Assembly (NCBI GenBank): GCA_000004985.1
Contig: GG738851.1
Reading direction: 5' to 3' (one strand)
DNA length: 64,000 bases
Origin: Naegleria gruberi
Lineage: Eukaryota
Shown here: in pieces, positions 1 to 64,000 of the stretch
Numbering within the stretch: position 1 is the first letter of the stretch
Layout of the letters: each line of letters opens with the position of its first letter
The notes under the pieces: model-generated
What the model saw: only the letters and a program-made list of their open reading frames with translations
Told to the model about the DNA's origin: nothing
Database searches by the model: none
Position numbers and translations under genes: made by a program

Positions 1-245
1 TTAGCTTACATTAAGTTGATGAAAGAAAGTTTGATACCGTTAAGCTGAAAATATCTATGCATAAAAATCATCTACTAACAAATTCCTCTTCAAGAATTTT
101 CGTATTTTAGTCGATTGTTCAATTTTTCATTGTATTTTAAGTGGATGACCATTCATGGCAGCTGTGCTTTGTTGTCATTGTAAAGTACCCAACGCAGGTT
201 GATACATGCAATGATGAAAAAAGTTTTTGAAAAAAAATATCATCA

Positions 246-794
246 ATGTCCGCCGAAGAACCAAAGATTGAAAACGTCGAAGAAGAAGAAGTCCCAACCT
301 TGGAAGATGTCCCTGTTGAACAACTCAAGGGTGAATCTGCTGCCGCTGCTGCTGCCAGACACAGACAATCAAAGGCTGAAAAGAAGAACAAGAAGGCCAT
401 TCTCAAGGCTGGTTTGAAGGAATATCCAGGTGTCAAGCAAGTCTCCATCAGAAGTGCTCAAAGACTCAACTTGACTATTGATGATCCAGAAGTTTTCATC
501 TCTGACAATGGTAACGGTACTGCTGTCTTTGTTGTTTTCGGTAAATTCAACATGGAAGATGCCACCCAACAAAGAGGACAACAAGCTGTTGCTGACTTGT
601 TGAAGCCAAAGGATGAAGTCCCAGTTGAAGCCACTGAATCCGATGAAACCCCAGAAGAACTCCCAGAAAATATTGCCGAAAAGGATGTCCAAATGGTCAT
701 TGAACAAACTGGTTTGTCCAGAAATGCTGCCATCAAGAAGATTAAGGAACACGGTGGTGACATCATTGAAGCTATCACTTCTGCTCAAAAGTAA
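246..794 (+). CDS. NACA: Nascent polypeptide-associated complex alpha subunit (NAC domain + C-terminal UBA)
   Basis: 182-aa ORF with NAC domain (…VKQVSIRSAQRLNLTIDDPEVF…) and C-terminal UBA-like tail (…LSRNAAIKKIKEHGGDIIEAITS). Single exon. Confidence 0.85.
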   Translation: MSAEEPKIENVEEEEVPTLEDVPVEQLKGESAAAAAARHRQSKAEKKNKKAILKAGLKEYPGVKQVSIRSAQRLNLTIDDPEVFISDNGNGTAVFVVFGKFNMEDATQQRGQQAVADLLKPKDEVPVEATESDETPEELPENIAEKDVQMVIEQTGLSRNAAIKKIKEHGGDIIEAITSAQK

Positions 795-912
795 ATTATT
801 AAAAAAAAAATTTAAATTCTCTTAAAAATTACAAAATAATTATTGTTTATGTGATGATATTGTTTATTTTTATTATTCAATTGAAAGGTAAGCTAACAAG
901 AAAGCTTACAAG

Positions 913-2856
913 TTAATGGAAAAATTGATTAATTTCTTGTGTTTCGTGGAATCTTCTGAGTATTTTGATTAAGCGCAGTGAAATAACACCAAAGGAATCT
1001 ACCTTGCCGTTTGGTGTCTTGAAACACAATTTACACAAATCTGCAAGTGCTGTCATCGTTTTTTGATAAATTTTTGAATACTTCTTTGCATCAATGTTCA
1101 AGCTTAAATCAGGCTCAGAACAAAGACTTCTATGCTCTACAAATAATAAATCATGAAAGACAACTGCAAAACTGTAAATATCTAAAGCTTTTTGATTTGT
1201 TGGTGAAATGGTACCAAATCTTAAAGAATTGTGCATATATCTGAATGTTCCAGTTCTGGAAGGAATTCCAATAGTTTTGGCAACGACTTCTGAAACTCCA
1301 AAATCTGCCAATTTTACCTCGGTTATTACCTTTCTATTTCCACATTGTCCAAAATTGAGAAGAATATTTGCTGGCTATTTTCATGTTCATCGATTTGTTC
1401 AAATCTCAATAAATGTTTTAACAATTAAATATGTCCTTACCTTTAAATCCTTATGAATAATATTTCTATTATGTAAATATTCCATAGCATATGAAATACT
1501 CAGTAAAATGACAAGCATTTCAGCAATTTTCTGTTCTTCTCCAAGTTGTTTAAAGTCATTGACAAGATAATTCTCCAAATCAATTTCCATCTTTTCAAGA
1601 AACATGCTGGTTTGATTATTTTCAGAAGTATAATTGAACAGCTTAATGATATTTGGATGATTCACATAAGACATGATGAAAACTTCATTATTCGACTTGT
1701 CAGTATTCTTGACAGCATATTTCTTTCCTTCAAAGCTGATGGAAAATACTTGACCTTGAGAGCCTTTTCCTAATGGTCCTTCAATTTCAAAGAGATTAAA
1801 GTCAGTTTTCGGATCAAACTCTCTCTCACGAATAACATTCAATAATTTTGATCGTTCTTTAAAATAATTATCTGAATCTCTAATTAATTCTCCTGGTCTT
1901 TGCATTGCATCAATGATATATTTCTCATGTTTCTCATCCTCAACCTCATTCCAAGCATGTGCTCCATTATAGGCTCCTCTCAATAATCTACATTTGATTC
2001 TATTATCCTCCGAATGAAGACAATCACATATTACCTTAAATAACAGAGCTCTATGTCTACACAGGCCCTTCTTGATTTTACCAAGAGGCACACAAGGTGA
2101 TGCTCGAGTGAGAATCTCCAACTCTTTCCTACACTCACTAGAAATATGTTCACCTCCCATTTCATCACTAACAAATTGAGAAAGTTCTCTATAGAAATTC
2201 GAAAGATCTTGTTGAAGAAATTTCCTTGCCTTTCGAATAATATCATTCAATGAATCATCTATTTGAAGATCTACATAAATTACCTCTCTATTACTATCAT
2301 TGCCATTCGAATATTTTGAAAAATCTTTAAATTCCTTATTGGATCTTCCTGGATCGTAAAATAAATTTCCATTTTTAATCTTGTGATCAAAATCAAGTGA
2401 ATGTGAAAAGTAGTAACGAGCAGAGAGGTTTTCAGTCAGAGTTTGATTAATGAGCTTTCTACTCATAAATTGTAATAAATTATGTTTCGAATATTCTTCC
2501 ATAGTTTCCAAGTCAGCTATTCTATTCAATACATGTTGAATAATTTCAATTTTTTTAACAAATTGAGGAGCTTTTACACTTTCCAAAATATTAGAGAATG
2601 ATTTCAAGATAATTCTTTCATAATTTGACACTTCTTGCAATGAATCATCAAAGACAGTTCTTTCATCGTCAAATTTTCCATCATCTGTCATGGTGTCATT
2701 TTCTTCTGTGAATTCGTTTTCTAATGGTTGAATTGGTGAAATGATGGGATTGTTTAGTTGATTGAGAGCTCTTTGAAAAAGTTCTGAATCAACTTTGGCC
2801 TTTCTTTCAATAAATTTTGAAACTATTCTTTTCGAAACTTGCAATTTCTTGCTCAT
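913..2856 (-). CDS. Ser/Thr protein kinase, 2 exons (2856-1441, 1374-913); possibly a third 5' ankyrin exon (see 2910-3257)
   Basis: N-lobe GKGSQGQVF…AVK…HKDLK ends at GTAAGG donor (intron 1375-1440, 66 nt). Acceptor …AAAATAG joins PANILLN…KLADFGVSE…GTFRYM in frame. Confidence 0.8.
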
Positions 2857-2909
2857 TACATTTTCTAAATATCTTGTGAAGGGAAGAGGATTCTACCAAA
2901 TATAATTAA

Positions 2910-3257
2910 TCATAAAACATTGAAACTTACTCCCAAATTCACATCAACCTTGTCACTTTCCAATAAAATTGATAGATACTCTTCGGAATTATTCAAAATC
3001 ACAAATTCCAATGCAGTCATTGCATTATATTTTACATTTACATCAACGTGTCCGATAATCAATTCCAATATCTTGGAACATTTACTTGTTTTACAAATTG
3101 CAAAGATTGCTGGCATGCCATCATCGGGATTTTTCAATATCAAATCTTTGGATGATTTTAAAAGTTCTTGAATGGTTTTATAGCCATCATCTTGATGATT
3201 TTCAATGGCAGTAAACAGCTGTTCAATGAGGTCAGGTGTTTTAAATGGGAGTGACAT
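2910..3257 (-). CDS. Ankyrin-repeat ORF; either stand-alone small protein or 5' exon of the downstream kinase via a 38-nt intron
   Basis: Ankyrin-like repeats (…AIFAICKTSKCSKILELIIGHVDVNVKYNAMTALEFVILN…). Canonical GTAAGT lies right after …VDVNLG, and the acceptor TTTGGTAG 38 nt on reads in frame into the kinase ATG. Confidence 0.5.
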   Translation of the reverse strand: MSLPFKTPDLIEQLFTAIENHQDDGYKTIQELLKSSKDLILKNPDDGMPAIFAICKTSKCSKILELIIGHVDVNVKYNAMTALEFVILNNSEEYLSILLESDKVDVNLGVSFNVL

Positions 3258-3313
3258 TTTTTTTTTCTTGAAGAAATTTGTAATGTGACAAATGATGCGA
3301 ATTCTCGAAATGG

Positions 3314-4975
3314 TTATTGTGTCAATACTTGCTCAACACATGAGGTACCTGCTAATCTACTAGTTATCCATGCAAGTGCAAAGTTAAAACCTCCAATTCT
3401 ACCAAAAGCATCCAAAACTTCACCACATAAGAAAAGATTTGGATGAATCTTACTTTCCATAGATGGAATATTAATTTGTGAAAGATCTACACCTCCTCCT
3501 GTAACTTCTGCCATCTTGAATCCCTTATTTCCACCAATATCTAATGGGAAACTAGTTAAATGTGAAATAATGGACCTTCTTTGGTCATTGCTTAGTCTGG
3601 AAACAAGCAAATCACTCATTGCCAAAGAATCGGTGATTAATTGGACGAGACGAATTGGTAAAAAGTTTGGTTCCGAGTTTTTGTGAATGAAATTCTTGAG
3701 AACGAGCTTGGAATTCTTTTGTTTGGCTTGTTGGAATTTTCTGTCCCATTCCTGAGCTGAGATGAGTGGAGTCCAATTCACATAGAGTTTCAATTGACAT
3801 GGTGGCTTTGCTGGTGAGTGGAAAAGTAGCCTTTCAATTTGTGATTTTTCAATGAGAGAAGAGGATTGGGGTGGATTTTCAACGAGTATATCCTTCATAC
3901 GTTGAGTTTCAAAATTGTAGAGACCTGGTATGGTTGCATGTGAAGGATTGAGACAAGCTGGGCCGGAATAACCTGTATGAGTGAAAAGGAAACCTTTTGG
4001 TTCTTCCATTTGATAGATTACCTTCCTTTCAGATCCATTTTCCAAACAAACTGTTAGAATTACATTTGGAATGGTCAATCCACTCAATTCCTTATGAATT
4101 AATTTCACTTTAGAATCTGAAACCAATGGTGTCAAGGCAGGATACATTGGCACAATGGAATGACCCAATTGAGAAAGTAACTGAACACCCACTCCATCAC
4201 TATTAATCACACTCAATCCTCCAGTTGACATGACCACTGATTTACATAAAACCGATTGGTTATCCCTATCATTATGTGAAAATTTCACATTCCATCCTCT
4301 TTCAGTTTTTTCCAATCCTTTCACATCACAATTATTCAAAATTGAAACTTTCACTCTTTCATTACTTTTATCAGTAATGCTCTTGAGAAATGCATCCAAA
4401 ACATCCTTGGCATCGTTTGATTGGGGGAAATATTTTCCAGATTCAACTTCCAATTCTAGTGGAATTTTCAATTCCTTTTCAAAGAATACTTTTTGTTGCT
4501 CAATTGGCCAAGTTTTCAATATTTGAAACAAGATATCTGGTCTACTTGAAAAGTATTTCAATTCCAAATCATTTTCCTTTTTGAAAGAAAGCCATTTGCT
4601 TTCATGTGGTATTAAATTACATCTAGAACCTCCAGACATGATGATTTTTCTTCCACATTGAGGCTTTCTTTCCAATAGTAGAATTTCAATCTTTTGATTC
4701 TTGTTTGATTTGAGGAGTGAAAGGGCTTTAGATTGAGCAAATTTAGTGCAATTTAATCCAGCAGCACCTCCTCCAACAATACAAATTCTCTTCACTTCCG
4801 ATGATGATGATAATTGTTTTGAAATGGTGAATGATTTAAAATTATTTAGAGTTGTGCAACTTGTTCCGATATTGTGCTGTTGTTGTATTAATATATTATT
4901 GAATTTTGATGTGGCAACAATTTTATGTTTCAATGAAGAACCATGCATCAATGATTGATAATTGAATTGTTTCAT
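3314..4975 (-). CDS. HI0933/YhiN-like FAD-dependent flavoprotein (BaiN/aminoacetone-oxidase family)
   Basis: Rossmann FAD motif ICIVGGGAAGLNC, family-typical MSGGSRCNL and C-terminal GEVLDAFGRIGGFNFALAW. N-terminal extension may be a targeting peptide. Confidence 0.75.
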   Translation of the reverse strand: MKQFNYQSLMHGSSLKHKIVATSKFNNILIQQQHNIGTSCTTLNNFKSFTISKQLSSSSEVKRICIVGGGAAGLNCTKFAQSKALSLLKSNKNQKIEILLLERKPQCGRKIIMSGGSRCNLIPHESKWLSFKKENDLELKYFSSRPDILFQILKTWPIEQQKVFFEKELKIPLELEVESGKYFPQSNDAKDVLDAFLKSITDKSNERVKVSILNNCDVKGLEKTERGWNVKFSHNDRDNQSVLCKSVVMSTGGLSVINSDGVGVQLLSQLGHSIVPMYPALTPLVSDSKVKLIHKELSGLTIPNVILTVCLENGSERKVIYQMEEPKGFLFTHTGYSGPACLNPSHATIPGLYNFETQRMKDILVENPPQSSSLIEKSQIERLLFHSPAKPPCQLKLYVNWTPLISAQEWDRKFQQAKQKNSKLVLKNFIHKNSEPNFLPIRLVQLITDSLAMSDLLVSRLSNDQRRSIISHLTSFPLDIGGNKGFKMAEVTGGGVDLSQINIPSMESKIHPNLFLCGEVLDAFGRIGGFNFALAWITSRLAGTSCVEQVLTQ

Positions 4976-5090
4976 TTTTTAACTTCAAAACTTTTCACAA
5001 CTCAATGATAATTGTAATGGATTTGGAATATTTGAGATTTTAGAAATTTAATTTTTTAATTTATATTTGGTTTGATTAATTTAGAGGAAC

Positions 5091-7133
5091 TTAGAATTGG
5101 AAGCGATTGAAGAGGAAACTTCTATAGTTAAAGCTTCTTGCTTCTTCTTCAGAATCGCCAGAATCATCAGAATCTTCGCTGACAGTGTGTGACTTTTGGT
5201 CAATAATAATGTCAACTGGGATGGTTGATTCTTCGCTAGTCATTCCCTCAAAGATTTTCTTCATTTCATCAGTAACAATACCGTGTTCTTCCAACAAAGA
5301 TTTGGCATCATCGTAATCACCTTCAGCTTGGATTTCCAAAACAGTTTCCAACAACTTGGTCATGGCACTTTCGAATTCGTTAGTATTAACAGCAAAAACA
5401 GTCTTTGAGCTTTCTTGGGAAACAGTGATAGCACCCTTAGCTCTCATATAGTTGAATGCAACAGCATTAGCCATAGCGTGAGCAGATTCACTGACACCAA
5501 ATCTAACACTTCTGAAAATACCAGCCAAGAATGTTGTGTAGAGGGCCTTCTTAGCAAGAACGTTAGCTGGAGCAGTAGCATCAACACTACTTAATCCGAA
5601 ATCAATAGTAGTGATATTGCTATCCATCATGTAAGACAACATCCACAATCCACCAATATCTGCCTTGAGTTCTTCAATTGGAGAGTAGTACTTGCCCAAA
5701 GCTTCACGCAAAGTCTTGCTTGTTTCAGCACCATTTTCAAAGACCTTTTGTGGACCCAAACCGTGCATCATTTCGTGGGCAAGAACTTGAGTGAAGAAGG
5801 CATTAAAGATGACAAAATTTTGTTGAGCTGATGAGATGACAAGCTTGGAAATTGGGAGGAGAATGTTATTGAACTTGGCCTTTTGAACATTCTTCAATAA
5901 AACTCTCTTAGATCCGTATTGTTCAATAATGCTTTCAGTGTTTGGCAAAGTATAAGCAACAGCCTTGATAGCACCATTGGCTTGACCACCAGCATAAATT
6001 TGATTGATAACTCTGATAGAATTGATAGCACCAACACTTCTGACTGGATATTTAGTGGTATCCATTGGCAAACCAGTTTCAATAGCTTGCAAGTTAGCCA
6101 AAACAACATTGATGAATTTGGTAGAATCAGAATCCTTATATCCAATGTAAGCTTCAAAAGCAGCCTTCAACCCCATCAATTCATCATCATAGGTTTCATA
6201 TGGGCCAATAGTAACTTCCAAAACAGAATTGCTATCAGTCATGTTCAACCAAGCAATATCGGAAAGTTCATAATTGTTTGAAGTGAAAGCATCAGCTCTG
6301 AGTTGAAGGAAGCTCTTCAAGTAAGAATCCTTTGGATTAGTCAAAAGATTGGCAGCAGCATGCAAGTACTTGACAGCCTTGGCCAACTTCTTTTCGTATT
6401 GAGTACTGTATTTAACAGGTGTCAATTTACCACTGCTTTCCTTAATGACAGTGTAAAAACTGGTTGCTTCAGCGTGAGCAGTAGAGTCCAATTCATTGAT
6501 CCATTCTTTGATTTCACTTTCAGTGACGTTTTCTGGATAGAAAGCAGCACCAGCAAGCTTCTTTTCTGGAACTTCGTGCTTTGGCTTTTCGGCAAGGAAA
6601 TCAAAAGGTTCCTTGACAAAGGATTCATCGTTACTGACTCTAACCCAAGGTCCGAAATTCAAATCAAACAAAGCCAAAGGCTTTCCATGACAGGCAGTTG
6701 GCAAAATTTCAGCTCTGAGGTGTGAATTTTCAGACCACATTTGATCTCTATAAATTTCTCCCATAACATCAGCAGCTTTCTTTAATTGAGTGATAACAGC
6801 ACTGTATTCTGTGGAAATTTGTGTATAAGATGTTGTTTGTTCCAATACGACAGTACTATACTTATTCAAGTGGTCTTGCACTTCTCCACATCCCAGTTCG
6901 GTTATAAACAAAACAGCAGCAAAAGCACAGAAACCTCCCAAAATTAACAAAATAATCAACAAGATGATGATAGCACCAATGTGATTTAAACACTTGAATT
7001 TAGAGAGAAATTTTTCACCAATAGTTTTTGTTGCTCTTACTGGATCTTCCAAATTTTCAAGGCTTGATGCTCTTGTTGTATCATTACCAGTTTCCTGGAG
7101 TTCAAAATCTTCTTCCTCCAATCGATGAGACAT
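5091..7133 (-). CDS. Peptidase family M49 (dipeptidyl-peptidase III-like) zinc metallopeptidase with N-terminal transmembrane anchor
   Basis: Zinc motif HEMMHG and a downstream EELKAD(…GGLW) (M49-like HExxGH…EExRAE). Hydrophobic segment IIILLIILLILGGFCAFAAVLFI near the N-terminus. Confidence 0.6.
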   Translation of the reverse strand: MSHRLEEEDFELQETGNDTTRASSLENLEDPVRATKTIGEKFLSKFKCLNHIGAIIILLIILLILGGFCAFAAVLFITELGCGEVQDHLNKYSTVVLEQTTSYTQISTEYSAVITQLKKAADVMGEIYRDQMWSENSHLRAEILPTACHGKPLALFDLNFGPWVRVSNDESFVKEPFDFLAEKPKHEVPEKKLAGAAFYPENVTESEIKEWINELDSTAHAEATSFYTVIKESSGKLTPVKYSTQYEKKLAKAVKYLHAAANLLTNPKDSYLKSFLQLRADAFTSNNYELSDIAWLNMTDSNSVLEVTIGPYETYDDELMGLKAAFEAYIGYKDSDSTKFINVVLANLQAIETGLPMDTTKYPVRSVGAINSIRVINQIYAGGQANGAIKAVAYTLPNTESIIEQYGSKRVLLKNVQKAKFNNILLPISKLVISSAQQNFVIFNAFFTQVLAHEMMHGLGPQKVFENGAETSKTLREALGKYYSPIEELKADIGGLWMLSYMMDSNITTIDFGLSSVDATAPANVLAKKALYTTFLAGIFRSVRFGVSESAHAMANAVAFNYMRAKGAITVSQESSKTVFAVNTNEFESAMTKLLETVLEIQAEGDYDDAKSLLEEHGIVTDEMKKIFEGMTSEESTIPVDIIIDQKSHTVSEDSDDSGDSEEEARSFNYRSFLFNRFQF

Positions 7134-7777
7134 TTTCGCAGCAAATATTTTTCTCGGCTATTAGGAACACAAAGCTGATGATGATGAAAAATATTATTTG
7201 TATCGTTATCGCGCTCACGATGTATTTATATTTTTTTTTAAAGCAATTAAAAAATCATTTCAATTATTTATTAATTCTACCGATAATGCCAACAGCGGTT
7301 CGCTATTCTTGTCCATGTTGCCAAAATTATCTAGCCCTAGCAGAGCTTCGTAAACGTTGATTTTCTGCTGCTGCATATTGGTACTGACCATGCTGGTTAG
7401 AGATAATGGAATGAGCATCCAATTGCTAATAATAATTCATGGCGTAATCTGTGAAATAATTATAGAGAAGGCACTGTTGGATGGATAGCACATTAGAGTG
7501 ATGATTGATACTTGGTGAGGTTTTATTTTGGATATTGAGGAGAATTTGAACGATTTTCGAAACTGAAAAACAAATGTTTGTTTAAAAGGTTTATTTTTGG
7601 AAAAAAAGATTAAATTGACTGGATTGAACCATTATTGATCATTTATTAATGTTATCTACAGTAAAGATTCTAATATTAAGAATGAAAATAATTGAGTATT
7701 TAAATTATTAAGCCAATTTTTCAATATTTTCTTAATTTTCTCAATTTTCATTTAAATTTTTAAATTTTAAAAAAAAT

Positions 7778-9547
7778 ATGAACAGCTCCTCCATTATTAC
7801 ATCCTTTGATAATTTATTTCCTCTCGATCAGAGAGCGGAAGTCAAGCAAAAATTGGCTTACGGAACAGCCGGATTTAGAATGAAGGCAGATTCTATTCTT
7901 GATAGAGTTGTTTTCACTGTCGGATTGTTGGCTTGTTTGAGAGCATTGGATAAGAAGGAATCTGTTGGTGTGATGATTACTGCTAGTCACAATGGAGCAC
8001 AAGATAATGGTGTAAAATTGGTAGATCCTACAGGTGAAATGTTAGAATCTACTTGGGAAGAAAAAGCTGTTCGTTTGGCTAATTGTATTCATGACGCCAA
8101 GTTGATGAGCGAAAAATTTGATGAATTGGTTTCGGAATTGAAATTGGATTTAACTAAACCAATCGGAAAGACTTTGTGCATTTCTGTTGCAAAGGATACT
8201 AGAACTAGTAGTGATAGATTGGTTTCAAGCTTGAAAACAGCTGTTTCTCTCTTTGAAAATTTAGGAATTGTTCACGTGGATTATGGACTCATGATTACTC
8301 CACAACTTCACTATATGGTCATGTTGACTAATCATCATGAGGAAACTAAATCATTCCTTGTCAATACTCAATTCTCATCACCACAAGAAAGACAACAAGT
8401 AGTTCAAGAAACTCTTGTTAAGAATGAAAGTATTTATTATCAAGATATTTCCAATGCTTTCAATTTATTATACAGAGGAGGTGAAAAGGAAATTACTATG
8501 GATTGTGCATTTGGAGTTGGAGGAAAGAAAATCAAACAATTACAATCAAGTTTAAAGGATGTTAAATTTACTCTTGTCAATGATTATGAAACTGTAGGAG
8601 TTGAGGAATCACAAAAATATCTTAATCATGATTGTGGTGCTGAACATGTTCAAAAGCAAAAGGCTGTTCCAATCAATTGTGAAAATTTCAAGAGTGTTGC
8701 CAGTATTGATGGAGATGGTGACAGACTTGTTTATTTCTTTAGAGATGAACAAAATGAATTGGTCTTGTTGGATGGTGATAAGATTGCCACTCTCTTGGTT
8801 AAATTTATTGGTGAATTGTTGACCAAGACTGGACTTTTGGATCAATTAATTGTTGGTGTTGTTCAAACAGCATATGCTAATGGTTCAAGCACAACCTATT
8901 TGAAGCAAATTCTTGGAGAACAACGTATTTTCTGTGTTCCAACTGGTGTCAAATACCTCCATCATAAGGCTAAAGAACTCGATGTTGGTATTTATTTTGA
9001 AGCTAATGGACATGGTACTGTTATTTTCTCAGAAAAGGCCAATAAGGCAATTAATGAAATGTACAATAGAAGCACCACACAAGGAGGTGAAAGTAGTGAA
9101 TTTGTTCAAGCCATCTCTGACTTGTTTGCCCTCACCAAGTTGATTAATCCAACAGTTGGTGATGCTTTCAGTGATTTACTCGTTGTTGAAGTTGTTTTGG
9201 GTTATTACGGCTGGAGTTATGTAGATTGGGATAAGAATCTCTATACTGATGTTCCAAGTGTTCAAGACAAGTTAAAGGTCAAGGACAGAACTATTATTAA
9301 GGTTTCAGCAGACGAAACTCAAGTTGTTTCTCCAGAAGGTATTCAAAACAAGATCAATGAATGTGTTTTAAAGGTCAATAAGGGTCGTGCTTTTATTCGT
9401 CCAAGTGGTACTGAGGACGTTGTGAGAGTTTATGCTGAAGCAGAAACCAAGGAAGAAGCCAAAGAATTGGCAATTGACGTATTACACATAATCTACAATG
9501 ATTTGAATGGAACAGAACAACCACCAGCCAAATCATCAAAACTCTAA
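7778..9547 (+). CDS. AGM1: Phosphoacetylglucosamine mutase (AGM1/PGM3)
   Basis: GTAGFRMKA…, active-site region GVMITASHN…NGVK, alpha-D-phosphohexomutase domain order. 589 aa, single exon. Confidence 0.85.
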   Translation: MNSSSIITSFDNLFPLDQRAEVKQKLAYGTAGFRMKADSILDRVVFTVGLLACLRALDKKESVGVMITASHNGAQDNGVKLVDPTGEMLESTWEEKAVRLANCIHDAKLMSEKFDELVSELKLDLTKPIGKTLCISVAKDTRTSSDRLVSSLKTAVSLFENLGIVHVDYGLMITPQLHYMVMLTNHHEETKSFLVNTQFSSPQERQQVVQETLVKNESIYYQDISNAFNLLYRGGEKEITMDCAFGVGGKKIKQLQSSLKDVKFTLVNDYETVGVEESQKYLNHDCGAEHVQKQKAVPINCENFKSVASIDGDGDRLVYFFRDEQNELVLLDGDKIATLLVKFIGELLTKTGLLDQLIVGVVQTAYANGSSTTYLKQILGEQRIFCVPTGVKYLHHKAKELDVGIYFEANGHGTVIFSEKANKAINEMYNRSTTQGGESSEFVQAISDLFALTKLINPTVGDAFSDLLVVEVVLGYYGWSYVDWDKNLYTDVPSVQDKLKVKDRTIIKVSADETQVVSPEGIQNKINECVLKVNKGRAFIRPSGTEDVVRVYAEAETKEEAKELAIDVLHIIYNDLNGTEQPPAKSSKL

Positions 9548-9555
9548 ATAATATA

Positions 9556-10338
9556 CTAATTTTCTTCGCTTACTTCGTCCTTCCAAAAATTCTTGTAATT
9601 CTCAGGAATATCAGTAATTTGCAGTAACAAATTTGGGTGATGAGCAAAAACTTCCTTTATCACCTTTACTTTTCCATTTAAAGTCCAATAAGAGAAGGCA
9701 TAAAAGAGTTTTGGATACTTTTCGAAAAAGTTTCTATAGGTTATTCTTACTTGCTCCGTATGATTATTCTTCTTTTGTGTAAGAAATTTGTGATTAATTT
9801 GAATATGTTTCTTATTTTCAGATAATTCGTCTAAATTTTCCAATTCCTCTAGTGTGGGAAGTTCCGATTTGGCCACTTCCTCCATTTTGGCTTTCCACTC
9901 ATTAAATAATTCAAGATTTTTGATTGGTGGAGGTTCTTTCTTTTTCTTTGCAGGCTTTTCAAAATCTGTTGATGATGATTCAGAGTTGATTTTCCTCTTT
10001 GACTTGTCCGATGATCGTGTTACAGCTTTTGAATTGCTTGACTCATTCTCGATCAAAAGTTCAAGTTTTTCAACAAGTTGTTTCGCAGATTCAGCAGAAA
10101 TAGTTTTAAATATTAATTCATAAACCTTTTCAGGCTCTATATTACATTTCAATGCCAAATTCAAGCCTTTTGCATTGTAATCGGGTGAAGGCTTTCCATT
10201 CGGTTGTGCATTCTCATTCGAATTACTACTCGATTCACGACCTGAACCAACACTACTACTTGCACCACTATTATTGGGAGTAAATAAATCCACTGCTGAT
10301 GAAGATGAACCCGATGCAATTGGCAAAAAGAAATCCAT
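9556..10338 (-). CDS. Hypothetical Ser-rich/charged protein
   Basis: 260-aa ORF with low-complexity Ser/Lys/Glu regions. No confident domain. Confidence 0.4.
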   Translation of the reverse strand: MDFFLPIASGSSSSAVDLFTPNNSGASSSVGSGRESSSNSNENAQPNGKPSPDYNAKGLNLALKCNIEPEKVYELIFKTISAESAKQLVEKLELLIENESSNSKAVTRSSDKSKRKINSESSSTDFEKPAKKKKEPPPIKNLELFNEWKAKMEEVAKSELPTLEELENLDELSENKKHIQINHKFLTQKKNNHTEQVRITYRNFFEKYPKLFYAFSYWTLNGKVKVIKEVFAHHPNLLLQITDIPENYKNFWKDEVSEEN

Positions 10339-10993
10339 CTCGTGTATTTTTTTTTTGAGTTTTCTTTTTTTTTTTCTGTTTGTTTTTCGGTGTTGTTATT
10401 ATTTTGTGATTGGTTAGGACTTGATTTTACAATATTAGGCTTGTTAAAAATTAAGTGAGTGGTTCAAGCAGGTTTGGAATCTGGATTTTGTTGAAATACG
10501 AATGCTATGAGGTTGTATAAAAGAAATGATTATTTATCTGTCAGTAATCATTTCGACATTTTTTCAATATTGGTTGGAGATGAGTTAAACATCTCTATTA
10601 CAATCACAGCAATGCATAATAAAAACAACTCATCTCCAACCAATCATTGTTCTTCACACATACAAACACAAGAGTTTCACCAAATTCAAAAAAGCTCTTA
10701 TTTGGTCAACTCGCATTCACTGTTTCCAAATAAAAAACAATCATTACTAGTAAATTCTACGAAAATTATGCATGATCAACTCAAAACTTGTAAAAACTAA
10801 TCCATTTTCAGATGAATCTTCGTTCCCACGCGCATATTCTTCCATCTTTAGGAAAATTATCGCCTCCCAAAAAAACACTTCAATTGGCTTACAATACAAC
10901 ATTGGACTAATACTTTACAATAACAGCATCCAAATAACCCAAATAAATCAGCGATAGAGTAACACATCTAGCCTTCAATAACACACAAAAAAA

Positions 10994-12438
10994 ATGATCA
11001 ACAGACAATCACTCCAAACAATCAGCAGAAATTTATCAACCCTCCACAAGGCAACCAAGAATGTTGCTTCAGCTTCCTCCGTTGTATTTGTAAATAAGAG
11101 GCAACAAGTAGCCTTACCACTCAATAGCAATCATAAATTCTTCTCCACCTCCTTGAAGAGTATGGATCAAGGACATTATTCAATTCCTGATGGAAATTCA
11201 ATCTTCTTTGCACCTTCACAGAATGCAATTGGTGTGAATAGTGTTGAACAATTGGGTGGATTTGTTAATAATTTGGGATGTAAGAAGATTTTGGTTGTTA
11301 CTGATAAGCCATTGGTTCAAATTGGAATTGTTGCTCAAGTAAGTATTTTGTCAATTAGATCATCGATTGAGTAATTTATTTACAATCAAATTGTAATGTA
11401 TTTAATGCAATATTTGAATAGGTGACTAAAGTTTTGGAAAAGGCAGGCATTTCATTCGTCATCTTTGATAATGTCCAACCAAATCCAACTGTTTCAAATG
11501 TCAATGAAGGTTTGAAAATTATGCAAAAGGAATCATGTGATGGAATTGTCAGTATTGGTGGTGGAAGTGTTCACGATTGTGCTAAAGGTATTGGTCTTGT
11601 TAAGGGAAATGGTGGAAAGATTGAAGACTATGAAGGATTAGATAAGAGTAAGAAGCCAATTTGTCCATATGTTGCAGTTAACACAACTGCTGGAACTGCT
11701 GCTGAGCTTACTAGATTCTCAATTATTACAAATGAAGTGACACGTGTCAAGATGGCCATTGTTGATAAGAATATTACTCCAACATTGAGTTTGAACGATC
11801 CAGTCTTGATGATGAAACAACCACCATTCTTGACAGCTTGTACTGGTCTCGATGCATTAACACATGCCATTGAAGCTTATGTTTCAACAGCTGCTAATCC
11901 AATCACTGATGCTTGTGCATTGATGGCTATTGAACTCATTGGTGAACACTTGTCAAAAGCAGTTGCCAATGGAAGTGATATTTATGCTCGTGAAAAGATG
12001 TGTTATGCTCAATTCCTTGCTGGTCTCGCTTTCAACAATGCCAGTTTAGGTTATGTCCATGCTATTGCCCATCAATTGGGTGGTTACTATAATTTACCTC
12101 ATGGTTTCTGTAATGCAATCCTCCTCCCAAGTGTCATGAAATTTAACATTCCAGCCCATGCTAAGAAACTTGCTCGTGTTGCCAAGACTTTGGGTGTCAA
12201 GAATGTTGATAATATGAGTGATTATGATGCTGCCTATGAAGCTGTTAAGGCAGTTTGTAAATTGAGAGAATTAGTTGGAATTCCAAGTGGATTGAATGGT
12301 GAAAAGATTGTCAAGAGAGAAGATTTTGATGTCTTGGCTGATCATGCATTGAAGGATGTCTGCGGATTTACCAATCCTCGAGTAGCCACCAAGAAGGACA
12401 TTATTGCCATCTTGGAAGAAAGTTACAAGGGATTGTAA
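10994..12438 (+). CDS. ADHFE1: Iron-containing alcohol dehydrogenase / hydroxyacid-oxoacid transhydrogenase (ADHFE1-like), 2 exons (10994-11338, 11422-12438)
   Basis: GTAAGT donor at 11339 and AG acceptor at 11420-21 (83-nt intron) join …IGIVAQ|VTKVLEKAG… Fe-ADH motifs [13 protein letters not shown] and [10 protein letters not shown]-terminus resembles a mitochondrial presequence. Confidence 0.85.
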
Positions 12439-12702
12439 CTTGTGTAAATTATTGTAATTATAAATTCTAATAAATTCGCTTTAAATTATTAAAATTTCAC
12501 CTCATTCTCACTCTCAAGTTCAATAACACTTTGCCTTCATTCATGTTGTAGAAAATAATTCCAAGATGAGAGCTATCAATAAGAATAAAGGAAATAGGAA
12601 AGGGCTTTTATCTTGAATCAAAACATTGAATAAACAACAAATATCGACCTAAATGATTCATTGGAGAAACTACATGTAATAAATGGATTGATTCAAACCA
12701 CT

Positions 12703-13152
12703 TTAAGGTTTATTCAAAACTTGGAAATCCATAACAATGAGACCAGTTTCAATTGGTTTTCTCAAGAATGGTCCAACAAAGTTTTTGAAAGCATCATGGA
12801 GTGGATCATATGGGAAATGGAATGGTCTGCCAACGAAATAATCACGATCTTGAACATTCTTGAATGTGACAATATAGATTTGTTCCATCTTTTGATCAAA
12901 ACCCTCCGGACTATTCGGATAACCACCATCAAATGACAAAATATAAGGTTGATGAGTTTCTGGATTGACACATCTTTCCTTGAGTGAGAAGTAGGTTTTC
13001 ATGATTTGATCCTTATCAGATTGGGTCACATTAGCTTCATATCTGAATGCAACAATGTGTTGGACTTGTCCTGCATGTGGATTCTCGGCATGAATCACCA
13101 TTGACATAATGCAAACAAGGAGAGTACCAACCACGAATAGAATGTATTTCAT
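12703..13152 (-). CDS. Secreted stress-responsive Dabb (dimeric alpha/beta barrel) domain protein
   Basis: Signal-peptide-like MKYILFVVGTLLVCIMSMVIHA followed by a Dabb-like HIVAFRYEANVT… fold. Start taken at the second Met of the ORF. Confidence 0.55.
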   Translation of the reverse strand: MKYILFVVGTLLVCIMSMVIHAENPHAGQVQHIVAFRYEANVTQSDKDQIMKTYFSLKERCVNPETHQPYILSFDGGYPNSPEGFDQKMEQIYIVTFKNVQDRDYFVGRPFHFPYDPLHDAFKNFVGPFLRKPIETGLIVMDFQVLNKP

Positions 13153-13544
13153 TTTTGTTTTGTGAAATATTTTAAAAAACAAAGTTCGTTTGGGATCATT
13201 TAATAACAATCTGCTCCGGAGACAATTTGTGTGGGGTTATGTTCTCGGAGTTACTTCAGCTTAACACTGTAGAATTGGTCAATACTTGAGTATATTCTAA
13301 AGTAACTCCTAGTATTTCTTAAAAGGAAGAATGAATAATTAGGAAACATAACTATTCTTTTCAAAGTGAACATGTATTGATAAAACACCTTATAATTTTA
13401 CAATCATTTTACAATCCAAAGTTAAAACAAGCAAAATATAATGTATTTATATTGAAAATTTTAGCATTGGTAGGTGCTCACTTTGGTACAGTCCTTAATT
13501 CTGTATAATTTAGGCAACCATGTAAAAAATCTTGTTTGAGCGTA

Positions 13545-13617
13545 GCCCGTCTAGCTCAGTCGGTAGAGCGCAAGGCTCTTAACCTTGTGGTCGTGGGTTC
13601 GACCCCCACGGTGGGCG
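13545..13617 (+). tRNA. tRNA-Lys (anticodon CTT)
   Basis: 73-nt cloverleaf: acceptor GCCCGTC/GGTGGGC (two G-U wobbles), D-arm GCTCAGTCGGTAGAGC, anticodon stem CAAGG/CCTTG with loop CTCTTAA, T-arm GTGGGTTCGACCCCCAC. Confidence 0.9.
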
Positions 13618-13783
13618 TTTCCTTTTGCATCATTAAGCTACAAGGTCTGTTTTATTTGGTATTGTTGTCCAGTATTTGTTCTCAGATTCTCTTTTAATTA
13701 ACAATTAATTAACAATTATGCAAATAAATTTAATTTATTGAACTTTCACTCAATTTTGAAATTGCAATATTTACAAAAAAAAA

Positions 13784-15238
13784 ATGCTTTCACAAGTTCA
13801 CGATAATGCAGCAACCACTCAATCCCATCAACAAGCCATCATTATTGATGGAGGGTATGTACTTATTCCTATCATTAGAAATTAAATCAACAAACAATAT
13901 ATAAATACTTGCAATTATTATCATCATCATTTTAAAATTGATAAATATTAGAATTATGGAAGGCGGAGGACAAATTATTAGATATTCAACTGCTCGTACG
14001 TAAATATTTCATTAAATTGAACTGAAATGATGATGACGATGATTTAAATTATAAAATTAGTTTCTCACATTTTGAATAAATCAATCAAGGTGCAGAATAT
14101 TCGTGCAGGAAGAGAAAATCCTGGATTGAGAGCTCAACATTTGACTGGAGTTGTTTTGGTGTCCATGTTGCCGAAAAGTAGAGAATTTTCATCAACTTTG
14201 ACTGATTGCAGAGTTGGATCAACAAGTTTTACATTCATTCCAAAGGATTTGGAGAAGAAACGATTAGTTTTGAATTGTAAAAGTGATTCGAAAGAAGTTC
14301 ATATTGATTATGACGAAGATGAGGAAATTAAGGTATCTGCTGATTGTTTTACTGCTGGAGCAACTACTTTAATGTTGCAATCTTCATTGTGTCCACTGTT
14401 ATTTATGGACACAAATGGAAAGGATATTAGAATGAGTTATAGAGGAGGAACAAATGTGGATTTTTCACCACCAATTGATGAAATTTCCACTTTACTATTC
14501 CCACTTTTGAGAAGACACTTTTTAAAAATTGATAATTCCAAATCATTTGATTTACAATGTAAATATCGAGGATTCTATCCGAGAGGAAATGGTCAAGCTG
14601 AGCTCTTTATTGAAAAGAGTAAATATTTCAAGAAGGGTGAATTTCTGCATGCTGTGGAATTGGTGGAGAGAGGAGATTCGATTGTGAAACTATTATTGGA
14701 GATGAGTTATACTGATAATGATGGTTTGGATTTTTTGGAAAAGGTTGAACAAGCTCTCAAAGTGGAAATTAACAAGAATTCAAGTTTCTTACAGCCATTC
14801 TCAAAGAAATTGGAAATCCAAGTGGAAAAGAAAAAGTGTAACAACAATCCATCCAAGGCAAGAGCTGTCTTTGGTACCTGTATCATGTATGACTCGAAGG
14901 AGAATGCATTTGGTGCCTCCTTCCATACCAAAGATATGAAAAAAAGCCAGAAATTCAAAGTGGATGAACACATTACCCATACCAAGTCCATTCTCAAACA
15001 TTTGGCCAAACAGTGGAATGAAGGAGGATGTGTCGATGAATATGTACAAGATCAGCTCATTATTTTCATGACATTGGCCAAAGGAAAGAGTAAGATTCGT
15101 ACAGGACCACTTACACTTCACACTCAAACTGCCATTCACTTTTGTCAAACCATTGCTGGAGTGCAATTTACCGTAACACCACAAGAAGGTAATTCCTTTA
15201 TTATTGAATGTGAAGGACTTGGACAGAGTTTCGAATAA
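13784..15238 (+). CDS. RNA 3'-terminal phosphate cyclase family (RtcA/Rcl1), 3 exons (13784-13854, 13952-13995, 14061-15238)
   Basis: Two short 5' exons bounded by GTATGT/GTACGT donors and TAG acceptors give MLSQVHDNAATTQSHQQAIIIDGG|IMEGGGQIIRYSTAL|SHILNKSIKVQNIRAGRENPGLRAQHL… matching the RtcA N-terminal signature. Confidence 0.75.
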
Positions 15239-15449
15239 ATTCTGATCTAATTTCATTCAAAAAATTATCAAACTGCTACTGAAACAATTCTCAAGTGTAT
15301 TATCAATATGTTTCGAACCTACGGATCTCTTTATTTTGAGCAACAGCTTAATGATGTTGAACAAGCTCACAAAATAATGCTCTACATGTTTTTGATGGTC
15401 GAGGTAGTGATTCCTCATCTCAAAATTTGAGAGAACTTTAGAATGCTTA

Positions 15450-15857
15450 CTATTTTGATAATATAGTGATGTGTGGAAATTTGAGTTGGAAATATTCTAA
15501 TACTTTCCTTTTTGTTTCCTTGTTTGATTCCTCTCTGACTGCAATCTTCTCCCAATCGTTATATATTCTTGACAAGTATCTTCCAATTTCATCACCTTCC
15601 ATTTTAATATTAAACAATTCAATTAATTCATCCAAAGTATTTACCAGAATCGAATATTTTGCACTCGAAGAAATTGCACTAAAGTACATTAGAAATCGCT
15701 CCAAACTAGTCAATCTCAAATTCAGTTTCGATGAAATATATTGAATACCACTTAAATAGTCCGAGTTGGGCATTTCCAAATGATCAAACAGTAATTCAGT
15801 GTTTCCTTCTGGAATCTTGAACTCTAATTGACAATCATCAATCAGATATTTCAGCAT
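15450..15857 (-). CDS. Hypothetical protein, 5' end truncated by assembly gap
   Basis: 135-aa ORF abutting the N-run. No confident domain. Confidence 0.3.
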   Translation of the reverse strand: MLKYLIDDCQLEFKIPEGNTELLFDHLEMPNSDYLSGIQYISSKLNLRLTSLERFLMYFSAISSSAKYSILVNTLDELIELFNIKMEGDEIGRYLSRIYNDWEKIAVREESNKETKRKVLEYFQLKFPHITILSK

Positions 15858-15916
15858 TTCTATTTTATAACATTCATGTCCAGTTTCTACTGTACGATAG
15901 ATTAGGTAGGGATANN

Positions 15917-16068
15917 NNNNNNNNNNNNNNNNNNNNNNNNNNNNNNNNNNNNNNNNNNNNNNNNNNNNNNNNNNNNNNNNNNNNNNNNNNNNNNNNNNNN
16001 NNNNNNNNNNNNNNNNNNNNNNNNNNNNNNNNNNNNNNNNNNNNNNNNNNNNNNNNNNNNNNNNNNNN
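15917..16068. other. Assembly gap (run of N)
   Basis: 152 consecutive N characters. Confidence 1.
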
Positions 16069-17654
16069 AGTAGTATTGAAAGGCTTCGATATAGAAGGTA
16101 TTAGTATCAGTTAATAGTTGATCAAGAGTAGGAATGAACTCATAATATATAGAGTAATGTTTCTTCTTATTCTTCCTATTGGTATGAATGTTTTTCTATA
16201 GAAATACTATCAAAGTGAATCAGTATATTCTTCTTCTACTATTATTTTCCGATTAGATGTGTGTTGTTTTATTACCTCAAGCCAACCAATGAGAGAGTTT
16301 GAATTGTTGTCGTTGTTGAGTGAGTTTGTGTTGGACGTCCAATGTTCCTATTCTTTTCAAACTAGAAATTATTAAATTCATCAATAATTGAAGAATCACC
16401 AAGGCAATTTGGAAACATTGCGTGAAGGTGCATAGCAGATGAAAGGGGATTATAATATCGTATTCAACGACCGATTCTGTCAAAAAGGTTGATAGAAATT
16501 TCTCCATAAAACACATCAATAAATTTCGCGTTTTGTGTGCTTGAGCATTTAGTTTTTCCTCTCGCATCAAGGAATTTTAAATGGTGAATGTTCAAATAGT
16601 GTAAAAATAACTAAGCGCAGTAGACATTAAGGGCGATACCGTGAATGGAACAATATCACATCTCTGAATACTTGACGAATGGTTGCATTGCATTTTTTAC
16701 AAAATCAAATTGTTGTTCATGTGGTATGATATCTTATCTTTTGCAATTTTATAGCAGTTTGGTGTATTTACTTTTAAGGAGATTGGAAAAAAAGCTAAAA
16801 ACAGTTCTTGTGGAAAATTATGGAGAAATAATCGAATGGCGTTTGAAAAAATTGAATATTTTTGAAAGATGGCAGATTCCGTATTGAATTTCAATACTTT
16901 CTCAAGTGTTCCCTACAGCATCTCCTGAAGGTCCATAGATATCAGCTAAAAAAATTCCTATGTGGAGGTGTCAATCTATTCTCCTATTCTTCCTCATTTA
17001 TTCCAAAGTGAGGACCACGACTAAATTGAAAAGTTGTAATTAACATGTTTAATTTTGAAGACCATTGTTTCTAGGCATAAAACACAAAAATTTTGGCGGG
17101 AAATACTACGGTATTTGAGGTGCTATTACAGAGAGCATGCGGAAGATTTGGAATCAAGGAAATGGAATGGAGGAAGATTTTGATGAACGCGACAGCATTT
17201 TGTTATTAGGAAAGAGGAAGATTTGATTTTTGGATTCTGTCCTTAATTCATTTTTCAATTCCAATGGAAATGTTACATGTATTTGTTATCCAGAGTTTTA
17301 ATGTTGTGCTATCAGGAGGACTAAGATTAGTATGAGATGGATACATAGCTTTTGTTACTGTTTATGAATGGCGATAGGTTATTAGGAAAATAGGTGAGAG
17401 ATGGTTAGTCAGCTTATTTTCCGAAAGATTGAACCTTAATGCTGTGGTGATAATAGAGATGTTGATTGGAGAATTTTCAATTCAACAGATCACAGTAAGG
17501 AGTACTGTACTTAATCAAAGGATGAAAATCTCCAATTGTTTGTAGGAATTATTTTGAATTCTTGTATTGGAATAATTCCTTTAACAAGGAATACGTATTT
17601 TAGGAGATTGTAAGGCACTGCTTGTTTCTATTAAGGATTTCTCGGTCACCGTAA

Positions 17655-17728
17655 GCCTTCCTAGCTCAGTTGGCAGTAGCGCTGTCCTAGTAAGACAGAG
17701 GTCTTGGGTTCGATTCCCAAGGGAGGCA
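17655..17728 (+). tRNA. tRNA-Thr (anticodon AGT)
   Basis: 74-nt cloverleaf: acceptor GCCTTCC/GGGAGGC (one G-U), anticodon stem CTGTC/GACAG with loop CTAGTAA, T-arm TTGGGTTCGATTCCCAA. One D-stem mismatch. Confidence 0.75.
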
Positions 17729-17746
17729 ACATTTTAGGCATTGTTA

Positions 17747-18826
17747 TTATTTTAATTCATCCCTAACAAACACCTTAATTTGATGATTTTCACAATCTGA
17801 AATAAATACAGAACCATTTCTCCTATCAGAGCAAAATCCAGTGATACAATCAAACGAGAAAGGATCATCCTTACCAAATTTTCCAAATGATTTCACCACA
17901 AGTCCACTATCAATATTTAAAACTGAAATTCTATGATTTCCTTCATCTCCAATCAATACATTTCTACTCTCCTTATCAAGTAAAAGATGAGAGTGATTAT
18001 TTACATCAGCATTCAGAGTTTTCAAGAGTGTAAAACTGTCACTTTCATCTTCCGAGACAAGTAGTAGAGATTTTTTGAAACCTATCAAGATTGTACCACG
18101 ATTCTCATCCATTGTAATTGCAAATGGTTCAAGCATTGAGTTAATTTCAATTTCTAGAGTGAGTGGATGGAAAACCTTGATGGAGGATATGGTTTTCACA
18201 AGAGTTCCATCAGAAGCTTTCATAATTACAATACGATCATTGAACCGATCGCACACGTATATAAAATTCCCTTCCTTTCCATATCGAATGGCCAATCCCT
18301 GTGGATCTTTAAACATTTTCTGTGAAAACCACAAAAGCTGAGCTAGGGGCAAATTGGAATTGACATGATTCAATTTCATTTTCATAATTGCATCCATACT
18401 CCCACTCACAAAGAGATTATCTGAATTCTCCTCTTCCTCCACCAATAAATAGAATGGATTCAAACCAGGTGTAACCAAAGCATTGATATATTCCAGTGTA
18501 TCCAAATTAAAAAACACAATTCTCCTATTCTCAGCATCGGTGACGATAATTAATTGAGTTCGATATGAAATTTTCACATCACAAGGAAAGGTGAAATTGC
18601 AATTGAGGCAAGTTTTGTATTTGATTGAATCATCAACAAGACATGGCTGAAATGTAGTGGTTTTACGTGGACACTTCAATTTTTCATGAATCATCATCAT
18701 GGCAGGATTAGAGGAAACATCTTCCGATGACTGATTAATAATAATGAAATCATGTAAAATTAATTTTACACAATTATTTGCAATTTTTCTAATTTTTGAT
18801 GGTTTTTCGTAAAGTGTTTCTTCCAT
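17747..18826 (-). CDS. NHL-repeat protein with N-terminal Cys-rich (B-box-like) region
   Basis: NHL-like blades (GLAIRYGKEGNFIYVCDRFNDRIVIM; VLIGDEGNHRISVLN; VFISDCENHQIKVF). N-terminal CPRKTTTFQPCLVDDSIKYKTCLNCNFTFPC. Confidence 0.6.
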   Translation of the reverse strand: MEETLYEKPSKIRKIANNCVKLILHDFIIINQSSEDVSSNPAMMMIHEKLKCPRKTTTFQPCLVDDSIKYKTCLNCNFTFPCDVKISYRTQLIIVTDAENRRIVFFNLDTLEYINALVTPGLNPFYLLVEEEENSDNLFVSGSMDAIMKMKLNHVNSNLPLAQLLWFSQKMFKDPQGLAIRYGKEGNFIYVCDRFNDRIVIMKASDGTLVKTISSIKVFHPLTLEIEINSMLEPFAITMDENRGTILIGFKKSLLLVSEDESDSFTLLKTLNADVNNHSHLLLDKESRNVLIGDEGNHRISVLNIDSGLVVKSFGKFGKDDPFSFDCITGFCSDRRNGSVFISDCENHQIKVFVRDELK

Positions 18827-18997
18827 ATTCTTCTGTTGTGGATGAAAATTCCAATAATCGAGGTATTTTTTTGTACTATTTCTTTTGTAATTTATTCGTC
18901 TTGTGGTATAATTTGCAAAAACAGAAACTCTAGATTCAAAAGTTCACACAAATTATCAGAAAAATCCAATGTATCCATATCTTGTCCATATCCATCT

Positions 18998-19795
18998 CTA
19001 ATGACAACTCTTTCCATGTTTTTTCAATTGATAATAATTGTAAGGGAGAGGAACCAAATAACCCATCGAAAGACTAGCAGCAAGTGAAACCCAAAATGCA
19101 GGTTCATTCACTTGAAGCATGGAAGTACATCCAGTGTCATTATCATTATTCAATAACCCCCAATAGGTCATCATTCCATAATCTGTTATATTTTCACTCA
19201 ATTCCATTGTTAACATGGAGAAGAAACTCATCTTGCAAGCCATTCTGAAAGCTTCTACAGTGGTATCGAATTTCTCTCTATATCTCAGGAGAGCAGTTTC
19301 CAATGCTAAACTTGTGGCTATACCAGAAGCCATACATATTGGCATAATCATGGCCATGCCTAGCTCTGGATATTGACTTGTCAGAAACCACATCATTGAA
19401 AAATCACCAATTGAGCATCCAATTAAACAGTTCAGTGTATTAAGAGAGGCTCTCTTCCATGAATGTTTACATTTCCAAAATTTCAAATCCCAAACTGATA
19501 ATTTACTCTTTTCCAAAGGTGCGTTATTTTTCATTGGCGGAGTATTAATATTTTGATTATGAGTCTCGCTTGATGATGTATTCATTGTATTGCAATGATC
19601 AGAATGATCACTTGTTGATTCCGATTTTAATTTGTGTTTTCCTCCGCAGCATGATGAAACCAATCGGACTTGTTGTTGATGATTTATCAATAATCCAAAA
19701 CCATTCAATGATGATACTACATGTTGTCTCCTTCCCAATAACACAGAACCAACAGTTGCTGCTGCTGAGCGGGTAGTACAGATTCTTTTAAGCAT
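18998..19795 (-). CDS. Hypothetical membrane protein with mitochondrial-presequence-like N-terminus
   Basis: N-terminal MLKRICTTRSAAATVGSVLLGRR. Several hydrophobic segments in the C-terminal half. Confidence 0.4.
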   Translation of the reverse strand: MLKRICTTRSAAATVGSVLLGRRQHVVSSLNGFGLLINHQQQVRLVSSCCGGKHKLKSESTSDHSDHCNTMNTSSSETHNQNINTPPMKNNAPLEKSKLSVWDLKFWKCKHSWKRASLNTLNCLIGCSIGDFSMMWFLTSQYPELGMAMIMPICMASGIATSLALETALLRYREKFDTTVEAFRMACKMSFFSMLTMELSENITDYGMMTYWGLLNNDNDTGCTSMLQVNEPAFWVSLAASLSMGYLVPLPYNYYQLKKHGKSCH

Positions 19796-19912
19796 TTTTT
19801 TTCATTGTAAAATTCTTGAAGAATGGAGGCGAAATTATGGAGTCCATGGTTTGTGTTCATGTTTGATTGAGTGAAAACTGAATGGAAAATTGGTTGGTGG
19901 TTGGGGAGGTGA

Positions 19913-20923
19913 TTAGAAAACAACTAGGTTGTTGTGGATTTGATAGGTTTCAGCGAGAATGTATGTGAATTTGGAAGTATCGGTCAAGTTGACAGCATGA
20001 ACATACATTGTACATGTTCTGGTGTGTGTTGATACACATTGGTATTGGATGTATCGAATGACCTCTTCTTTAGTGTTTTGACCAGTGTATTCCTTGAAAT
20101 AATCACTAAATGGATGGTGTTCCAGTAATTGAGCCAGTTCATCAGTTTTTGTAAGGAAAATTACAAAGCTGGAAAATAGTTCAGACTTTTTTAGGTTTTC
20201 AAATGTATCAATGGCCAACTGGAGACAATTTGTATTGTGTACCGTATCATGTAACACATAATCAGCCAATGAAATGAAATAATAGACCACGTCCACATTT
20301 TCAAATTGAGTAATCCATTTTCTTGGCTCTCCTCTCATATCACTGGGGTCAATAAATCTGAAATTAAAACCTCCCTTGATATCAATCTCTTTGATGGATG
20401 AGGAGGTTCTTGGAATTTTCACTCGATACATGTCGTTTAATTCAAATTTCATCTGAGAATTATTTTCCAATTTTGCAATAAACTCCTCACTGAAGAAATA
20501 CTTAATATTATTCAAATATCTCATATGAAAAGATGCTTCCAATAAAAATTCATTCTCTCCTTCTCTGACATATCTTATAAATTTAATCAGATCATTAGAA
20601 ATTGTCCTCAATCGAATATCTTTTCGTATAGTTTCTTTCAGCTTTTCGAATTGATTTGGTAACCGATTCTTTAACAATTCATAACAAACCAAAATACATC
20701 TAAACACAAATTCCATCACCCACCTATCCAATTTCACTCCTATCGACAGCAACCATTCAATATCATTATTGACACGCAGAAAATTGCAAAAAGTTGATTT
20801 TCCAGAATTTGTTCCTCCAAGAATGAGAAATCTCTTGCTGATTTGATTTTTGGAAAATTCATCGTGTATGATTAGCTGTTCCGAGATTTGTTTATCTTTT
20901 TGTCTTTCTTTTCGTCTGGCCAT
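19913..20923 (-). CDS. Divergent heterotrimeric G-protein alpha-subunit-like protein (catalytic motifs degenerate)
   Basis: P-loop LILGGTNSGKST (canonical LLLGAGESGKST). Switch II DVGGQR is replaced by DPSDMRGEPRKW, NKxD by TKTD, and TCATDT by TCTMYVHAVNLTD. Confidence 0.6.
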   Translation of the reverse strand: MARRKERQKDKQISEQLIIHDEFSKNQISKRFLILGGTNSGKSTFCNFLRVNNDIEWLLSIGVKLDRWVMEFVFRCILVCYELLKNRLPNQFEKLKETIRKDIRLRTISNDLIKFIRYVREGENEFLLEASFHMRYLNNIKYFFSEEFIAKLENNSQMKFELNDMYRVKIPRTSSSIKEIDIKGGFNFRFIDPSDMRGEPRKWITQFENVDVVYYFISLADYVLHDTVHNTNCLQLAIDTFENLKKSELFSSFVIFLTKTDELAQLLEHHPFSDYFKEYTGQNTKEEVIRYIQYQCVSTHTRTCTMYVHAVNLTDTSKFTYILAETYQIHNNLVVF

Positions 20924-21036
20924 TTTTTAGTTGTGAACTTTCGAATTTATTAAATCAAAATGTATTTATTTTACAAAAACATTTTCATAATTTAGTTATC
21001 CATATTATTATTGTACACAGGTTGGGAAATGATTAT

Positions 21037-24000
21037 TTACTCCATTTTAATTTCACAAACTACAATATCTTGTTTATGTGAAGATAATCTGATGGTAGAC
21101 ATTTGACGTTGCTCATTTGGTCTCATGTAGTTCAAGAAAAAGGTACACAGTACACTAGTGCCACCTGTCAAGTTTTGAGAATGATTTGAAAAGTAGTTTG
21201 TGGTTGCCTTGTAAATTCCTGCTGGTGCAACCTTAATCATGTATTCCTCAGGTCCGTAACCATTTCTGAAATCTCTACTGACTGTAATTGATTATTAGTA
21301 CAATGAATATTATAATACTTACCATAACCTCCGATAGCTGTTCTATTGTGGGCATAATATGCGTGCTCTCCTCCTTTATCAGCAGGTTCTTGAACATGCA
21401 AGTCCTTAATGATGTTTAAATTAATAAATTTTAGTATTGACCAATGCCAGTAAAAAAATACTTACAATATCTACTTGGTCAGTGTCCCATGCCATGCTTA
21501 TTCTAATATCTAAATCAAAGTGATGAATGAAACGTGGGTCAATAATTGGTAAATCAGGTTGTTTGAGTAAGAGATGGTTCATCTCAGTGGCAGCTGTCAT
21601 TTCAATTTCATCAAAACGCATGTCCCATTTTCCAGTAATGACCTTATTGAATAATTGCATAGACTCTTCATATTTTCCTAATCTTTCCTTCACCAGAGCC
21701 AAATCTCTATAAGATTGAGGTTCGTGAGGTGCAATCTTTTTCACTTTTTCGAATAGCCACTCAGATAATTCTAATGCATCGGCTTGATCCAATCTGTAGG
21801 CAACAATACGATACAATTGAATATTTTCCAATTCCAATTCACAAATATTTGATAGAATTCTCACACCCAATTTGAAATCCTTGACACTTGAAAGGAAATA
21901 ATCAGCAACATCGAGATAGAAAGCTGGGGAGTCTTTGTAACTCTTTCTTTGTTTCAAATATTCCTTATATGGGTTGGAGGATTTGGCAATTTCTTTACAA
22001 TAGCTGGCGTCAGGACTCCATGCCTTGATTGAGATTGATCCAGAGGCACTTTCAGATGTGCTCTTAGCCTCTGACTTCTTTTCCTTCTTGTCCTTCTTTC
22101 TGTCTTCTCCACCACCTCCACTTGAACTCTCAGATCTTCGCTTGCTGAGGCTGAGTCCTAATGAAATACCACCCTTCTTTTTGGATTTCTTACCACATGA
22201 TCGAAACTCAGCAGCTTCTTCTCTGAGACACAAGTCATCGGATTCTAAGCGTTCAAATTGAGGAGCACTACCAGCAAACTCTTCCTCACATTCATCTTTA
22301 CACAAGTCCTGTTTTTGTGATGCATTTCTTGGAGTAAAATCACGATTGTGCCAATTAACTCTTTCTTTCCACATGGAAAGAATTCTTTCAATTTTATCCT
22401 TTTCTCTTTTTTCCTCAGACTCTTTTTCATTCTTCTTCATTTCAGAATATTGCTTGTAAACATTTGCAAGAGTTTGCGGAGGTACAATGTCATGTTTCAA
22501 GTATTGATCCAAAGTTTCCAAAACGAGTAAGGTAGAATCTTCAGTGACAATTCTAAAATCTTGTCCAATCTTTTTAATTTCATCCTTGAAAAGATGAGGG
22601 AAAGCTGAGAGAGAATCAATCTTTTGTTGAGCCCATAGTAATGGCAAAACAGCAGCTTCACATTGTTCCAAATTGACTGGCAATTCCAATTCTTGAACGT
22701 GATAAATAGAGGAACCGAATCTGAAAGAAACTGCTATCTTTACACTTTCCTTTCCACTATTCTTGAATTTACCAAACAGTTTGAAAACTTCTCCTTCTTT
22801 GAGACTAACTGGTTCATTTGGATACACCTCTTCCAGATCAGAATCTTCAAAATCAGCAACAGCAAATGAGAGAACTGGTTTTCCAATTGACTTGACTAAG
22901 TCAACCTCAGTTAATTCATTGGAATTCAAATAAACACCTCCGCTCTTTGTAGCAATATGTTTAAGAAGAGGTGAATTGACAATATTTCCGCAAGTGACAA
23001 AATAAATTGGTTTCTCAAAGTTTGCCAATGGACTAATCTCATGTCCAAATGTATGAACACCATCAGTAAAGGCAATACAATAATCAACTGACTTGTTAAG
23101 CAAATCCTTATCAAATAGTAACATGTTGGAACCACCATCATAATATAGTTCATCTTTGACAAATTTCAAAACTTCTGCAACAGATGTAAAATCCACAGAT
23201 TGAATAACATCAGCACTGAAAGCAGATAATGAAATTGAAGTTGGAGCAATACCTTCAAGGATCACCTTCAAGGTCTTCAAGTTCTTTTCATGTAGTGACT
23301 GGTTACTATTGGAACAATCCCAAACAATTTGAATTTTGCTTCCAATTCTACTCATTTCTCTCAATTCTGTAGATAATTGAGGAACTGGAATAGATGTCAT
23401 GAAATAGCCATTTTCAGAAGCTAATAAAATATCCCTAACATCTTCTGATTGTTTTGTAACAGCCAATTTAAATCCGGTCATATTTTCATTGAGTTCTGAC
23501 TTTTTCAATTCGAAATATCCTGTTCTTGAGCTGGCATTCTTACTTGTCCACAACAGTTTATCTTCAACTGATTGGGTTTCAGCATTGGCAACACCCATCA
23601 ACACTTCAGTTTCAAATCCTTGTAATGAAGTTTGATTGAGTGTAAATTCAATCTTGGTATCATCTCTCAATGCACCAAAATTCAAGTATGACATTGGAAC
23701 CCAAGCACTTCCTCTAATCTTTCCCTTTTGTGAATCATTACTCTTTTCAATAATTTCATTCAACATCATTTGATATTTGACTTGAATAGTCTTATCCTTA
23801 TTATAAGGCAATGGATAAACACGAGTTTTGAATGAATTGGATTGAGAAACCTTCTCAACCATTGACACCTTATTTCCAGCTCTAACTTCAGCTTCAAAAA
23901 CTTCCTTTGCCTTTTCTTTTGGAACTGGGACAGCATCAATCAATTGACCATCAACTTCCATTGCATAACCTATCAAAGTAGCACCATCAGGCATTGGTAA

Positions 24001-24333
24001 CAACAATTCTCCTTCAATAGTTTTCTGATTTTGATTACAAAATGTCATGGTAGAAACCACCTGAACAATCGGATAGGTCACATGACATTGCACCCGATGT
24101 GAAACTAATGGCAATAACGTTGATGCTTTATCAGAATATTCTCCTGTTGCCAATTTCACGCTGGTAAATTGATCAAGATCCAGAAAGTGCAAACTCTTTG
24201 GAATGCTTCCAATCAGAGAGGCAGAATTTTTCGGATCCACGACAACTTTTTTATCATTGCTTGGAGTTGATTCGAGTTGTGAAAGTTCATCATCAACGGC
24301 TTTATTCTTGCTTCCGAAAAATTTGCCAAACAT
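21037..24333 (-). CDS. VIT + von Willebrand factor A domain protein, at least 3 exons (24333-21466, 21404-21323, 21281-21037)
   Basis: N-terminal VIT-like region, central vWA, C-terminal TPR-like helices. The main ORF ends …VDI at a GTAAGT donor. Two further small exons (introns 61 and 41 nt) continue in frame to the stop (…MIKVAPAGIYKA…EIKME). Confidence 0.65.
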
Positions 24334-24645
24334 TTGTGTTGTTGAAATCTGTTACGGATATTTTTTTTAGGTTGTTTTATTGTGTTGATTGGCGACATAT
24401 TTGGACATGTTGCTATGGCCAATTACAATAGCTCAATCAAGGTTCATGCAAACTTGTGATTTGTTTTGCATCTTTTTAGATTTGGTTTGAGTTGTAAAGT
24501 TGTAATTTCAATTATGAACTTGAAAGTTGACTATTTTTACGTCTTGAAATTGAAATTCTATTTTCAACATAAAGTAAACATTGGAACAATGAATTTTCTA
24601 ATTTGAAATTGAAAAAAACAAAAAACGAAAAATAACGAAAGAAAA

Positions 24646-25947
24646 ATGTCTCGCATGATTGAAGGATTAACTGGATTCAAGAATTTCATGGCTCCACAAT
24701 CGAATACTTGGATGGAGAATGCAGACGAAACTGACGAAGAAGAATTGAAAGAGTTTTGTGAATTTATGGAGGAGGAATGTAATGCAGAGTTTATTGAAGA
24801 GATTAATCAGGAATCGATCAATACAATGATCGATTATTCAGCATTTCCTTCAGTTTCGAATAGTGTCAGTAAAGGAAGTGCAACCTTATTGTCTTCATTT
24901 GAAAAACGAAAGGTCAAGAAGAAACGAAAGCAAAAAATTACTCCTTTGAAGAATTTGAAAAGTATTATTGTAGAGAATCCAAGATTGGTTTCTCCAACAA
25001 AGAGTACTCCTCCATCAAGTCCATTTCATCCTCAATCTTGTACTTTCGAATACATTCCACACGATGTCGTTGGAGAATACGAATCTATCTATATCACTCC
25101 AAGTAATTATCCATCCAATCTAACACATGTATCAAGCTGCCAGATTAAGCAAACAAGCAGATTTTTCCTATTTGGATCTTCTGTAACTAATCGAAACGTT
25201 TCTACTCATTTAATTTCATTTACTGTAGAGCCATCTTGTCATCCTAACACAAATTTGAAAAAGCAACACTTGGAAAAGTTTCCAAAGGATGTCCTTCCAT
25301 CATTTGGATCTGATTCTAGAATCATGATGGTTGTTAACACCTACTTGGAAAGTTATTACTTATTTATTTATTCGAAAGATACATTCTATAACGCACAAGT
25401 TGACTCGAATGGAAACTTGTTATCACCATTCAGAAAGTGTGAATTTACCAAGACTAATGAAGCTACTGAGTTCTTTACAATGATCTCCAAATATAAAGAT
25501 TCAGAAATTTGGAGATTCGGTGGAAGAAATAAGAAAACAAACGAATTGACTAATGAATTGGAAGTTTTTTCAACTATTGACAAGAAACACATCAAGATTG
25601 AAAAGATTATTCCAAAATCCTCCAAGATTCCAGCTCCAAGACAAGATCACTGCATGTACTATGATTCCAAAAAGGAAAGAATTTTCATTTTTGGTGGAGT
25701 TGACAAGAATGGCAACCTTTTAAATGATTTACAATGTTTCGATATGGAAAACAAGACATGGCGAGAGATTAAGACAAATTTCAAACTTCCTCCTCTCAAA
25801 AATTGCAAATTAACAATGAATGGATACAAACTTGATCGCATACTTCAACTAATTGGTGGAAATTTCAGTGATGGCTCTGTAAATTCTTTGATTATTTCAA
25901 TTTATCCTGAAACTGGTGATGTGAAAGTTCACAGTGCATTGGAATGA
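24646..25947 (+). CDS. Kelch-repeat protein (possibly fused to the downstream BTB ORF)
   Basis: Kelch-like blades in the C-terminal half (…RIFIFGGVDKNGNLLNDLQCFDMENKTWREI…). Confidence 0.55.
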   Translation: MSRMIEGLTGFKNFMAPQSNTWMENADETDEEELKEFCEFMEEECNAEFIEEINQESINTMIDYSAFPSVSNSVSKGSATLLSSFEKRKVKKKRKQKITPLKNLKSIIVENPRLVSPTKSTPPSSPFHPQSCTFEYIPHDVVGEYESIYITPSNYPSNLTHVSSCQIKQTSRFFLFGSSVTNRNVSTHLISFTVEPSCHPNTNLKKQHLEKFPKDVLPSFGSDSRIMMVVNTYLESYYLFIYSKDTFYNAQVDSNGNLLSPFRKCEFTKTNEATEFFTMISKYKDSEIWRFGGRNKKTNELTNELEVFSTIDKKHIKIEKIIPKSSKIPAPRQDHCMYYDSKKERIFIFGGVDKNGNLLNDLQCFDMENKTWREIKTNFKLPPLKNCKLTMNGYKLDRILQLIGGNFSDGSVNSLIISIYPETGDVKVHSALE

Positions 25948-25989
25948 TTACCTTATACTCTCGATGTTTCAGTTTCTAATACATCAGAT

Positions 25990-27006
25990 ATGATTTCATT
26001 TGGAAATGATTCGGTTGTCAAGATTTTGGGAGAAGGAAAGAAAACGGAAGTTGACAGCTGGATCAGTCAAATCATGACAGAAAAATCTGGACATGATGTT
26101 ACTTTCCAGTTGAAATCAGGAAACCAAATTACAGCTCACAGATCGTTCCTTGCTTCAAGGTCAAAGTTTTTTGAGAAATTATTCGAAACTCATCAAAATA
26201 CTTATCCTTTAGAGGGATTACAAGATGACACGCTTCAATTCTATATTAATTTCCTTTACACTGGTTATCCACAGATTTCAATCTTACCAAAGCCAATAGA
26301 TTCCAAATTAATTCAAATTTTACAAGTTGACCAAAATAACTCATTAAGAAACTACATTACAGGAGAAGCTGTTTACATTACAGATATTTATCTCATAACA
26401 AGATCCATTGATGATGACATTCGAAAGCTCTATAACTTGGCAATTCAATCCAAGAATCAATCCAAGAAGGCAATCAATAATTCCTCCCTGATTTGCATTC
26501 AATTAATGGAAGAAAACACCAAAACAGATTGCTTCTTTGTAGATAAGACATTCATGAGAAGAATTGATTTCTTTAGAAACATTCTCGATTCAGGAATGAG
26601 TGAAGCCGAAACTGGAGTCATCACTCTTGAAATTTCATCAGAATGTTGTGAGAAACTAATCGAATTCATGTATATTGGTCAAATCAGTAACATTTCCGAC
26701 AGTGCCCTATTGGAATTGTTCATTATTTCCAAACAATATTTACATTGCCAAGAACTAGTTCACTATTGCGAAAATAATCTCAGTAGAATCATTCAAAATT
26801 TGACTCCACAAGTAGCAGTTCACATTATTGATTACTTTAGGGACACCTGTCATGCAGTAGATGACTTGATTTCAAGATGTAGATATTACATTTGCACTAA
26901 CTTTGACAATTCAAGAGAAGATATCTTAAATTTGGACTCCGATTCAAGATATGAATTGAGTAGGCTATATTTTGATTATCTCAAGAGAAAATTCAAAAGA
27001 AAATGA
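25990..27006 (+). CDS. Tandem BTB/POZ domain protein
   Basis: Two BTB-like segments (HDVTFQLKSGNQITAHRSFLASRSKFFEKLF…; …TLEISSECCEKLIEFMYIGQI). Confidence 0.55.
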   Translation: MISFGNDSVVKILGEGKKTEVDSWISQIMTEKSGHDVTFQLKSGNQITAHRSFLASRSKFFEKLFETHQNTYPLEGLQDDTLQFYINFLYTGYPQISILPKPIDSKLIQILQVDQNNSLRNYITGEAVYITDIYLITRSIDDDIRKLYNLAIQSKNQSKKAINNSSLICIQLMEENTKTDCFFVDKTFMRRIDFFRNILDSGMSEAETGVITLEISSECCEKLIEFMYIGQISNISDSALLELFIISKQYLHCQELVHYCENNLSRIIQNLTPQVAVHIIDYFRDTCHAVDDLISRCRYYICTNFDNSREDILNLDSDSRYELSRLYFDYLKRKFKRK

Positions 27007-27165
27007 ATGAAACTCTCCACCTTCCATAACAAGGAAGAGACCTCACTCAATTTTCATTGATTCAATACTCTTCCAATAAATAGGACTTGTTATTAGTGGC
27101 AGTATATATATAGGAATTATTAATATCATATTAGCATATCCAATATTGATTTAGAAAAGACTTTA

Positions 27166-30100
27166 TTACATCACAATGAAGGCACTCAAGAACACAACAA
27201 GCATCAATAATAGTTGTGATGAATGACTTTTCATACCAGTTGTGACATTCAATCTGACTGAACGAGCGGCTACTCCACTAACATGTCCATTAATATTCTT
27301 TGATGTTGAAGGAGTTGTAACAAATTCACAATTTGATCCAAATGCATTCTTCAAAGTACATTGACAAGTTTCAGGAGCAATACATTGACCTCTTGATGAA
27401 CAAACACTTGCATCAGTACTCTTAACTCCCTTACAATTGAATGATTCACAATTTGATCCATAGTATCCATTCTTGCAAGTACAATTATTTGGTTTGGAAC
27501 ATGTACCATTTCCAGAACAAACTGAATTATCTGAATATAATTGACCAAAACAATTGAACAATTGACAATTGTTTCCATAATATCCATTGTCACAGGAACA
27601 ATTATTTGGTTTGGAACAAGTACCGTGGGATGAACATACTGAGGATTGGTCACTTCCAATACCGTTACAATCAAACTTGCCACATGAAGCTCCATAATAT
27701 CCATTATCACATGAGCAATTATTTGGTTTTGGACAGGAACCATGTGAAGAACAAACAGATGAATTGGCACTGTTCACACCAAAACAATCAAACTTATCAC
27801 ATGCAGCTCCATAATATCCTTCCTTGCAAGTACAATTATTGAAATCCAAACATTGACCATTTCCTGAGCAGACACTTTGTGAATTCTTCAAAGTTCCAAA
27901 ACAATCGAATTCTTCACAATTAGCTCCATAATAACCAAGAGAGCATGTACAGTTATTATATGAAGAACAGATGCCATGACCAGAACAAACATTGGCTTGA
28001 GATTTGAGAATTGAATTACAAGTGAAATCTTCACACTTGCTTCCATTATAACCAGCAAAACATGAACATTGATCCAGTCCTAGGCAATAACCATGACCAG
28101 AACATCCCTTAGTTTCATCAGCAATACCAAAACATTCATTCACACAATAACTCTTGAAACTATTCAGTTTGCCTTTAACGCAATAAGGTGTTAACTTGTT
28201 AACAAATTTGGGTGTTGTGTAGAAAAATTCTCCTTTTCTATTTCTCATGACATAGGAGTAGTATAAATCTGGTACTGAATCCAATTTCAATTCTTCTAAT
28301 TTTCCTGTATACTTGTTTAGTTTGAGCAATGCTGAAAGGCCATAAAGAGTGATAATAATTTCACCCTCTGGTGTTTGAAGAATAGTTTGAACATCACGAA
28401 CTGATGTTTCATTGGCTGGTAAATTATATTCAGGATAACCTCTTGTGTAATTACCAACAATATTCGTAATAATTCCATTGGAAATTTTGAAAATTCTATT
28501 GTTGCCAATATCAGGAACCAACAAGACATCTTCTGACACAACACTGAAAGATTGGGCAGTGAATAGTGCTTGATTTGCAGGAATACCGCTTTCAATTCTA
28601 TTTCCAAGACCTGCAATGGTTGTAACAATTCCAGTTGACTTGGTGATTTTTCTAATTCTTGAAGAACCTTCCAAAATATAGAGATTTCCCTTCTCATCTG
28701 TGTCCATATAAACCACTTCTCCAAAATAGGCATTTTCAGCCTTTAAGCCATCTCCAAATCCACCTATTAATGTTGAAATGGTTGCATTCTCTTGATCAAC
28801 TGAAACATATTTGATATTGTTAATATTGGTTGGATCATCCACATTGGAGAAATACAAGTTTCTTCCCTTCATTAACATCAAGGTTGGGAAAATAGCAGCA
28901 TCAACAGCTCTCATTCCATCTCCAAAGAAACCATTAGTTCCATTACCAGCAAATAACACATTTTGACCTTGTGGAGTAATCTTTCTAACTTGGTAATTCC
29001 CAGTGGAAACATAAAAATCTCCAGTCAATGTATCAAATTCCAATCCCCCTACGTTATCAGTTGCTGATCCAGGAACAGAAGAAACTGTATTATTGTAAAG
29101 CTTTCTAATTCTTTGATTGTAGGGATCAGCAAAATAAATGGCATCCAATGAATTTTCTGAACGTACAACAAGAGCCAATGGATTGATATTTGCTTCAAGG
29201 GCAGGTATTTCCATATCAATGTTTTGCTCATAAATTTGTCCAGTACCAGCAATAATAGAAACTTGATTAGTGAGCTTGTCAATCTTCTTGATCAAATTCC
29301 AATCGGTCACATAGATGGCATCTCCAGAAGGTGATTCTGTCAAGAATATAGGTGAAACAACATCAATATTAGGTGGAACCTCGGATGATGGAATCCCATT
29401 TCCTGAAACTGTGGTGATTGTGCCATTAATTCCAAAAACCTTTCTAACTCTATTATTACCTAAATCGGCAATCCAAAGATCACCATTTGAATCAACAATA
29501 GCATGTGAAGGATTGTTCAATGTTGCTTCAGTTGCTAAACCACCATCTCCTGTAAATCCAACAGTGCCATTTCCTGCAATAATTACAACCATATTACTAT
29601 CTTTAGAAATCTTTCTAATAGTGTGATGTTTGTAATCAGCAATGTAAATTTCATCTTGATAGACAGATAAACCAACATATCTACCACCAAATATTGGATT
29701 CAGAGTATTGTTCAATAATGTATTAGTGCTTGTACTAATTTTTGCGTTTAACTTGGAAATTTCATTAAACTTTGCAATGGAACTTCTTCTAAATTCAGTG
29801 GATCCCTCAATTCCACCATAAAACACATCATTGCTCAATGACTTGTCAATTGCAATAGTTTTAATACGTTCGATAGCTCCAGGTAAGAAAACACTCTTCT
29901 CTAGACTATTGATCTTGTACATAAAGTTGGCATCAAGACTTCCAAAGTACATTTCATCGCTCTTTGAAAGAGTTGCAACTGTATCAACGACACTCAATTG
30001 TTTAGGATCCAGACCATCAATTGGAATTGGTACATTTTTTCCACTTCCAGCAATGGTTTGAATTGTGTTAGTTTGTGGACTGATTTTCTTAATGGAGTAA

Positions 30101-31062
30101 CTCAAACTGAATGTAATGGAATTGTCGCTGTAATCCATTACAATGGCAGTACCACCACTAACTTGAAAATCAGATACCAAAACTCCATCACTACCTGAAA
30201 TAGAACCAGACATGCCTGTAACCTCATTAGTTTCCAAATTATACTTGTAAAGAAAACTGTCAGATAACATGTAGAACTCATTATTGGAAACTTGCAAGAA
30301 ATCTTTAGCATAATAATAATCATTCTTTTTCATGTAAATGGTAGAATCAGAAATCAACCACAAACCAGACATTGTTCCAGTTCCATAAAGAACAATTCTT
30401 CCATCATTTGCCAAACTAAAAGCTGTCAACAGAAGTTGACATGAGAGAGCATTGCTACCATCATAACATGGATTTGTATAAAACAAACCACTGCTACTAC
30501 CAAACACTTGAGTTAAAGCAAGAGTTGTCATGTTAAATATGAATATTTTGTGTTGTTGTTGATAAGTTGTTGTTCTGATGGCAATATCTCCATTACCATT
30601 GATAGAACAACCACCTTCATTGCCATAGGATGAATCTGTTTTAGAAAAGAGTAGTGTTGTTGTGGCTGTTACATTGTCGAGTTTGTAGATGGCAATTTGT
30701 GGAAAAACAACACTGACAATGTACAGATTCTCAGAACTCTTATCATATAACAAACAGCTGACAGAGGTAGAGTGTGAATAAAACTTTTCAACTGTGCCAG
30801 TTTGTTTGGAAATTTTACGAATTGGTTGATAGTTATTGTATGTGAAAATATCACCAGCTGATGTAATGGTATAATGAGCATAACTAACAAGAGTGTTCAG
30901 AGCTGGGTAGCCAGAACCATCGTCATTACCACCTGCATAGACAGAAGTATTGTAAAAAGTTGGATAAACAACATTGTCTGGCAAGGTGGTTGCTTCTTGT
31001 TGCATGGATTGACCAGCAACAAGCAAGAACAAGAATAGACAAAACAATAACTTGTTTCTCAT
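27166..31062 (-). CDS. Large surface protein: signal peptide, NHL/beta-propeller repeats, about 8 tenascin-type EGF repeats, C-terminal transmembrane segment
   Basis: N-terminal MRNKLLFCLFLFLLVAGQS. Repeated CSGHGxC…NNCTCxxGYYGxxCExFxCxG units at the C-terminus. Terminal hydrophobic LLLMLVVFLSAFIVM. 1298 aa, single exon. Confidence 0.75.
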   Translation of the reverse strand: MRNKLLFCLFLFLLVAGQSMQQEATTLPDNVVYPTFYNTSVYAGGNDDGSGYPALNTLVSYAHYTITSAGDIFTYNNYQPIRKISKQTGTVEKFYSHSTSVSCLLYDKSSENLYIVSVVFPQIAIYKLDNVTATTTLLFSKTDSSYGNEGGCSINGNGDIAIRTTTYQQQHKIFIFNMTTLALTQVFGSSSGLFYTNPCYDGSNALSCQLLLTAFSLANDGRIVLYGTGTMSGLWLISDSTIYMKKNDYYYAKDFLQVSNNEFYMLSDSFLYKYNLETNEVTGMSGSISGSDGVLVSDFQVSGGTAIVMDYSDNSITFSLSYSIKKISPQTNTIQTIAGSGKNVPIPIDGLDPKQLSVVDTVATLSKSDEMYFGSLDANFMYKINSLEKSVFLPGAIERIKTIAIDKSLSNDVFYGGIEGSTEFRRSSIAKFNEISKLNAKISTSTNTLLNNTLNPIFGGRYVGLSVYQDEIYIADYKHHTIRKISKDSNMVVIIAGNGTVGFTGDGGLATEATLNNPSHAIVDSNGDLWIADLGNNRVRKVFGINGTITTVSGNGIPSSEVPPNIDVVSPIFLTESPSGDAIYVTDWNLIKKIDKLTNQVSIIAGTGQIYEQNIDMEIPALEANINPLALVVRSENSLDAIYFADPYNQRIRKLYNNTVSSVPGSATDNVGGLEFDTLTGDFYVSTGNYQVRKITPQGQNVLFAGNGTNGFFGDGMRAVDAAIFPTLMLMKGRNLYFSNVDDPTNINNIKYVSVDQENATISTLIGGFGDGLKAENAYFGEVVYMDTDEKGNLYILEGSSRIRKITKSTGIVTTIAGLGNRIESGIPANQALFTAQSFSVVSEDVLLVPDIGNNRIFKISNGIITNIVGNYTRGYPEYNLPANETSVRDVQTILQTPEGEIIITLYGLSALLKLNKYTGKLEELKLDSVPDLYYSYVMRNRKGEFFYTTPKFVNKLTPYCVKGKLNSFKSYCVNECFGIADETKGCSGHGYCLGLDQCSCFAGYNGSKCEDFTCNSILKSQANVCSGHGICSSYNNCTCSLGYYGANCEEFDCFGTLKNSQSVCSGNGQCLDFNNCTCKEGYYGAACDKFDCFGVNSANSSVCSSHGSCPKPNNCSCDNGYYGASCGKFDCNGIGSDQSSVCSSHGTCSKPNNCSCDNGYYGNNCQLFNCFGQLYSDNSVCSGNGTCSKPNNCTCKNGYYGSNCESFNCKGVKSTDASVCSSRGQCIAPETCQCTLKNAFGSNCEFVTTPSTSKNINGHVSGVAARSVRLNVTTGMKSHSSQLLLMLVVFLSAFIVM

Positions 31063-31591
31063 GGTTTTGTTTTTTTGAAATGTGGATTTCCGTCAAGGTT
31101 TGGCCACAGGTCGCTTAAAAGTCTTTTTGTACGATCTCACAATGAGAAACTTGTCGAATAGTTTACAATAAATAAAATTCACCAAAGTGCGTTTGTGCCC
31201 CTTCAATATTTACCATCTCATTGTTTTTGAAGGAATAACCTACTTGGCAACACGTGTTTCGGTATTTCGGAAGCAGAGAAGTACATTCAAGTTTACCAAG
31301 AGAACTATTCGAAACAATCTCTTTTTGATCATTGTTCAAAATTGCATTTGAGTTTTACCAAATCATACCACTAATATTCTGGTGAATAACGAAACATTGC
31401 ATAAAAGAAACAATACATTCGCATATCAAAATTAATTGTTATTTCTATCCTCTAGATTATTGTTTGATTGACATTTAAATGAAAAATTAATTGTTTGATG
31501 TTGGTGGGAAATTGAGTAAAATTATCTTTTTTCAAAAATATCCATAAAAAGTTCAACAGTGATAAAGAGTAAAAAGAAGTTATGTGAAGTA

Positions 31592-31712
31592 AAAGACTAC
31601 AGCACCACAGGTTCCCAAGTTGTCTCCAACCTCAGCACTGATGTGGCTCGACGATGCTTAACTTCTCAAATCGGACGGGATGAGGTGCATGAATCGTGAT
31701 ATGGCCGTAGCC
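31592..31712 (-). rRNA. 5S ribosomal RNA (copy 1)
   Basis: Reverse complement reads GGCTACGGCCATATCACGATTCATGCACCTCATCCCGTCCGATTTGAGAAGTTAAGCATCGTCGAGCC…GGTGCTGTAGTCTTTT, a 5S consensus with a Pol III T-run terminator. Confidence 0.9.
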
Positions 31713-32279
31713 ATTCAATACCTTAATTTGTGAAATATAAACCGATTTAAACCCCCTTTTCTTATTAATTCCTTTCAATAATCACCAGAATTAAAATGCA
31801 CTTGACTGATTTCACAACTATTCTTTTACAAGAACAAGTCACGTTTTTCATCATAATGAACTGCTTCCTTAATAAGTGCTGTCCCTTTTGTATTTTTTTA
31901 TTCATACAATTCTGAATGTGGTTCAAAACAATAATTTCATCCAATCATTATAGTTCCTATCATTGTAAACTGCCACGAAATATGAGAGTTTAATATTGAT
32001 TTCTTATTGCTATTGGTAGTTAGTGTTGTTTTTGCAATTTAAAGAATTGTAAAACTTGGAACTTGGAAGGCAAATTTCAAAATAACTGTAGTTTCAAGTT
32101 AAATATATAGTAACTCTCTTATTAGGTAATTCAATTGAATGTTTAATATTTTTTCATATCCAGTATGGCTAAGTTTAAACCCATTTATGAATAAGAAACA
32201 ATTATTTTTCATCCAAACTAACTTTATTACTATAGCTAACTGTTACAAATATTTGGAATGCATAGAGGAAAATGAAATC

Positions 32280-33673
32280 TTAATAATCAGAACCTCTACT
32301 CAATACTTCCTTGCAGGTTGGTCTCAAGAAGATGGTATGTTCAAATTGAGCAGTATGACATCCCTTAACATCTACAAATGGTGGATATTCATGAACAATT
32401 CCATTATTAACCAAATCACGAAGAGCAACAAGATATTTCTTTTGACCGGTTCTGTCCAAATATCTACGACAGAATGGAATGGATCCAAAATGATCATTGA
32501 TAACCTTGAGCAACTCTCTGGATTCCTTATTTCTCAACTCAGAGCCATCACCATGGTAGGTGAATTCTCTTCCATAATGAGAGGATACACCTTCTTCAAC
32601 AACATATCCCTTACCAGTAGTACCGAAAGTTTCAATTGCAAAGAATTCATTCTCTTCCATTTTGGTATTGTCTGGAGAAGCAACGATTGGAACTGATTTA
32701 GTTGAATGGACACGATATCTTTCGATTGAGTGTCCACACAAGTTTTCAATACTTTTAACTCTGTGAGTCTTTCCATTAATAGTCTATTAGTATTAGTTCA
32801 ACAAGCAATTAACATTGTAAATATAAATGAATAAGAAAAAATACATACAACTTCATAAGATTCCATTACTTCTTGAATGGCAGCTCCAACATCTCCCAAT
32901 CTAACATCAATGCCAGCTGTTCTGACACCCATGTTTGTTGCTTCCTTGACAGCATCCAATAATGGTTGATATTGATCATTCCAACACATGGTAAATGCAG
33001 AATCAATAATGGTTCCATTTACATGAGTTCCCAAATCAAACTTGATAACATCATCCTTTCCAATAACGGTTTCATCTCCACCATTTGGTGAATAATGAGC
33101 AGCAACATGATTGATGGAACAACCCAATGGAAAAGCAAGTCCACTCTTCTTCTTGTCAGCTTCCAACAATTCTCTAGCCTTTGCTTCATACATTTCAGCT
33201 GCATCAATAACCTTCATTCCAGGTTTAACAACTGAATCCTTGAACCATTTTCTGGCAGTTCTGTGAACCTCAGCTGCATGTCTTGCTTCCTTGAGACGTT
33301 CTTGCAACTTTTCATCTCTTTCTTCAGCACCAGGCTTCAACTCAGAAGGATGAAATCTCTTGGTCTTGTAATCGTATTGTCCCAATTCACAGATTTCTCC
33401 CTCTGGAAACTTTCCGTCCTTATACAAATACTTGATTGGTACAGTTGGTTCAGGTTGAGTTTGTTCAGTTGGCCATACTTTTTGTTTGTTTGGATGATTT
33501 TTAGTTGGTTGAACAGACTTTGAGCTTTCCTTTTCATTCTTCTTGCTCATTTCCATCAAAAACTTCATCTCATCATTGGAATTAATTTTTACATTCTTCT
33601 TCTTGGAAGTGGTTGATCCGCCTCCTCTGGTGGAGAGAGTTTGTGCAGATAGAGTACTCTTCTTGATGGACAT
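32280..33673 (-). CDS. METAP2: Methionine aminopeptidase 2 (MetAP2), 2 exons (33673-32849, 32783-32280)
   Basis: Lys-rich N-terminus and pita-bread fold motifs. GTATGT donor after …ESYEV and AATAG acceptor (65-nt intron) give …[26 protein letters not shown]…. Confidence 0.9.
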
Positions 33674-33991
33674 TTTAATAATAATAATAGTAGTGGTTGG
33701 TGGTTGGTTTTGTAGTAGTTAAACTAGAACAATAATATTAACACAATAGTGCGTGAAAGGAATAAAGTAAAGAGGCTTTTTTTCTTTCAAAGTTTTTGGT
33801 GTTTGGACGTAATCAAAAGAAGATACTGTAATGATAGGTATTGCAAGAAAATTGTGATGTTACTAAAATTTAAGTATTGTGAAATTACAAGGACAAATGT
33901 TTACAGAAGAATCTTGTAATTAAATTTGAATGATTGTGAGAAGTGTTCTAAAGAATCCACAAGGAAGCAAGGAGTTTTGGGGTGAAATAAA

Positions 33992-34112
33992 AAAGACTAC
34001 AGCACCACAGGTTCCCAAGTTGTCTCCAACCTCAGTACTGATGTGGCTCGACGATGCTTAACTTCTCAAATCGGACGGGATGAGGTGCATGAATCGTGAT
34101 ATGGCCGTAGCC
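33992..34112 (-). rRNA. 5S ribosomal RNA (copy 2)
   Basis: Near-identical to copy 1 (one substitution), with the same conserved upstream block and T-run. Confidence 0.9.
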
Positions 34113-34642
34113 AATCAATACCTTATTTTGTGAAATATAAAACGATTTGACCCTCCTTTTCAATAGGATTTTAATGCTTCTAATCTCAATTCAAAGTCAA
34201 TCTGTCAACTCTATATCATCACTGGATCTGATTCATTACATTAGAGAAGAAAGTTTAGAGCTTCATTCTCCACTTCGTAGTGATTGGAACCACTTGCAAT
34301 TCTCTGAAGAATTACTGATAGTTCAATTTCGTAAATATCGAAAGATTTTTTTGGATGGTTCTCTTCATTATACGTGAATATCTACTCAAAGTTATGGTTG
34401 TAATATTGACCAATTGTTTCTAATTCAGATTCCTTTTCTGTAAGATTACTGTAGAAACTGTTGAAAAATGTTACATGAAAATCCGAAGAAAATCAACATT
34501 GTTTGCTATTCCTCCTCTTAATTGGAAGGTCTTGGAACGAATCCCTTTTCACTTGGAAAATAATTCCTTGCATTGACATGTTCAAAAACATTTAAAAGGT
34601 CAACCATGCCAAATTCTAAAGTTTAAAGATTGTTCAAGATCC

Positions 34643-36100
34643 ATGAATTTCTTTAAATTGACATGGATTACACGCAACCTTTTCATTGAAGAAAAAAACA
34701 TGTACTTCTCCAGATGTATCACCAACAAGTTGTTAGTTTCAGCTACAACTTTTTCTGCAACATGCATGGCCATTCTCATGGCTTTGATCATGTTATCATC
34801 AGTAACAACAGCCAATTCGCAAACCTATTCATTCAATAAGGATATGGACTACTTTTCATCGAATTATGTTGAAGCTTATCAAAAGTTTAAACAAGTTTGT
34901 GAAGCAACAGGTGGTTACAAGTACTCAGAGTATGAGCTTCCTTCCATTCTTGGTCTTCAAGGTGAAAAATTGTACATGTCTGCATGCTTCCATGAAGAAC
35001 GTGCCAACATGTTGAAGAATAGTGCTGAATCCAATGTTTTCCTTACCTTCTCAGGTGTACATGGACAAGAGGGATTTGCAGGAAGTCCAATTCAGATTGC
35101 CATGATAAAGAATGACACCAAGTATCAATTCAATCTCCCTGAAAATACCTATCCTATTCACATTCACATGTTAAATCCATATGGAGCCAGTTATGCAACA
35201 AAGGAAAATGAAAACAATGTCGACATGTTGAAGAATTTGAATGAACATTACATTGATGTACCTGGTTGGGAAATTTCAAAGAATGTTTTATTGGAACAAT
35301 TCATTGATAATATGAATATTTCATATATTCACTTGGAATCTGTTCAAGCACAAGCAGTCAACTACTTTAACACCCTATTGGCAAAAGTTGGTCTTCCAGC
35401 ATTCACACAATCATCAGTCCTTGGACAAATTCACAGAAAAATTGGAATTGCCTACGCAGGAACTACAGAAGAATGGACAGCCAAGCAAGTTAAAATCATT
35501 TTGAATCAACTCTTGAAAGGCTACTCCTCCGAATATACCAAGAGTAGAAAGGTTTTATATATTGACTTGCACACTGCTGTTGGTGAGTATGGAAATGTGT
35601 ATGCCATGTTCGATCCTGAATGGATTCCATTCGCTAAACAATACCTCCTCAAGAATGAATACATTCACGACAATTTATTTCCATTTCCGAATGGTAAATA
35701 TTTTGGACATTTCATTAAGGAGTTGGCCCTAATGAGTGGAAGCAAGGCCAATTTAACTATTGTTCCAACTGCTTGGGAAATTGGTACATTCCCACAAGAT
35801 GCCTATCAAAATTACTTTTTATTTCAATTGAATTGTAGATTCTATCAAAATATAACTGATAGAAATCCAAACTTTTGTCCATTTGTGAATTCCAAAGTTG
35901 GTGAATATTTCTATCCTCAAGATGACAATTGGAAGTCTTGGGCCTTTGGAAATTTGACAATTGCAATGAGAAGTTCAATGAATGGAATGAATCAATGGAT
36001 TTTGGAAGAAAAGTGGAGAGTTGCAAGTTTGGCAAATTGTAATATTATGCAATCATTCATGGTTATTGTAATGATTATTTGTTTGATTGTTTTATTGTAA
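34643..36100 (+). CDS. Succinylglutamate desuccinylase/aspartoacylase (AstE/AspA, M14-like) family zinc hydrolase, membrane-anchored/secreted
   Basis: HGxE motif (FSGVHGQEGF) and downstream DLH (LYIDLHTAVGEYG). N-terminal hydrophobic segment and C-terminal hydrophobic tail. Confidence 0.55.
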   Translation: MNFFKLTWITRNLFIEEKNMYFSRCITNKLLVSATTFSATCMAILMALIMLSSVTTANSQTYSFNKDMDYFSSNYVEAYQKFKQVCEATGGYKYSEYELPSILGLQGEKLYMSACFHEERANMLKNSAESNVFLTFSGVHGQEGFAGSPIQIAMIKNDTKYQFNLPENTYPIHIHMLNPYGASYATKENENNVDMLKNLNEHYIDVPGWEISKNVLLEQFIDNMNISYIHLESVQAQAVNYFNTLLAKVGLPAFTQSSVLGQIHRKIGIAYAGTTEEWTAKQVKIILNQLLKGYSSEYTKSRKVLYIDLHTAVGEYGNVYAMFDPEWIPFAKQYLLKNEYIHDNLFPFPNGKYFGHFIKELALMSGSKANLTIVPTAWEIGTFPQDAYQNYFLFQLNCRFYQNITDRNPNFCPFVNSKVGEYFYPQDDNWKSWAFGNLTIAMRSSMNGMNQWILEEKWRVASLANCNIMQSFMVIVMIICLIVLL

Positions 36101-36736
36101 ACATTTTAATAAATAATTTGTTGAATTGGATTGATAATTGATATTATATTAATGGAACAATTGTGAAAGATTTGAGTGGGTCTGCAATGTTTTTAAATTA
36201 TTTGGTGGAGGAAAGAATTGGTGGAAAAATAGAGTAACAGAGGAAGTGTAAAGATACATCGATGTTTTAAGGTCAGAAGACATGATACTTTTACAATAGT
36301 TGGTAAATATTGGACATAATCTATTCTGACAAGTTCTATTTAAATAACTCTTCAAGTATTGAAATTACAGTTGATTCCTGGGTGTTACAAAATTTAGCTT
36401 GAATTAACGAGTCTGAAACTATAGGGTTCCATATCGCTATCCTGAACTGAGGGATAATTGAATACATAAAATTCTTCAATCTGAATTGCGATTAGGATCC
36501 TGTCAATGGTTGTTGTTCCAACTCCTCTTTCAATAATGATCATAATTCTGCTCGTTTAAATATGAGCACAAATCAACTAGAATCATGCGCGCAGAATTAA
36601 AAGTATAAATTTTAGGTTTAAATTTTATGGATTTGAAACACAACTCTAATTCCAAACACAAAAAAACAAATTCACAACTAGTTTTTGAATTTAATTCTAT
36701 CTGCACTAACAGTTTACAATCGTAATACAGTACAAT

Positions 36737-37848
36737 ATGAAATACGTCAATTTGGGTGAAAGTGGTTTAAAAGTTTCTCAACTTTGCTTGGGTTGCATGA
36801 GTTTTGGATCTTCCAAGTGGATTCCTTGGGTTTTGGAAGAAGAGGAATCATTGAGAATATTGAAGAAGGCATGGGATTTGGGCATCAACTTTTTCGACAC
36901 TGCCAATATTTACAGCAATGGAGAAAGTGAAAGAATTTTAGGCAAGTTCATTAAGGAATTCAACATTTCAAGAGAGGAAATTGTGGTTGCTACCAAAGTT
37001 TGTGGACCATTGGATCATTCTGGTGAACAAAAACTCATTATGAATAGTAATCAAGGTAAACCAAATACTATGGGTCTTTCCAGAAAGCACATTATGCATG
37101 CAGTTGAGGATTCATTGCAAAGATTGGGTCTTGATTGTAAGTTTTACTTTCTTCTTGTGATTTTAAATGAAAAATTTAAATAGACATTGATTTGTACATT
37201 ATCCATCGTTGGGATGAACAAACACCAATTGAAGAAACTATGGAAGCTCTCCATGATTTGGTTAAATCTGGAAAGGTCAGATACATTGGTGCCTCTACTA
37301 TGTTTGCTTGGCAATTTTCCAAAGCTCAACATTATGCTGAGAAGAAGGGATTGACTAAATTCATTTCCATGCAAAATCTGTACAATCTCATCTATAGAGA
37401 AGAGGAGAGAGAAATGAATCCATTGTGTGTTGATCAAGGTGTTTCACTCACACCTTGGGGACCTCTTTCTAATGGAATGTTAGCTCGTGCTCATGAATTT
37501 GTCAATGCTGAGGAGAAGGCAATTGAAACTACTGAAAATAATTCCAAGAGACAAAATACTGATATTGTTCAAACCATATTTAAGGGCAATTTGACTGAAG
37601 GTGATAAGGAAACTTTGAGAAAAGTTTCTGAAATTGCCAAGAAGAGAAACGTTTCTCCAGCTCAAATTGCACTTGCTTGGTTACTTTCCAAACCTGGAGT
37701 TGTAAGTCCAGTAATTGGTGCAACAAAGGCCATTAATGTTGAGCTCAATGTTCAAGCACTGGAAATTGAATTGACTGAAGAGGAGAAGAAGATTTTAGAA
37801 GGAGCCTACTCTGCAAAGGAAATTCAAGGAATGTTCAAATTAAATTAA
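36737..37848 (+). CDS. Aldo-keto reductase (Kv-beta/YajO-like), 2 exons (36737-37136, 37184-37848)
   Basis: AKR N-terminus MKYVNLGESGLKVSQLCLGCMSFG. GTAAGT donor and AATAG acceptor (47-nt intron) join …LQRLGLD|YIDLYIIHRWD…. Confidence 0.85.
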
Positions 37849-38236
37849 TGTGACACCAATTCTTGCTTAAAAGAATTTTTTAAGACATGTTTCTTAGTGT
37901 CATCAATAAATTTTCAACAAAGTTATTGGATTTAACACATTTAGATTATTAATTTGTGGCTATTCTTTTTAGTTTAATGGACGGGAAGCCTGTCAGGAAT
38001 ATAACGACAATCCCGCTACAGTCTTTGACTGTATGAACAGTGAAGGCAACGAAGACAGAATCTTGTTGGTTCAGGTTTTGTTTGAAGAAATTGTTAAGGT
38101 TGATAAAACCTCATATTTATTAAACTTTTGCCATGTTGAATTGCAGGATACAAATTTTGGTTTCTCATATTCTGATCAATTCGAAATTGAAACTTCATAT
38201 ATTTACAATTTACTGAATTATTTACAAGTTGCAATT

Positions 38237-38530
38237 TTACATCTTTTTCGATTTGGTAATCTTCTTAGTTGTGGTGTTTGATTGTTTAGCTCTCTTTTCA
38301 ATTGAATTTTTCGAAGATCTTTTAACTGAAATTTGTTTACCATTTAAATTTGCATGATGATAATCAATATTATTACGATGTCTTGTTCCACTTATAATAT
38401 TAGATGTATCAATATCAAATAATGGTAATCTTTTAGATAAATCAATTGGTTTAGATCTTGTCCATTCTGTTTTTGTTGGAATTCTATCTTCGGAAGATGA
38501 AGTATTTGATGAAGTATTTCTAGCTGGCAT
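38237..38530 (-). CDS. Small orphan Ser/Asn-rich basic protein, family member A (MPARNTSSNTSS…)
   Basis: 97-aa ORF. Paralogs at 63546-63761 and 63964-64000 share the GTR(H/R)RN(N/L)IDY motif and the promoter. Confidence 0.45.
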   Translation of the reverse strand: MPARNTSSNTSSSEDRIPTKTEWTRSKPIDLSKRLPLFDIDTSNIISGTRHRNNIDYHHANLNGKQISVKRSSKNSIEKRAKQSNTTTKKITKSKKM

Positions 38531-38833
38531 TTTGCTCTTAGTTTTTGTTATTTAGTTATTTTGTTTTGTTGTGGAAATTTCATCATCCGAGCTAACAGTT
38601 ATCTATTTATTTCCATGATGATTTCCACTAATTTTGTGATTCCGATTTTTAGTGGATCTTCCACTCATCACAAGAATTTTTCTATTAATATTTTGATGAA
38701 AGGAAATTTAATGAAAATCAACAAACAAAAGAAAATAACAAGCAAAACTTCTAAATCAATCACAGAATTCTTTAGAAATGAGAAACAAACAATTCAAAAT
38801 GTGGTAATCTCCATAAAACTCAAAATTTTGTAA
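38480..38833. repeat. Inverted segmental duplication, copy 1 (promoter + 5' ends of a divergent gene pair); partner at 63523-64000
   Basis: Reverse complement of 38480-38720 aligns to 63790-64000, and of 38721-38833 to 63523-63640, at about 85-90% identity by eye. About 150 bp present at 63641-63789 is absent here. Confidence 0.7.
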
Positions 38834-39531
38834 ACCTAAGCAATCATTGTAAATAAAACCAAAATGTAAATATTCAGTAAAGTACACAGTTGAATTGTTT
38901 TGACCTATTTTCTTTATTTTCTTCTGAACTGCTGATTCAATTCGCATCCTGCATAAATTTCAAAGTAATTATATCAATTCTGTGTTTGCCCTCCTTCTCA
39001 ATTTTTTCCTGTGAGGGATCATCTGGTATGATTTCTAGCTCTGTTAAATAATAGAACAACTCCTTTTTCTCAAAAACAACAAACCTTTTCGGATGTTTCA
39101 CTTTGTGTCCATTAATTAATCCAACATACTCATAAAATGTAATAAAGAAATTGGTGATTAGTTCTGTAAGAAAAAAAGGGTGTGTCAGATCTGTGGTGGC
39201 AGAACCGTCAGAAATCGGCCCACAGACTTGCTCACAGCCCCGATCATTTGAAGTAGTGGTATTTCAAGTATGCCTGTTGGCTCTCACCTATGCTACACCT
39301 TCAACGAACACGGTTTGGTTGCAGTGTAATCCCTCAATTGGTTCTGCCAATGACAATGAATTGTCTGCAAACTCTAGATGGTTTGAAAATGTCTGATATG
39401 GTTGTGGTTGAGAGATAATTGATATTTAAAACTCCATCTCAGGATTGACATCTTCACATCCATTTTCTCATTTCTAAAATTCCTTTGCCCACTTGTTTAA
39501 GTCAAGTAAAGACAAAATACCAAAAAGATAA

Positions 39532-39652
39532 AAAGACTACAGCACCACAGGTTCCCAAGTTGTCTCCAACCTCAGTACTGATGTGGCTCGACGATGCTTA
39601 ACTTCTCAAATCGGACGGGATGAGGTGCATTCATCGTGATATGGCCGTAGCC
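39532..39652 (-). rRNA. 5S ribosomal RNA (copy 3)
   Basis: Same as copies 1 and 2 except for a local TTC to GAA change (…CACGATGAATGCACC…). Conserved upstream block and T-run terminator. Confidence 0.85.
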
Positions 39653-39813
39653 ATTCACTTTCTTAATTTTCGAAATACAAACCGGTTTGATCCTCAATCA
39701 AATATTTGTAATCAAATTCTTTGCACTTCAGTTGCAACATCTTAATAATTCTTTGTTTTTATAAAAATACAAGTATTGTTCATTAAATAATTGTTTAGGG
39801 AATAGTACAATAA

Positions 39814-41292
39814 TTAATTTCTGGAATAGTCAAAATCGTCAAAGTTTTGATTTTCTTCCTTATCAATAACTTCGGCAAATGAATCAACAGCACGTTCAGA
39901 TGTGAATTCTTCATCAAAGTATTTGATATCATCTCCATCTCTGAGTTGTGGTCTGAATGGAGGTTCCAATTGTCGTTGATATAATTGTTCCCAATCAATA
40001 TTTGAGAAGAATGGATGTGATTTGATTTCTTGAGCATCAGTTGGACCACCTCCCAAACGTTTGAATTCTTCTCTTTCCAAGAGACCTCTCAGTAAGGATT
40101 GTGCATCAGGTGGAATGAATTGTGGGAATTTGAGTGGAGCCTTCAAAATTAATTCGTACATTTCATTGATGTTTTCAGAGTAGAATGGTGGCAAACCAAC
40201 CATCATTTCGTATAATAAGATACCTAAACTCCACCAATCGACTGCCTTAGCGTGACCTTGTCCCTTGAGGATTTCTGGAGCCAAATATTCAGGAGTACTA
40301 AACATTTATAATTAGAAAAAATTTAAAAGATTGATTACATACCCACAGAATGTATAAGTTGGAGTAGCATTAGAAATGGATGTCTTGGCCAAACCAAAAT
40401 CTGTCAAGACAACATAACCATCTGAATCCAAAACAACATTTTCTGGTTTCAAATCTCTGTAAATAATATCATTCTTGTGCAAGTGTTCAATGGCCAAAAC
40501 AATTTGAGCAGCATAGAACTTGGCACGTTCAACGTCAAATTTGGTTTCTTCTTTCAAGTGGAAGAACAATTCACCACCTGGCAAGAATTGAAGAACTAGA
40601 TAGAGTTTTTCATCTGTTTGGAATGCATAGTACAATTTGACAATGAATGGATGGTTAATTTCTTGGAGAATTTGCTTTTCAGCCTTTCTATATATGGTGT
40701 AAAAGAGGTGTAAGGTCAATTAGAAAATTGTAAATATTTGGAAATATTAAAATACGTACGTGTGAGAAACCATGTTTTCTTTAACAATCATATCCTTACG
40801 CAAAACCTTCATGGCGAAAATTTCTGTAGTATTCTTTCTTCTAACTTTCATAACTTTTCCGAAACTGCCTCTACCAACGACGGCAATCAATTCAAAATCA
40901 TCCAAAGTGACCTTCTTTGCTTCAGCACTATTTCCACTTGAAACCAACAATGTACTACTCGAAGTATCATTTTTCATTTCCATCTTGGTTTGTTCTAAAC
41001 CCTTTTTATCATTCTTTGGCTTATAGTCAATAGCTCTTTGTAATTCATCCATCCACTTTTTATAATCAAGTTCAGATTCACAAATCAATTCATAGACACG
41101 TGAAAGATTTGGACCACTCAATTTCAATCCGAGTGACTTGTTTCCATCCTTTTCAACTTTGGCATTTGTCAGGACAATGACACCTGTTGGACGCTTATCT
41201 GTATTCTTTTTGTAATAGTACAAGTGTTTACCTCTCAATTCAAACCATCTACGACGGTGAGCAAGAGTATTAAATCCACCTCTCTTTCTCAT
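39814..41292 (-). CDS. PH-domain AGC kinase (PKB/Akt-like), 3 exons (41292-40760, 40687-40343, 40297-39814)
   Basis: N-terminal PH domain (…[17 protein letters not shown]…). GTACGT donor and ATATAG acceptor (72 nt) join …MVSHT|[20 protein letters not shown] donor and TTTAG acceptor (45 nt) join …TFCG|[12 protein letters not shown]-terminal tail FDEEFT. Confidence 0.85.
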
Positions 41293-42330
41293 ATAACCTG
41301 AAAAATCTGGTTGTTCAAATGACTATATGATAGTTATTTTGTTATTATTAATTTGATGTATGTAGCAATCATTCACCATTAGTAGGATAAATTCATCAAT
41401 GGTATTACATTAATTATTATTATAATAATATTATTGTTCATAATTATTATTCAAATAGTAAAGTCAACCGATCAAATCACAAAAACCGAACCGTATTATC
41501 AAATAATAGCAAGAAACAAGAATTGGGTGTGATTATCATCATCATAGGGGAGAGAGAAGAAAACATTCAGTATTACAGTTGGTGTGTTTTTTGTTCAAAG
41601 TAAAATTTAAAAAAGAGCGCGGCAAGTTTTATACAGCAAGCAGGATAACAAGCAATTACGGTATATCATCATATCATTATCAAAAGAATCACATGAATGT
41701 CGCAACAATATATATATTATCAAACAATTGTCTCTGTGTTATTATACTACTATTATTGACTAGTAAAAATACGTACGTCCATCATTTTCTCTGTTTTTTT
41801 GTGTTGGGTGATTTGGTTATAATGTTACTTGTGTTGTTGCTGGTCGAGGAAGAAGTGAGGGAGCAATATTGTGAAATGCGCAGCAGTTTAGCTGTTGTTG
41901 ATTTTGGTTAACACAATGAACTCGTTTTTTTGCAATATATAAAATTGTGATAATTGACAGACAGTTGTTGCATGTCTTGCGGCAAAAGCAAATCAGGTCA
42001 CACAAAAGAGCTTGCCATCAACGTTGAATGACTACTACTATTGTAATGGAAATGTTGTTTGGTTACGAATCACTTGATCTTTGTAAACAGGTCGAAAATG
42101 GTCATCAGATGAAAACAAAACAACATTAAGTGTTCTGAAAGTTTTGATAAAAGTTTAGTTCTGATATTTTCAAAGCAATTCCAATAGAAATTGAACACTT
42201 TATCCAGTGCCATTTGCTCAATGGTACAAGGTTTGATGCAAGTGAGTGAACTACTTCCTTTGAACTTGGCAGAACATTTTTGAATATCCAAAATTTTTGA
42301 AAGGAAAGATCTGTAAATCAAGTTAAAAAA

Positions 42331-43146
42331 ATGGTGTTTCGTCTCTTCTCAAAGATTAGAACAGTTGATGCTAATGATGACCTTTCAACTGTTTCAGAAC
42401 AACACAAAGAAGAATCTAACGTTACAGTGGGGGTAGTTTCCGATACAGTTTCACCATTAAAAAATACGAAACATTCTCTCAAAATAGTAGACAAATTAAA
42501 TAGGGACGAATTATTAATTGTTGGATGTTTTCTAAATACTTCCGAGCTAGCAAATCTTGCTTCATGTAATCAACAATTACTGGAATTATTCTTTAATTTG
42601 ACAATTGACAAGGTCAATTTAATAGCAAAGAGGAAAAAAAAATTCTCAAGTATGAACATGGATTCAAGAATTGTTTCAATCAAGGATGTGTACCAAGAGA
42701 ATGATGAATTATTCTCAACAACTCAAACAATAATTTGGAAACCACTTGTTCTACATTATTTTCCAAGTTATTCGAAATCTCTGAATGTGAAAAATTGGAT
42801 GCACGTATTAAGGAGAAGATTCACACACCTTCAGATACACATGCCAAGATCCAAAAACCAAAACCAAATTCAAATAATTGACAGTAGTGATAAATACAAA
42901 AGGGAATTCGTTGAAGGTTGCGAATGGGAATACGAATGTCCACTCAAAATCACCTCAATGACTTACATTTCCGAGGAAAAGGTATTTTGCAATGTCTGTA
43001 AGGAGAATATTTACAAAGTTCACAATCAAACCGATTTGAAGTATCACACCGAACAAGGACATTGTGTCATTCTAACTGAAAAAAAACATGTTAAAATTGG
43101 AAAGACATATAATCCTGATTATCATGAACTTCCTGCTGTTCGTTAA
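42331..43146 (+). CDS. F-box-like protein with C-terminal Cys/His-rich region
   Basis: F-box-like LNRDELLIVGCFLNTSELANLASCNQQLL. C-terminal CEWEYECP…CNVCKEN…H…H. Confidence 0.45.
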   Translation: MVFRLFSKIRTVDANDDLSTVSEQHKEESNVTVGVVSDTVSPLKNTKHSLKIVDKLNRDELLIVGCFLNTSELANLASCNQQLLELFFNLTIDKVNLIAKRKKKFSSMNMDSRIVSIKDVYQENDELFSTTQTIIWKPLVLHYFPSYSKSLNVKNWMHVLRRRFTHLQIHMPRSKNQNQIQIIDSSDKYKREFVEGCEWEYECPLKITSMTYISEEKVFCNVCKENIYKVHNQTDLKYHTEQGHCVILTEKKHVKIGKTYNPDYHELPAVR

Positions 43147-43553
43147 CTCTCTGTACAATTGGACTCGAATTTTCTTGTTATTGTAACAATGGATGATAAA
43201 ACTCAAGACACATCTCCAATGATGTCTCTCCAAACCAGTATTCCTGTTAATGAAATTCATCATTAGTGGAAACATATTTTTTTCCTTCTCTCTTAACCCT
43301 TATTTAATAATAAGTTCAATGCTTAAAAAAATGGATGTAGAATACGTCCTGTGTGCTGCACAAAGTTATCGAAATGGATGCAAAGATAGAGACAATTATG
43401 GAAGACATTAAAACATTGAAATATCCGAAAGAAATGTGATTGTGATTGTTTGGGTTGCAAGGATTTTTGAATGATTCTGAGAATACTTGCATAACAATTA
43501 TATTCCTTAATTAATTTAAAATAAATTATTTTTGAATAAAGAGAGACTGAGAT

Positions 43554-45812
43554 TTATTTATTTGAGGTTTGTGACACAGGAGTGTGTTGTTGAGGGAAAA
43601 AATCACCGAGAAGTTTCAGAATATCCTCAGTAGTCAAATTGTCAAGGTCTGTATTTCCAAAATTCATAGTTCCATTCTCAATGTTGAATATATCATCTCC
43701 ATAGGATTGAGAAAGTTTTCTGATTACACCTTGAGCATTAAAATCTGCAGGAAGTGAAACTTTTCGTGAATTTAAAACATCAATGAGTGAATTTTTCTTT
43801 TCTTCACGATTAGGGGAGTTAGGATTGCATTGTTCATTACTTTGGCTCATACTACTATTGTATTGTGCGATAATATTGAGTAATTGCATCTTTTCATAAT
43901 CGGTGAGAACGTCCAAAGAAGCTGCATTTCTTCTAGAGTATAGTCTGCCATTATCTTGATTTGTTGAAGCATTCATATTTTGAATGTTATCGTGTTGAAC
44001 TGAACTATTAATCGAGTTCACGTTCATCAATGGATCCATTGAAATGTTTGTCATATTTGGTGGAAGGGTATTTCCAGGCCCAATAGTTAAAGGTAAACCA
44101 TTTAAGTTATTCATTTGTTGAAGGTTGGTATTTACAGCAGATGGAAAGGTAATATTGTGGAAGTTGTATATCTTTGGATTTGGTTCTGACTTGTTAAAGT
44201 GATTGGAATAGTCATGAAATTCTGTTTGAAAACCATGATATCTAGGACTTGTTGGATATGGTTGGTTATTATTGGCAAAATTTGGTTGGATCATTTGAGG
44301 TGTTGGTGATGGCACAAAATTTTGAATTTGGCCAGCTCTATTCATACTTAAGGTGTCAGAGGTAGCAAAATTGGTGGGTTGTCCATAGGCTTGGAATGGA
44401 AAATTGGAAGTTTGATTTGATTGATAAATATCTTCTTGTTGCTGCTGTTGCTGTTGTTGATTGTTTTTAGCAGGATATTTCAATACTATTTTTTGACTGT
44501 CTACATCTGCATATTGATTAGTTGTTGGCATTTGTAACATGTTTGAAAAGGATTGTTGAGGGCTATTAGATATTTGCAACATTCCAGTATAAGGATTACT
44601 AAAAGTGGTACTTCTGGCATCTAGGTTTGCATAGTTTTGATCCTGAAAAGAGTTAGTATTCGTTGGAGATTCTGTATTCATAATCACAGTTCCATCTTGC
44701 AATAATATTGATGAAACATTTGGAGATGGATTAGTCTTGAGCTCAACAACTTCTCTCTGCAATTTGTCAATTTCCTGTTGAGTTTGTGCCACAGACTTTT
44801 GATCATTCTTTGATTCAGAACGTTGTTGCATAATTTGTAAAACTTCAATTCTTCTCTGAATAGAATTTAACCTTCTGAATGGCCATCTTGGAATTTGAAA
44901 TTCTCTGCACAACCTCTTCAATTGGGTCAAGCTTACTCCCAGTAATTGACTGGCATCTCTAATTGGCATTTCAAAACAAGAAGCAATATCATTGAAAGCA
45001 ATATTCTTTCTGTGTTTTCTAACTGAGAGTCCATGAGATGATGACCTGGATTTGCCACTCTTCTTTTTCTTCTTTTTTGAGTTGGCTTCTGGTTCTTCAT
45101 CTTCGTCCATGTCTTCATCATCAAAGGATGACGAAGTTGCTGTAGTTGTTGGAGGAGATTGCAGTTGTTGGGAAGAGGTGTTAACAGTACTGTTGGCCGA
45201 AAATGTCTGTTCAATTTGTGGAGGGACAAAGTTCATACTATTTTGTGAAGAGACACTATGGCTTGAAGATGCCGCTTGTTGTTGCTGTGGATAGAAAGAT
45301 TGTGGATTTTGATTATCAAGAGTAGAGGGAGGCGATGTGGATCCACATGTATTGGAAGCTACTATCAGTTGGTTAGCAGCTGCAGTTTGGTTCAAAAAGT
45401 TTTGGTGATTTGTAGATTGCATCAATGGCATAACTACTTGGTTGGCATCTAATAAATCGGCAGGTGAATTTAGTTGATTCATAAAAGAATGTCCAAATGT
45501 TGAATTATTATTACTATAAAGCGAGGAAGTATACGAATTTTGAATAGTATTTTGAGTGAGGCTATGGAGAGAGGATGTTGTCGATGGCTCAAGTGGTTCA
45601 GACTTTATGTGAGTGGAGGAGGCTACGGAAGAGGTTGATAATGCTCCCATATCAAGACTAGAATAGAGATGATTCATTAGATTGTTTGTGGAGGTAGCAA
45701 CAGTAGCAGCAGTTGGTAAAGAACCATTCATCAGTGCCGTGAAATTATTTGATGATGCCTGTTGCTGCATTGAAATGTTATAATTGTTATTGTAATAATA
45801 ATTATTATCCAT
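43554..45812 (-). CDS. RWP-RK domain transcription factor with poly-Gln/Asn low-complexity regions
   Basis: RWP-RK core …IAFNDIASCFEMPIRDASQLLGVSLTQLKRLCREFQIPRWPFRRL… PolyQ run NNQQQQQQQQED and extensive N/S/T/Q-rich sequence. Confidence 0.75.
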   Translation of the reverse strand: MDNNYYYNNNYNISMQQQASSNNFTALMNGSLPTAATVATSTNNLMNHLYSSLDMGALSTSSVASSTHIKSEPLEPSTTSSLHSLTQNTIQNSYTSSLYSNNNSTFGHSFMNQLNSPADLLDANQVVMPLMQSTNHQNFLNQTAAANQLIVASNTCGSTSPPSTLDNQNPQSFYPQQQQAASSSHSVSSQNSMNFVPPQIEQTFSANSTVNTSSQQLQSPPTTTATSSSFDDEDMDEDEEPEANSKKKKKKSGKSRSSSHGLSVRKHRKNIAFNDIASCFEMPIRDASQLLGVSLTQLKRLCREFQIPRWPFRRLNSIQRRIEVLQIMQQRSESKNDQKSVAQTQQEIDKLQREVVELKTNPSPNVSSILLQDGTVIMNTESPTNTNSFQDQNYANLDARSTTFSNPYTGMLQISNSPQQSFSNMLQMPTTNQYADVDSQKIVLKYPAKNNQQQQQQQQEDIYQSNQTSNFPFQAYGQPTNFATSDTLSMNRAGQIQNFVPSPTPQMIQPNFANNNQPYPTSPRYHGFQTEFHDYSNHFNKSEPNPKIYNFHNITFPSAVNTNLQQMNNLNGLPLTIGPGNTLPPNMTNISMDPLMNVNSINSSVQHDNIQNMNASTNQDNGRLYSRRNAASLDVLTDYEKMQLLNIIAQYNSSMSQSNEQCNPNSPNREEKKNSLIDVLNSRKVSLPADFNAQGVIRKLSQSYGDDIFNIENGTMNFGNTDLDNLTTEDILKLLGDFFPQQHTPVSQTSNK

Positions 45813-47141
45813 CTTGCCTAATATTGATGATGAGGACGAAAATTATAGTTGTTAATAGTAGGTGGAGGAATGTGGAAGATATTGTGGTAAAATTGATGAT
45901 GATGATCTGAAGATTACGAGATGAAAATAATGATAGTTTCCTATGATCATAGGTGATTTTTCAGGTGTTTTCTACTTTCTCAGATGTTTTGTTGAGCAAA
46001 GTGATCTATTTGTGTCTCTTTTTTTCTCTTCCTTCGTTGAAGCCCAGCTGTTGCAAGCCTTCAGATGTATTGTTGGTGCTGTTGTTTTGGAATGTTAGGT
46101 GGTGCAAGAACGGATGACCTAAGCAAGCAAGTGGAAATGTTTTTGTGTTTTTTGTACAAATAAATTATCGTATCGAATGTCGTTTGGAAGAGATTTCATT
46201 GCCACATGTGAAGGGTTTTTTGTTGTGGATGTGGATCACATAATAGTCCAACAGTTTTATAGGAAGTGTTGTTATTGATGATCAGGTTATAGCATGGATA
46301 TGGTTATTTTGTGGAGGGAGGTAAATACATATGGAAAGATGCCGGAATACAGTTAGTTGATGATAAAGGTTATCACGATGATAAATTGCAACACATGTTT
46401 AAGATTTGAACAAGGTTCATTACTTACTGTTGTCAATAATCTCACTTCAATAATGTTGTTCTGCTGTTGAGAGAGAACGGACAATGTCTCTTGTTTTAAA
46501 TAGGGAATAGATAAAACCTCTTGTAGCAATGCTGATAGACAAATTACAAGAGATATCTATGAAAACAAGAGATGATGATAATCGGCAAACAATCACTACT
46601 AATTTGAACTGTTAGTTAATTATATTGAAACTCCACAAGATTGTCCTCGTTAATATCCAGAAATACTAAGTCAGACTTCGATACTATTAGCTTATTGAGC
46701 ACGCACACACTAGTTTGTTTCAAAACCAACCGAGCCTACGGAGACAACTATTTTCTTTAATGTTTTTAATAAGGGGTTTGTTTTAGAAACCATGCACAAC
46801 AATCTCAACAAGAGATTTGCAGTGCAGTACAGCAACAAGCACACACCACCACACAACTGTGGAATGCGGGTATTCTCCACACAACAACGTTCGTGATCTG
46901 ATGTTGGTTGGCATGCGCAACAATCTCGTTAGTAAGATAAAAAAACCTCTTTGAGGAAAAAACTCGATTTTCCACCTCAAGAACGTGTAAAGTAACAGGG
47001 AGATTATGTGATTATTAATATTGTTATATCAAATGAGAAGAATATTATTACATAGGTTAATTTTGAATTGCTGAAGAAGAGGACTTTCAACACCTTTCTC
47101 AGAATTCATTTCCAAATTTATCAAGTTGGATATTGGCTATG

Positions 47142-47218
47142 ATACACAAAGAAACACAGCCTGAGGCTGTAAACTCTCCAATTCACGTCACGTGTGGAAG
47201 GCTGTGTTTCTTTGTGAT
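47142..47218. repeat. Perfect 18-19-bp inverted repeat (hairpin) with 36-nt loop
   Basis: CACAAAGAAACACAGCCT at 47145-47162 is the exact reverse complement of AGGCTGTGTTTCTTTGTG at 47199-47216. The loop contains CACGTCACGTG. Confidence 0.8.
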
Positions 47219-48264
47219 GTTGTTATTACTAATAAAATATTCTGAATTTATTATGTTCTGTCCCTTAACATGTTGACTACAGCAGTCAAGTGCTTAATTG
47301 CATTGGAGGCATGGGACTTTTGTGGAAGGATTATTTTCAGTTTATAATCCTCAACCATCTGCATTGCCAGTAGACAGTTGCAAATGAATGAAATATTTCA
47401 CTCCGAAACAAACACTTGAATAGTTCATTTTGTTTCCTGTTGATAGTTAGAAAAGATGCCCTACAATTGATTTAACAATTTTGTTGTTTCAGACTGAAAT
47501 ATAGATCTATTTTCTTGTGGCATTCACTGGTAACTTGCGTTTTTTCCAACCTTATTCTTGAACATTTACCACCACAATGTAAACAATTGAATACAATAAC
47601 AATAAGGAAAATCCACTTTACTAATTAATTTTTTACGATTTTCTCGAACAATATAATCTAAAATAGTCACTCAACCAATACAATTTAACACTCTTTTAAG
47701 GTTCTATTCACACTCATATCATTGTGAAATGATTCCACTCACTTGACTCTCAACTTGCATCCAGATTCCACCAGATGAGGACACTACTTTATTGCAAGTT
47801 ACTTTCCATAAACATCTCATCCATCATTTCATATCGTGAAATTATATACATCATTAAAAAAACAAGATTGATCTCTGTTTACTTTGCTTGAATTCTTTCC
47901 TTTTTGTTTTTAAACTTTTAAACAAATTCGCTTTAGAATTATTTACGAATTCTATTTTTAATCTCCAATTTACTAAACATCACCAGAAGGAACAATAAGA
48001 AAAAAATTGATTTTAATCTCTCACATTCTCTCTGTCTATTTGATTATCTATAACATCAACAGCATCATCAGCCGTAGAATTTAATAGAATTTGATTTATT
48101 GTTATACACAATCAATACTAAACAAGAACAACAACAATAGATCATCTTTGCGGAATCTTTGATCATCATTTTGGATTAAAATTTTAATACAACAATAGTG
48201 GTGGATTTACATAGAATATTATTATAGATTACAATTGTATAAATACTTTAAATATTATTAGAAA

Positions 48265-49002
48265 ATGGTTACACCAAAACTTACATTACGAGAGGCTATG
48301 GTTACACTCACAACCATGTTTCCTTCCTTTGATGAAGAAACTATCAAGGGAGTACTCTATCAAACCAATGGTCATATGGAAAGAACCATAGAGGTTTTAT
48401 TGACAATGGTTGATGAAGGGGATACTGGTGCCACCACAAATCAACCTCCAATGGTTTCTACTACCAATACAAATACTGTTAATAATCAATCAGGTCCTCC
48501 ACCATCATCAGGAAATATAGTTAGACATACATTGGATGAGGATTTCTTGAGATATTCAAATTTAGATCCAGCAACTGGTGCTACAACTCAAGAGGAAGAA
48601 AATCAATATAGTCAAGATGAATATTATGCACAACGTTTACAACAAGCTTTATTCGAACAAGGTTTATCGAATGCTCCTCCACAAACTCATCAACCACCTG
48701 CCTATGAATACGGAGTTGATAATAGCTCACCTCAATATCACACCAACTCAACAGCAACTGTCAGAAGAAATGTTGACAGTGGATATTCAACAAGAGGAAT
48801 TGGTTCGAATACCACAACAGAAACTTCAACTTTTGATCAATTAAGTGACCTTGCAAAGAAAAAGTTTGCAGACTTTAAGAAAAAGTACTTTACTAACAAT
48901 AATAGAAACAATGCTCAACCTGTAGCAGATCCAGAGGAAGAAACAATGAATAGAGGTCTCTTAAGAGATGAGGATGAAGAAATGGAAAATTCTCGTTTGT
49001 AA
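48265..49002 (+). CDS. CUE domain-containing protein
   Basis: N-terminal CUE-like LREAMVTLTTMFPSFDEETIKGVLYQTNGHMERTIEVLL. Rest is low-complexity. Confidence 0.6.
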   Translation: MVTPKLTLREAMVTLTTMFPSFDEETIKGVLYQTNGHMERTIEVLLTMVDEGDTGATTNQPPMVSTTNTNTVNNQSGPPPSSGNIVRHTLDEDFLRYSNLDPATGATTQEEENQYSQDEYYAQRLQQALFEQGLSNAPPQTHQPPAYEYGVDNSSPQYHTNSTATVRRNVDSGYSTRGIGSNTTTETSTFDQLSDLAKKKFADFKKKYFTNNNRNNAQPVADPEEETMNRGLLRDEDEEMENSRL

Positions 49003-49122
49003 ATTAATATAACATTTAACTTGTACATATTCTATTATTTATTTCCGAAAAGTCATGATTAAAACTTCCAAAAATGGGTTTATACCATCTCAGGATTGCT
49101 TACAAAAATAACAAATAAGGAA

Positions 49123-50961
49123 TTATTTCTCATTACAAAATAGATAGACTGAAATGGCAAACTTTGGATCTGTTTGAGGATAATTATTGAATTGAAGTGT
49201 GGTTTCTTGCAATAATTCAGGTTCTTCCTCAAGTAATTGGGAAACGTAATTAGAGAGCGTTAGATTTTCATTAAACATGGCTGCTTCATAGATAGCCCTC
49301 TTAAGCTCTAACTTATTATCGTAATATTCGAGTATTGCTTGTGACAGAATACGGCAAACTGTTGGCAAATAGAAAATATTCTGAATGAAACGTTTCTTGC
49401 AAAATTGTACAAATTCTGTTGGATTTTTCCAGTTTTTTAAAATAAGATCTCCAATACTGCACTCGGTAAGCTTGTCCAAATCAATTGGCTTATCCGAAAA
49501 TAAAGTTGCAAACTCTGTAACATATACACCCACATTGTTATAGATGTTCGATAGATATTGTACAAGTTTTGGGAAGAATTTCACCTTCTTTTCTATTTCA
49601 TAAATATCTGCATGATAATTATCAATTAAGAATTTGATTACTTGACCATATTGTGTTGAATAGATGTAAAATCTTGCCAAATAATTCTCTATGGCCGATT
49701 GAGAATATAAAATTCCTTTCCCTTTAACATATTCCAATAATCTAAGTTCATTGACATTGAATTGGTTAATTCCTCTCAATTTAATCATCTCTAATAATGG
49801 AATTGGCAAATTATCAAGAAAATCATTCAAACTAGTACTCTCTTCATTGGATAATCGTCCAATTAACGAATAAAAGTAACTACTTTCAGTAACTTGCACA
49901 TAAATTTTCTCTCCTTCTAGGAATTTTCCCAAAAATTGTAAATATTTGATGAAAAAAGTGTATTCTGATAATAAAGAAAATGTTTTTGAAATGGATCCTG
50001 TAAAATATTCACTTATTGACAATGTGTCAGAAGTATCAATTCCATTTCTATTCAAAAGTTCGTACATTAGCTCATTTACATCCTCATAATAATAACAGTT
50101 GGAAAACATAATTGATATCCAAGATATTTGAGCTTTGAATTTGCTAGATTCGAATAAGCCCTTTAAAACATTAGAACATTCTTTCTTTGGAATTAAATCT
50201 GGTAAGTTCTGCAATGATAATCCTATCATTATTTCCCAATATTTAGGATACTCTTCCGATTGTGAAATTCCTCTGAATAATTTCTTTAGAACCAATTTAA
50301 AATCAACATTCGGAATAAATTTCATTACACTAATATTTCTGATATATTCCTCTCCCAAGACATGCATCAGAAAATTCAGCACAATCTCCTTTGAATGGTA
50401 CTGAAAATTAGTCTTCAAACCTCCAAAGAATACATTTAGAGCAATAGTCATTTCTGAATTAATTTGTTTTTCCATCAAATACTTGAATCTTCTATCCCCA
50501 TTTTGTTGTAAACTAAATAGTTTTTCCTTTATAGAACCTCTCTCAGCAGTACCATCCTCCAATATATGTTTCTCATAGGCATTCAAAAGCGATTGCATCA
50601 CTGCCCTATGCACAACAAAGGGAACTAGTTTTTTCTGTCCAGAATTTGAGTTAATTCCTTGGATTAGTTTCACAGTTTGTTTCTTCTTCTCTCTATTGTA
50701 ATGTTTCGAATCATTGAGTATTTCACTCAGTGGAATATTGTTAGTTGCACTGGTCGTAGCAGAGTAGTCTTTCATCTTTTGATATTTTTCAATAATATTC
50801 GAAATGATGTATTGATGATAAATTGTCTTCCAGAATATTTCGTATGTATCGAGAGAGTACCAATCTTTGCAAACTAGGCGACAAGATAGAGCATCACGAT
50901 ATGGTAAATATTCCGCAATTAAAAATAAAGTATCTGTTGAGAGAGAAGGTGATGGATTCAT
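49123..50961 (-). CDS. F-box domain protein
   Basis: N-terminal F-box LSTDTLFLIAEYLPYRDALSCRLVCKDWYSL. 612 aa, otherwise unannotated. Confidence 0.55.
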   Translation of the reverse strand: MNPSPSLSTDTLFLIAEYLPYRDALSCRLVCKDWYSLDTYEIFWKTIYHQYIISNIIEKYQKMKDYSATTSATNNIPLSEILNDSKHYNREKKKQTVKLIQGINSNSGQKKLVPFVVHRAVMQSLLNAYEKHILEDGTAERGSIKEKLFSLQQNGDRRFKYLMEKQINSEMTIALNVFFGGLKTNFQYHSKEIVLNFLMHVLGEEYIRNISVMKFIPNVDFKLVLKKLFRGISQSEEYPKYWEIMIGLSLQNLPDLIPKKECSNVLKGLFESSKFKAQISWISIMFSNCYYYEDVNELMYELLNRNGIDTSDTLSISEYFTGSISKTFSLLSEYTFFIKYLQFLGKFLEGEKIYVQVTESSYFYSLIGRLSNEESTSLNDFLDNLPIPLLEMIKLRGINQFNVNELRLLEYVKGKGILYSQSAIENYLARFYIYSTQYGQVIKFLIDNYHADIYEIEKKVKFFPKLVQYLSNIYNNVGVYVTEFATLFSDKPIDLDKLTECSIGDLILKNWKNPTEFVQFCKKRFIQNIFYLPTVCRILSQAILEYYDNKLELKRAIYEAAMFNENLTLSNYVSQLLEEEPELLQETTLQFNNYPQTDPKFAISVYLFCNEK

Positions 50962-51163
50962 TTTTTTTTCTTTGGTTGACCAGAATATTTACTCACACAA
51001 TGAAATGGTTCAACCTTGAAAATACACTTGTTGTAATGTTTGAAAAATTGGGATTTCAGATTCAAATATTTTCGAATGATAATAAATAAAAATTATCCCA
51101 AGCTCACATTCTAGATTCATAATTATGGAAAAAGGAAGGATTTGCAGTTTTAATAAATTTGAA

Positions 51164-52324
51164 TTATTTCTTTCTCTTTTTAATACCACGCATGAATGAA
51201 CCGAAAATCTTATCGTTTACAATGAATGACTTGTCAGTGGTTGGTGGCACATCTATAAGAGATGGTAAATCGTCAATACTCTCATCGTCATCATGTAATT
51301 CTGTCGTGGTAACTGGATTGAAAACTTTTGATGAGCTAGAATTCTTCTTTGGTTTGCTGGCTGGTAAACCTGATGTATCGAAACGTTCAGGAGATGTGAA
51401 TTTAAAAGCAAAGCCTTCTGTATTCTTTCTCTCTTTTGATGTATTTTGAGTTGATGGTTTGGTTTCTTTTGTTTCTTTTGTTTCTTTGGTTATATCCATT
51501 CTTGCTATGTATCGTACAACATCCTCCAAGAACTCGTGTAATATTAAATTATCAAATCCAATGAGTACAGTATCGAGAATATTGTAAAATACTGCTTGTC
51601 TGCAGTGTGTACAAACAATTGGTTTCATTTCAGATGTATCTGTGAGAGCTCTGTAAGTTCCTAAAAGAAGAATGGCAATAATCAAATAGTATGATATTGT
51701 TGGGAAAAATCCTTGAAAATTATATTTCCTTCCTGAAGCAATAATGTCAAATAAAATAAAACTCTGAATTGGAATATCCAAAAATAACAAAAGTGGAAAG
51801 GTGAAATAAGATCCAAACCATCCATTAAACATGTAAGTAAAATATCCAAATACACTCAAATTGGCACAATCCATCACTGAGAATGCATCAGGATAAACAC
51901 TCTTTGTATCATTTCCTGCACTATTCCATATATTGGAAACAAAAGGCTTCAAGTGCACAGAGTACAAAACATTAAATCCTTGGTCTTTTTCTGCAAGTGG
52001 TTTATAATTATAGTCCACTCCATAAATCCAGCCCAAATAAACAGCCGATAAAATGTAGACCAGCACTACTCGTTTCCAATTTGCTCCGATAACCCTTCCA
52101 CTTATTAAAGTTAGAGAATAATAAAAATCGTAGGCTAGCATCAACAAGGAGGAGTATTCGTTTCCATCACTATTTTCACACTTTTTCATTTCATCATTGA
52201 TCCACTTTTTATCTCTCCCATACAAGATATCATTAGGAAAAACAAAAGAATTTTGCTGCATTACTACTGGTGTGGCTTCAGCGTTTGTTGTGTGATTATT
52301 TTTTTGTATTTTTAGAAGTTCCAC
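51164..52324 (-). CDS. Multi-pass transmembrane protein of unknown function with Lys/Ser-rich C-terminal tail
   Basis: Several hydrophobic segments (…VVLVYILSAVYLGWIYG…, …FTFPLLLFLDIPIQSFILF…, …ISYYLIIAILLLGTY…). C-terminal KETKETKETK repeats. Confidence 0.4.
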   Translation of the reverse strand: MELLKIQKNNHTTNAEATPVVMQQNSFVFPNDILYGRDKKWINDEMKKCENSDGNEYSSLLMLAYDFYYSLTLISGRVIGANWKRVVLVYILSAVYLGWIYGVDYNYKPLAEKDQGFNVLYSVHLKPFVSNIWNSAGNDTKSVYPDAFSVMDCANLSVFGYFTYMFNGWFGSYFTFPLLLFLDIPIQSFILFDIIASGRKYNFQGFFPTISYYLIIAILLLGTYRALTDTSEMKPIVCTHCRQAVFYNILDTVLIGFDNLILHEFLEDVVRYIARMDITKETKETKETKPSTQNTSKERKNTEGFAFKFTSPERFDTSGLPASKPKKNSSSSKVFNPVTTTELHDDDESIDDLPSLIDVPPTTDKSFIVNDKIFGSFMRGIKKRKK

Positions 52325-52382
52325 AATTCGATGTAAGGAGAAAATATCGGAATAGAGTTTTCAAATATTATTGAAACAACAT

Positions 52383-55300
52383 TTATACATCTTTAATTGG
52401 TTTATCAGAGGTAGTGATAGGTAAAATGTCATCACTTTCTGGTTCATTTTGACTGAGTAAAACTTGTTGAACGAAAGTTTTGAATTTTCCATTTGGCACC
52501 TTACTCAAAACAAATTCAATCACGAAAACTGAGTACCTAGTAACCATATTGAAGAATGTAAATGCAGTAGCTGAAATTGAAATTACAACCAAATAGACAA
52601 TTGTTTCTTGGAAGGCATGGTCCATAGTAATATAACAAAGCATAAGATTGACGAAAACATGAGCATTGAACATGAGCAAAGTAAAGGTATTAAGAATAAT
52701 ATCTGTGATGTAGTATCTGTCAGCGTCCTTAATATCCTTTTCAGTCTTTGTCAAACCATCATCTTTTTCTCTGTGAAGAACAGACCAAAAGTAAATAGCA
52801 GACAATAAAATCATATGCCAACGTTCATAACCCATTTGGAATGCATTGAAATTAGGGTGTTGTTGGTGAGATTTCATACCTACAGCGCCAGCCATTGGGT
52901 GAGCATCAACATCCAATCTTTCTTCTTTTCCAATGTGGAAACCATACATAAAGTGATTCATAAAGAAAAGACTAATTGTTAATTGAAGAATATCAAAGAA
53001 GTGATGCTTGGTTTCATCATCTTCGAATTGTGGTGATGAACCAGATGAGTTGAAGCCCTTGTCTTTCTTCTTAACTTGGCAGCAGTATTTGTTAATCAAG
53101 ATATAAGCAGGAACGAGGAGGTAAAAATATTGTACATTTTGAAGCAAAGTGACAACTCTTCCAAAAGGTGTATCTCTCATCAAGGCAAAAGCATACAACA
53201 AGGATGGAATGATCAATCTATCCAATCTCTTTGGATTGAAAAGTAAGACAAATACAAAGTAGAGGAAGGCCATAATGATAAATCCTAAATAATAAATGTG
53301 GAATCCTGCAATGGTATAGTATTGAACATAAAGGGCCTTTTGTTCTTGTGGAGCTGTTTCTCTAACGCTGGTAAATTCAAAGAGGAAGAGTAGGAGCATC
53401 ATGGCTGTACAATAAATAAAGTGGAAGGTATTCTTGTTCATATTCTTAGTTGCTGGCACTGGTGTTCTACGTATCTTTCTTACAATGAACAATGCAACAG
53501 AAACAATGGAGCTGAACAAGTTGTATCCACAAAAATCAAAAACAACATAAATCAACAACAAGTATTGCAATGGCAAGACATGTTCCATTCCCCACTTCCA
53601 TTGTTTTCTGAACAAGTGGAAGAGAGCAAAGAAGGTCATATCAATAGTACAGAAAATGAATAATTTCCAGCCAATGAGTGAGAAACCATCAGCTTCTCCC
53701 TTATCCTTTTCAGTTCTGGTCTTCATGAAATAAATTGTGCATTGATAAATAACAAAGAATAGAACAATTGTCAAAAAACCTTGCCAAATGAAGAATGGTC
53801 CACCACTTCTTACAACTCCCTTCCAAGTGTCCCAACAGAATAAGACATTGACAAATGAACCAAAATAGAGTGGAATCAAAATGCAGAGGAGATAGAGTGC
53901 CTTAGAGACATACTTTTCAGCTAACAAGTGAATAGCATGGAAATTGAAACGGTACAAGCCAATCACAACCATAACCAGTGTACATGCTACATAGAAAGCA
54001 ACCCAAAATACTGGAGTATCCATCAATTGATAGAGCTTTTGCTTCATTTCAACATTAAGTTTTGAAAGCTCCGTGTTAAAATCTCTAATTGACTTGAACT
54101 TTTCAGAGAATGACATGTCGCTAGCCTCCATCTTTAACAAGTTCAAAATAGAAGAAGCAGATCTAAGCAAGTCAGTTCCTCTTCTGGTAGTAGTATCAGT
54201 CAATTGAACCAAACTTTCCTTCAAAACATATGATTTGTACTTGAGTGATTCTTCGTCATCGCCAAAATAAGCTCTTGATACACCAATGTTATCAGCAGGT
54301 ATATCTACTCCCTTCAAATACTTGGCAACAGTTGGACAAACATCAACAATGTCCAATCTTTCATCGTATGGTTTTAATCTTGGATTGTAGAGCATGACAT
54401 AACCTTCATTTCCATCTCTAGAATAACCATGCAATACGTAACCATTGGAAACATCGTCTGTACCGTGGTCAGAAGATAAAATCAATAAATAATCTGGGTT
54501 TGCATCAATCCAATCCTTAAGAGGGTTAATGTCAGAGGCTATTCTGTCAGATAAATAGGTCAAATAGTCCAAATTTGTTGGATCGTGTCTAAAGACACCA
54601 TGATTGATATGGTCAAAAATTGCAGAGTGAGCAAAAAGTGAACCTCCCTCTCCCTTGATTGTGTCCAAAGTTTCTCTATAGAATTTTCTAGCATCTTCAT
54701 TGGCAAAGAAGAATCTATATCCTTGGTCATGAGGTTGATCCAAAGGTTCTTCCTTTAATTCAATTCTCTTGAATAATTTATCATAATGCTTGTTTCCGTG
54801 AATAGCAAGGAAACTCCATTCAGGTCCAACATATGTTAATGGTCCCATATCTGGACTTCTTTGAATAGATTTGACAAGACTGTCTCCTTCAATTGGATTT
54901 CCTTGATAATTTGTTGGCAGTTGACCAGTCATATAACTGGTATAAATGGCATGGGAATATTTTGGACCTGGAACATCAATTGTGTACAGGACCATATGAT
55001 CCTTGAAATGGTCAAATGTCTTTTTACTATACTTGACCGGAAGACCATCAGTAAATAACCAAATAACCTTGGTAAATTGTAATTCTGATGGATAATCACA
55101 CAAATGATGTTCTTTTTTCAAATTACTAAATTCACTACTAGTAAAAACATTAAGACTCTTTGTTGATATTAATGCATCTGTTTCCGATGACTTGTGTCCA
55201 GTCCTAATTAACTTTTCCCTGACAGATTCTGGAGTTGCTTGAGAGCACATTGTATTTGTTGCTCCAGATTTATATTGACTTCTATTCAAAAGTGTAAAAA

Positions 55301-55436
55301 AGCCTGATCGAATACCATGTGCAAAAAGTATAAACAGGAAAAAGTATTGGAAAAAGTAAAACCACTTCTTCCTTCTCGAAATGCCTTGTTCTTCTCCGGC
55401 CATTCTAATTGTATATCTTTTCTTATAAAAAAACAA
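52383..55436 (-). CDS. GPI ethanolamine-phosphate transferase (PIG-O/PIG-N/PIG-G family; alkaline-phosphatase-like N-terminal domain plus multi-TM C-terminal domain)
   Basis: 1017 aa. N-terminal sulfatase/phosphodiesterase-like region (…LILSSDHGT…), then about 10 or more hydrophobic helices. Confidence 0.65.
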   Translation of the reverse strand: MFFYKKRYTIRMAGEEQGISRRKKWFYFFQYFFLFILFAHGIRSGFFTLLNRSQYKSGATNTMCSQATPESVREKLIRTGHKSSETDALISTKSLNVFTSSEFSNLKKEHHLCDYPSELQFTKVIWLFTDGLPVKYSKKTFDHFKDHMVLYTIDVPGPKYSHAIYTSYMTGQLPTNYQGNPIEGDSLVKSIQRSPDMGPLTYVGPEWSFLAIHGNKHYDKLFKRIELKEEPLDQPHDQGYRFFFANEDARKFYRETLDTIKGEGGSLFAHSAIFDHINHGVFRHDPTNLDYLTYLSDRIASDINPLKDWIDANPDYLLILSSDHGTDDVSNGYVLHGYSRDGNEGYVMLYNPRLKPYDERLDIVDVCPTVAKYLKGVDIPADNIGVSRAYFGDDEESLKYKSYVLKESLVQLTDTTTRRGTDLLRSASSILNLLKMEASDMSFSEKFKSIRDFNTELSKLNVEMKQKLYQLMDTPVFWVAFYVACTLVMVVIGLYRFNFHAIHLLAEKYVSKALYLLCILIPLYFGSFVNVLFCWDTWKGVVRSGGPFFIWQGFLTIVLFFVIYQCTIYFMKTRTEKDKGEADGFSLIGWKLFIFCTIDMTFFALFHLFRKQWKWGMEHVLPLQYLLLIYVVFDFCGYNLFSSIVSVALFIVRKIRRTPVPATKNMNKNTFHFIYCTAMMLLLFLFEFTSVRETAPQEQKALYVQYYTIAGFHIYYLGFIIMAFLYFVFVLLFNPKRLDRLIIPSLLYAFALMRDTPFGRVVTLLQNVQYFYLLVPAYILINKYCCQVKKKDKGFNSSGSSPQFEDDETKHHFFDILQLTISLFFMNHFMYGFHIGKEERLDVDAHPMAGAVGMKSHQQHPNFNAFQMGYERWHMILLSAIYFWSVLHREKDDGLTKTEKDIKDADRYYITDIILNTFTLLMFNAHVFVNLMLCYITMDHAFQETIVYLVVISISATAFTFFNMVTRYSVFVIEFVLSKVPNGKFKTFVQQVLLSQNEPESDDILPITTSDKPIKDV

Positions 55437-55921
55437 AGCAACAAAAATTGTTTATCCGTGTGTGTATGGATCGTGTTGTGTCTTTGCTTCTGTTCAACCA
55501 AACAACACTCTTCAAAACTCTCTAGGTGATGATCGAACAATCAGAAATGGTGCAATAGACAACAAATAGATGACGTGTTGTTGCAATTTTTTTAAAGCTT
55601 TTCTTTGCTCTCTAACAGTGATGATAAGAAAACAATGACACACTGATGAGGCAGCAAATGCCCGATGATGGTTCCAATACGTTTTTAGAGTTGAGAGGAC
55701 AGTTCTGGTAAGACATTTGCAATAGCAGAAATACATTAAAAAAGGCGCCTTGTTGCAAAGAATGAAAATGGATTGCAATATTAGAAGAAGTGATGGACTT
55801 TTTAAAGTTCGTTTTTGTGCAAAAAGACCGTCATCAAAGGATTAAGGTTTTAAGAGTTTGAGATTTTCAGTTTTTTATTTACACAGTATTTACAATGCAA
55901 TGATAGTAATTTGATTTAAAA

Positions 55922-58264
55922 TTATTTGAGGAAGAGTGTAGAGTTTCTACGATTTCTGGTTGGGTTGTGTTCAATCTTAATGGAATCCATTCTTAATTTG
56001 TCCATTTCGTCTTTCCAGTTGACTGAGAAGACTTTGGCATCTAGGAGTGGTTCGTATCTGTAACCGCCACAATGAATTAGTTTGGTTTGTGCCTTATTCT
56101 TGCCTTGATACATTGTCAAGTTGACAAGACAACTGCTGTCAGCTCCAAAACTTTCGCCAACTTTCGACCAAGTCCAATTCACAGTATTGAGTTGATAAAT
56201 GCTCGAAGAGACATCCCAAAGCATTCCACCACCAATAATATACCAATGAGTACCAATCAATGAAGGTGAGAAGGATGGGAATGTGCCAGCTGTTGGACCG
56301 TCACCAGAAGTTTGCATCTTTGTCCATTTCATCAATTGCAAATCCAAGACAAAGACATCATTGTAAGATTCTCTCCAATACTTGTCGTTTGCATTATTTT
56401 GAACCCAATATCCTCCACCATAACAAACAATGGAGTGTTGGTTGACAAGAGTTGCTGCAAAACCAAGTCTTGGAGTGAATGTGTCAGATTCCTTATTCTT
56501 TTCCAAGATTGAGGTCAAGTTTGTCCATTTCATTGTAACAACATCCAAACACCAAACTTCATTGGTTGGAATCATGTTAGGTCCAATACCACCACCAATA
56601 ACAATCATGGTACGATCATTGATCATGACTGAGCAGTGATTAGTTCTTGGAGCTGGCCATTCAATTTTGGTTGACTTGGTATTTGGGCAAACAATCTTTT
56701 TCCAATCGAACAAGACCTTATTATTGGAAGGTGGCTCAACTTGTTGCAATTCATTCAATTGGGATGGAACACTTCTTGAGGTGGACATTCTTCTTTGGTT
56801 GTGATATCTCGTGCTGCTATTACTTGTTGTGGTAGTGGATGTTGTTGGTCTTTGTTTGAATGAGGAGTGTGAAGAGCAGAATCTGGAATTGAAATATTCG
56901 TCAGTGAGTTTGACCACGTACAAGTCGTTGGACACATTCGAATCTTCGTATGCACCACCAAAAACAACAACCGATCTGATGGATGGAGCATAAACAGCAG
57001 AATGCTTACCAAACATTTGAGGAAGATTGCAATTGGAAACTGGAATTTCTTCTTTAGCTACGAGTTCTTCAGCTGAAATTCTCTGACAACCAACTTCATG
57101 ATTCTTTGGCACTTCGAAATTCCACTTTCCAGGAACAAACATGGCATTCATGGTGTAGATTCCTTGTTTCTCTGGTGAGTCTGCATGCATTTGCCTTGGA
57201 TTCAAAATACCACCAATGATCATTACATTTGGAGTGGCACTATTGGATGGAATTACAGTCATGGTATGTCTGTAACGAGGGAAGATTTTATGTGGAGGCA
57301 CAGGGGCCCATTCACCTCCCAAACTACCAAAGAAATAATCAGTGATGGATGCAGCAATATCTGATTGAGTATCACCAGTGATGATTCCATTCAATGAATT
57401 GGTCAATGAGGCATCTTCAGATACGATTTGATTCGAGTTGGAATTTTTGGAAGATTTGGAAACTCTTGGCTTTTGAGTGGTGAGCTTTTCTTCGAGGAAA
57501 TAATTGATACAATCAATGGTTGTAATCTTTGGAGTGCTTGAGTGAAGATTGAGTTGAAGTTCAGGTGATAGAATCTTCTTCACACCACTGAATTCATCAA
57601 TCATCATGGAATCTTTTTCACAATGTGGATTGATAGACATGAGTTTGTAAACTTGCTTTGGAGATTGTTGACAGCCGGTTGAAACTTTGAAAATGTGTTG
57701 AATTCTCTTCATGTAAGAGCTGCTATACATGACAGTACTGGATGGTTCTACATATTGACTGCAAAAATCAGAATCAGATTTAGATTTGTGAATATAGTTT
57801 GGATTATTCACAAAAGTGTGATGCCACCACAATTCTCTATTGGTTGACAATCTGTAGAAGGTAGAGTTGATTCTACAAGTACACAACAAGAGTTCTTCTC
57901 TTGTAAAATAGTAGAGAATGTGTTGAAGAATTTCTTCAGGCAAATGATTGAAGTCAACGAGGACAACATCTTCCAAAGTTGTGACCGAAGTCGTTGGTCT
58001 TTGGACGAATTGAACAGTTGAGTGTGCTTGTTGCTTTGATTGACCAGATGCATTAGTCATATTGAATTGAGTTAGGAAATTGGAGAATGACCAGGTTGAA
58101 TTACTTGGATTTCTAACAGATTGTTGTTCAATGTTTCTATTATTGTTGATGGTTGATACACTATTGTGATTATGCAAAAAGTTTTCACTTGAACATGATT
58201 TGGAAAGAATGGATGGTGAAGAAGTCATTGAGCGTTCATCATCAATAATAGTGTTAATCATCAT
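55922..58264 (-). CDS. F-box/Kelch-repeat protein
   Basis: F-box LPEEILQHILYYFTREELLLCTCRINSTFYRL. Multiple Kelch-like blades in the C-terminal half. Confidence 0.6.
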   Translation of the reverse strand: MMINTIIDDERSMTSSPSILSKSCSSENFLHNHNSVSTINNNRNIEQQSVRNPSNSTWSFSNFLTQFNMTNASGQSKQQAHSTVQFVQRPTTSVTTLEDVVLVDFNHLPEEILQHILYYFTREELLLCTCRINSTFYRLSTNRELWWHHTFVNNPNYIHKSKSDSDFCSQYVEPSSTVMYSSSYMKRIQHIFKVSTGCQQSPKQVYKLMSINPHCEKDSMMIDEFSGVKKILSPELQLNLHSSTPKITTIDCINYFLEEKLTTQKPRVSKSSKNSNSNQIVSEDASLTNSLNGIITGDTQSDIAASITDYFFGSLGGEWAPVPPHKIFPRYRHTMTVIPSNSATPNVMIIGGILNPRQMHADSPEKQGIYTMNAMFVPGKWNFEVPKNHEVGCQRISAEELVAKEEIPVSNCNLPQMFGKHSAVYAPSIRSVVVFGGAYEDSNVSNDLYVVKLTDEYFNSRFCSSHSSFKQRPTTSTTTTSNSSTRYHNQRRMSTSRSVPSQLNELQQVEPPSNNKVLFDWKKIVCPNTKSTKIEWPAPRTNHCSVMINDRTMIVIGGGIGPNMIPTNEVWCLDVVTMKWTNLTSILEKNKESDTFTPRLGFAATLVNQHSIVCYGGGYWVQNNANDKYWRESYNDVFVLDLQLMKWTKMQTSGDGPTAGTFPSFSPSLIGTHWYIIGGGMLWDVSSSIYQLNTVNWTWSKVGESFGADSSCLVNLTMYQGKNKAQTKLIHCGGYRYEPLLDAKVFSVNWKDEMDKLRMDSIKIEHNPTRNRRNSTLFLK

Positions 58265-59236
58265 TTTCTGTTAGTCTTTCAATTAGTTTTTTTTCGAATT
58301 GTTAGTTGAAAGCAAACGAAACCGTCTGTTTTATTGGCCTTACCGTTTGTTCAAAAGATTGCGTTGCAATCCAACTTCCCAAGAAAGCTTACTGGTTTCG
58401 TAATCCAAATGGATTTCTTTTGTAAAGTATTGACGTATCTCCACTGTGCATAAACTGGGTTTGGTTTCAGGATTACATTATCGAATCTTTTTGGAAAAGT
58501 TTTGCATCCACAGTGAAAGTCAACATTTTGTCGATGAATGGCATGTAGATGACAACAGGGTGATAGTATTATTTCATTTTTGAATTGTTTTGTAAATAAA
58601 TCATGTAAAAAATTGATTTTGTAAAACTGGTCTTGTCTGCAACTATTTGAAGTAAGGTTCAACCATTGTAATATTTTCAAGTTGACCAACCAATCGGCTT
58701 ACAATATTCGAGGTGGGTACATGTATCCTGAAGACCAATTGCCTTTCTCTATGGCTTGGTACCTCTTAGCCAACTCAATTCTCTGTATTCCAACACCTTA
58801 AATTAAATATTAATAATTTTGATCCTCAACAATGTTTAATAAATGATGTTCATCAATAAAACGTATTCAATGAATTTTAATGGTTCATCACAACAAACAA
58901 AATGCTGTTCACCTCACTTCTGAGGTCCGACCTCGATGTTATGCTGATATCTTTGCAACGATTGAAAAAGGACCAAATTTAAAAACCTCAAAAAACTACG
59001 AAAAAAAATAGCTCGAAGCTGTTTCTCTCATTTGAATTAGTATATAGAATAAACCGAAAATGGGCTTTAACTTGAAGATTGTTGGTGGTACCAGTAATTT
59101 GGAATTGGCGTATGTAGTTTTTAATGTTGAAAGAGTGATGATAATAATTTGTTGTTCGGGTTGATTTTTGTGATATTGGTGTCGATGATATACAAAATTT
59201 ATTTTTCGTCATCCTTTTGTTGATGAATATTTGTGA

Positions 59237-60291
59237 TGGTGAATAGTAAGAAGGTTGCTCAATTCTTACAAATCGATCTTACTGAAACCAAGGTTTACAA
59301 GTTTGCTGATAGTGAAATTGGTGTTCAAATTATGGAAAATGTCAGAGGTGTAAGTATTGAAGATGTATGAGGATTGTATTAATTGTTATTATTATTGGAA
59401 TGGATTAGAGTGGTATGTATTGACTAAAATTCAATGAATTATTTATCGGAATGTAAAGATGTTTATGTTATTCAATCAACATGTACTCCTGTCAATGATA
59501 ACTTTATGGAATTGTGTCTTATTGTCGATGCTTTGAAGAGAGCCAGTTGTAATAGAATTACTGCTGTTGTTCCATATTACGGATATGCTAGACAAGACAG
59601 AAAGACCAAGCCAAGAGTCCCAATTTCTGCTGCCCTCGTCTCTAGATTGTTAGAATCATCAGGTGTTGATCGTGTCTTGTCTGTTGACTTGCATTGTGGT
59701 CAAATTCAAGGTTTCTTCAACATTCCAGTTGACAATCTCCATGCCAAACCAGTTTTGGTCGATCAATTCTATCAAAGAATCGTTTTAGGTGAATCATTGA
59801 AGACTGTTTCCGATTATCAAGGACTTGTTGTCGTTTCACCAGATGCTGGTGGTGCAGAACGTGCTGATAACTTTAGAACTGCATTGAATGAACAAGATCC
59901 ATCTCTCCAAGCTTCTATGGCTGTTATGAATAAGAAGAGAGTTGAAGCCAATAAGGTTTCCACAATGGAATTGGTCGGTAATGTTGAAGGTAAACACTGT
60001 GTCATTGTTGACGACATGATTGACACTGCTGGTACTTTGGCTATGTGTGCTCAAATTTTGAAGGACAATGGTGCTAAGAGAGTCTTTGCTTGTGCCACCC
60101 ATGGTTTATTCAATGGAGCTGGTGTCAAGAAGATGGAAGAAAGTGTCATTGAAAAGGTTATTGTCACAAACACTGTCCCACTCCCAGCTGAAAAGCAACA
60201 CGAAAAGATTATTCAAGTCTGTGTCAGCAAATTGGTTGGTGAAGCTATTAGACGTGTTCACAATGAAGAATCTGTCTCAAGCTTGTTCTAA
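59237..60291 (+). CDS. PRPS: Ribose-phosphate pyrophosphokinase (PRPP synthetase), 2 exons (59237-59348, 59459-60291)
   Basis: Exon 1 MVNSKKVAQF…GVQIMENVR ends at GTGTAAGT. Acceptor …GTAAAG at 59458 continues DVYVIQSTC… PRPP-binding loop VIVDDMIDTAGT. Confidence 0.8.
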
Positions 60292-60370
60292 ACTGAATGT
60301 GAACTCTCCTGAATAGTATAAATGAAAAATCTTAAAAATAATTAATTTACTTTTTGGAATTGGAATATAA

Positions 60371-62222
60371 TTACAGATTTGGACTACCAACAAGGAGGAA
60401 ATTATCACGAGTCTTTCTCTCAAACTTGTGATTGAATTCATTAATGTGGTGAGTTTTCTTTTGTGGAGTGTGAGGCATGCTTAAATGTTGACCTGCACTA
60501 GCTCCAGATCCAGAAAAATTCAAAGATTGAGTCACATCTCCCAATTGACTAGATTTAAAGAAACTCTTTGGAGGTGTAAATGCTCGTTGTTCTTTGACAC
60601 CCATAATTCTTCCTAATCCTCTCGTTGACAAGGGTTTGTAGACTCTTCCTACCGAGGCAGGAGAGGTTAAATCCTTTGGTTTTCTGTCATCTTTAATATT
60701 CGGTCAATCAAGGTGATATTGTCAAAATTTAACTTACACTTAACCTTAATAGGTGTAATGGGAGAATCAAATTCTCTTCTATTTTCCTCATTTTCTGATC
60801 TTGGTGGCGTGGATTCAACACTCTTGAAAGATCTTGCTGATGAAGTTCCTGAATGTAGTCTCTTTGGAGTGAGGTTTGTTGGTGTGGTTGTTGACTGATA
60901 GAATACTCGATCCTCATTAAGCTTTTTACTAATTTCTAAACTGAGTTGATTCCTTGTTTTGGGTGGTGTTTTAAACATGTCTGCCGATCTAGGAATTGTT
61001 TTTTCACAAGATTGACTGATAGAAACTACCTGTAATGGGAATAGTCTCTCTGTTGCAGTACTTGCTACAGAGAGTGGTAATATTTGAGTTCTATCCTCTC
61101 CTTCTCTCCACATTTTGGCTTGTTTTTCCTTTAAAAATTGCTGTTGAATTCCAATAACCATACCAGGTCTACATACTCTGAGCCATCCAATGACTTCAGT
61201 TGCTGTGAATTGGTAATGTTTCATCATGTAGAGGGCAATCATTGTTCCAGTTCTTCCAAGACCTGCCTTACAATGGACTGCAATGATAGACTCCTCTTCA
61301 GCTATTTGAAGGAATTTCCTGATATGATCCTCACTTGGTGTACTTCCATCTGGGAAGTATAAATCGAAATGATTAATTCCATTACTGATGAATTTCTTTC
61401 GATCATAGAGAGCTCTGTTCAATCTAACAATTGCTGACACTCTCCACTGTTTGAAAGGAGAAATATAATCCTCTGGAGTTAAATGTACATATCCATCACT
61501 TGAAATTCTTCTACTAGATGGTGATGAAAAGGCCAAAAATTTACCGGGCACTACCCAGTTAATGTCTCCATTTTCGACCTTTTCAAGTCTAAGGTATTCC
61601 TCAGCGTCAAATGAATTGTATTTGAAAAATCCAAGGGATATTCCTTTAACAAGACCTTTACAACAATCCAAAATTGACAAGCTGAATGTTGATAAATTTT
61701 GAGAGGCATCCCTGAAAGGAATGAGAGGAGGATAAACAAAATTGAAAGGTTTACATGCATCTTCTGCTGTCTTATCCTGAGAAATGACCATGTAGGCAGC
61801 TGCCAAGAATGCAGCATTTGCTCTCTTTTGACCATCAAAACTTGTCACTAATACTATTCTCTTATTTGTTGTCTGTAACATAATGTATTGAATCAATGTA
61901 AATTAACTCAGAACGCAAGCAAACATACCCTTAACAAGTTATCAATATGTCTACATATTTCTACAGTATATCCTAAATTTACAGGACCAAAATCATGACA
62001 GAATGGTTCATAAACATATCTCTCGTCAAGCATGACAAAAGTTGATTGAGGATTGTCATAGGCCGATGGAGTCCTCCTCAGAGAAACCCAATATAAACGA
62101 TCCTCAATTAGACAAATTGCATCCTTCAGATCTCCTCCCATCTTTTTGGGGCTATTAGAAAAGTTGGTATTGCTCTCTCGCTTTGTGCTACTGTTGCTGG
62201 GCGAGATGGGCAGTATTGTCAT
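60371..62222 (-). CDS. CDC14: CDC14-family dual-specificity phosphatase, 3 exons (62222-61929, 61872-60738, 60690-60371)
   Basis: DSPn N-domain (…DRLYWVSLR…FCHDFGPVNL…), then GTATGT/TTACAG intron (56 nt) into TTNKRIVLVTSFDGQKRANAAF… Catalytic loop HCKAGLGRTG. Third exon reached through a 47-nt GTAAGT…TTAAAG intron; a 71-nt alternative exists. Confidence 0.8.
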
Positions 62223-62985
62223 ACTATTTGTTTCTATTAAATTGAGAAGGAAAATTGATGATTAATAATAAGTAGAGAAAAGGTGATCGGATCCGATATA
62301 TAGAATGCTATATTAATGATGATACAAACCTGAATTAATACTCTCCTTCACTGAAATGGATGATATCGATAAATTCATCATCCTATTAGAAAGAGTCGAT
62401 GAAGCCGAGGTTGCTCTACTCGGTGTTGAAGAATTCATATTCAATCTCTTTAGATACTGATTCTCTTACTCCCTTAAAAATCTCGGAACAATAAGGTAAA
62501 AATCAAAGAAACTCTGCGTTCGTTCGCCTCTTGATAAACGACTAGTTTTTTTTGAGTTTGTTCAATAGAGAGAACATAGTCTAAGGATGCATTGTTGAGA
62601 GAAGTTTTGAAGCGTAATTTTACTTTAAAAAAATTACGATCGGGGAGAGATGAAATAAATTCTTTCAAGACTTGTCCTTCTTAAGAAAAGTCAATGTGTT
62701 GCGAAGAATTTTACATACGGTTGGGTTTCTGGTGGTATACATCATGATGTGTATTAAGCATTCGAAATATTTTCAAATATTATGCTCTTTGTTGAGATTG
62801 TTGGATGTTCCTAAATCAAAAAGGTGTAAAGGAGAAGTAACTTGTTTATAATTTGGGACATGCGAATACTTGCAATATTGTTTCTCATAAATGATTTGGA
62901 AACGAAAAAGGATCAAACTGGTTTATAGTGAAAGAGGAAAAAGAGGTTTAAATCGTTTTATATTTCGCAAATTAAGAATTTGCAT

Positions 62986-63107
62986 GGCTACGGCCATATC
63001 ACGATTCATGCACCTCATCCCGTCCGATTTGAGCAGAAAAATGATGCCCAATCCAACAAGGTCATCTTTGAATTGACTTGTTGGAGATTCTTCGTTGTTC
63101 TATTATT
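62986..63107 (+). pseudogene. 5S rRNA variant or pseudogene (intact promoter and 5' 48 nt, diverged 3' half)
   Basis: GGCTACGGCCATATCACGATTCATGCACCTCATCCCGTCCGATTTGAG matches the other copies, then diverges (CAGAAAAATGATGCCC…). Upstream block AAATCGTTTTATATTTCGCAAATTAAG is conserved. Confidence 0.55.
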
Positions 63108-63545
63108 TAACAGAGCGAGAAATCATACCAGATGAATCCTCACAGGAAAAAATTGAGAAGGAGGGCAACAACCACTTTGATTATTGACCAAATTCTGGCT
63201 ACTCATCCTCTTGAGTGAAAGGAGGAGAGTTTCCAGATTCACATTTCAGTCTGCATGATCTCTGAAATGTCCTTCAAGGTAAGTATAAAGAAAGAAAAGA
63301 GTGTAAATTCAAACAAATCTTAAAAACTTTTCAAGATGTATGATTTTTTGAAACCTGAATTATGGTCATTGTTTGTTTTTTTATGATTTGAATTCTTTGA
63401 AATAGTTGAACATGAAGCAAACACAGAATTGATATAATTACTTTGAAATTTATGTAGGATAATTATTTTACATTATTGAATATTTACATTTTGGTTTTAT
63501 TTACAATGATTGCCTAGGTTTTCAAAATTTTGAGTTTTATGGAGA

Positions 63546-63761
63546 TTACCACTTTTTGAATAGTTTGTTTCTCATTTCTAAAGTGTTATGTGATTGAGAT
63601 TTAGAAGTTTTACTTGTTTCATTTCCAACAGAATTCAATGTTTTGTAATCAATTAAATTTCTTCTTCTTGTTCCACCAATAATATTATCCAGAGAAATTT
63701 CGGAATTAAATTGTGAAGTATTATTGGAGGAATTATACATATTTCTTCTTGTTGAGACCAT
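63546..63761 (-). CDS. Small orphan Ser/Asn-rich basic protein, family member B (MVSTRRNMYNSSNNTS…GGTRRRNLIDY…)
   Basis: 71-aa ORF, divergently oriented to the partial gene at 63964. Shares NII(S/G)GTR(H/R)RN(N/L)IDY with the 38237-38530 protein. Confidence 0.4.
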   Translation of the reverse strand: MVSTRRNMYNSSNNTSQFNSEISLDNIIGGTRRRNLIDYKTLNSVGNETSKTSKSQSHNTLEMRNKLFKKW

Positions 63762-63963
63762 TTTCTAATTGTTGTTTTGTTATTTTCTTTTGTTGTTGAT
63801 TTTCATTAAATTTCCTTTCATCAAAATATTGATAGAAAAATTCAACTTCTTGTGATGAGTGGAAAATCCACCAAAAATCGGAATCACAAAATTAGTGGAA
63901 ATCATCATGGAAATAAATAGATCAACTATCCACAACAAAACAAAATAACTAAATAAGAGCAAA

Positions 63964-64000
63964 ATGCCAGCTAGAAATACTTCATCAAATACTTCATCTT
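63964..64000 (+). CDS. 5' end of another family-A member (MPARNTSSNTSS…), truncated by window end
   Basis: ATGCCAGCTAGAAATACTTCATCAAATACTTCATC is near-identical to the start of the 38530 minus-strand gene. Confidence 0.4.
   Translation, partial: MPARNTSSNTSS

Follow-up and report, generated by a model that had tools for sequence, protein, structure and literature searches.

The plant XLGs have degenerate motifs and very low GTP affinity, and they bind Gβγ and RGS proteins independently of nucleotide (PMC8584482). An engineered dominant-negative Gi1, S47C/G202T/G203A/E245A/A326S, favors the nucleotide-free state and prevents Gβγ dissociation (PMC9794833). Closer to the present subject, Naegleria gruberi has 44 Gα subunits, some with deviant catalytic motifs and some without N-terminal membrane-tethering residues, in the account of Anantharaman et al. 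2011 given in PMC8584482. This is the largest known Gα repertoire reported, and it belongs to a lineage distant from animals, fungi, and plants. G-protein pathways are under study as drug targets in its relative Naegleria fowleri, a lethal pathogen.

A 64-kb window of N. gruberi DNA (the whole 64,000-nucleotide stretch analyzed, from contig GG738851.1) contains an intact gene for a divergent Gα paralogue, NAEGRDRAFT_63704. The preferred reading, with a probability of roughly 60%, is that its product is a non-cycling pseudo-GTPase whose binding partnership is independent of nucleotide state. Degenerate α subunits have already been reported from Naegleria, Dictyostelium, and plants, and this protein adds one more. 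The gain is incremental, because the literature already contains degenerate Naegleria Gα proteins and the present findings stay within inference from sequence.

An intact gene for a full-length Gα fold

The coding sequence is an intact ORF of 336 codons, from ATG to TAA, in both the ORF list and the translation. Its features are as follows, with substitutions in GNAI1 numbering.

19913..20923, minus strand: complete single-exon coding sequence of the Gα-like protein, 336 codons plus TAA
20846..20923, minus strand: basic N-terminal helix, residues 1-26, starting MARRKERQKDKQISEQL (AF2 helix 2-26)
20792..20818, minus strand: G1/P-loop GGTNSGKST, residues 36-44, GxxxxGK[ST] core retained (alignments)
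20432..20791, minus strand: all-helical insert domain, approximately residues 45-164 (AF2 helices H42-53 through H146-153; Foldseek)
20387..20425, minus strand: switch I RVKIPRTSSSIKE, residues 167-179 (MAFFT and HMM alignment)
20315..20350, minus strand: G3/switch II DPSDMRGEPRKW, residues 192-203, encoded by GACCCCAGTGATATGAGAGGAGAGCCAAGAAAATGG (alignments)
20141..20152, minus strand: G4 TKTD, residues 258-261, with Asn269→Thr and with Lys270 and Asp272 retained (Lys259 and Asp261 of the protein)
19979..19996, minus strand: G5 region AVNLTD, residues 310-315, with Thr324→Val, Cys325→Asn, and Ala326→Leu
19916..19978, minus strand: α5 helix and C-terminus, residues 316-336, ending in IHNNLVVF (alignment; AF2 helix 316-330)

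The length of the 336-codon ORF is not due to chance, because the base composition of the window gives so many stop-free codons a probability of 1.3e-11 and shuffling the ORF 20000 times never gave an open frame. The motif strings lie within its translation: FLILGGTNSGKST at residues 32-44, FIDPSDMRGEPRKW at 190-203, FLTKTD at 256-261, and TCTMYVHAVNLTD at 303-315. The protein is 100% identical to the N. gruberi 'predicted protein' NAEGRDRAFT_63704 (XP_002681248.1; UniProt D2V4F2), a name that a literature search found in no paper. In N. gruberi this is a genuine gene, intact and free of introns. Its neighbors in the window encode NHL, DUF4396, and VIT proteins. Introns are present in neighboring genes; the VIT-domain gene seems to run on through 21037-21420. 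No RGS, Gβ, Gγ, or 7TM genes lie within the 64-kb window.

The first-pass annotation took the product for a Gα homologue, and both profile and fold bear this out. The match to the Pfam Gα family PF00503 (E 4.5e-35; 121.8 bits, cut-off 48.8) runs end to end, spanning residues 9-326 of the protein and 3-329 of the 333 profile positions. AlphaFold2 (AF2) with an 87-sequence alignment returns a confident Gα fold (pLDDT 91, pTM 0.86); the single-sequence AlphaFold model is unusable at pLDDT 37. Foldseek places Gi α structures as the best matches (TM 0.75-0.83 over 317-353 columns), and the G203A/A326S Gi heterotrimer 5tdh also ranks among the highest hits. Both the Ras-like GTPase domain and the inserted all-helical domain are present according to AF2 and Foldseek. 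The protein is a full-length homologue of the Gα fold that keeps 25 of the 46 columns conserved in at least 80% of 83 other Gα representatives, against a median of 43.

Canonical Gα representatives start MG..C in the alignment; this protein begins MARRKE and has its first Cys at residue 46. Gly2 is missing as well, so there is no site for N-myristoylation or N-terminal palmitoylation. At the other end the NNL motif of α5 is retained and is followed by a tail of 3 residues, compared with the 6 of GNAI1 (KDCGLF). The final three residues of the protein have a pLDDT below 50 in AF2.

The G1 to G5 motifs

Motifs were placed by three independent alignments: phmmer to PDB Gt/Gi structures, MAFFT of the protein with 87 Gα sequences and human GNAI1, and an HMM of 72 canonical representatives. 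In all three, DPSDMR faces DVGGQR and TKTD faces NKKD with no gap.

The P-loop is recognizable, as first described, by its GxxxxGK[ST] core, although Thr38 and Asn39 stand where GNAI1 has Gly42 and Glu43; Lys42 and Ser43 of the protein are retained. The functional meaning of the Gly42/Glu43 positions is set out in PMC9283941: in Gi1, G42V leaves the protein deficient in GTPase activity, and G42R keeps it from reaching the active state. In switch I, MAFFT and the HMM concur in placing Lys169 at the arginine-finger position (GNAI1 Arg178), with low posterior support inside the loop. That loop is two residues longer than usual. RxxTxGI is absent from it, the nearby Thr and Ser residues being out of register for the Mg-binding Thr. 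Ile177 and Glu179 (GNAI1 Ile184 and Glu186) are retained, and Ser176 stands at the Gly183 position. A Gly183→Ser change is the classical RGS-insensitive substitution.

In switch II, where a canonical G3 reads DxxGQ, the protein has DPSDM, the switch glycine having become Asp195 and the catalytic glutamine Met196. In GNAI1 numbering the changes are Val201→Pro, Gly202→Ser, Gly203→Asp, Gln204→Met, and Arg208→Pro; Asp200 (Asp192 of the protein), Glu207, Lys210, and Trp211 are retained. The initial reading of a Met in place of the catalytic Gln stands, as no alignment puts a Gln or any other catalytic residue at position 204. Beyond switch II, Leu236 occupies the Glu245 position, and switch III is shortened and lacks Glu236.

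The two guanine-specifying motifs are changed as well. G4 reads TKTD rather than NKxD, as the first-pass annotation had it; an Asn occupies the altered position in 77 of the 88 sequences compared, and Asp272 is invariant in 88 of 88. For G5, the earlier claim that TCATDT is replaced was right about the loss of the motif and wrong about its register. HAVNLTDT aligns to HFTCATDT, so that TCA(T) becomes VNL(T), and the 'TCT' anchor seven residues upstream is a coincidence.

The GTPase fold is kept and Arg178, Gln204, Gly203, and Gly42 are all substituted, which makes the protein a probable pseudo-GTPase. A dead GTPase is better supported than first stated, because Arg178, Gly203, Gly42, Arg208, and Glu245 are replaced in addition to the glutamine; GTP hydrolysis is probably lost. 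The further suggestion that guanine nucleotides may not be bound conventionally is half borne out. The replacement of Asn269, Cys325, and Ala326 points that way, but P-loop Lys42 and Ser43, Asp192, Lys259, and the invariant Asp261 are kept. Given these retained residues, some recognition of phosphate and guanine appears to be still under selection.

A clade of divergent Gα proteins

The protein is not a one-off: it is one of five similarly degenerate Gα-like proteins (two from N. gruberi, one from Naegleria lovaniensis, and two from one metagenome). The relatives came from an exhaustive HMMER search, and the five form a clade (monophyly with P0002-P0005) in 300 of 300 NJ bootstraps. Arg178, Asn269, and Ala326 are absent from all five. 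The substitutions held in common are Arg178→Lys/Gln, D[PT][SN]xx in G3, Asn269→Thr, Thr324→Val/Leu, and Ala326→Leu/Met/Ile, together with a short switch III and no Gly2. Asp200, Glu207, Lys210, Phe215, Ile184, Glu186, and Asp272 are kept clade-wide. GxxxSGK[ST] is found in 4/4 members having the N-terminal part in the clade alignment, and the fifth has GMHGSGKTT in its upstream ORF.

Members are only ~26-35% identical to one another, which indicates that the clade is old yet has survived with open reading frames in N. lovaniensis and, as two copies, in N. gruberi. NAEGRDRAFT_63704 is the most degenerate member in switch II. The first-pass annotation proposed a search for orthologues with the same substitutions; the relatives do share the DPS..., TKxD, and VNL changes, but none of the four has the Gln→Met change. 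All four keep Gln204, so Met196 is specific to NAEGRDRAFT_63704. The N. lovaniensis relative is 34% identical to it, and the two loci (Sec3, REJ, and others in N. lovaniensis; NHL, DUF4396, and VIT in the window) have no neighbor in common, for which reason orthology is not supported. For the N. lovaniensis relative, a word-indexed homologue search returned no orthologue in N. fowleri. Scanning the metagenome contigs with the clade alignment returned only ordinary Gα proteins at ≤31% identity and no further clade members.

An agaric fungal protein, P0014, has similar motifs (DPSGQR, TKMD, VNVCD); kinship with it received 0 of 300 bootstraps, and the resemblance looks like convergence or long-branch similarity. 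The clade is small, old, and strongly divergent, and has so far been seen only in Naegleria and one metagenomic eukaryote.

Proposed mode of action

What the analysis shows is the integrity of the gene, its fold and homology, the state of its motifs, and its place in the clade; the loss of catalysis and of switching is deduced. The elements for hydrolysis and for the GTP-driven switch are all gone (Arg178, Gln204, Gly203, Gly42, and the Gly203-Arg208-Glu245 triad), and the base-binding positions Asn269, Cys325, and Ala326 are weakened. The phosphate-binding core (P-loop Lys/Ser and Asp200) and the guanine-specifying G4 Lys/Asp are kept. Such a protein is predicted not to cycle, and it probably carries either no nucleotide or one that is bound weakly and statically. 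It could be switched off neither by hydrolysis nor, with Gly183→Ser, by RGS proteins, and the canonical GTP conformation would be out of its reach. With no cycling, no turn-off, and no GTP conformation, the protein would therefore act by protein-protein binding independent of nucleotide state. Any naming of its partner is speculative. Partner binding would most plausibly take place on the switch I/II face, which is retained (Ile184, Glu186, Glu207, Lys210, Trp211, Phe215) and which canonical Gα subunits use for Gβγ and effectors. Since the residues kept in switch II have a structural role too, that they are conserved is no proof of Gβγ binding. The protein would then behave as a natural dominant-negative or XLG-like α subunit, and the scaffold or dominant-regulator role first suggested for it may be regarded as a reasonable inference. 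An equally good reading of the conserved P-loop and G4 Asp is tight GTP binding and a permanently 'on' state, like that of Rnd-type GTPases.

A tentative extension of the non-cycling reading, and a doubtful one, is that the clade represents an independent Discoba invention of nucleotide-independent Gα signaling, a family of naturally 'dominant-negative' α subunits that holds Gβγ or another switch II ligand permanently. If so, it would buffer or re-route signaling from the ~40 canonical N. gruberi Gα subunits. It would parallel the plant XLGs minus their N-terminal extension, with NAEGRDRAFT_63704 as the most extreme member.

Several explanations compete with a non-cycling pseudo-GTPase. It is unlikely that the protein is a still-active switch using non-canonical chemistry. 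Such a switch would take its catalytic residues from the enlarged switch I (Arg167, Arg172), or in trans via a dedicated GAP, and would ligate Mg2+ by a loop Thr or Ser. Rap, for one, relies on an Asn supplied by RapGAP. In the longer switch I, whose alignment is uncertain, the extra Arg, Thr, and Ser residues leave candidates: Arg167, Arg172, Thr173, or Ser174-176 might serve as a substitute finger or Mg ligand. P-loop Lys42 and Ser43, Asp192, Lys259, and Asp261 are kept, and several otherwise canonical representatives (e.g., P0008 and P0009) have Lys at position 178 followed by x-Arg-Thr-Thr-Gly. Naegleria species also encode very large RGS families (PMC9283941). Against activity, Gly203→Asp puts a carboxylate where a backbone amide must bind the γ-phosphate, and Gly42→Thr, Gln204→Met, Arg208→Pro, and Glu245→Leu fall at Gi1 positions where single mutations abolish hydrolysis or activation. 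Help from an RGS protein is countered by the Ser at the RGS-insensitivity position Gly183, and RGS domains donate no catalytic residue.

It is quite improbable that the gene is a non-functional relic, in which case the large N. gruberi Gα expansion would have left a duplicate that died recently and has yet to gain a stop codon. Redundancy is plausible given the 44 Gα genes reported. The protein is the most degenerate of its clade at switch II and the only member without Gln204, and searches turned up no orthologue carrying these changes in N. gruberi itself or in a sister species, the relative from N. lovaniensis being non-syntenic. However, a 336-codon frame is open in 34% GC DNA (P ~1e-11 by chance) after a long divergence, at ~30% identity to the nearest relatives, that has left no stop or frameshift. 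Core structural residues are retained, the AF2 fold is well packed, and the clade as a whole persists across species. The probability of an artefact, either a gene mis-modelled around an unrecognized intron or sequencing errors masking a normal DVGGQR, is negligible. The Gα profile alignment is continuous and ungapped across switch II, and tblastn with eight Gα queries gives matches in this frame only. The remaining two frames hold many stops near switch II and no Gα-like peptide, so no intron restores DVGGQR. Two bases would have to change to turn the Met codon (ATG) into one for Gln, and the differences extend to more than 20 conserved positions. Sequencing error is rejected because many of the differences are multi-base and relatives share the changes.

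Should the protein be naturally non-cycling, nucleotide-independent α subunits would have evolved more than once. The locus would also serve as a natural test of which positions tolerate change while the fold and partner surfaces persist.

Comparison with known systems

Canonical Gα subunits (e.g., human Gi α-1 and N. fowleri Gα 1-13) have the same two-domain fold, length, and G1-G5 order as this protein. They also share GxxxxGKS[T], Asp200, the ...E.RKW...F pattern of switch II, the G4 Lys/Asp pair, and the NNL of α5. In contrast to them, the protein lacks Arg178, Gly203, Gln204, Gly42, Gly183, Arg208, Glu245, Asn269, Cys325, and Ala326, as well as the switch III Glu236 and the Gly2/Cys3 lipidation site. 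The degenerate Gα proteins of Naegleria and Dictyostelium described by Anantharaman et al. 2011, as relayed in PMC8584482, represent the same phenomenon and, for Naegleria, the same organism.

Four of the five positions mutated in the dominant-negative Gi1 are naturally substituted here: Gly202→Ser194, Gly203→Asp195, Glu245→Leu236, and Ala326→Leu313. These four thus coincide with positions that structural biologists chose for a dominant-negative Gi. The natural protein differs in keeping Ser47 and in also lacking Gln204, Arg178, Asn269, and a lipid anchor.

XLG1-3 provide the best functional analogy, being likewise Gα-derived with degenerate nucleotide-binding and catalytic motifs. They occur only in plants and have a long extension at the N-terminus that includes a Cys-rich region and an NLS, whereas the Naegleria protein, at 336 amino acids, has the normal Gα size and no extension, its Gα domain beginning at residue 9. 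It had a separate origin, groups with its own clade only, and is an XLG analogue rather than a member of that family.

Gene and protein family

The G-alpha-like gene is a single open reading frame (ORF) of 336 codons, from ATG to TAA.

Window 19913-20923, minus strand: G-alpha-like coding sequence

At the G+C content of the window (34%), stop codons are expected about every 14 codons and the chance of 336 codons without one is 1.3e-11; shuffling the ORF 20000 times never left it open. The translation is 100% identical to the N. gruberi protein NAEGRDRAFT_63704 (XP_002681248.1, UniProt D2V4F2), which carries only the database name "predicted protein" and is named in no paper found by a literature search. 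The translation contains all four peptides that the first-pass annotation quoted (FLILGGTNSGKST, FIDPSDMRGEPRKW, FLTKTD, and TCTMYVHAVNLTD). That annotation had noted that gap adjustment might place a Gln in switch II or that an unrecognised intron might restore DVGGQR. Both were examined and neither holds. A hidden intron or gap shift is rejected by the ungapped switch II alignment, by the stop codons crowding both alternative frames of the switch II DNA, and by tblastn with eight G-alpha queries, which matched the annotated frame only. A gene-model or sequencing artefact is likewise refuted.

By homology and fold, the window protein belongs to the G-alpha family, as first proposed. The Pfam G-alpha profile (PF00503) matches with an E value of 4.5e-35 and 121.8 bits (cut-off 48.8), aligning residues 9-326 with profile positions 3-329 of 333. 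By sequence, the nearest solved structures belong to Gt/Gi, Go, and Gi alpha subunits (E down to 1.7e-19). AlphaFold2 gave a pLDDT of 37 without an alignment, and a pLDDT of 91 and pTM of 0.86 with an 87-sequence alignment. In the predicted model, an N-terminal helix precedes a Ras-like core into which a helical domain is inserted; the top Foldseek matches of this model in the PDB are all G-alpha chains (TM 0.75-0.83 over 317-353 aligned columns).

Degenerate motifs

Three alignments agree on the motif states: phmmer against Gt/Gi, MAFFT with 87 representatives plus human GNAI1, and an HMM built from canonical representatives only.

Motif states of the window protein (human GNAI1 residue or motif, then its counterpart)
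G1: GAGESGKST to GGTNSGKST; Lys46 and Ser47 kept; Gly42 to Thr38, Glu43 to Asn39
Switch I: RTRVKTTGIVE to RVKIPRTSSSIKE; Arg178 to Lys169, Gly183 to Ser176; Ile184 and Glu186 kept; loop two residues longer
G3/switch II: DVGGQRSERKKW to DPSDMRGEPRKW
G3/switch II, kept: Asp200, Glu207, Lys210, Trp211
G3/switch II, changed: Gly202 to Ser194, Gly203 to Asp195, Gln204 to Met196, Arg208 to Pro200
Switch III: about 3 residues shorter, without Glu236
Alpha-3: Glu245 to Leu236
G4: NKKD to TKTD; Lys and Asp kept
G5: TCATD to VNLTD

These alignments agree with the initial reading of a recognisable P-loop, TKTD at G4, and Met in place of the catalytic Gln. The reported loss of TCATD also stands, but its register was wrong, having been anchored on an upstream "TCT"; G5 is VNLTD. 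The N terminus (MARRKERQKDK...) lacks Gly2, and Cys is missing from the first 45 residues, leaving the protein without the usual lipid anchors. The alpha-5 NNL motif is kept, followed by a tail of 3 residues versus 6 in GNAI1. Judged by sequence, the protein departs from the G-alpha family pattern at G2, G3, G4, G5, and the lipidation sites. In 83 other G-alpha representatives, 46 alignment columns reach 80% conservation or more; the window protein keeps 25 of these (median, 43).

A small divergent clade

Only four proteins clearly nearer to the window protein than generic G-alphas emerged when 1.84 billion representatives were searched exhaustively with HMMER: N. gruberi NAEGRDRAFT_72962 (P0003, 38% identity), N. 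lovaniensis C9374_010133 (P0002, 34%), and two proteins from one shared metagenome sample (P0004 and P0005, 28-29%). Together with the window protein, they group as one clade in 300 of 300 neighbour-joining bootstraps. Shared changes include Arg178 to Lys/Gln, D[PT][SN] opening G3, Asn269 to Thr, Thr324 to Val/Leu, Ala326 to Leu/Met/Ile, loss of Arg242 and Glu245, a shortened switch III, and the absence of Gly2. Gly203 is absent in the three Naegleria proteins and present in the two metagenomic ones; within the clade, Gln204 is missing from the window protein only. Conserved throughout are a GxxxSGK[ST] loop, Asp200, Glu207, Lys210, Phe215, Ile184, Glu186, and the G4 Asp, the last invariant in all 88 sequences compared. 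The N. lovaniensis protein may be a paralogue rather than an orthologue, because neighbour comparison found no synteny between its locus and the window. A homologue search found no N. fowleri counterpart.

A one-base shift of reading frame near position 1005-1015 interrupts the P0005 gene (positions 792-1804 of L002, a stretch of metagenomic DNA), and an upstream ORF (792-1025) encodes the missing N terminus and the P-loop GMHGSGKTT. The interruption reflects an error of assembly or else a genuine frameshift (pseudogene) in the source organism.

Catalysis, nucleotide, and partner

Loss of catalysis and switching can be inferred from the residues that the window protein has lost, because single mutation of each in Gi alpha-1 or Ras abolishes hydrolysis or activation. 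Gly183 to Ser is the classical RGS-insensitive change in G-alphas, and the window protein would not be an RGS substrate. In Gi1, G42V is GTPase-deficient, G42R is unable to attain the active state, and Glu43 pairs with the arginine finger (PMC9283941). Leu at the G3 glutamine leaves an alpha subunit dead for hydrolysis (PMC8584482). An engineered dominant-negative Gi1 combines S47C, G202T, G203A, E245A, and A326S (PMC9794833); four of these five positions are naturally substituted here. GTP hydrolysis would be impossible, as first suggested, a proposal strengthened by the further loss of Arg178, Gly42, Gly203, and Glu245, among others; canonical GTP-induced ordering of switch II would also be impossible.

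The protein might still be a non-canonical but active GTPase, with Arg167/Arg172 and Thr173/Ser174-176 of the enlarged switch I as substitutes or a GAP acting in trans, but a carboxylate at the Gly203 position and the many losses together make this unlikely. Slightly less probable still is a decaying duplicate gene: Met196 is found in this gene alone, but the long open frame and well-packed predicted fold favour maintenance. On its sequence, the window protein qualifies as a pseudo-GTPase.

The clade, with only ~30% mutual identity, has retained Lys and Ser of the P-loop, Asp200, and Lys and Asp of G4, which suggests that selection maintains part of the contact with phosphate and guanine. Nucleotide binding in the window protein may be weak or static, not absent, which softens the earlier claim of lost nucleotide binding: base-contacting and other motif residues have changed, but these five are kept. 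Its best conserved surface is the switch I/II face, which in canonical G-alphas faces G-beta-gamma and effectors. This conservation suggests that a partner, at present speculative, could be bound through that face independently of nucleotide.

Genomic context

The gene lies among ordinary, unrelated eukaryotic genes, including those for an NHL-repeat protein, a DUF4396 membrane protein, a VIT-domain protein, Kelch and BTB proteins, a teneurin-like NHL/EGF protein, metabolic enzymes, and kinases. Genes for RGS, G-beta, G-gamma, or seven-transmembrane proteins are absent from the 64 kb.

Window 13545-13617: tRNA-Lys(CTT)
Window 17655-17728: tRNA-Thr(AGT), 19 bases from the 3' end of the NHL-repeat ORF
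Window 17747-18826: NHL-repeat gene, two genes from the G-alpha-like gene
Window 21421-24333, minus strand: VIT-domain ORF, 970 aa, its end resembling an intron
Window 27166-31062: NHL+EGF ORF, 1298 aa
Window 9556-10338, 42331-43146, 51164-52324, and 52383-55436: ORFs of 260, 271, 386, and 1017 aa, uncharacterised Naegleria proteins without a Pfam match at E<=1e-5

Near window 21260-21320 and 21400-21470, the sequence is broken by short AT-rich stretches with gt...ag-like ends, and coding-like ORFs continue at 21237-21401 and 21037-21240; the VIT-domain gene probably has extra 3' exons (21037-21420) abutting the start of the G-alpha-like gene. On L002, 2.3 kb separate the P0005 gene (1037-1804) from a teneurin-like NHL+EGF gene of 1315 aa (4135-8082), which has 27% identity to the window NHL+EGF ORF over ~1000 aa (E 1e-59). 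NHL genes near both clade members could be a remnant of linkage, or a coincidence within a family that has expanded.

Comparison with known degenerate G-alphas

A review counts 44 G-alphas in N. gruberi (PMC8584482). One passage of it, citing Anantharaman et al. 2011, describes deviant catalytic motifs and lost N-terminal tethering residues in some Dictyostelium, Naegleria, and plant G-alphas. The top representatives include further degenerate G-alphas, from agaric fungi, Lithocolla, scyphozoan jellyfish (DVGGMR), Filamoeba, Polysphondylium, Anaeramoeba, and Echinamoeba, so loss of catalytic motifs is recurrent. The jellyfish cluster (P0025; 18 members from Rhopilema, Sanderia, and other scyphozoan assemblies) is Gi-like, has the same Gln to Met change with otherwise canonical NKND and TCAFD, and is conserved in several scyphozoan genomes. 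An agaric G-alpha (P0014; Crepidotus variabilis, KAF9524152.1) carries the three motif variants of the Naegleria clade (DPSGQR, TKMD, and VNVCD); the two grouped in 0 of 300 bootstraps, and the likeness is apparently convergence on the same substitutions.

Plant XLGs have degenerate motifs and very low GTP affinity, and bind G-beta-gamma independently of nucleotide (PMC8584482). The window protein resembles them in its degenerate motifs and, by analogy, perhaps in nucleotide-independent partner binding. It is an analogue rather than a member, because it lacks the N-terminal extension and has a separate origin. That G-protein signalling in Discoba has, in this clade, an independent XLG-like branch that does not rely on nucleotide is a tentative idea, with the odds some way against it. 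The window protein itself is an uncharacterised addition to the already recognised degenerate G-alphas.

Follow-up and report, generated by a model that had tools for sequence, protein, structure and literature searches.

A single-exon Naegleria gruberi gene encodes an NHL-EGF protein of a predicted surface protein family distinct from teneurins

Introduction

Teneurins are the best known proteins in which NHL propellers and EGF modules are paired. They have type II membrane topology and an intracellular domain, and also comprise a Cys-rich/TTR/FN-plug region, a single NHL propeller of six blades, a YD shell, an ABD and a Tox-GHH domain (PMC13018210, PMC6297184). Their EGF modules, eight in number, lie N-terminal to the NHL propeller, and modules 2 and 5 have five cysteines, for covalent dimers (PMC6297184). 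The YD shell, FN-plug, TTR, ABD and Tox-GHH constitute the 'superfold' that defines these proteins (PMC13018210).

In this study, we have analysed a 64,000-nucleotide stretch of Naegleria gruberi DNA (contig GG738851.1; the window), for which an original prediction had described a protein of teneurin-like architecture. The domain types are indeed held in common: like animal and choanoflagellate teneurins, the protein has an NHL-type propeller and a short tenascin-type EGF array as membrane-proximal stalk, in a large adhesion-type ectodomain, with sequence and fold similarity in both parts. The order of the domains, the membrane topology, the FN-plug, the YD shell and the toxin domain do not correspond.

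A number of other systems can be compared with this protein. Bacterial NHL arrays, among them the teneurin-like protein 9ifo of Bacillus, share its blade consensus (AGxGxxGfsGDGGpAtxAxLnxPxGvAvDxxGNlYIADxxNxRIRKv) and are 26-34% identical to it over 450-520 residues; unlike it, they lack EGF arrays and eukaryotic anchors, and are joined instead to modules found in bacteria, such as Big, PKD, T9SS-sorting and YD. The LDL-receptor family (LRP4, LRP6, LRP2, LDLR) and nidogen resemble it at the level of the fold only, their blades being of the YWTD/Ldl_recept_b type rather than NHL, and their EGF modules, which are calcium-binding or of another type, being interleaved with the propellers; neither Ldl_recept_b nor Ldl_recept_a (LDL-A repeats) matched the N. 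gruberi protein in Pfam. Tenascins, and the Acrasis kona proteins P0224 and P0227 that are labelled 'tenascin', also have short six-cysteine EGF modules in long tandem arrays, whereas true tenascins are secreted hexabrachions with FN3 repeats and a fibrinogen globe, both domains being absent here by Pfam.

Results

The protein is encoded at positions 27166-31062, on the minus strand as are all its features given below, by one uninterrupted open reading frame of 1298 codons plus stop, starting with ATG. Given the base composition of the window, 7.2% of codons would be stops by chance, and the probability of 1298 codons without one is about 1e-42. The product shows 100% identity over 100% of its length to N. 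gruberi XP_002681250.1 (EFC48506.1, D2V4F6), and thus the public model of the gene, NAEGRDRAFT_63708, annotated as "uncharacterized", is the same complete single exon that had been predicted. A contaminant or bacterial origin of the locus is ruled out by the uniform GC content of the window and by its ordinary eukaryotic neighbours (G-alpha, VIT, Kelch, BTB and MetAP genes). A search for contigs encoding the protein returned none, NCBIfam profiles gave no match on it, and literature searches found no paper naming the gene by its identifiers and nothing specific on Naegleria together with teneurin, NHL or EGF, or on Naegleria GPI biosynthesis. The gene NAEGRDRAFT_63708 is real and intact, and its product, a large predicted glycoprotein of the cell surface, is in itself an ordinary modular surface protein.

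The N-terminus resembles a signal peptide, in agreement with the original prediction, and consists of MRNK followed by LLFCLFLFLLVA and GQS, with a hydropathy peak at residues 1-20. The signal peptide would comprise residues 1-19 (31006-31062), with small residues at -3 and -1, its cleavage site being placed by rule. Hydrophobic segments are found only here (residues ~4-20) and at the extreme C-terminus (1282-1298), and hydropathy indicates no N-terminal cytoplasmic domain. The chain contains 20 N-x-S/T sequons and 49 cysteines; of the latter, 44 belong to the EGF region, where they keep a perfect register.

The head, of about 940 residues, is made of NHL-type blades, one of them canonical and about ten detectable by profiles. 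The NHL repeats that had been predicted are borne out by Pfam, where PF01436 reaches 33.2 bits, the cutoff being 20 (the NHL and EGF matches lie above the curated cutoffs), and by blade HMMs of the family, which match nine units between residues 331 and 905 with E-values from 1e-6 to 1e-24. Pfam, the blade HMMs, structure models and fold searches together place about 11-12 blades at residues 331-960 (28183-30072), nine of them modelled confidently (464-925). The single canonical blade, at residues 485-541 (29440-29610; ISKDSNMVVIIAGNGTVGFTGDGGLATEATLNNPSHAIVDSNGDLWIADLGNNRVRK), reaches 79.9 bits with a blade HMM derived from repeats of bacterial proteins and supplies nearly all of the database score of the protein. 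As this one blade matches every bacterial repeat, the full-length homology search was swamped by bacterial NHL arrays, and the Naegleria family described below surfaced only with a query that omitted the canonical blade.

The modelled NHL region is composed of four-stranded antiparallel blades in a propeller arrangement, the NHL propeller fold. In the structure prediction that had been proposed as a check of this region, the two AF2 models disagree on ring closure, at pTM values of only 0.47 and 0.51. The number of propellers was approached with these two models and three fold searches, in which the best matches of model 1 were eight-bladed propellers and those of model 2 six-bladed NHL domains. 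The blade units number about 11-18, as compared with six in the teneurin NHL domain, a range to be read with the differing ring closure of the two models. Since the relatives have 6 or 12 blades, the head most likely corresponds to three six-bladed propellers, the N-terminal one being highly diverged.

This N-terminal region, residues 20-330 (30073-31005), is a beta-rich orphan. In an exhaustive HMMER search of 1.84e9 representatives with residues 22-460, nothing passed E<1e-10, and the three weak matches obtained all fell on residues ~280-385; without relatives, no alignment could be built for the region. The AF2 model has low pLDDT here, with patches of four-stranded sheets, hhalign relates the region to the NHL array with 50% probability (E 1.6e-4), and the blade HMM gives one weak match at residues 47-83 (E 0.012). 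Altogether, residues 20-330 are probably degenerate propeller blades. Over the whole head, every blade but the canonical one is degenerate, and its role in binding may be altered or relaxed.

At residue ~960 the NHL blades pass directly into the stalk (residues 961-1249; 27316-28182), in which a cysteine pair (Cys961/Cys973) precedes seven tandem EGF modules (977-1014, 1015-1053, 1054-1092, 1093-1131, 1132-1170, 1171-1209 and 1210-1249). Each module has exactly six cysteines in the register C-x9/10-C-x5-C-x5-C-x-C-x8-C, giving 42 cysteines with a 39-aa period and module lengths of 38-40 aa. Pfam assigns seven stretches to EGF_2 (E 2.5e-30) and six to EGF_Teneurin, and EGF_TEN scores 79.3 bits (cutoff 65). 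The modules are of the tenascin/teneurin type (C..C..C..CxC..C, six cysteines in about 30-40 aa, in tandem), as originally described, the count being seven rather than about eight. Module 4 and most of module 5 (residues 1082-1163) coincide with a 117-bp tandem DNA repeat of 2.1 copies with 80% match (27574-27819), and these two modules, 69% identical, are the most similar of all pairs; the repeat is a recent EGF module duplication.

The protein ends 50 residues past the last EGF module. A Ser/Thr/Asn-rich linker (1250-1281; 27220-27315), with an SVRLN motif common to the relative P0219 and with candidate omega sites at N1272, G1276 and S1279, leads to the C-terminal hydrophobic peptide (1282-1298; SQLLLMLVVFLSAFIVM; 27169-27219), which reaches the last residue and leaves no cytoplasmic residues. 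The hydrophobic stretch that had been taken for a membrane anchor is present, and it resembles a GPI-attachment signal, judged by hydropathy and by the tails of paralogs, rather than a transmembrane segment. The overall layout is also of the GPI type, with an N-terminal signal peptide, a polar spacer and a terminal hydrophobic peptide. Similar GPI-like tails occur in the paralogs P0124, P0218 and P0242 and in P0219, and the succession of EGF array, S/T-rich linker of 20-35 aa and terminal hydrophobic peptide is repeated in at least 13 relatives. From these features, it is most likely that the C-terminal peptide is cut off and a GPI anchor attached in its place.

The omega site itself is not clear-cut, as only a short spacer follows S1279-H-S, the best triplet of small residues. 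A clean omega/omega+2 small-residue motif at the canonical distance is missing. Together with the length of the hydrophobic run, 15-17 residues and thus near that of a membrane helix, and with the true TM helices of several relatives, this would suit a type I membrane protein with a permanent TM or tail anchor and otherwise the same function. We regard such an anchor as unlikely, given that nothing follows the hydrophobic run, not even a basic stop-transfer sequence, that the TM-bearing relatives P0172, P0221, P0228 and P0269 all have K/R-rich tails past the helix, and that the terminal layout recurs so widely among relatives.

On sequence grounds, the protein belongs to an unstudied and unnamed Naegleria family of modular NHL+EGF surface proteins, with members in N. 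gruberi, N. fowleri and N. lovaniensis as well as in environmental samples. Large molecules with tenascin-type EGF arrays had been linked in the original prediction to amoebozoan multicellularity genes. This taxonomic premise is corrected here: N. gruberi is a unicellular amoeboflagellate of the Heterolobosea (Discoba), and the named relatives with this architecture are all from Naegleria. Members include P0218 (854 aa), XP_002674612.1 (P0172, 589 aa) and P0242 (832 aa) of N. gruberi, FDP41_011322 of N. fowleri, C9374_003885 and C9374_008946 of N. lovaniensis, and the environmental P0219, P0226 and P0228. In BLASTP, similarity is colinear across the NHL/EGF junction with P0218 (residues 601-1245, 35%, E 2e-89), P0219 (residues 299-1249, 31%, E 3e-89), and also with P0220 of N. 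lovaniensis and P0221 of N. fowleri, the identity within the family being 27-35% in alignments across this junction.

The family shares the succession of signal peptide, NHL propeller(s), 39-aa EGF array and membrane anchor. Within it, the present protein is the longest, with about 18 blade units where its relatives have 6 or 12, only one blade above 40 bits as opposed to 40-80 bits for all of theirs, and an N-terminus of ~300 residues that has no detectable relative. The C-termini vary: a GPI-like tail is found in P0124, P0218, P0219 and P0242, a TM helix with a short basic tail in P0172, P0221, P0228 and P0269, and a TM helix with a Pkinase domain in P0226 and P0236. The occurrence of these three endings among relatives identifies the NHL-EGF unit as an extracellular module.

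Discussion

We consider it fairly probable that the 1298-aa protein is a GPI-anchored surface glycoprotein with a propeller head and an EGF stalk, acting as an adhesin or a ligand-capturing co-receptor. The N-terminal signal peptide would direct the protein into the ER, from which a heavily disulfide-bonded glycoprotein would emerge, its propeller head carried by seven EGF modules that form a rigid stalk, followed by a short Ser/Thr-rich linker, with the C-terminal hydrophobic peptide swapped for a GPI anchor. The propeller faces are candidate binding surfaces, which the stalk would keep off the membrane, and the substrate, prey bacteria or other cells are candidate ligands. As it has no cytoplasmic part, the protein cannot signal alone; family members combining the same ectodomain with a TM helix, or with a TM helix and a protein kinase, would be the signalling versions.

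A GPI-delivered protein could also be a structural component of the extracellular matrix or cyst wall instead of a ligand-binding adhesin or receptor. The cysteine-rich, heavily glycosylatable and highly repetitive chain, its degenerate blades and the lack of a cytoplasmic part are compatible with such a role, GPI-delivered wall proteins are known in fungi, and a Naegleria pangenome paper mentions GPI-anchored proteins in the context of wall proteins (PMC9928731). However, in close relatives this ectodomain is joined to protein kinases and to TM tails, pointing to sensing or adhesion, and nothing connects NAEGRDRAFT_63708 with encystment, so that a structural role appears improbable.

Even less credit can be given to the idea that the propeller is a surface-displayed enzyme, a six-bladed hydrolase or lyase of the SMP-30/gluconolactonase, strictosidine-synthase, PAL or Vgb-lyase type. 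Many bacterial relatives are named 'sugar lactone lactonase YvrE' or 'SMP-30/gluconolactonase', but on the bacterial arrays these are automatic labels; the Pfam models SGL, Vgb_lyase and Str_synth do not match the 1298-aa protein, its blades are degenerate, and a catalytic-metal motif was not identified.

The preferred reading, an adhesin or co-receptor, is also to be set against a teneurin homologue in the strict sense, a premetazoan or early-eukaryote relative of common origin with the animal adhesion receptors. In its favour are the Pfam matches to EGF_TEN, EGF_Teneurin and, at cutoff, TEN_NHL, as well as the best PDB sequence matches, which are to the bacterial teneurin-like 9ifo (E 7e-44) and to teneurin-2/3/4. 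The teneurin-named models, however, score higher on proteins that are not teneurins: EGF_TEN reaches 103.6 bits on the NHL-less paralog P0124, and TEN_NHL reaches 205 bits on P0219 and 275 bits on P0027, relatives without a YD shell, far above the 1298-aa protein; TEN_NHL also has a precomputed match on each bacterial NHL array among the matches listed. The 9ifo score arises because a single blade of the query aligns with six blades of the target, and NHLRC2 and SOQ1 are closer in fold than teneurins. No YD/RHS shell (RHS_repeat, TEN_YD-shell), FN-plug, TTR, ABD or Tox-GHH was found by Pfam at E<=1, while the YD-shell model PF25023 was found on the bacterial P0010 and P0045, and is thus detectable when present. 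The order, signal peptide-NHL-EGF-anchor, is the reverse of that of teneurins (ICD-TM-EGF-...-NHL-YD-toxin), and the topology, type I or GPI-linked as against type II, is likewise opposite. None of the seven EGF modules has an odd number of cysteines, and the C1-C2 loop of each is ~6 residues longer than in teneurins. Membership of the teneurins is refuted by the missing YD shell, FN-plug and Tox-GHH and by the reversed order and topology, and common origin with them is the least probable of the readings weighed here.

The NHL + EGF pairing, best known from teneurins, thus arose separately in a distant unicellular eukaryote, and for this reason EGF_TEN and TEN_NHL matches in Pfam should not be taken as evidence of teneurin ancestry. 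A bolder and rather doubtful extension is that heteroloboseans independently built a teneurin-analogous family of extracellular recognition modules, in which one or more NHL propellers of bacterial type stand on an EGF stalk. Several outputs would have been wired to it: GPI anchor, TM tail, receptor kinase and, where NHL occurs by itself, GPS with RGS. Horizontal transfer from bacteria taken as prey may have been the source of the NHL part. If so, the three-propeller GPI-anchored protein would be a rapidly evolving adhesin, directed at prey or substrate or serving self-recognition, and the pathogen N. fowleri would have homologues of it. The adhesion molecules of this brain-eating species are poorly known, and it has one member of this unstudied NHL-EGF ectodomain family, which includes receptor kinases. 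Rejected as a paralog of NAEGRDRAFT_63708, to which it shows no significant BLASTP similarity, the second NHL gene that had been predicted in the window (17747-18826) is real in its own right, with a PF01436 match of 43.6 bits.

Gene, locus and neighbours

The reading frame at 27166-31062 on the minus strand runs for 1298 codons from ATG to stop without interruption, although the base composition of the window would place a stop at 7.2% of random codons (chance of 1298 open codons, about 1e-42). Its product is identical over the whole length to the N. gruberi protein deposited as EFC48506.1, XP_002681250.1, UniProt D2V4F6 and NAEGRDRAFT_63708, and therefore the public gene model is exactly this single exon, as the original prediction had it. 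The record, on a contig of 693,645 bp, describes a "predicted/uncharacterized protein", and our literature search found no paper naming NAEGRDRAFT_63708. The amoebozoan context first proposed was mistaken, N. gruberi being a heterolobosean (Discoba).

GC content around the gene is even (0.32-0.37) and the neighbours are ordinary eukaryotic genes: G-alpha (19913-20923), VIT (21421-24333), Kelch (24646-25947), BTB (25990-27006) and, on the minus strand, an M24 methionine aminopeptidase (32798-33673). This last frame aligns to positions 3-145 only of the 208 in the Peptidase_M24 profile, and the adjoining frame at 32280-32741 (minus strand) resembles the absent C-terminal part, with no Pfam match for that piece at E≤0.001; 32280-33673 is probably one methionine-aminopeptidase gene with an intron of about 56 bp between the two frames. 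The further NHL gene announced at 17747-18826 (minus strand, 359 aa) does carry one strong NHL repeat (PF01436, 43.6 bits), along with a weak lactonase-propeller match. BLASTP finds no significant similarity between its product and the 1298-aa protein, and thus the two NHL genes of the window are unrelated.

A family of Naegleria surface proteins

Searching with the full-length protein returned mostly bacterial multi-NHL proteins, nearly all of the score coming from a single canonical blade pairing with every repeat, and none of the best 120 matches spanned aa 1-440 or the EGF array. The matches listed measured about 0.55-1.75 times the query (751-2258 aa for the 1298-aa query, 187-592 for 338 aa, 396-1184 for 679 aa); because listed lengths were tied to query length, the Naegleria family stayed hidden until the query was re-cut. 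It was found with the EGF array plus tail and with aa 620-1298; in the latter search, all NHL and EGF proteins bearing an organism name were from Naegleria.

Several members end in a GPI-like tail: P0218 of N. gruberi (854 aa, 35% identity over aa 601-1245), the environmental P0219 (1155 aa, 31% identity over aa 299-1249, E 3e-89), which shares with the window protein an SVRLN motif directly before the tail, and P0242 of N. gruberi (832 aa, 12 blades, 2 EGF modules). A transmembrane (TM) helix with a basic cytoplasmic tail is found in FDP41_011322 of N. fowleri (1108 aa) and in P0172 of N. gruberi (589 aa, 6 blades, 4 EGF modules). In N. lovaniensis, C9374_003885 (1102 aa) has a hydrophobic segment at its end, with the type of anchor less clear, and C9374_008946 is a further member. 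In two environmental JGI proteins, P0226 and P0236, a signal peptide and an NHL propeller are followed by 5-7 EGF modules, then by a TM helix and Pkinase; they are predicted receptor kinases with the ectodomain plan of the window protein.

The head can also be exchanged. P0124 of N. gruberi bears a different, lectin-like head on the cassette of EGF modules and GPI tail (43% identity over 95% of the cassette), and the same EGF array carries RCC1 propellers in P0165 (N. gruberi XP_002682627.1), P0133, P0139 and P0175 and a Kelch propeller in P0203. A propeller or lectin head, an EGF stalk and an anchor thus look like a general design of Naegleria surface proteins. The window protein is an unusually long and diverged member of this unstudied family.

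The propeller head

The NHL-type repeats of the original prediction are present at aa ~331-960, as seen by Pfam, blade HMMs, BLASTP and MAFFT. Pfam gives NHL at 33.2 bits (cutoff 20) and TEN_NHL, a teneurin-named model, at 27.1 bits, exactly its cutoff. Scored against an HMM of bacterial blades, aa 485-541 is the sole canonical blade (79.9 bits); an HMM trained on the family has significant matches at 331-374, 464-484, 490-541, 546-589, 599-654, 704-738, 759-805, 809-857 and 861-905 (E 1e-6 to 1e-24). In BLASTP, aa ~445-920 are colinear with bacterial NHL arrays (26-34% identity, 450-520 columns), and in MAFFT ten query units register with ten bacterial repeats.

A first AF2 model (aa 22-975, 30-sequence alignment; mean pLDDT 63, pTM 0.47) is confident for aa ~462-926 only, where it shows eight four-stranded blades, with 563-614, a plausible blade by sequence, looped out. 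A second (aa 441-975, better-registered 17-sequence alignment; mean pLDDT 74, pTM 0.51) predicts nine confident blades. Foldseek matches of the first model comprise 9ifo (a Bacillus teneurin-like protein), LRP4/6/2, a Bacteroides double-propeller sensor, SOQ1, NHLRC2 and teneurins. At the level of predicted structure, the propeller fold and the NHL type of the head are confirmed, the number of rings not. Blade-HMM counts are six in the relatives P0172, P0218, P0220, P0221, P0228, P0235 and P0248, twelve in P0242, and eleven matches plus one gap in P0219. Since these are multiples of six, and motif inspection of the window protein counts about 8 units between aa 55 and 440 and 10 between aa 459 and 960, three six-bladed propellers would be the most economical reading.

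The predicted signal peptide stood up, aa 1-19 being of classical shape (MRNK, LLFCLFLFLLVA, GQS). For aa 20-~330 no relative was detected anywhere: in an exhaustive HMMER search of aa 22-460 against 1.84 billion cluster representatives, only the protein itself scored below 1e-10, and three weak matches all fell on aa ~280-385. AF2 confidence is low here, with patches of four-stranded sheets; profile comparison with an NHL array gives only 50% probability (E 1.6e-4), and the family blade HMM one weak unit (47-83, E 0.012). We read this region as a putative, strongly diverged propeller.

EGF stalk and C-terminal tail

The cysteine-rich EGF array was rightly recognized, with seven modules rather than about eight: aa 961-1249 hold a Cys pair (961/973) and seven modules of 38-40 residues, each with exactly six cysteines (C-x9/10-C-x5-C-x5-C-x-C-x8-C), and Pfam EGF_2 matches seven stretches (E 2.5e-30). 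Modules 4 and 5 share 69% amino-acid identity and coincide with a tandem DNA repeat at 27574-27819 (117 bp, 2.1 copies, 80% match), which argues for a recent module duplication; the array appears to grow by such recent unit duplication. Separately, aa 961-1298 match chains FA, AA and DA of PDB 9ufe ('tubular mastigoneme protein' and OCM6; E 7e-6 to 1e-3), so this short EGF module type also builds flagellar hairs in other protists.

After the array come a linker rich in Ser/Thr/Asn (aa 1250-1281) and a hydrophobic peptide (SQLLLMLVVFLSAFIVM, aa 1282-1298) reaching the last residue. The hydrophobic end is thus as first described, though more GPI-like than TM-like: a polar, S/T-rich spacer is followed by 15-17 hydrophobic residues, with 0 cytoplasmic residues and no basic stop-transfer. 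At least 13 relatives likewise end in a hydrophobic peptide with nothing beyond, whereas those bearing a TM helix have a K/R-rich tail in every case. Judged on this layout and its recurrence in paralogs, a GPI-attachment signal fits better than a TM helix, and evidence of GPI-anchored proteins has been reported from the genus (PMC9928731). A permanent TM anchor, of the kind that some relatives do possess, or a tail anchor is unlikely.

Proposed role and comparison with teneurins

That the NHL-EGF unit lies outside the cell follows from the signal peptide, the disulfide-rich EGF array, the many N-x-S/T sequons (20 in the whole protein) and the TM and kinase variants in the family. The protein is best explained as a GPI-anchored surface glycoprotein, a putative adhesin or ligand-capturing co-receptor, whose propeller head or heads, held out from the cell on the EGF stalk, would bind ligand. 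A structural role in cyst wall or matrix is improbable, and an enzyme on the surface highly so.

Like teneurins, the protein combines an NHL propeller with an EGF stalk in a large surface ectodomain, and in domain types the original prediction holds; in architecture it does not. By definition, teneurins are type II TM proteins in which a small intracellular domain is accompanied by eight EGF modules, a Cys-rich region, TTR, FN-plug, six-bladed NHL, YD shell, ABD and Tox-GHH, with FN-plug, NHL and YD shell forming the defining superfold (PMC13018210); covalent dimers are possible through EGF modules 2 and 5, each of which holds five cysteines (PMC6297184). The window protein has the opposite topology, NHL before EGF, and six cysteines in all seven modules, and Pfam at E≤1 finds no FN-plug, TTR, YD, ABD or toxin domain; membership is thereby ruled out, and true teneurin homology is the least credible reading of all. 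EGF_TEN, also teneurin-named, scores 103.6 bits on P0124, which lacks NHL, and 119 bits on P0129, and TEN_NHL scores 205 bits on P0219, 275 bits on the paralog P0027 and is precomputed on all bacterial arrays found; the teneurin-named models matching the window protein are generic. The YWTD-propeller/EGF units of the LDL-receptor family are functionally as good an analogue; Ldl_recept_b and LDL-A repeats are absent from the window protein, which is therefore not a member of that family.

Other modular proteins of this kind were encountered. P0027 (N. gruberi XP_002677176.1, NAEGRDRAFT_67572; 2103 aa, many strong NHL blades) carries a GPS motif (GPCR proteolysis site, ~1542-1581) and, at its C-terminus, an RGS domain; it is a predicted receptor of adhesion-GPCR-like type in which RGS is fused to an NHL ectodomain. 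The very fragmented assembly GCA_037189345.1 encodes the NHL and EGF proteins P0161 (also with a REJ domain) and P0185 on contigs L001 (1-5788) and L002 (1-4262); consecutive same-strand frames of L001 (695, 188, 574 and 362 aa) appear to be parts of a single giant NHL-EGF-REJ gene. In the heterolobosean Acrasis kona, the EGF-array proteins P0224 (Pfam EGF families and PF01419) and P0227 (EGF families, PF13385 and PF08305) are called 'tenascin' or 'tenascin-X' in NCBI/UniProt, names that look like annotation carried over from the EGF module type only.

What the first reader, a model, noticed from the sequence alone, without database searches (positions are those of the whole stretch)
31592..39700. 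Three full-length 5S rRNA genes dispersed singly between protein-coding genes, each with the same roughly 45-bp upstream element
The copies at 31592-31712, 33992-34112 and 39532-39652 (all minus strand) are not in a tandem array and are not linked to other rRNA genes. Each sits in a different intergenic spacer. All share a conserved 5' flank (…AAATCGGTTTATATTTCACAAATTAAGGTATTGAAT|GGCTACGG…) containing a TATA-like TTTATATTT at about -25 to -30. All end in a T4-6 Pol III terminator. Dispersed 5S genes with an upstream TATA-dependent element are known in some fungi and protists. In others 5S is in tandem arrays or on the rDNA unit. Three copies in 8 kb implies a high genomic copy number of solitary 5S loci.
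Basis: seen in the sequence. Interest (0 to 1): 0.55.

Follow-up and report, generated by a model that had tools for sequence, protein, structure and literature searches.

The report
Dispersed 5S rRNA genes of Naegleria
These are three genuine, separately placed 5S ribosomal RNA genes of the amoeba Naegleria gruberi, each with its own short upstream promoter-like block; they are real but were already catalogued in a 2012 paper, so the finding is correct and ordinary.

Summary
Rfam RF00001 finds three full-length 5S rRNA genes on the minus strand, at 31594-31712, 33994-34112 and 39534-39652 (96-105 bits; the family's gathering score is 38). They share a unit of about 165-171 nt: the gene, 43-50 nt of upstream sequence, and a T4-T6 run. 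DNA beyond that unit is unrelated.

The window is Naegleria gruberi NEG-M scaffold_7, positions 512001-576000. An annotated N. gruberi protein matches an exon here exactly. Feng et al. 2012 (PMC3369914) list 5S genes at scaffold_7 543593, 545993 and 551533, which are these three loci. That paper reports 279 putative copies, not linked to the rDNA, with an internal control region and a TATA box.

My analysis of their coordinates shows dispersal with loose clusters, not tandem arrays.

New details found here:
- The upstream block is 5S-specific; the two tRNA genes lack it.
- T(A/G)TAT sits at -27..-23 in every copy.
- A truncated 5S relic at 62943-63036 carries a fourth copy of the block.
- The block travels with gene variants as one unit.
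- The block is largely different in another heterolobosean whose 5S gene is 118/119 identical.

Verdict: already known, low interest. The open question is whether the block compensates for the reported lack of TFIIIA.

The parts
31594..31712 (-). 5S rRNA gene copy A. It is a minority variant with U21/C22, which breaks one helix II pair.
   Evidence: RF00001 95.7 bits, model 1-120. Equals scaffold_7 543593-543709 in PMC3369914 Table S1.
31713..31761 (-). Upstream promoter-like block of copy A, with TATAT at -27..-23.
33994..34112 (-). 5S rRNA gene copy B, with the same U21/C22 variant as A.
   Evidence: RF00001 100.3 bits. Equals scaffold_7 545993-546109 in Table S1.
34113..34161 (-). Upstream promoter-like block of copy B.
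   Evidence: 43/50 identical to A over -50..-1; core matched with 2 mismatches.
39534..39652 (-). 5S rRNA gene copy C, the canonical G21/A22 form. By my count it belongs to the modal similarity class of the published table.
   Evidence: RF00001 105.4 bits with no non-canonical pairs flagged. Equals scaffold_7 551533-551649 in Table S1.
39653..39701 (-). Upstream promoter-like block of copy C, a diverged version with TGTAT at -27..-23.
   Evidence: 34/50 identical to A and to B over -50..-1, against 13-15/50 over -110..-61.
62943..63036 (+). It has the upstream block plus the first 48-51 nt of the gene, of the A/B type.
   Evidence: Core element matched with 3 mismatches. Sequence read. RF00001 only 22 bits. 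BLAST 87% over unit positions 16-109.
31590..31593 (-). T-run terminator of copy A (T4, counting the last gene base). The equivalent runs are T6 after copy B (33989-33993) and T5 after copy C (39530-39533).
   Evidence: 3' end strings

Best explanation
These are three ordinary, probably functional nuclear 5S rRNA genes of Naegleria gruberi strain NEG-M (scaffold_7). They belong to a family of about 280 genomic hits scattered singly or in loose clusters among protein-coding genes, while the 18S-5.8S-28S genes lie elsewhere. Each copy is a self-contained RNA polymerase III unit of about 165-171 bp with three parts. The first is an upstream block of about 43-50 bp whose T(A/G)TAT at -27..-23 most likely positions TBP/TFIIIB and fixes the start site. 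The second is the 119-nt gene, with an internal box A (AGTTAAGC at +50) and a box-C-like sequence at +80. The third is a T4-T6 terminator. The unit, meaning promoter block plus gene, is what gets copied to new sites by DNA-level duplication or ectopic recombination. After copying, the gene body stays nearly identical (97% or more), the upstream block drifts under weaker constraint (68-86%), and the surrounding DNA is unrelated. Shown here: the gene identity, the unit boundaries, the motif positions, the dispersal and the organism. Inferred: that the block is a promoter, that TBP binds it, and how copies spread.
For: 5S identity and completeness come. Organism and exact locus: exon 1 of the MetAP2 gene is 275/275 identical to N. 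gruberi NEG-M XP_002681251.1. The window coordinates equal the published scaffold_7 coordinates minus 511999 for all three genes, and 512000 = 8 x 64000. Published context (PMC3369914): 279 hits, not located with rDNA, ICR and TATA box present. Dispersal: 279 hits on 117 scaffolds, a median same-scaffold gap of 33.9 kb, only 1 of 162 gaps under 1 kb, and 200 of 279 hits with no neighbour within 10 kb. T(A/G)TAT lies at -27..-23 in all copies, with T-runs at the 3' end. Box A is exact at +50, and box C at +80 has 2 of 18 mismatches. The block is 5S-specific: it is absent upstream of tRNA-Lys and tRNA-Thr and elsewhere in the window, apart from the truncated relic. Unit-wise propagation: A, B and relic D share the U21/C22 gene variant and have more similar blocks (39-43/50) than any of them has with C (34-35/50). 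The genes are not positionally conserved: there is no 5S next to the MetAP2 orthologues of N. lovaniensis or of five metagenomic relatives.
Against: No expression or transcription-start data are available here. Selection on the block therefore cannot be cleanly separated from recent common descent or gene-conversion tracts. The truncated, presumably dead relic keeps the block about as well as the intact genes do. That is what recent common descent alone would predict. Copy C has TGTAT rather than TATAT, a weaker TATA. In another heterolobosean (L011), whose 5S is 118/119 identical, the upstream sequence is only loosely similar, so the block as such is not deeply conserved. Copies A and B break one helix II base pair and may be less fit or inactive variants.
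Confidence: 0.75

Rival explanations
1. The upstream similarity has no function. It is simply the part of the duplicated or gene-converted DNA segment that has not yet decayed, and transcription depends only on the internal control region.
For: The upstream blocks group with the gene variants: A/B/D against C. The truncated relic D retains the block at 39-41/50 identity to A and B. The block is largely different in the heterolobosean contig L011 despite a near-identical gene. Another eukaryote with dispersed 5S genes shows no conserved upstream block at all, with mean identity 0.35 over -50..-1.
Against: The similarity has sharp edges at about -43/-50 and at the terminator in all copies, including the distant pair A-C. 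Just beyond those edges the flanks are fully randomised (18-32% identity) while the block stays at 68% or more. A neutral block of the same age as those flanks should be randomised too. The invariant positions include T.TAT at -27..-23, the canonical TBP/TFIIIB site. Relic D has 0/48 differences from A in the gene part but 9/50 in the block, so block differences are older than the truncation and yet are bounded.
Confidence: 0.15
2. The upstream block is the principal promoter, external and gene-specific in the manner of a type 3 promoter. It allows 5S transcription without TFIIIA, which was reported as not found in N. gruberi.
For: PMC3369914 Table 1 lists TFIIIA as absent in N. gruberi while TFIIIB and TFIIIC subunits are present. 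The block is much longer than a TATA box, is specific to 5S genes, and has invariant positions from -38 to -9. TFIIIA-independent 5S expression has a precedent in Yarrowia tRNA-5S fusions (PMC2566860).
Against: Box A and a box-C-like sequence are present at the canonical internal positions (PMC3369914). TFIIIA is a poorly conserved C2H2 protein that BLAST easily misses, so its reported absence is weak evidence. The block ends at about -45, where a PSE-like element would be expected further upstream (about -55 to -65 in known type 3 promoters, from my own knowledge). No U6 or other type 3 gene was available in the window for comparison. The sequence is not conserved in L011.
Confidence: 0.1

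Closest known systems
The published N. gruberi 5S rRNA gene set (Feng et al. 2012, PLoS One 7:e36878, PMC3369914)
   Same: These are the same loci: R33878, R33875 and R33585 at scaffold_7 543593, 545993 and 551533. The paper gives the same conclusions on copy number (279), separation from the rDNA, the presence of an ICR and the presence of a TATA box.
   Different: The paper scores the arrangement as 'tandem', but its own coordinates show dispersal. As far as its text and legends show, it does not describe the ~45-bp 5S-specific conserved block, the unit boundaries, the gene/promoter co-variation or the truncated relics.
Dispersed 5S genes of Yarrowia lipolytica (Acker et al. 2008, PMC2566860)
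   Same: About 100 copies are scattered through the genome outside the rDNA, accompanied by truncated relics. That paper reports 108 genes plus 8 relics.
   Different: Nearly half the Yarrowia copies are fused 3' of tRNA genes and are transcribed from the tRNA promoter. Here none of the copies adjoins a tRNA gene, and each has its own upstream block.
TATA-assisted Pol III genes of Schizosaccharomyces pombe and plants, and dispersed 5S genes of Neurospora crassa (partly from my own knowledge; TATA at -30/-24 for S. pombe and plant tRNA genes is stated in PMC7279448)
   Same: An internal promoter is combined with a TATA-like element about 25-30 bp upstream that recruits TBP/TFIIIB. The genes are solitary and dispersed.
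   Different: In S. pombe the TATA element is general to Pol III genes. Here the two tRNA genes in the window do not share the block, which extends well beyond a TATA box and is 5S-specific. Functional dependence is untested in Naegleria.
Tandem 5S rDNA arrays of animals and plants, and rDNA-linked 5S of Saccharomyces and Dictyostelium discoideum
   Same: The same RNA, the same type 1 internal elements and the same T-run terminator.
   Different: There is no array periodicity and no linkage to 18S/28S. The spacers are unrelated sequences containing protein-coding genes.

Membership tests
Eukaryotic 5S rRNA (Rfam RF00001) | Covariance-model score at or above the gathering threshold over the full model | tested here: met
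   95.7, 100.3 and 105.4 bits against a threshold of 38, model positions 1-120.
Eukaryotic 5S rRNA (Rfam RF00001) | Intact secondary structure (helices I-V) | tested here: met
   Copy C has no non-canonical pairs flagged. Copies A and B have one broken pair (U21 opposite C) in helix II (alignments).
Eukaryotic 5S rRNA (Rfam RF00001) | Transcribed and incorporated into the 60S subunit | not testable with these tools
   No RNA data are available.
Pol III type 1 (internal, TFIIIA-dependent) promoter | Box A near +50 | tested here: met
   AGTTAAGC at +50 fits N(G/C)(C/T)(C/T)AANC in all three copies.
Pol III type 1 (internal, TFIIIA-dependent) promoter | Box C near +80 | tested here: inconclusive
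   The best site, at +80 (GAGGTTGGAGACAACTTG), has 2 of 18 mismatches to the consensus used in PMC3369914. That paper scores the ICR as present.
Pol III type 1 (internal, TFIIIA-dependent) promoter | A TFIIIA orthologue in the genome | not tested
   PMC3369914 Table 1 reports none found in N. gruberi by BLAST/PSI-BLAST. I did not re-examine this.
Dispersed (solitary) 5S genes with upstream TATA | Copies not in head-to-tail arrays and separated by unrelated DNA and genes | tested here: met
   Spacings are 2400 and 5540 bp, with protein-coding genes in between and unrelated flanks. Genome-wide, the median gap is 33.9 kb and 1 of 162 gaps is under 1 kb.
Dispersed (solitary) 5S genes with upstream TATA | Not linked to 18S/5.8S/28S genes | tested here: met
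   No other rRNA hit in the 64 kb. PMC3369914 lists 'located with rDNA units: N'.
Dispersed (solitary) 5S genes with upstream TATA | TATA-like element at about -30/-24 | tested here: met
   T(A/G)TAT at -27..-23 in copies A, B and C, and TATAT at the same place in relic D.
Dispersed (solitary) 5S genes with upstream TATA | Transcription depends on the TATA element | not testable with these tools
   This needs mutagenesis or in vitro transcription.
Pol III type 3 (external PSE + TATA) promoter | A conserved proximal sequence element upstream of the TATA box, shared with U6-type genes | tested here: inconclusive
   Conservation extends only to about -43/-50. No U6 gene in the window is available for comparison. 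The U1 candidate's upstream region shows no copy of the block.
5S-derived SINE or retroposed 5S copies | Target-site duplications, a 3' tail, and absence of the upstream promoter | tested here: not met
   No direct repeat longer than 6 nt flanks any unit. The units end at the T-run, and every copy carries the untranscribed upstream block.

The most novel reading that the evidence does not exclude
In Naegleria gruberi the 5S genes carry a lineage-specific, 5S-dedicated external promoter module of about 45 bp (invariant core T.AAA.CG.TTT.TATTTC..AAA.TAAG). This module, rather than a TFIIIA-ICR complex, would nucleate TFIIIB. That would explain both the reported failure to find TFIIIA in this genome and the fact that the module is always co-duplicated with the gene. 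If so, it would be a TFIIIA-independent route to 5S expression distinct from the Yarrowia tRNA-fusion route.
Probability: 0.12. Interest if true: 0.5.

Novelty: already known. Interest (0 to 1): 0.15.

Why it matters
It matters little as a discovery. The loci, the copy number and the TATA box of N. gruberi 5S genes were published in 2012, and dispersed TATA-associated 5S genes are a known arrangement in several fungi and protists. Two modest points are worth keeping. Second, the copied unit includes a 5S-specific upstream block of about 45 bp. Together with the reported absence of TFIIIA, this makes Naegleria a reasonable system for asking how 5S transcription is initiated in Discoba, and how solitary Pol III genes spread while keeping their promoters.

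Tried and rejected
- Positional conservation. I fetched the MetAP2 orthologue loci of N. lovaniensis (L001), a Logan/ENA Naegleria-like organism (L002, L003) and three metagenome contigs (L004-L006). None has a 5S gene, so the positions are not syntenic. This gave no extra copies of the block.
- Retrieving more N. gruberi DNA. The look-up of encoding contigs has no record for the window's DUF2817 ORF or for the N. gruberi proteins P0001 and P0121. The other ~275 copies could therefore not be aligned.
- Segmental duplication. A 93%-identical MetAP2 paralogue lies on the same scaffold, and a 5S pair at scaffold_7 187831/193327 has a similar gap (5496 against 5540). The accession-number distance between the paralogues suggests about 265 kb, which does not fit that pair. 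This is untested and I dropped it.
- Retroposition or a SINE origin. Rejected: no target-site duplications and no tail, and the untranscribed promoter is carried along.
- A general Pol III upstream element. Rejected for this window: neither tRNA gene has the block.
- Taxonomic identification of the second metagenomic 5S family (VFQM/VFQO contigs). The FGGY kinase on L014 is at most 41% identical to anything named, with Acrasis at 38%. The organism stays unidentified and is used only as a contrast.
- Literature. The N. gruberi genome paper (PMID 20211133) is not held in the library. A broad search for Naegleria Pol III or 5S literature found nothing beyond PMC3369914.
Full report
**1. The observation**

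An Rfam gathering-threshold scan of the whole window returns five hits. Three are full-length 5S rRNA genes on the minus strand:

| Copy | Coordinates | Bits (gathering score 38) |
|---|---|---|
| A | 31594-31712 | 95.7 |
| B | 33994-34112 | 100.3 |
| C | 39534-39652 | 105.4 |

The other two hits are tRNA-Lys(CTT) at 13545-13617 and tRNA-Thr(AGT) at 17655-17728, which ARAGORN confirms. No other rRNA is present in the window.

A three-way alignment of 800 nt around each copy shows one block of similarity with sharp edges. The repeat finder reports it as a 171-nt unit at 31591-31761, 33991-34161 and 39531-39701, with spacings of 2400 and 5540. I measured identity in register from the 5S start:

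| Region | Pairwise identity |
|---|---|
| Gene | 116-118/119 |
| -50..-1 | 34-43/50 |
| -110..-61 | 9-16/50 |
| First 60 nt downstream | 13-21/60 |

- BLAST places the upstream edge of similarity at about -43 and the downstream edge just after the T-run.
- T(A/G)TAT lies at -27..-23 in every copy.
- The genes end in T4 (A), T6 (B) and T5 (C).
- The 28-nt core of the block never occurs in shuffled sequence.

That criterion is not met.

**2. The organism and the exact locus**

The ORFs between and around the copies are eukaryotic and interrupted by introns:
- MetAP2, 32280-33673 (-)
- a DUF2817 protein, 34643-36100 (+)
- an aldo-keto reductase, 36737-37848 (+)
- a PH-domain AGC kinase, 39814-41292 (-)
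- a 1298-aa EGF/NHL teneurin-like protein, 27166-31062 (-)
- an RWP-RK protein, 43554-45812 (-)

Exon 1 of MetAP2 finds Naegleria proteins first. Cluster member P0121 is XP_002681251.1 of N. gruberi strain NEG-M, on a 693,645-bp contig, and it is 275/275 identical up to the splice site.

Feng et al. 2012 (PMC3369914) searched the JGI N. gruberi assembly by BLAST and listed 279 putative 5S genes in their Table S1. Three of these lie at scaffold_7 543593-543709, 545993-546109 and 551533-551649. Subtracting 511999 from each gives 31594, 33994 and 39534 exactly. So the window is scaffold_7:512001-576000 (512000 = 8 x 64000), and the three genes are already catalogued as R33878, R33875 and R33585.

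Table 1 of that paper records the following for N. gruberi:
- 279 copies
- not located with rDNA units
- ICR present
- TATA box present
- TFIIIB and TFIIIC present
- TFIIIA not found

**3. Genome-wide arrangement**

The paper's Table 1 marks the arrangement as 'tandem'. I transcribed its 279 coordinates and computed spacings:
- The hits lie on 117 scaffolds.
- Of 162 same-scaffold gaps, the median is 33.9 kb, the minimum is 462 bp, and only one is under 1 kb.
- 37 gaps fall between 1 and 6 kb.
- 200 of 279 hits have no other hit within 10 kb.

That is dispersal with loose local clusters, not arrays. The present three-in-8-kb group is one of the loose clusters.

In the table's 'similarity' column, copy C (0.75) falls in the modal class, roughly 160 rows by my count. 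Copies A (0.725) and B (0.733) fall in minority classes.

**4. Anatomy of the unit and what it implies**

Five points follow from the evidence.

(a) The block is specific to 5S genes in this window. Neither tRNA gene has it upstream, and searches with the core or the whole unit find nothing else, with one exception.

(b) The exception is a fourth copy at 62943-63036 (+). There the block is followed by only the first 48-51 nt of 5S, and then by unrelated sequence. This is a 3'-truncated relic. The similarity again starts at -43, so the promoter-side edge of the mobile unit is reproducible.

(c) Gene variants and block variants co-vary.
- A, B and relic D share GATTCATG. Its U21 breaks a helix II pair, which cmscan flags.
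- C has GATGAATG.
- The A/B/D blocks are 39-43/50 identical to each other but only 34-35/50 identical to C.
- The promoter block and the gene are therefore inherited together by DNA-level copying.

(d) No target-site duplications or tails are present, and every copy carries the untranscribed block. This excludes retroposition of 5S RNA.

(e) Box A (AGTTAAGC) sits at +50. The best box C match is at +80, with 2 of 18 mismatches to the consensus used by Feng et al..

Conservation falls in three tiers: the gene at 97% or more, the block at 68-86%, and the flanks at background. Combined with the canonical TATA position, this favours a constrained upstream promoter element acting with the internal control region. 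This hybrid arrangement is known in S. pombe and plants, where tRNA genes have a TATA at -30/-24 (PMC7279448). From my own knowledge it also applies to Neurospora and Arabidopsis 5S genes.

The alternative is that the block is merely unerased duplicated DNA. The relic's good preservation and the variant linkage support that alternative. It fits poorly with completely randomised DNA directly abutting the block in the most diverged pair.

**5. Comparison across species**

No 5S gene flanks the MetAP2 orthologues in N. lovaniensis or in five environmental Naegleria-like contigs. This includes a contig whose MetAP2 is 83% identical and which covers both expected positions. The insertion sites are therefore evolutionarily young or labile.

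One scan of metagenome contigs with an internal 5S pattern returned 14 loci.

- **L011** carries a 5S gene 118/119 identical to copy C. Its neighbouring hydrolase is most similar to Willaertia (52%) and N. lovaniensis (58%) proteins, so it is a heterolobosean distinct from N. gruberi. Its upstream region shares only loose features with the N. gruberi block: AAAT..GTTT, a TATA-like TTATAG near -24, and AATTAA near -15. With a single sequence this cannot be pushed further.
- **Nine contigs (VFQM/VFQO)** carry a different 5S family from an unidentified eukaryote. These are also solitary genes in unrelated contexts. Their upstream regions have no conserved block: mean identity over -50..-1 is 0.35, against 0.75 in N. 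gruberi.

The long block is therefore a feature of the N. gruberi family rather than of dispersed 5S genes in general.

**6. Comparison with what is known, and novelty**

The closest known thing is the very same gene set as published in 2012. By arrangement, the family resembles the dispersed 5S genes of Yarrowia lipolytica (108 copies plus 8 relics; PMC2566860). It lacks Yarrowia's tRNA fusions. It also resembles the TATA-assisted Pol III genes of fission yeast and plants.

Nothing here departs from a known kind, so I rate it 'already known'. The residual novel reading is that the 5S-specific block substitutes for a missing TFIIIA. It rests on a negative BLAST result for a notoriously divergent protein, and on four copies of the block. 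I give it about 0.12.

**7. Verdict**

Interest: 0.15.

Noticed in passing
window 62943-63036 (+): A 3'-truncated 5S relic: the conserved upstream block plus the first ~48-51 nt of the gene (the A/B-type variant), then unrelated sequence. It is not in the published 279-gene table. It scores only 22 bits with RF00001.
   Followed up: yes
window 62905-62926 (+): A second, partial copy of the first half of the 5S upstream block (AAAAAGGATCAAACTGGTTTAT) lies about 35 nt upstream of the relic's own block. It is 17/22 identical to copy C's block. Only two sites in the whole window reach that score.
   Followed up: partly
window 63116-63286 (-): A likely U1 snRNA gene: RF00003 40.7 bits (below the gathering score of 69.5) with E 1.8e-8, a perfect 5' AUACUUACCU and an Sm-like AAUUUUU. 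Its 3' end lies about 80 nt from the 5S relic.
   Followed up: partly
window 31594-31712 and 33994-34112 versus 39534-39652: Copies A and B (and the relic) carry U21/C22 instead of G21/A22, which breaks a helix II base pair. Copy C and the metagenomic heterolobosean copy have the canonical pair. Whether the variant genes are expressed is unknown.
   Followed up: partly
window 13545-13617 (+) and 17655-17728 (+): tRNA-Lys(CTT) and tRNA-Thr(AGT) genes. Their upstream regions have AT-rich stretches but no copy of the 5S block.
   Followed up: yes
window 27457-27807 (-): Three 117-nt tandem units (62-77% identical) inside the 1298-aa ORF. They encode EGF-like repeats of a teneurin-like EGF/NHL protein.
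   Followed up: partly
window 32280-33673 (-), MetAP2: A second MetAP2 gene, 93% identical in protein sequence (XP_002681149.1), lies on the same 693,645-bp N. gruberi scaffold. This is a recent paralogue pair. I could not check whether the paralogous segment also carries 5S genes.
   Followed up: no
PMC3369914 Table 1 versus Table S1: The paper scores N. gruberi 5S genes as 'tandem'. Its own coordinates give a median same-scaffold gap of 33.9 kb and only 1 of 162 gaps under 1 kb, which is dispersed.
   Followed up: yes
L011 (Ga0247722_10036048), 5S on the minus strand around 538-657: An environmental heterolobosean contig with a 5S gene 118/119 identical to copy C, but an upstream region only loosely similar to the N. 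gruberi block.
   Followed up: partly
L007, L008, L010, L012-L016, L019 (VFQM/VFQO contigs): A second family of solitary 5S genes (GGGTACGGTCATCTTG...) from an unidentified eukaryote. Each sits in a different genomic context with no conserved upstream block. The variation within the family includes what look like compensatory changes in the helix at positions 16-21 and 58-63.
   Followed up: partly

What the first reader, a model, noticed from the sequence alone, without database searches (positions are those of the whole stretch)
38237..38833. Inverted segmental duplication of a head-to-head orphan gene pair with a conserved bidirectional promoter; one copy carries a roughly 150-bp deletion
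Reverse complement of 38480-38720 aligns to 63790-64000. This covers the 5' end of an MPARNTSSNTSS… gene plus about 190 bp of promoter. Reverse complement of 38721-38833 aligns to 63523-63640. In the 63.5-64.0 kb locus the intervening 63641-63789 encodes the start and N-terminal half of a second paralog (63546-63761, MVSTRRNMYNSSNNTS…GGTRRRNLIDY…), divergently transcribed from the shared promoter. In the 38.5 kb locus that segment is missing. Only the 3' remnant of the B-type gene survives there, fortuitously fused into the promoter-spanning ORF 38561-38833. The products are tiny (about 70-100 aa), Ser/Asn/Thr/Lys-rich, and share a short GTR(H/R)RN(N/L)IDY motif. I recognise no homology to known families.
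Basis: seen in the sequence. Interest (0 to 1): 0.6.

Follow-up and report, generated by a model that had tools for sequence, protein, structure and literature searches.

The report
Duplicated histone-binding mini-gene pair, Naegleria
The inverted duplication is real, but the two tiny "orphan" genes belong to a family carrying the CHZ histone-binding motif in the amoeba Naegleria gruberi, and the duplicated block also holds a U1 spliceosomal RNA gene, with one copy of the block decaying through small deletions, which is an ordinary evolutionary outcome.

Summary
Window 38494-39060 is a colinear inverted copy of 63094-64000: 3.7% substitutions and several indels. The window is Naegleria gruberi.

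The "orphan" reading is wrong.
- Gene A (38237-38530, minus strand, 97 aa) matches Pfam CHZ above the curated cutoff.
- Gene B (63546-63761, minus strand, 71 aa) falls just below it.
- A and B are paralogs, and both are under purifying selection (dN/dS 0.16-0.31).
- They belong to a family of small, basic, disordered CHZ-motif proteins. Every named member is heterolobosean.

The head-to-head A/B pair and its roughly 200-bp promoter are conserved in three environmental contigs. The promoter has a TTCCAC-N-GTGGA core between two TATA-like boxes.

The duplicated block also carries a U1 snRNA gene (63116-63286, minus strand). A 5S rRNA gene lies beside each copy.

The 38.5-kb copy lost two pieces, each deletion flanked by microhomology:
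- the 5' half of B (158 bp, junction TTGTT);
- the 5' two-thirds of U1 with its upstream region (248 bp, junction GCAA).

An environmental relative shows the reciprocal case, with A truncated and B intact.

The likely function is binding of H2A(.Z)-H2B dimers. That is inferred, not shown. Overall this is a new member or variant of a known kind, of modest interest.

The parts
38237..38530 (-). Gene A1: an intact 97-aa, basic (pI 10.7) CHZ-motif mini-protein. The CHZ motif covers residues 39-60, which is nt 38351-38416.
   Evidence: ORF listed. Pfam CHZ 28.5 bits, above the 23.3 cutoff. dN/dS is 0.16-0.31 against environmental orthologs. Paralogs of 93-94% identity are annotated in N. gruberi. 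pI.
38531..38736 (.). The 38.5-kb copy of the shared A/B promoter. It keeps the palindromic core TTCCACTAA-N17-TTAGTGGAT (38623-38657) and both TATA-like boxes.
   Evidence: Aligns to 63777-63964. The core is invariant across 6 sequences. Regex hits occur only at the two loci.
38737..38807 (+). Gene B pseudogene remnant: the last ~23 codons only, with a 2-bp frameshift. The start codon and CHZ motif were removed by a 158-bp deletion whose junction has TTGTT microhomology.
38808..38985 (.). Copy of the B 3' flank and the far-upstream U1 region. It contains an extra segment of about 61 bp (38885-38945) that is absent at 63 kb.
38986..39038 (+). U1 snRNA 3' stub: the Sm-site region and the terminal hairpin only. 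U1 nucleotides 1-118 and about 130 bp upstream were lost in a 248-bp deletion whose junction has GCAA microhomology. Homology between the copies continues to 39060.
   Evidence: 96% identity to 63168-63094. U1 model alignment. Junction.
39534..39652 (-). Intact 5S rRNA gene, convergent with the B remnant.
   Evidence: Rfam RF00001, 105.4 bits against a cutoff of 38.
62986..63089 (+). Degenerate 5S rRNA-like sequence, convergent with U1 and B. Its 5' half and about 43 bp upstream are 88-91% identical to the three intact 5S copies.
   Evidence: Rfam 22 bits, below the cutoff of 38. BLASTN.
63116..63286 (-). U1 snRNA gene, full length and divergent in sequence.
   Evidence: Rfam U1 40.7 bits, E 7.7e-7 for the whole window, below the cutoff of 69.5. 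The 5' end is exactly AUACUUACCU. The MFE fold is a 4-way junction, then a single-stranded AAUUUUUU, then a 3' hairpin, with z = -2.6.
63169..63416 (.). 248-bp segment present only in the 63-kb copy. It holds U1 nucleotides 1-118 and the U1 upstream region.
63546..63761 (-). Gene B: an intact 71-aa, basic (pI 10.4) CHZ-motif mini-protein, with the motif at residues 21-40.
   Evidence: Translated. Pfam CHZ 21.4 bits, E 1.7e-4. An ortholog of 67% identity, P0009, has dN/dS 0.24-0.29.
63619..63776 (.). 158-bp segment present only in the 63-kb copy. It holds B codons 1-48 and 15 bp of the B leader.
63762..63964 (.). 203-bp shared divergent promoter. Its features are the palindromic core at 63866-63900, a B-side TATA-like box near 63832-63845, an A-side AAATAAATAG near 63911-63920, and mirror-symmetric leaders at 63772-63821 and 63907-63956.
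   Evidence: 2 of 2000 shuffles reach the observed symmetry score.
63965..64000 (+). Gene A2: only the first 12 codons (MPARNTSSNTSS) are visible before the window ends.

Best explanation
**What it is.** The window is Naegleria gruberi nuclear DNA. The unit is a small-gene module. Two paralogous mini-genes, A and B, are transcribed divergently from a mirror-symmetric promoter of about 200 bp. A U1 snRNA gene lies downstream of B, and a 5S rRNA gene is convergent next to it.

**The proteins.** A (97 aa) and B (71 aa) are basic, Ser/Thr/Asn/Lys-rich proteins predicted to be disordered. Their only confident element is a CHZ motif. In yeast Chz1, plant Chz1 and human HIRIP3 this is the peptide that lies on the H2A(.Z)-H2B dimer. 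The most likely function is therefore binding of H2A-H2B-type histone dimers as an escort, an import adaptor or a chromatin-associated factor. This step is inferred.

[quoted passage not shown] They are therefore unlikely to be classical H2A.Z-specific chaperones.

**History, shown from sequence.**
1. An old inverted duplication created the A/B pair, including its leaders.
2. More recently the whole A-B-U1 module was copied in inverted orientation about 25 kb away.
3. The 38.5-kb copy then lost the 5' half of B and the 5' two-thirds of U1 in two microhomology-flanked deletions. It kept an intact A gene and the promoter core.

This is ordinary degeneration of a duplicate to a single-gene copy.
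For: **Organism.** Identity is 277/277 to N. gruberi XP_002681126.

**Duplication.**. The flanking genes of the two copies are unrelated: an aldo-keto reductase and a PH-kinase at one, a Cdc14-like phosphatase at the other.

**CHZ motif.**
- Pfam hits.
- 17 of 33 family members hit CHZ.
- The profile's three best PDB matches are Chz1 chains 2jss_B, 6ae8_C and 8qz0_K, aligned over IDTSNII-SG-R-R-IDY.
- The role of the CHZ motif in H2A/H2A.Z-H2B binding is described in PMC6544321 and PMC10854748.

**Real coding genes.** dN/dS is 0.16-0.31. L004 B against L005 B shows 7 synonymous and 0 nonsynonymous changes.

**Family distribution.** The profile finds 27 hits among 1.84 billion representatives. 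All named ones are Heterolobosea.

**Disorder.** pLDDT is 61.7 and pTM 0.18, with the best confidence at residues 41-60. pI is 10.4-10.7.

**Conserved head-to-head arrangement and promoter core.** Seen in L002, L003 and L004.

**Mirror symmetry of the promoter.**

**The deletions are derived.** Full-length B is present in the relatives L004 and L005, and L002 and L003 carry its 5' end.

**Reciprocal or parallel losses.** L001 lacks the 5' part of B, with a different junction. L005 lacks the A start through a 92-bp deletion.
Against: - There is no transcript or protein evidence for any member. Histone binding is inferred from a motif of about 22 residues only.
- B is 1.9 bits below the Pfam cutoff.
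- The PDB profile E-values are weak (0.05-0.36).
- The proteins are strongly basic, unlike acidic histone chaperones.
- The rest of A2 and the outer boundary of the repeat lie beyond the window end.
- Whether the degenerate 5S at 62986-63089 was part of the same duplication cannot be decided. It is about equally similar to all three intact 5S copies.
- U1 scores below Rfam's gathering threshold.
Confidence: 0.65

Rival explanations
1. The resemblance to CHZ is fortuitous. A and B are lineage-restricted small basic nuclear or nucleolar proteins, for example nucleic-acid binders, with no histone-dimer function. The conserved I-NI-GTR-R-I-Y block serves another partner.
For: - The proteins are basic (pI 10.4-10.7).
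- They lack acidic tracts and the DEF/Y motif (sequence; PMC6544321).
- The family profile retrieves no fungal Chz1 or HIRIP3 at E<1e-3 among 1.84 billion representatives.
- phmmer of A1 alone finds no Chz1 in the PDB.
- Additional family-specific blocks, TEWxRSxPxDxSKR and KRxSxNTxEKR, lie outside the CHZ motif.
Against: - A1 exceeds the curated Pfam cutoff at E 1e-6.
- Seventeen of 33 members independently hit CHZ and no other family recurs.
- The three best PDB profile hits are all Chz1, aligned on the same residues.
Confidence: 0.25
2. The repeated block is a mobile or selfish element, and the small ORFs are its cargo or are spurious. This would explain the multiple dispersed copies in N. 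gruberi.
For: - There are at least four distinct A-type sequences in N. gruberi: A1, A2, P0005 and P0007, on different scaffolds.
- The copies sit in unrelated gene neighbourhoods.
- They are associated with dispersed 5S rRNA genes.
Against: - No transposase or integrase domain is present. The only Pfam hits are CHZ.
- No terminal repeats or target-site duplications appear at the visible inner boundary.
- The ORFs are under purifying selection.
- The A-B-5S arrangement is syntenic in a divergent relative.
Confidence: 0.07
3. The inverted copy is an assembly artefact, such as a mis-joined haplotype or a collapsed repeat, rather than a true duplication on one chromosome.
For: The window ends inside the repeat at 64000, so one arm is incomplete. 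A1 and B are absent from the protein collection as exact sequences.
Against: - The arms differ by 3.7% substitutions and at least 6 indels, including two large ones.
- Each arm is embedded in unique, unrelated coding sequence.
- Environmental contigs independently show both the intact and the deleted forms.
Confidence: 0.03

Closest known systems
Yeast Chz1 (H2A.Z-H2B chaperone; PDB 2JSS, 6AE8, 8QZ0)
   Same: It shares the CHZ motif almost residue for residue: Chz1 has LAEIDTSNIItSGRRTRgKVIDYKKT and A1 has LFDIDTSNII-SGTRHR-NNIDYHHA. Both are small and intrinsically disordered (PMC3395605 title).
   Different: A and B are strongly basic (pI >10). They have no acidic N- or C-terminal tracts and no DEF/Y motif. 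At 71-97 aa they are shorter than Chz1's 153 aa. There is no detectable similarity outside the motif, and the family-specific flanking blocks differ. H2A.Z specificity is therefore not expected (PMC6544321).
HIRIP3 (human) and AtChz1/OsChz1 (plants): CHZ-motif proteins that bind both H2A-H2B and H2A.Z-H2B
   Same: They have a CHZ motif without the fungal H2A.Z-specificity elements. Generic H2A-H2B dimer binding is the expected activity (PMC10854748, PMC6544321).
   Different: Those proteins are long (HIRIP3 is 556 aa), with Glu-rich and poly-Ser regions, and need an extended region of about 120 aa for full affinity. The Naegleria proteins are barely larger than the motif and its immediate flanks.
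Longer heterolobosean members of the same family (N. gruberi XP_002672511 and XP_002683340, Willaertia KAL9642586, Acrasis KAL0483377)
   Same: They share the extended signature of an SKR block, the CHZ-like block and the KRxSxNTxExR block.
   Different: They are 290-370 aa, with an acidic stretch and an extra C-terminal domain of about 130 aa. A and B look like stand-alone N-terminal modules of this architecture.
Divergently transcribed histone gene pairs (such as H2A-H2B) with shared bidirectional promoters
   Same: Two small, chromatin-related paralog or partner genes lie head to head, about 200 bp apart. They share a symmetric promoter with two TATA-like boxes around a central element, and the pair is duplicated as a unit.
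   Different: The products are not histones. Co-regulation has not been shown here. This comparison rests on general knowledge only.

Membership tests
Pfam PF09649 (CHZ histone chaperone domain) | Score at or above the curated gathering cutoff of 23.3 bits | tested here: met
   A1 scores 28.5 bits, E 1e-6. P0005, P0006 and P0007 carry a precomputed PF09649.
Pfam PF09649 (CHZ), gene B | Score at or above the curated gathering cutoff of 23.3 bits | tested here: inconclusive
   B scores 21.4 bits, E 1.7e-4, just below the cutoff. It is homologous to A over the motif.
Fungal Chz1-type H2A.Z-specific chaperone | C-terminal DEF/Y motif (a run of D/E followed by F or Y) and acidic flanking regions | tested here: not met
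   There is no D/E run in A1 or B. K+R against D+E is 21 to 8 in A1 and 12 to 5 in B, and pI is 10.7 and 10.4. The requirement is stated in PMC6544321.
Fungal Chz1-type H2A.Z-specific chaperone | Preferential binding of H2A.Z-H2B and delivery to SWR1 | not testable with these tools
   This needs biochemistry.
HIRIP3 / plant Chz1-type CHZ proteins | Long protein with Glu-rich and Ser-rich regions and a C-terminal extended CHZ region of about 120 aa | tested here: not met
   A1 is 97 aa and B is 71 aa. Pfam finds no other domain.
U1 spliceosomal RNA (Rfam RF00003) | Score at or above the gathering cutoff of 69.5 bits | tested here: not met
   40.7 bits, full-length model 1-166, E 7.7e-7 for the window.
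U1 spliceosomal RNA (Rfam RF00003) | 5' AUACUUACCU, a four-way junction of stem-loops I-III, a single-stranded Sm site, and a 3' hairpin | tested here: met
   The 5' decamer is exact. The loop of stem-loop I reads GAUCAUGCAG. The MFE fold gives a free 5' end, a 4-way junction, an unpaired CUCAAUUUUUUCC and a terminal hairpin, with z = -2.6.
5S rRNA (Rfam RF00001) | Score at or above the gathering cutoff of 38 bits | tested here: met
   39534-39652 scores 105.4 bits. The copy at 62986-63089 scores only 22 bits and is called degenerate.
Bidirectional promoter of a divergent gene pair | Two divergent genes less than 1 kb apart, with the intergenic sequence conserved across species | tested here: met
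   The two ATGs are 203 bp apart. The core and both TATA-like boxes are invariant in 6 sequences, including relatives with dS 0.6-0.9.
Bidirectional promoter of a divergent gene pair | Divergent transcripts initiating in the shared region | not testable with these tools
   No expression data are available.
Transposable element | Transposase or reverse transcriptase, terminal repeats, target-site duplication | tested here: not met
   No such Pfam domain was found. There are no terminal repeats at the inner boundary 39060/63094. The outer boundary is not visible.

The most novel reading that the evidence does not exclude
Heterolobosean amoebae may have a previously undescribed class of stand-alone, strongly basic mini CHZ-motif proteins of 70-130 aa. 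These would be encoded as divergent paralog pairs under a palindromic promoter and physically linked to U1 snRNA and 5S rRNA genes. Because they lack the acidic shielding regions of chaperones, they would act not as chaperones but as a new kind of H2A-H2B-docking chromatin or import factor, with the CHZ peptide binding the dimer and the basic tails binding DNA, RNA or importin. The A/B pair might function as a heteromeric or dosage-balanced duo, and the repeated one-sided deletions (38.5-kb locus, L001, L005) would tune that balance.
Probability: 0.15. Interest if true: 0.55.

Novelty: new member of a known kind. Interest (0 to 1): 0.33.

Why it matters
1. It removes a false "orphan gene" label. 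Two unannotated N. gruberi genes, A1 and B (neither exact sequence is in the 15-billion-protein collection), are CHZ-motif proteins.
2. It defines a heterolobosean family of minimal CHZ-motif proteins. Such proteins could serve as natural minimal models of how the CHZ peptide recognises H2A-H2B dimers.
3. It locates a divergent U1 snRNA gene in N. gruberi that scores below Rfam's threshold. A 2008 survey singled out N. gruberi U1 for an unfiltered search (PMC2396436).
4. It is a clean small-scale example of how duplicated gene modules decay through microhomology-flanked deletions while the shared promoter core survives.

None of this overturns current understanding.

Tried and rejected
- **Sequence beyond 64000 and the other N. 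gruberi paralog loci.** The look-up of encoding contigs with a window ORF, P0003, P0005 and P0007 returned nothing on record. The rest of A2 and the outer repeat boundary therefore remain unseen.
- **JGI metagenome scan** with family peptide patterns gave 180 pattern matches but no true relative.
- **phmmer of A1 alone against the PDB** gave only a chance hit. The profile was needed.
- **AlphaFold2 of A1** gave a low-confidence, essentially disordered model. No fold search was run, since it would be meaningless.
- **Intron reading rejected.** I first took the 'gtaagtat' at 63279 and the 248-bp indel for an intron. The indel lacks GT..AG ends on either strand, and the motif is the complement of the U1 5' end.
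- **Flanking-exon reading rejected.** I first took the 96%-identical stretch 38986-39060 (ORF '...FYYLTELEIIPDDPSQEKIEKEG') for an exon of a flanking PH-domain gene. It is the 3' end of U1.
- **The unique stretch 39061-39533.** Rfam at a permissive threshold found nothing, and the folding z-scores are unremarkable.
- **Spurious ORFs.** The promoter-spanning ORFs 38561-38833 and 63780-63962 have no credible Pfam hits and are treated as spurious.
- **Literature.** I found no paper describing these Naegleria proteins or a Naegleria U1. The held library is incomplete, so this is not proof of novelty.

Full report
**1. Source and observation**

The window is gene-dense, 34% GC eukaryotic DNA. One ORF (59434-60291) is 277/277 identical to Naegleria gruberi XP_002681126, so the window is N. 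gruberi.

BLASTN of 37.5-39.5 kb against the window and a global alignment confirm a colinear inverted duplication:

| 38.5-kb copy | 63-kb copy | Identity |
|---|---|---|
| 38494-38741 | 64000-63777 | 84% with gaps counted |
| 38737-38884 | 63618-63469 | 92% |
| 38946-38989 | 63460-63417 | 98% |
| 38986-39060 | 63168-63094 | 96% |

Counting substitutions only, the copies differ at 18 of 485 aligned positions, or 3.7%. They also differ by several indels.

Flanking genes are unrelated. An aldo-keto reductase and a PH-domain AGC kinase flank the 38.5-kb copy. A Cdc14-like phosphatase lies next to the 63-kb copy. Only a small module was copied, about 25 kb away and inverted.

**2. The genes are not orphans**

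Gene A1 (38237-38530, minus strand, 97 aa) matches Pfam PF09649 "Histone chaperone domain CHZ" at 28.5 bits, E 1e-6, above the curated cutoff of 23.3. Gene B (63546-63761, minus strand, 71 aa) scores 21.4 bits, E 1.7e-4.

A and B are paralogs, 46% identical over 46 residues centred on the motif.

A profile of the family finds yeast Chz1 chains (2jss_B, 6ae8_C, 8qz0_K) as the three best PDB matches. The E-values are weak (0.05-0.36). The alignment is LFDIDTSNII-SGTRHR-NNIDY against LAEIDTSNIItSGRRTRgKVIDY.

**3. They are real coding genes in a lineage-restricted family**

Close relatives:
- Annotated N. gruberi "predicted proteins" P0005 and P0007, at 93-94% identity. With A1 and A2 this makes at least four distinct A-type sequences.
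- Environmental metagenome proteins P0004, P0006, P0008 and P0009.

Nei-Gojobori dN/dS is 0.16-0.31 for A and 0.24-0.29 for B. Two environmental B genes differ by 7 synonymous and 0 nonsynonymous changes.

An HMM of the family, searched against 1.84 billion representatives, returns 27 hits at E<1e-3.
- Most are basic proteins of 70-130 aa. They share an SKR block, the CHZ-like block I-x3-NI-x2-GTR-x-R-x2-(I/N)-x-Y, and a KRxSxNTxExR block.
- One hit (P0012) is a repetitive bacterial false positive.
- Every named hit is heterolobosean: N. fowleri XP_044563785, two Willaertia magna proteins, one Acrasis kona protein, and two longer N. gruberi paralogs.

Seventeen of 33 members hit CHZ individually, and no other Pfam family recurs.

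A1 and B are strongly basic (pI 10.7 and 10.4). AlphaFold2 predicts disorder (pLDDT 61.7, pTM 0.18), with the highest confidence over residues 41-60, which is the motif.

**4. The head-to-head arrangement and promoter are conserved**

Environmental contigs L002, L003 and L004 carry A and B head to head, as at 63.5-64.0 kb.

Across six sequences, some with dS of 0.6-0.9 to the window genes, the intergenic region keeps three features:
- an invariant core TTTCCAC-N(~20)-GTGGAT (63866-63900; 38623-38657);
- a TATA-like TCTAT(T/C)AATATTT on the B side;
- a CTATTTAT(T) on the A side.

In the window the two leaders are mirror images: 63772-63821 against 63907-63956, 50 nt at 72% complementarity. The centre is at 63864, which is the midpoint between the two start codons. 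Only 2 of 2000 half-wise dinucleotide shuffles reach this score.

Together with the A/B protein homology, this indicates that the pair itself arose by an older inverted duplication that included the leader. That is an inference.

**5.

Rfam finds a full-length U1 snRNA match at 63116-63286 on the minus strand. It scores 40.7 bits, with E 7.7e-7 for the whole window, below the gathering score of 69.5.

The U1 hallmarks are present:
- The 5' end is exactly AUACUUACCU.
- The MFE fold gives a free 5' end, a four-way junction with three stem-loops, an unpaired AAUUUUUU Sm-like site and a terminal hairpin, with z = -2.6.
- The 'gtaagtat' at 63279 is simply the complement of the U1 5' end.

The second segment missing from the 38.5-kb copy, 63169-63416 (248 bp), is U1 nucleotides 1-118 plus about 130 bp upstream. 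Only a 53-nt 3' stub survives, at 38986-39038.

Intact 5S rRNA genes lie at 39534-39652, 33994-34112 and 31594-31712. A degenerate 5S-like sequence lies at 62986-63089, 26 bp from the U1 3' end.

In L004 a 5S gene lies 146 bp downstream of B, convergent with it as in the window. The A/B-5S linkage is therefore conserved. I cannot show that the degenerate 5S at 63 kb belongs to the same duplication event.

**6. The decay pattern**

Full-length B is present in the relatives L004 and L005, and L002 and L003 carry its 5' end. U1 is an ancient gene. The 38.5-kb copy therefore carries derived deletions.
- The B deletion junction has 5-bp TTGTT microhomology.
- The U1 deletion junction has 4-bp GCAA microhomology.
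- The B remnant also has a 2-bp frameshift.

Contig L001 has an A gene 94% identical to A1 and also lacks the 5' part of B. Its junction differs, a TTTCAT microhomology, and it does not carry the 2-bp deletion.

L005 shows the reciprocal case. A 92-bp deletion removes A's start codon and first 15 codons, while B and the promoter core stay intact.

Duplicated A/B modules thus repeatedly decay to single-gene copies that keep the promoter core.

**7. Mechanism**

Shown:
- sequence homology to the CHZ motif;
- purifying selection;
- conserved divergent arrangement;
- the duplication and the deletions.

Known from the literature:
- The CHZ motif is the core contact of Chz1 and HIRIP3 with H2A(.Z)-H2B. 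It lies on H2B alphaC and reaches H2A alpha2.
- Deleting it abolishes HIRIP3 binding (PMC10854748).
- H2A.Z preference in fungi requires flanking elements and a DEF/Y motif (PMC6544321).

Inferred:
- A and B bind H2A-H2B-type dimers.
- They lack acidic tracts and DEF/Y and are strongly basic. They are therefore unlikely to be classical acidic chaperones or H2A.Z-specific.
- They may act as escort, import or chromatin-docking factors.
- The symmetric promoter probably co-expresses the pair.

I put about 0.9 on the structural and evolutionary account and about 0.5 on histone-dimer binding.

**8. Rivals**

- The CHZ resemblance may be functionally irrelevant (0.25).
- The module may be a mobile element (0.07). 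There is no transposase and there are no visible termini. The ORFs are under purifying selection, and the arrangement is syntenic in relatives.
- It may be an assembly artefact (0.03). The arms have diverged, the flanks are unique, and environmental contigs independently confirm both the intact and the deleted forms.

**9. Novelty and verdict**

The duplication followed by degeneration is ordinary. The proteins are new, unannotated members, arguably a minimal basic variant, of the known CHZ-motif kind. Annotated paralogs already carry PF09649 in precomputed data.

The U1 candidate is a useful by-product. A 2008 survey listed N. gruberi U1 among the cases that needed an unfiltered covariance search, with a 55.74-bit threshold, and appears not to have recovered it (PMC2396436). 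I could not check later work.

Interest is 0.33.

Noticed in passing
window 63116-63286 (-): A divergent full-length U1 snRNA gene. It scores below Rfam's gathering threshold (40.7 against 69.5 bits). It has an exact AUACUUACCU 5' end, a four-way junction, an Sm-like site and a terminal hairpin. A 2008 survey treated N. gruberi U1 as a hard case.
   Followed up: partly
window 31594-31712, 33994-34112, 39534-39652 (all -); 62986-63089 (+): Three intact, dispersed 5S rRNA genes share about 45 bp of conserved upstream sequence, and there is one degenerate copy. One 5S gene is convergent with the B gene or remnant in the window and in environmental contig L004 (852-912).
   Followed up: partly
window 39150-39350, within the unique stretch 39061-39533: A GC-rich island (47-50% GC against 25-33% around it) lies between the U1 stub and the 5S gene. 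On the minus strand it ends in a T7 run (the A-run 39171-39177 on the plus strand), like a Pol III terminator. It has no counterpart at the 63-kb copy and no Rfam hit, and its folding z-scores are unremarkable. It could be an unclassified small RNA gene.
   Followed up: partly
L005 1-330 against L004 100-520: In an environmental Naegleria relative, one copy of the module (L005) has a 92-bp deletion that removes the A start codon, 15 codons and part of the leader. B is identical at the protein level to L004's B. This is the reciprocal of the 38.5-kb window locus.
   Followed up: yes
L001 1-120: An environmental contig with an A gene 94% identical to A1 also lacks the 5' part of B. Its junction differs (TTTCAT microhomology) and it lacks the 2-bp frameshift. 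This is either an independent deletion or a secondary one.
   Followed up: partly
window 63772-63821 / 63907-63956: The 5' leaders of B and A are mirror-image homologs, centred exactly between the two start codons (2 of 2000 shuffles reach the score). This suggests the A/B pair arose by an inverted duplication that included the promoter.
   Followed up: yes
window 36737-37183 and 37192-37848 (+); 39814-41292 (-): The aldo-keto reductase and the PH-domain AGC kinase genes are each split into adjacent ORFs in different frames. This is presumably caused by short introns. It was not examined.
   Followed up: no
window 13545-13617 (+), 17655-17728 (+): tRNA-Lys(CTT) and tRNA-Thr(AGT) genes.
   Followed up: no
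P0037 / P0038 (N. gruberi XP_002672511, XP_002683340) and P0024, P0027: Longer heterolobosean family members combine the CHZ-like block with an acidic stretch and an uncharacterised C-terminal domain of about 130 aa with no Pfam match. These may be the lineage's true Chz1/HIRIP3-like chaperones.
   Followed up: no

What the first reader, a model, noticed from the sequence alone, without database searches (positions are those of the whole stretch)
62940..63110. 5S gene copy with intact promoter and 5' half but scrambled 3' half (variant 5S or pseudogene)
At 62986 the plus strand carries the conserved upstream block (AAATCGTTTTATATTTCGCAAATTAAG…) and 48 nt identical to the 5' half of the functional 5S copies. 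Downstream of GATTTGAG the sequence diverges, keeping only faint resemblance (…TTGTTGGAGATTCTTCG… against …GGTTGGAGACAACTTGG…). There is no proper T-run at the expected 3' end. Decay restricted to one half with a preserved promoter is unusual. It could be a transcribed aberrant 5S-derived RNA, a recombination breakpoint, or a young pseudogene.
Basis: seen in the sequence. Interest (0 to 1): 0.5.

Follow-up and report, generated by a model that had tools for sequence, protein, structure and literature searches.

The report
Truncated 5S gene remnant beside U1
This is a broken-off copy of a Naegleria gruberi 5S rRNA gene that keeps its upstream promoter and first 48 bases and then runs into unrelated DNA next to a U1 snRNA gene; it is an ordinary kind of pseudogene in a family of about 280 copies.

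Summary
The window is Naegleria gruberi nuclear DNA. It probably corresponds to scaffold_7, about 512-576 kb.

At 62986 (+) there are 48 nt identical to the 5' end of two of the three full 5S genes in the window. They are preceded by the same conserved upstream block found at all copies, about -50 to -10, with a TATA-like core.

The "scrambled 3' half" is not decayed 5S. Ungapped identity is 21/71. Alignment scores are at chance level (p about 0.15 global, 0.47 local). Rfam gives 22 bits against a threshold of 38. There is no 5S fold and no T-run.

The break at +48/+49 lies just before box A (+50..+64), so box A and box C (+80..+97) are both gone. No 3' half occurs in the window sequence within about 1 kb on either side.

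The sequence after the break is the 3' flank of a convergent minus-strand U1 snRNA gene (63286->~63113). That gene has a canonical 5' end, a four-way junction and an Sm site, but scores below the Rfam threshold.

Verdict: a 3'-truncated 5S gene remnant created by a rearrangement breakpoint. It is either recent or kept homogeneous. It cannot make 5S rRNA.

Whether its intact promoter still fires is untested. If it does, transcription would run antisense through U1 to the first T4 at +343.

Interest is low. The unannotated, divergent U1 gene is the more useful by-product.

The parts
62936..62976 (+). Conserved 5S upstream promoter region. It has a purine-rich motif (GGAAAAAGAGG, about -50..-40) and a 27-nt block AAATCGTTTTATATTTCGCAAATTAAG (-36..-10) with a TATA-like core TTTATATTT.
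   Evidence: The block is found only at the 4 5S loci in the window, with a chance expectation of 0. In alignments the flanks beyond it are unalignable between copies, while the block and the -50 motif are kept. The candidate agrees with every position at which the three full copies agree.
62977..62985 (+). Unconstrained spacer (-9..-1, AATTTGCAT) between the promoter block and +1.
   Evidence: It matches the other copies at only 4-6 of 9 positions. So this copy is not a fresh duplicate of any 5S gene in the window.
62986..63033 (+). 5S rRNA remnant, nucleotides +1..+48 (helix I 5' strand, loop A, helices II/III 5' strands, loop C). It is the 'TC' variant at positions 21-22.
   Evidence: It is 48/48 identical to copies 34112 and 31712 and 46/48 to copy 39652. 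Rfam 5S aligns it with high posterior probability only over this part.
63034..63112 (.). Sequence unrelated to 5S that replaces +49..+119. It is the 3' flank of the convergent U1 gene. It holds an imperfect hairpin at 63053-63085 (8 bp + bulge + 3 bp) and an A5 run (T5 on the minus strand) at 63037-63041.
   Evidence: Similarity to the 5S 3' half is at chance level. The first 33 nt (63034-63066) are unique in the window. There is no box C and no helix I partner, and the only box A consensus match is a loose, misplaced one at +61 that is expected by chance. The hairpin is not significant: no perfect stem of 11 bp or more occurs anywhere in the window.
63113..63286 (-). U1 spliceosomal snRNA gene, convergent with the 5S remnant. 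It has the 5' end AUACUUACCU, helix H, stem-loops 1-3, the Sm site AAUUUUUU and a 3' stem-loop.
   Evidence: Rfam RF00003 gives 40.7 bits end to end (model positions 1-166). E is 1.6e-8 on 1.3 kb and 7.7e-7 on the whole window, and the score is below the gathering score of 69.5. The MFE fold gives the four-way junction plus a single-stranded Sm site plus SL4, with z = -3.2.

Best explanation
This is a 3'-truncated 5S rRNA gene, a gene remnant or pseudogene. One of the roughly 280 dispersed N. gruberi 5S genes lost everything from nucleotide +49 onward through a DNA-level rearrangement, either a deletion or a junction with neighbouring DNA. The promoter region (about -50..-10) and nucleotides +1..+48 now abut the 3' flank of a convergently oriented U1 snRNA gene. 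The remnant cannot give 5S rRNA. It lacks the 3' strands of helices I-III, all of helices IV/V, box C, box A at its normal position (+50..+64) and the T-run terminator. The 69 sites expected to be constrained in a working gene show no substitution (48 coding nt plus the invariant block positions), while the unconstrained -9..-1 spacer differs between copies. So either the copy was a working gene until a recent truncation, or its 5' part is still being homogenised or selected. Shown: the anatomy, the sharp breakpoint, the loss of the 5S fold and of the normal internal promoter elements, and the adjacent U1. Inferred: the mechanism (deletion or rearrangement), the recency, and transcriptional silence.
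For: The organism is N. gruberi: the CDC14 ORF is 99% identical to an N. gruberi protein. Three full 5S genes score 96-105 bits. The candidate shares the upstream block and an exact 48-nt prefix. Identity then drops to 21/71, which is random, with no gradient. Rfam 5S gives 22 bits against a gathering score of 38. There is no 5S-like fold. Box A (+50..+64) and box C (+80..+97) are present in the full copies. Box C is absent from the candidate, and its only box A consensus match is a loose, misplaced one at +61. The candidate also has no helix I partner. No T4 occurs before +343. No 5S 3' half occurs in the window sequence on either side, 62000-62985 and 63036-64000. The non-transcribed upstream block is present, so the copy did not arise by retroposition. 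N. gruberi has 279 putative 5S genes, about 15 of them short or partial entries, so truncated copies are expected. This copy is not in that list (PMC3369914 Table S1). Truncated 5S pseudogenes are common in dispersed 5S families of filamentous fungi (Rooney & Ward 2005 as cited in PMC5555474).
Against: Only one genome copy of the junction was seen. No independent assembly or read data covering 63033/63034 could be retrieved. The perfect preservation of promoter and 5' half is equally compatible with continued function as a promoter. Feng et al. did not find TFIIIA in N. gruberi, so 5S transcription there may depend mainly on the upstream block that the remnant keeps. The ancestral state is unknown. 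The N. lovaniensis CDC14 locus has neither a 5S gene nor U1.
Confidence: 0.8

Rival explanations
1. The remnant is still an active Pol III promoter. TBP/TFIIIB assembles on the intact upstream block and Pol III starts at 62986. There is no T-run, so Pol III reads antisense through the whole U1 gene and stops at the first T4 (63328-63331) or T6 (63344-63349). This gives an RNA of about 345-360 nt with a 48-nt 5S leader. Alternatively, the bound complex interferes with or terminates the convergent U1 transcription.
For: The promoter block and the -50 motif are undamaged, and all invariant positions are kept. The first T4 lies 42 nt beyond the U1 5' end. TFIIIA was not detected in N. gruberi, while TBP, BRF, B'' and TFIIIC subunits were (PMC3369914). 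The strong conservation of the upstream block at dispersed copies suggests that initiation is driven from upstream.
Against: No expression data are available. The full copies do carry canonical box A and box C at the classical positions (PMC3369914 Fig. 2 legend), which argues that the internal region matters, and the remnant has lost it. Failure to find TFIIIA by BLAST is weak evidence of absence. The candidate region has no structure beyond chance.
Confidence: 0.1
2. This is an old, fully decayed 5S pseudogene. Its promoter and 5' half were recently overwritten by gene conversion from a working copy, which made the boundary sharp.
For: The total length roughly fits. A T3 (TATTATTTAAC) sits near +120 and an 8-nt GTTGGAGA sits near the box C position. 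The -9..-1 spacer differs from the other copies while the flanking block and coding part are identical or consensus.
Against: The 3' part is statistically indistinguishable from random sequence. Decay to that level would also have erased the homology that conversion needs. The spacer inside the supposed conversion tract is not converted. The 3' part is more simply explained as the U1 3' flank.
Confidence: 0.04
3. This is an assembly artefact. Reads were mis-joined inside the repeated 5S sequence, which fused a 5S locus to the U1 locus.
For: 5S is a family of about 280 copies with identical sequence. Repeats cause mis-joins. The junction could not be confirmed in a second assembly.
Against: A mis-join across a repeat normally leaves a complete repeat copy, not a copy cut at +48 and followed by unique sequence. 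There are no Ns or other anomalies around the site. The window lies within a contig reported as 693,645 bp.
Confidence: 0.04
4. This is a genuine second 5S class, or a 5S-derived SINE or retroposed chimera.
For: 5S-headed SINEs and 5S chimeric retrocopies exist in other eukaryotes (established knowledge, not tested here).
Against: Rfam is below threshold, there is no 5S fold and no box C. The non-transcribed upstream block is present, which an RNA-mediated copy would not carry. There is no A-rich tail, no target-site duplication and no flanking repeats. The neighbouring U1 is on the opposite strand. The tail sequence is unique in the window.
Confidence: 0.02

Closest known systems
Truncated 5S rRNA pseudogenes of dispersed 5S families in filamentous fungi (birth-and-death evolution; Rooney & Ward 2005, as summarised in PMC5555474)
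   Same: The 5S family is dispersed. The copies lack an intact coding sequence and therefore the 5S fold. They are classed as pseudogenes for that reason.
   Different: The lineage is different (Heterolobosea). Here the upstream promoter block is also retained intact, and the break coincides with the start of the internal control region and with a neighbouring U1 gene.
The Xenopus laevis oocyte-type 5S 'pseudogene', a 3'-truncated copy next to the gene (from my own knowledge: Jacq, Miller & Brownlee 1977; not checked here)
   Same: It is a 5S copy that keeps the 5' part and lacks the 3' end.
   Different: The Xenopus copy keeps about 100 nt and is part of a tandem repeat unit. This one keeps only 48 nt, is a solitary dispersed copy, and has lost the whole internal control region.
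Functional N. gruberi 5S rRNA genes (279 putative copies with TATA box, internal control region and T-run; PMC3369914)
   Same: It has the same upstream block with the TATA-like core and the same first 48 nt. It belongs to the local 'TC' variant shared with copies 34112 and 31712.
   Different: It lacks +49..+119, the internal control elements at their normal positions and the terminator. It is not included in the published list of 279.
Linkage of 5S genes with snRNA genes (for example the 5S-U6-U5-U1-U2-U4 clusters seen here in metagenome contigs L003/L004/L006/L008; 5S-U1 linkage is discussed in fish and crustacean cytogenetics papers listed)
   Same: 5S-derived sequence and a U1 gene lie within 100 nt of each other.
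   Different: In those cases complete genes are organised in repeat units. Here a single broken 5S copy meets a single U1 gene tail to tail. None of the three full 5S genes in the window has an snRNA neighbour.

Membership tests
5S rRNA (Rfam RF00001), functional gene | Covariance-model score at or above the gathering score (38 bits) | tested here: not met
   The score is 22.0 bits with E = 0.1 on a 1.3-kb search. The three full copies score 96-105 bits.
5S rRNA (Rfam RF00001), functional gene | Three-way junction fold with helix I closing the 5' and 3' ends, plus helices IV/V | tested here: not met
   The MFE fold has no 5S helices (z = -1.2). No 9-nt partner for GGCUACGGC is found downstream, even allowing G-U pairs; the best candidates pair at only 7 of 9 positions.
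5S rRNA (Rfam RF00001), functional gene | Internal control region (box A about +50..+64, box C about +80..+97) | tested here: not met
   Both boxes are found at those positions in a full copy. Box C is absent from the candidate. Only a loose box A consensus match is present, displaced to +61, which is expected by chance.
5S rRNA (Rfam RF00001), functional gene | Pol III terminator T-run directly after about +119 | tested here: not met
   The full copies have T4-T6 there. In the candidate the first run of 4 or more T is at +343.
5S rRNA (Rfam RF00001), functional gene | Species-specific upstream promoter block with TATA-like core | tested here: met
   62950-62976 matches the block with 0 mismatches. 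The block occurs only at the four 5S loci.
3'-truncated 5S pseudogene / gene remnant | Unambiguous homology to part of the 5S gene, ending abruptly, with the rest absent nearby | tested here: met
   The prefix is 48/48 identical and the rest is at random level. No 3' half occurs in the window sequence on either side, 62000-62985 and 63036-64000.
3'-truncated 5S pseudogene / gene remnant | No functional product (not transcribed, or transcript not used) | not testable with these tools
   This needs RNA-seq, a Northern blot or Pol III ChIP from N. gruberi.
U1 snRNA (Rfam RF00003), for the neighbouring minus-strand gene | Covariance-model score at or above the gathering score (69.5 bits) | tested here: not met
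   The score is 40.7 bits with a full-length match to model positions 1-166. E is 7.7e-7 on the whole window.
U1 snRNA (Rfam RF00003), for the neighbouring minus-strand gene | 5' end AUACUUACCU for 5' splice-site pairing, a four-way junction (helix H, SL1-3), and a single-stranded Sm site followed by a 3' stem-loop | tested here: met
   AUACUUACCU is at nt 1-10. The SL1 loop contains AUCAUGCAG and the SL2 loop contains UUUCAC. The Sm site AAUUUUUU is at nt 133. The MFE fold gives exactly this architecture, with z = -3.2.
5S-derived SINE / retroposed 5S chimera | A 5S head with internal promoter, an A-rich or repeat tail, target-site duplications, multiple copies, and no upstream non-transcribed sequence carried along | tested here: not met
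   The internal promoter is lost. There is no tail and there are no flanking repeats. The tail sequence is unique in the window. The upstream block is present. Genome-wide copy number was not testable.

The most novel reading that the evidence does not exclude
In N. gruberi, TFIIIA has not been found and every 5S copy carries a strongly conserved upstream block. In such a species the orphaned 5S promoter may still be active. It would then drive Pol III from 62986 through unrelated sequence and antisense across the entire U1 snRNA gene to the first T-run at 63328-63349. The product would be an RNA of about 345-360 nt with a 5S leader and an antisense-U1 body. Alternatively, a stable TFIIIB/Pol III complex there could act as a roadblock that defines the end of U1 transcription.
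Probability: 0.08. Interest if true: 0.55.

Novelty: new member of a known kind. Interest (0 to 1): 0.17.

Why it matters
By itself it matters little. It is one broken copy in a large, dispersed, birth-and-death-type 5S family, and it should be annotated as a 5S remnant rather than as a gene or variant.

It has two modest uses. First, it is a natural deletion construct: upstream promoter plus +1..+48, without the internal control region. Expression data from it would show directly whether Naegleria 5S transcription is driven from upstream, which bears on the reported absence of TFIIIA.

Second, checking it exposed a divergent U1 snRNA gene that scores below the Rfam threshold. The text of a 2008 genome-wide screen implies that N. 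gruberi U1 was not recovered. This copy can seed a Heterolobosea-specific U1 model.

Tried and rejected
(1) Diverged 5S 3' half. Alignment against dinucleotide shuffles and random genomic 79-mers is not significant.

(2) Insertion splitting a 5S gene. No 3' half occurs in 62000-62985 or 63036-64000 (the window ends at 64000), and there are no direct or inverted repeats suggesting a mobile element.

(3) Hairpin at 63053-63085 as a terminator or processing signal. It is only 8 bp + bulge + 3 bp. No perfect stem of 11 bp or more exists in the window, and the terminator scan found nothing.

(4) Synteny. The N. lovaniensis CDC14 locus (L001) keeps the CDC14/PRPP-synthetase pair but has no 5S or U1 within +-10 kb. 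The N. fowleri protein and the N. gruberi NCBI protein were not retrievable.

(5) Independent confirmation of the junction. N. gruberi contigs exist in ENA assembly ERZ929261 (L002, L009) but stop before 62500. Look-ups of five ORFs around the junction found nothing.

(6) Other copies elsewhere. The metagenome scan with a 24-mer of the 5S 5' half gave one Naegleria-like full 5S (L005, 1 nt different, different upstream sequence) and five contigs of other eukaryotes. None was truncated. The scan of prokaryotic genomes gave one chance bacterial hit, and two viral scans gave none.

(7) tRNA-like companion element upstream of U1, as in trypanosomatids. No tRNA was found near U1.

(8) The N. gruberi genome paper is not held in the library, and no supplements are held for the 2008 snRNA screen.

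Full report
**Origin of the window.** The ORF at 60667-61896 (-) is a CDC14 phosphatase, 99% identical to a Naegleria gruberi protein. The next relatives are N. lovaniensis and N. fowleri at 58%. G+C is 32-37% throughout.

The spacing of the three full 5S genes in the window is 2400 and 5540 nt (starts at 31594, 33994 and 39534). This equals the spacing of three entries on scaffold_7 in the published list of N. gruberi 5S genes: 543593, 545993 and 551533 (PMC3369914 Table S1). By inference the window is about scaffold_7:512,000-576,000.

**Check of the observation.** Rfam finds three full 5S genes on the minus strand at 96-105 bits. The first 20 nt of 5S occur exactly four times in the window. 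The fourth is at 62986-63005 on the plus strand, and the chance expectation is 0.01.

The 27-nt upstream block occurs only at these four places. For the candidate it lies at 62950-62976, with no mismatch to the degenerate consensus. Alignments show that the flanks of the four loci are otherwise unalignable. The exceptions are this block (-36..-10) and a purine-rich motif at about -50..-41.

The candidate is identical to copies 34112 and 31712 for 48 nt (62986-63033) and matches copy 39652 at 46/48. There is no T-run at the expected end. The first run of 4 or more T on the plus strand is at 63328, which is +343.

**The 3' part is not 5S.** For +49..+119 the ungapped identity to the full copies is 21/71, the random level for this composition. 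A global alignment of 63036-63114 to the 5S 3' half plus trailer scores no better than 15% of dinucleotide shuffles and 14% of random genomic 79-mers. The best local match is the 8-mer GTTGGAGA, which 47% of shuffles reach.

Rfam's 5S model gives 22 bits (E = 0.1) against a gathering score of 38. Nearly all of that comes from the 5' half. The 123-nt stretch does not fold like 5S, with z = -1.2, and there is no downstream partner for the helix I 5' strand.

The consensus patterns quoted in PMC3369914 place box A at +50..+64 and box C at +80..+97 in the full copies. The candidate has no box C. Its only box A match is a loose one, displaced to +61, which is expected by chance. The break at +48/+49 therefore falls immediately before the internal control region and removes it completely.

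The 'scrambled 3' half' is a breakpoint followed by foreign sequence, not one-sided decay.

**What the foreign sequence is.** A permissive Rfam scan shows a U1 snRNA on the minus strand from 63286 to 63116. The match is full length (model positions 1-166) at 40.7 bits. E is 1.6e-8 on 1.3 kb and 7.7e-7 on the whole window, and the score is below the curated threshold of 69.5.

The sequence starts with AUACUUACCU. Its MFE fold has helix H, three stem-loops around a four-way junction, a single-stranded AAUUUUUU Sm site and a terminal stem-loop, with z = -3.2. The SL1 loop contains AUCAUGCAG and the SL2 loop contains UUUCAC, both close to the classical protein-binding loops (comparison from my own knowledge).

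The U1 gene and the 5S remnant converge. Only about 80 nt (63034-63112) lie between the 5S break and the U1 3' end, so this stretch is the U1 3' flank. The hairpin in it (63053-63085) is 8 bp + bulge + 3 bp and is not significant.

The locus sits in a roughly 1.5-kb divergent intergenic region between CDC14 (-) and a plus-strand ORF that starts at 63964.

**How it arose (inferred).**
- The non-transcribed promoter block is present and U1 is on the opposite strand. This excludes retroposition, a 5S-headed SINE and a template-switch chimera.
- No target-site duplication, tail or flanking repeat is present.
- No 5S 3' half lies in 62000-62985 or 63036-64000, which argues against a simple insertion that split the gene.
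- The most economical reading is an in-place 5S gene that lost its distal part by a deletion or rearrangement reaching into the U1 3' flank.

The -9..-1 spacer is unconstrained. It matches between full copies at 5-8 of 9 positions, and the candidate matches them at only 4-6 of 9. The candidate is therefore not a fresh duplicate of a window copy.

Yet the 48 coding nt and all block positions that are invariant in the full copies, 69 sites in all, carry no change. Under neutrality this limits divergence since the loss of function to a few per cent. So either the truncation is recent, or the 5' part is still homogenised or selected.

An old pseudogene whose 5' part was overwritten by gene conversion is less likely. 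The 3' part is fully random, and the spacer inside the supposed tract is not converted.

**Context from the literature.** Feng et al. (PMC3369914) list 279 putative 5S genes scattered over many N. gruberi scaffolds. They report a TATA box, an internal control region and T-run terminators. About fifteen entries are shorter (80-112 nt) and of low similarity. Partial copies therefore exist in this genome.

The present 48-nt remnant, at about scaffold_7:574,986, is not in their table. The three full window copies are, and so is a further copy about 2.8 kb beyond the window end (578765-578884).

In filamentous fungi with dispersed 5S genes, truncated copies are common and are treated as pseudogenes (Rooney & Ward 2005, cited in PMC5555474). 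The kind is known and this is a new instance of it.

**What remains open.** The same paper did not find TFIIIA in N. gruberi, while TBP, BRF, B'' and TFIIIC subunits were found. If 5S initiation there depends mainly on the strongly conserved upstream block, the remnant could still recruit Pol III.

With no T-run, Pol III would then read antisense through the entire U1 gene and stop at 63328-63349. I give this about 10% for any stable product. The full copies keep canonical box A and box C, and a BLAST-based failure to find TFIIIA is weak evidence. No expression data were available.

**Comparative attempts.**
- The N. lovaniensis CDC14 locus keeps the CDC14/PRPP-synthetase pair but has no 5S or U1.
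- N. gruberi contigs in an ENA assembly (L002, L009) stop short of the site.
- Five ORF look-ups around the junction failed.
- A metagenome scan found one Naegleria-like full 5S with a different upstream sequence (L005), plus contigs from other eukaryotes.
- Scans of prokaryotic and viral collections were uninformative.

The junction therefore rests on one assembly. A mis-join is unlikely, because a mis-join would normally leave a complete repeat copy, but it is not formally excluded.

**Verdict.** This is a 3'-truncated 5S rRNA gene remnant with an intact promoter and nt 1-48, joined to the 3' flank of a convergent, divergent U1 snRNA gene. It is ordinary in kind and of low interest. The sub-threshold U1 gene is the more useful by-product. 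A 2008 screen ran an unfiltered Infernal search for U1 in N. gruberi, and from its text it apparently did not recover one (PMC2396436; my inference).

Noticed in passing
window 63113-63286 (-): A divergent U1 snRNA gene scores below the Rfam gathering score (40.7 against 69.5 bits) but has a canonical 5' end, four-way junction, Sm site and 3' stem-loop. A 2008 genome screen ran an unfiltered Infernal search for U1 in N. gruberi. Its text implies that U1 was not recovered (PMC2396436). No tRNA-like companion lies upstream.
   Followed up: partly
L003, L004, L006, L008 (JGI metagenome contigs Ga0075111_1048119, Ga0307929_1030839, Ga0307987_1029065, Ga0233403_10017539): Contigs of an unidentified eukaryote pack 5S, U6, U5, U1, U2, U4, SRP RNA and U3 within about 2 kb. 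L008 alone carries U1, U5, SRP, U2, U6, U4 and 5S. Their 5S shares the 24-nt loop C region with Naegleria but differs elsewhere.
   Followed up: no
window 34091-34092 and 31691-31692 (-), 63006-63007 (+): Two of the three full 5S genes and the remnant carry UC instead of GA at positions 21-22. Rfam flags this as breaking one base pair (100 and 96 bits against 105). Copy 39652 and the metagenome relative L005 have GA. So a slightly mispaired 5S variant is shared by neighbouring copies.
   Followed up: partly
window 62936-62946 and the equivalent -50..-41 of the copies at 34112 and 31712: A purine-rich motif (GAAAAGGAGG-like) lies upstream of the TATA-containing block at three of the four 5S loci and is weaker at 39652. 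The conserved 5S promoter region therefore extends to about -50.
   Followed up: partly
L005:539-657 (-) (Ga0247722_10036048): A metagenome contig carries a 5S gene that differs from N. gruberi 5S at one position, but its upstream region lacks the N. gruberi block. The upstream promoter sequence seems to turn over between close relatives. The neighbouring 361-aa ORF was not identified.
   Followed up: no
beyond the window end (scaffold_7:578765-578884 in PMC3369914 Table S1; about window position 66,770): The published list has another full-length 5S entry about 3.8 kb downstream of the remnant. Together with the three in the window, this region of scaffold_7 is locally rich in 5S copies. Two tRNA genes lie at 13545-13617 and 17655-17728.
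   Followed up: no
L002 and L009 (ENA ERZ929261, PRJEB11402): An assembly labelled as a metagenome contains contigs encoding proteins identical to N. gruberi ones (PRPP synthetase, CDC14 exon). That sample therefore holds N. gruberi or a very close strain.
   Followed up: no
window 63975-63998 (+): There is a perfect tandem duplication of the 12-mer AAATACTTCATC at the start of the plus-strand ORF that begins at 63964 and runs off the window.
   Followed up: no
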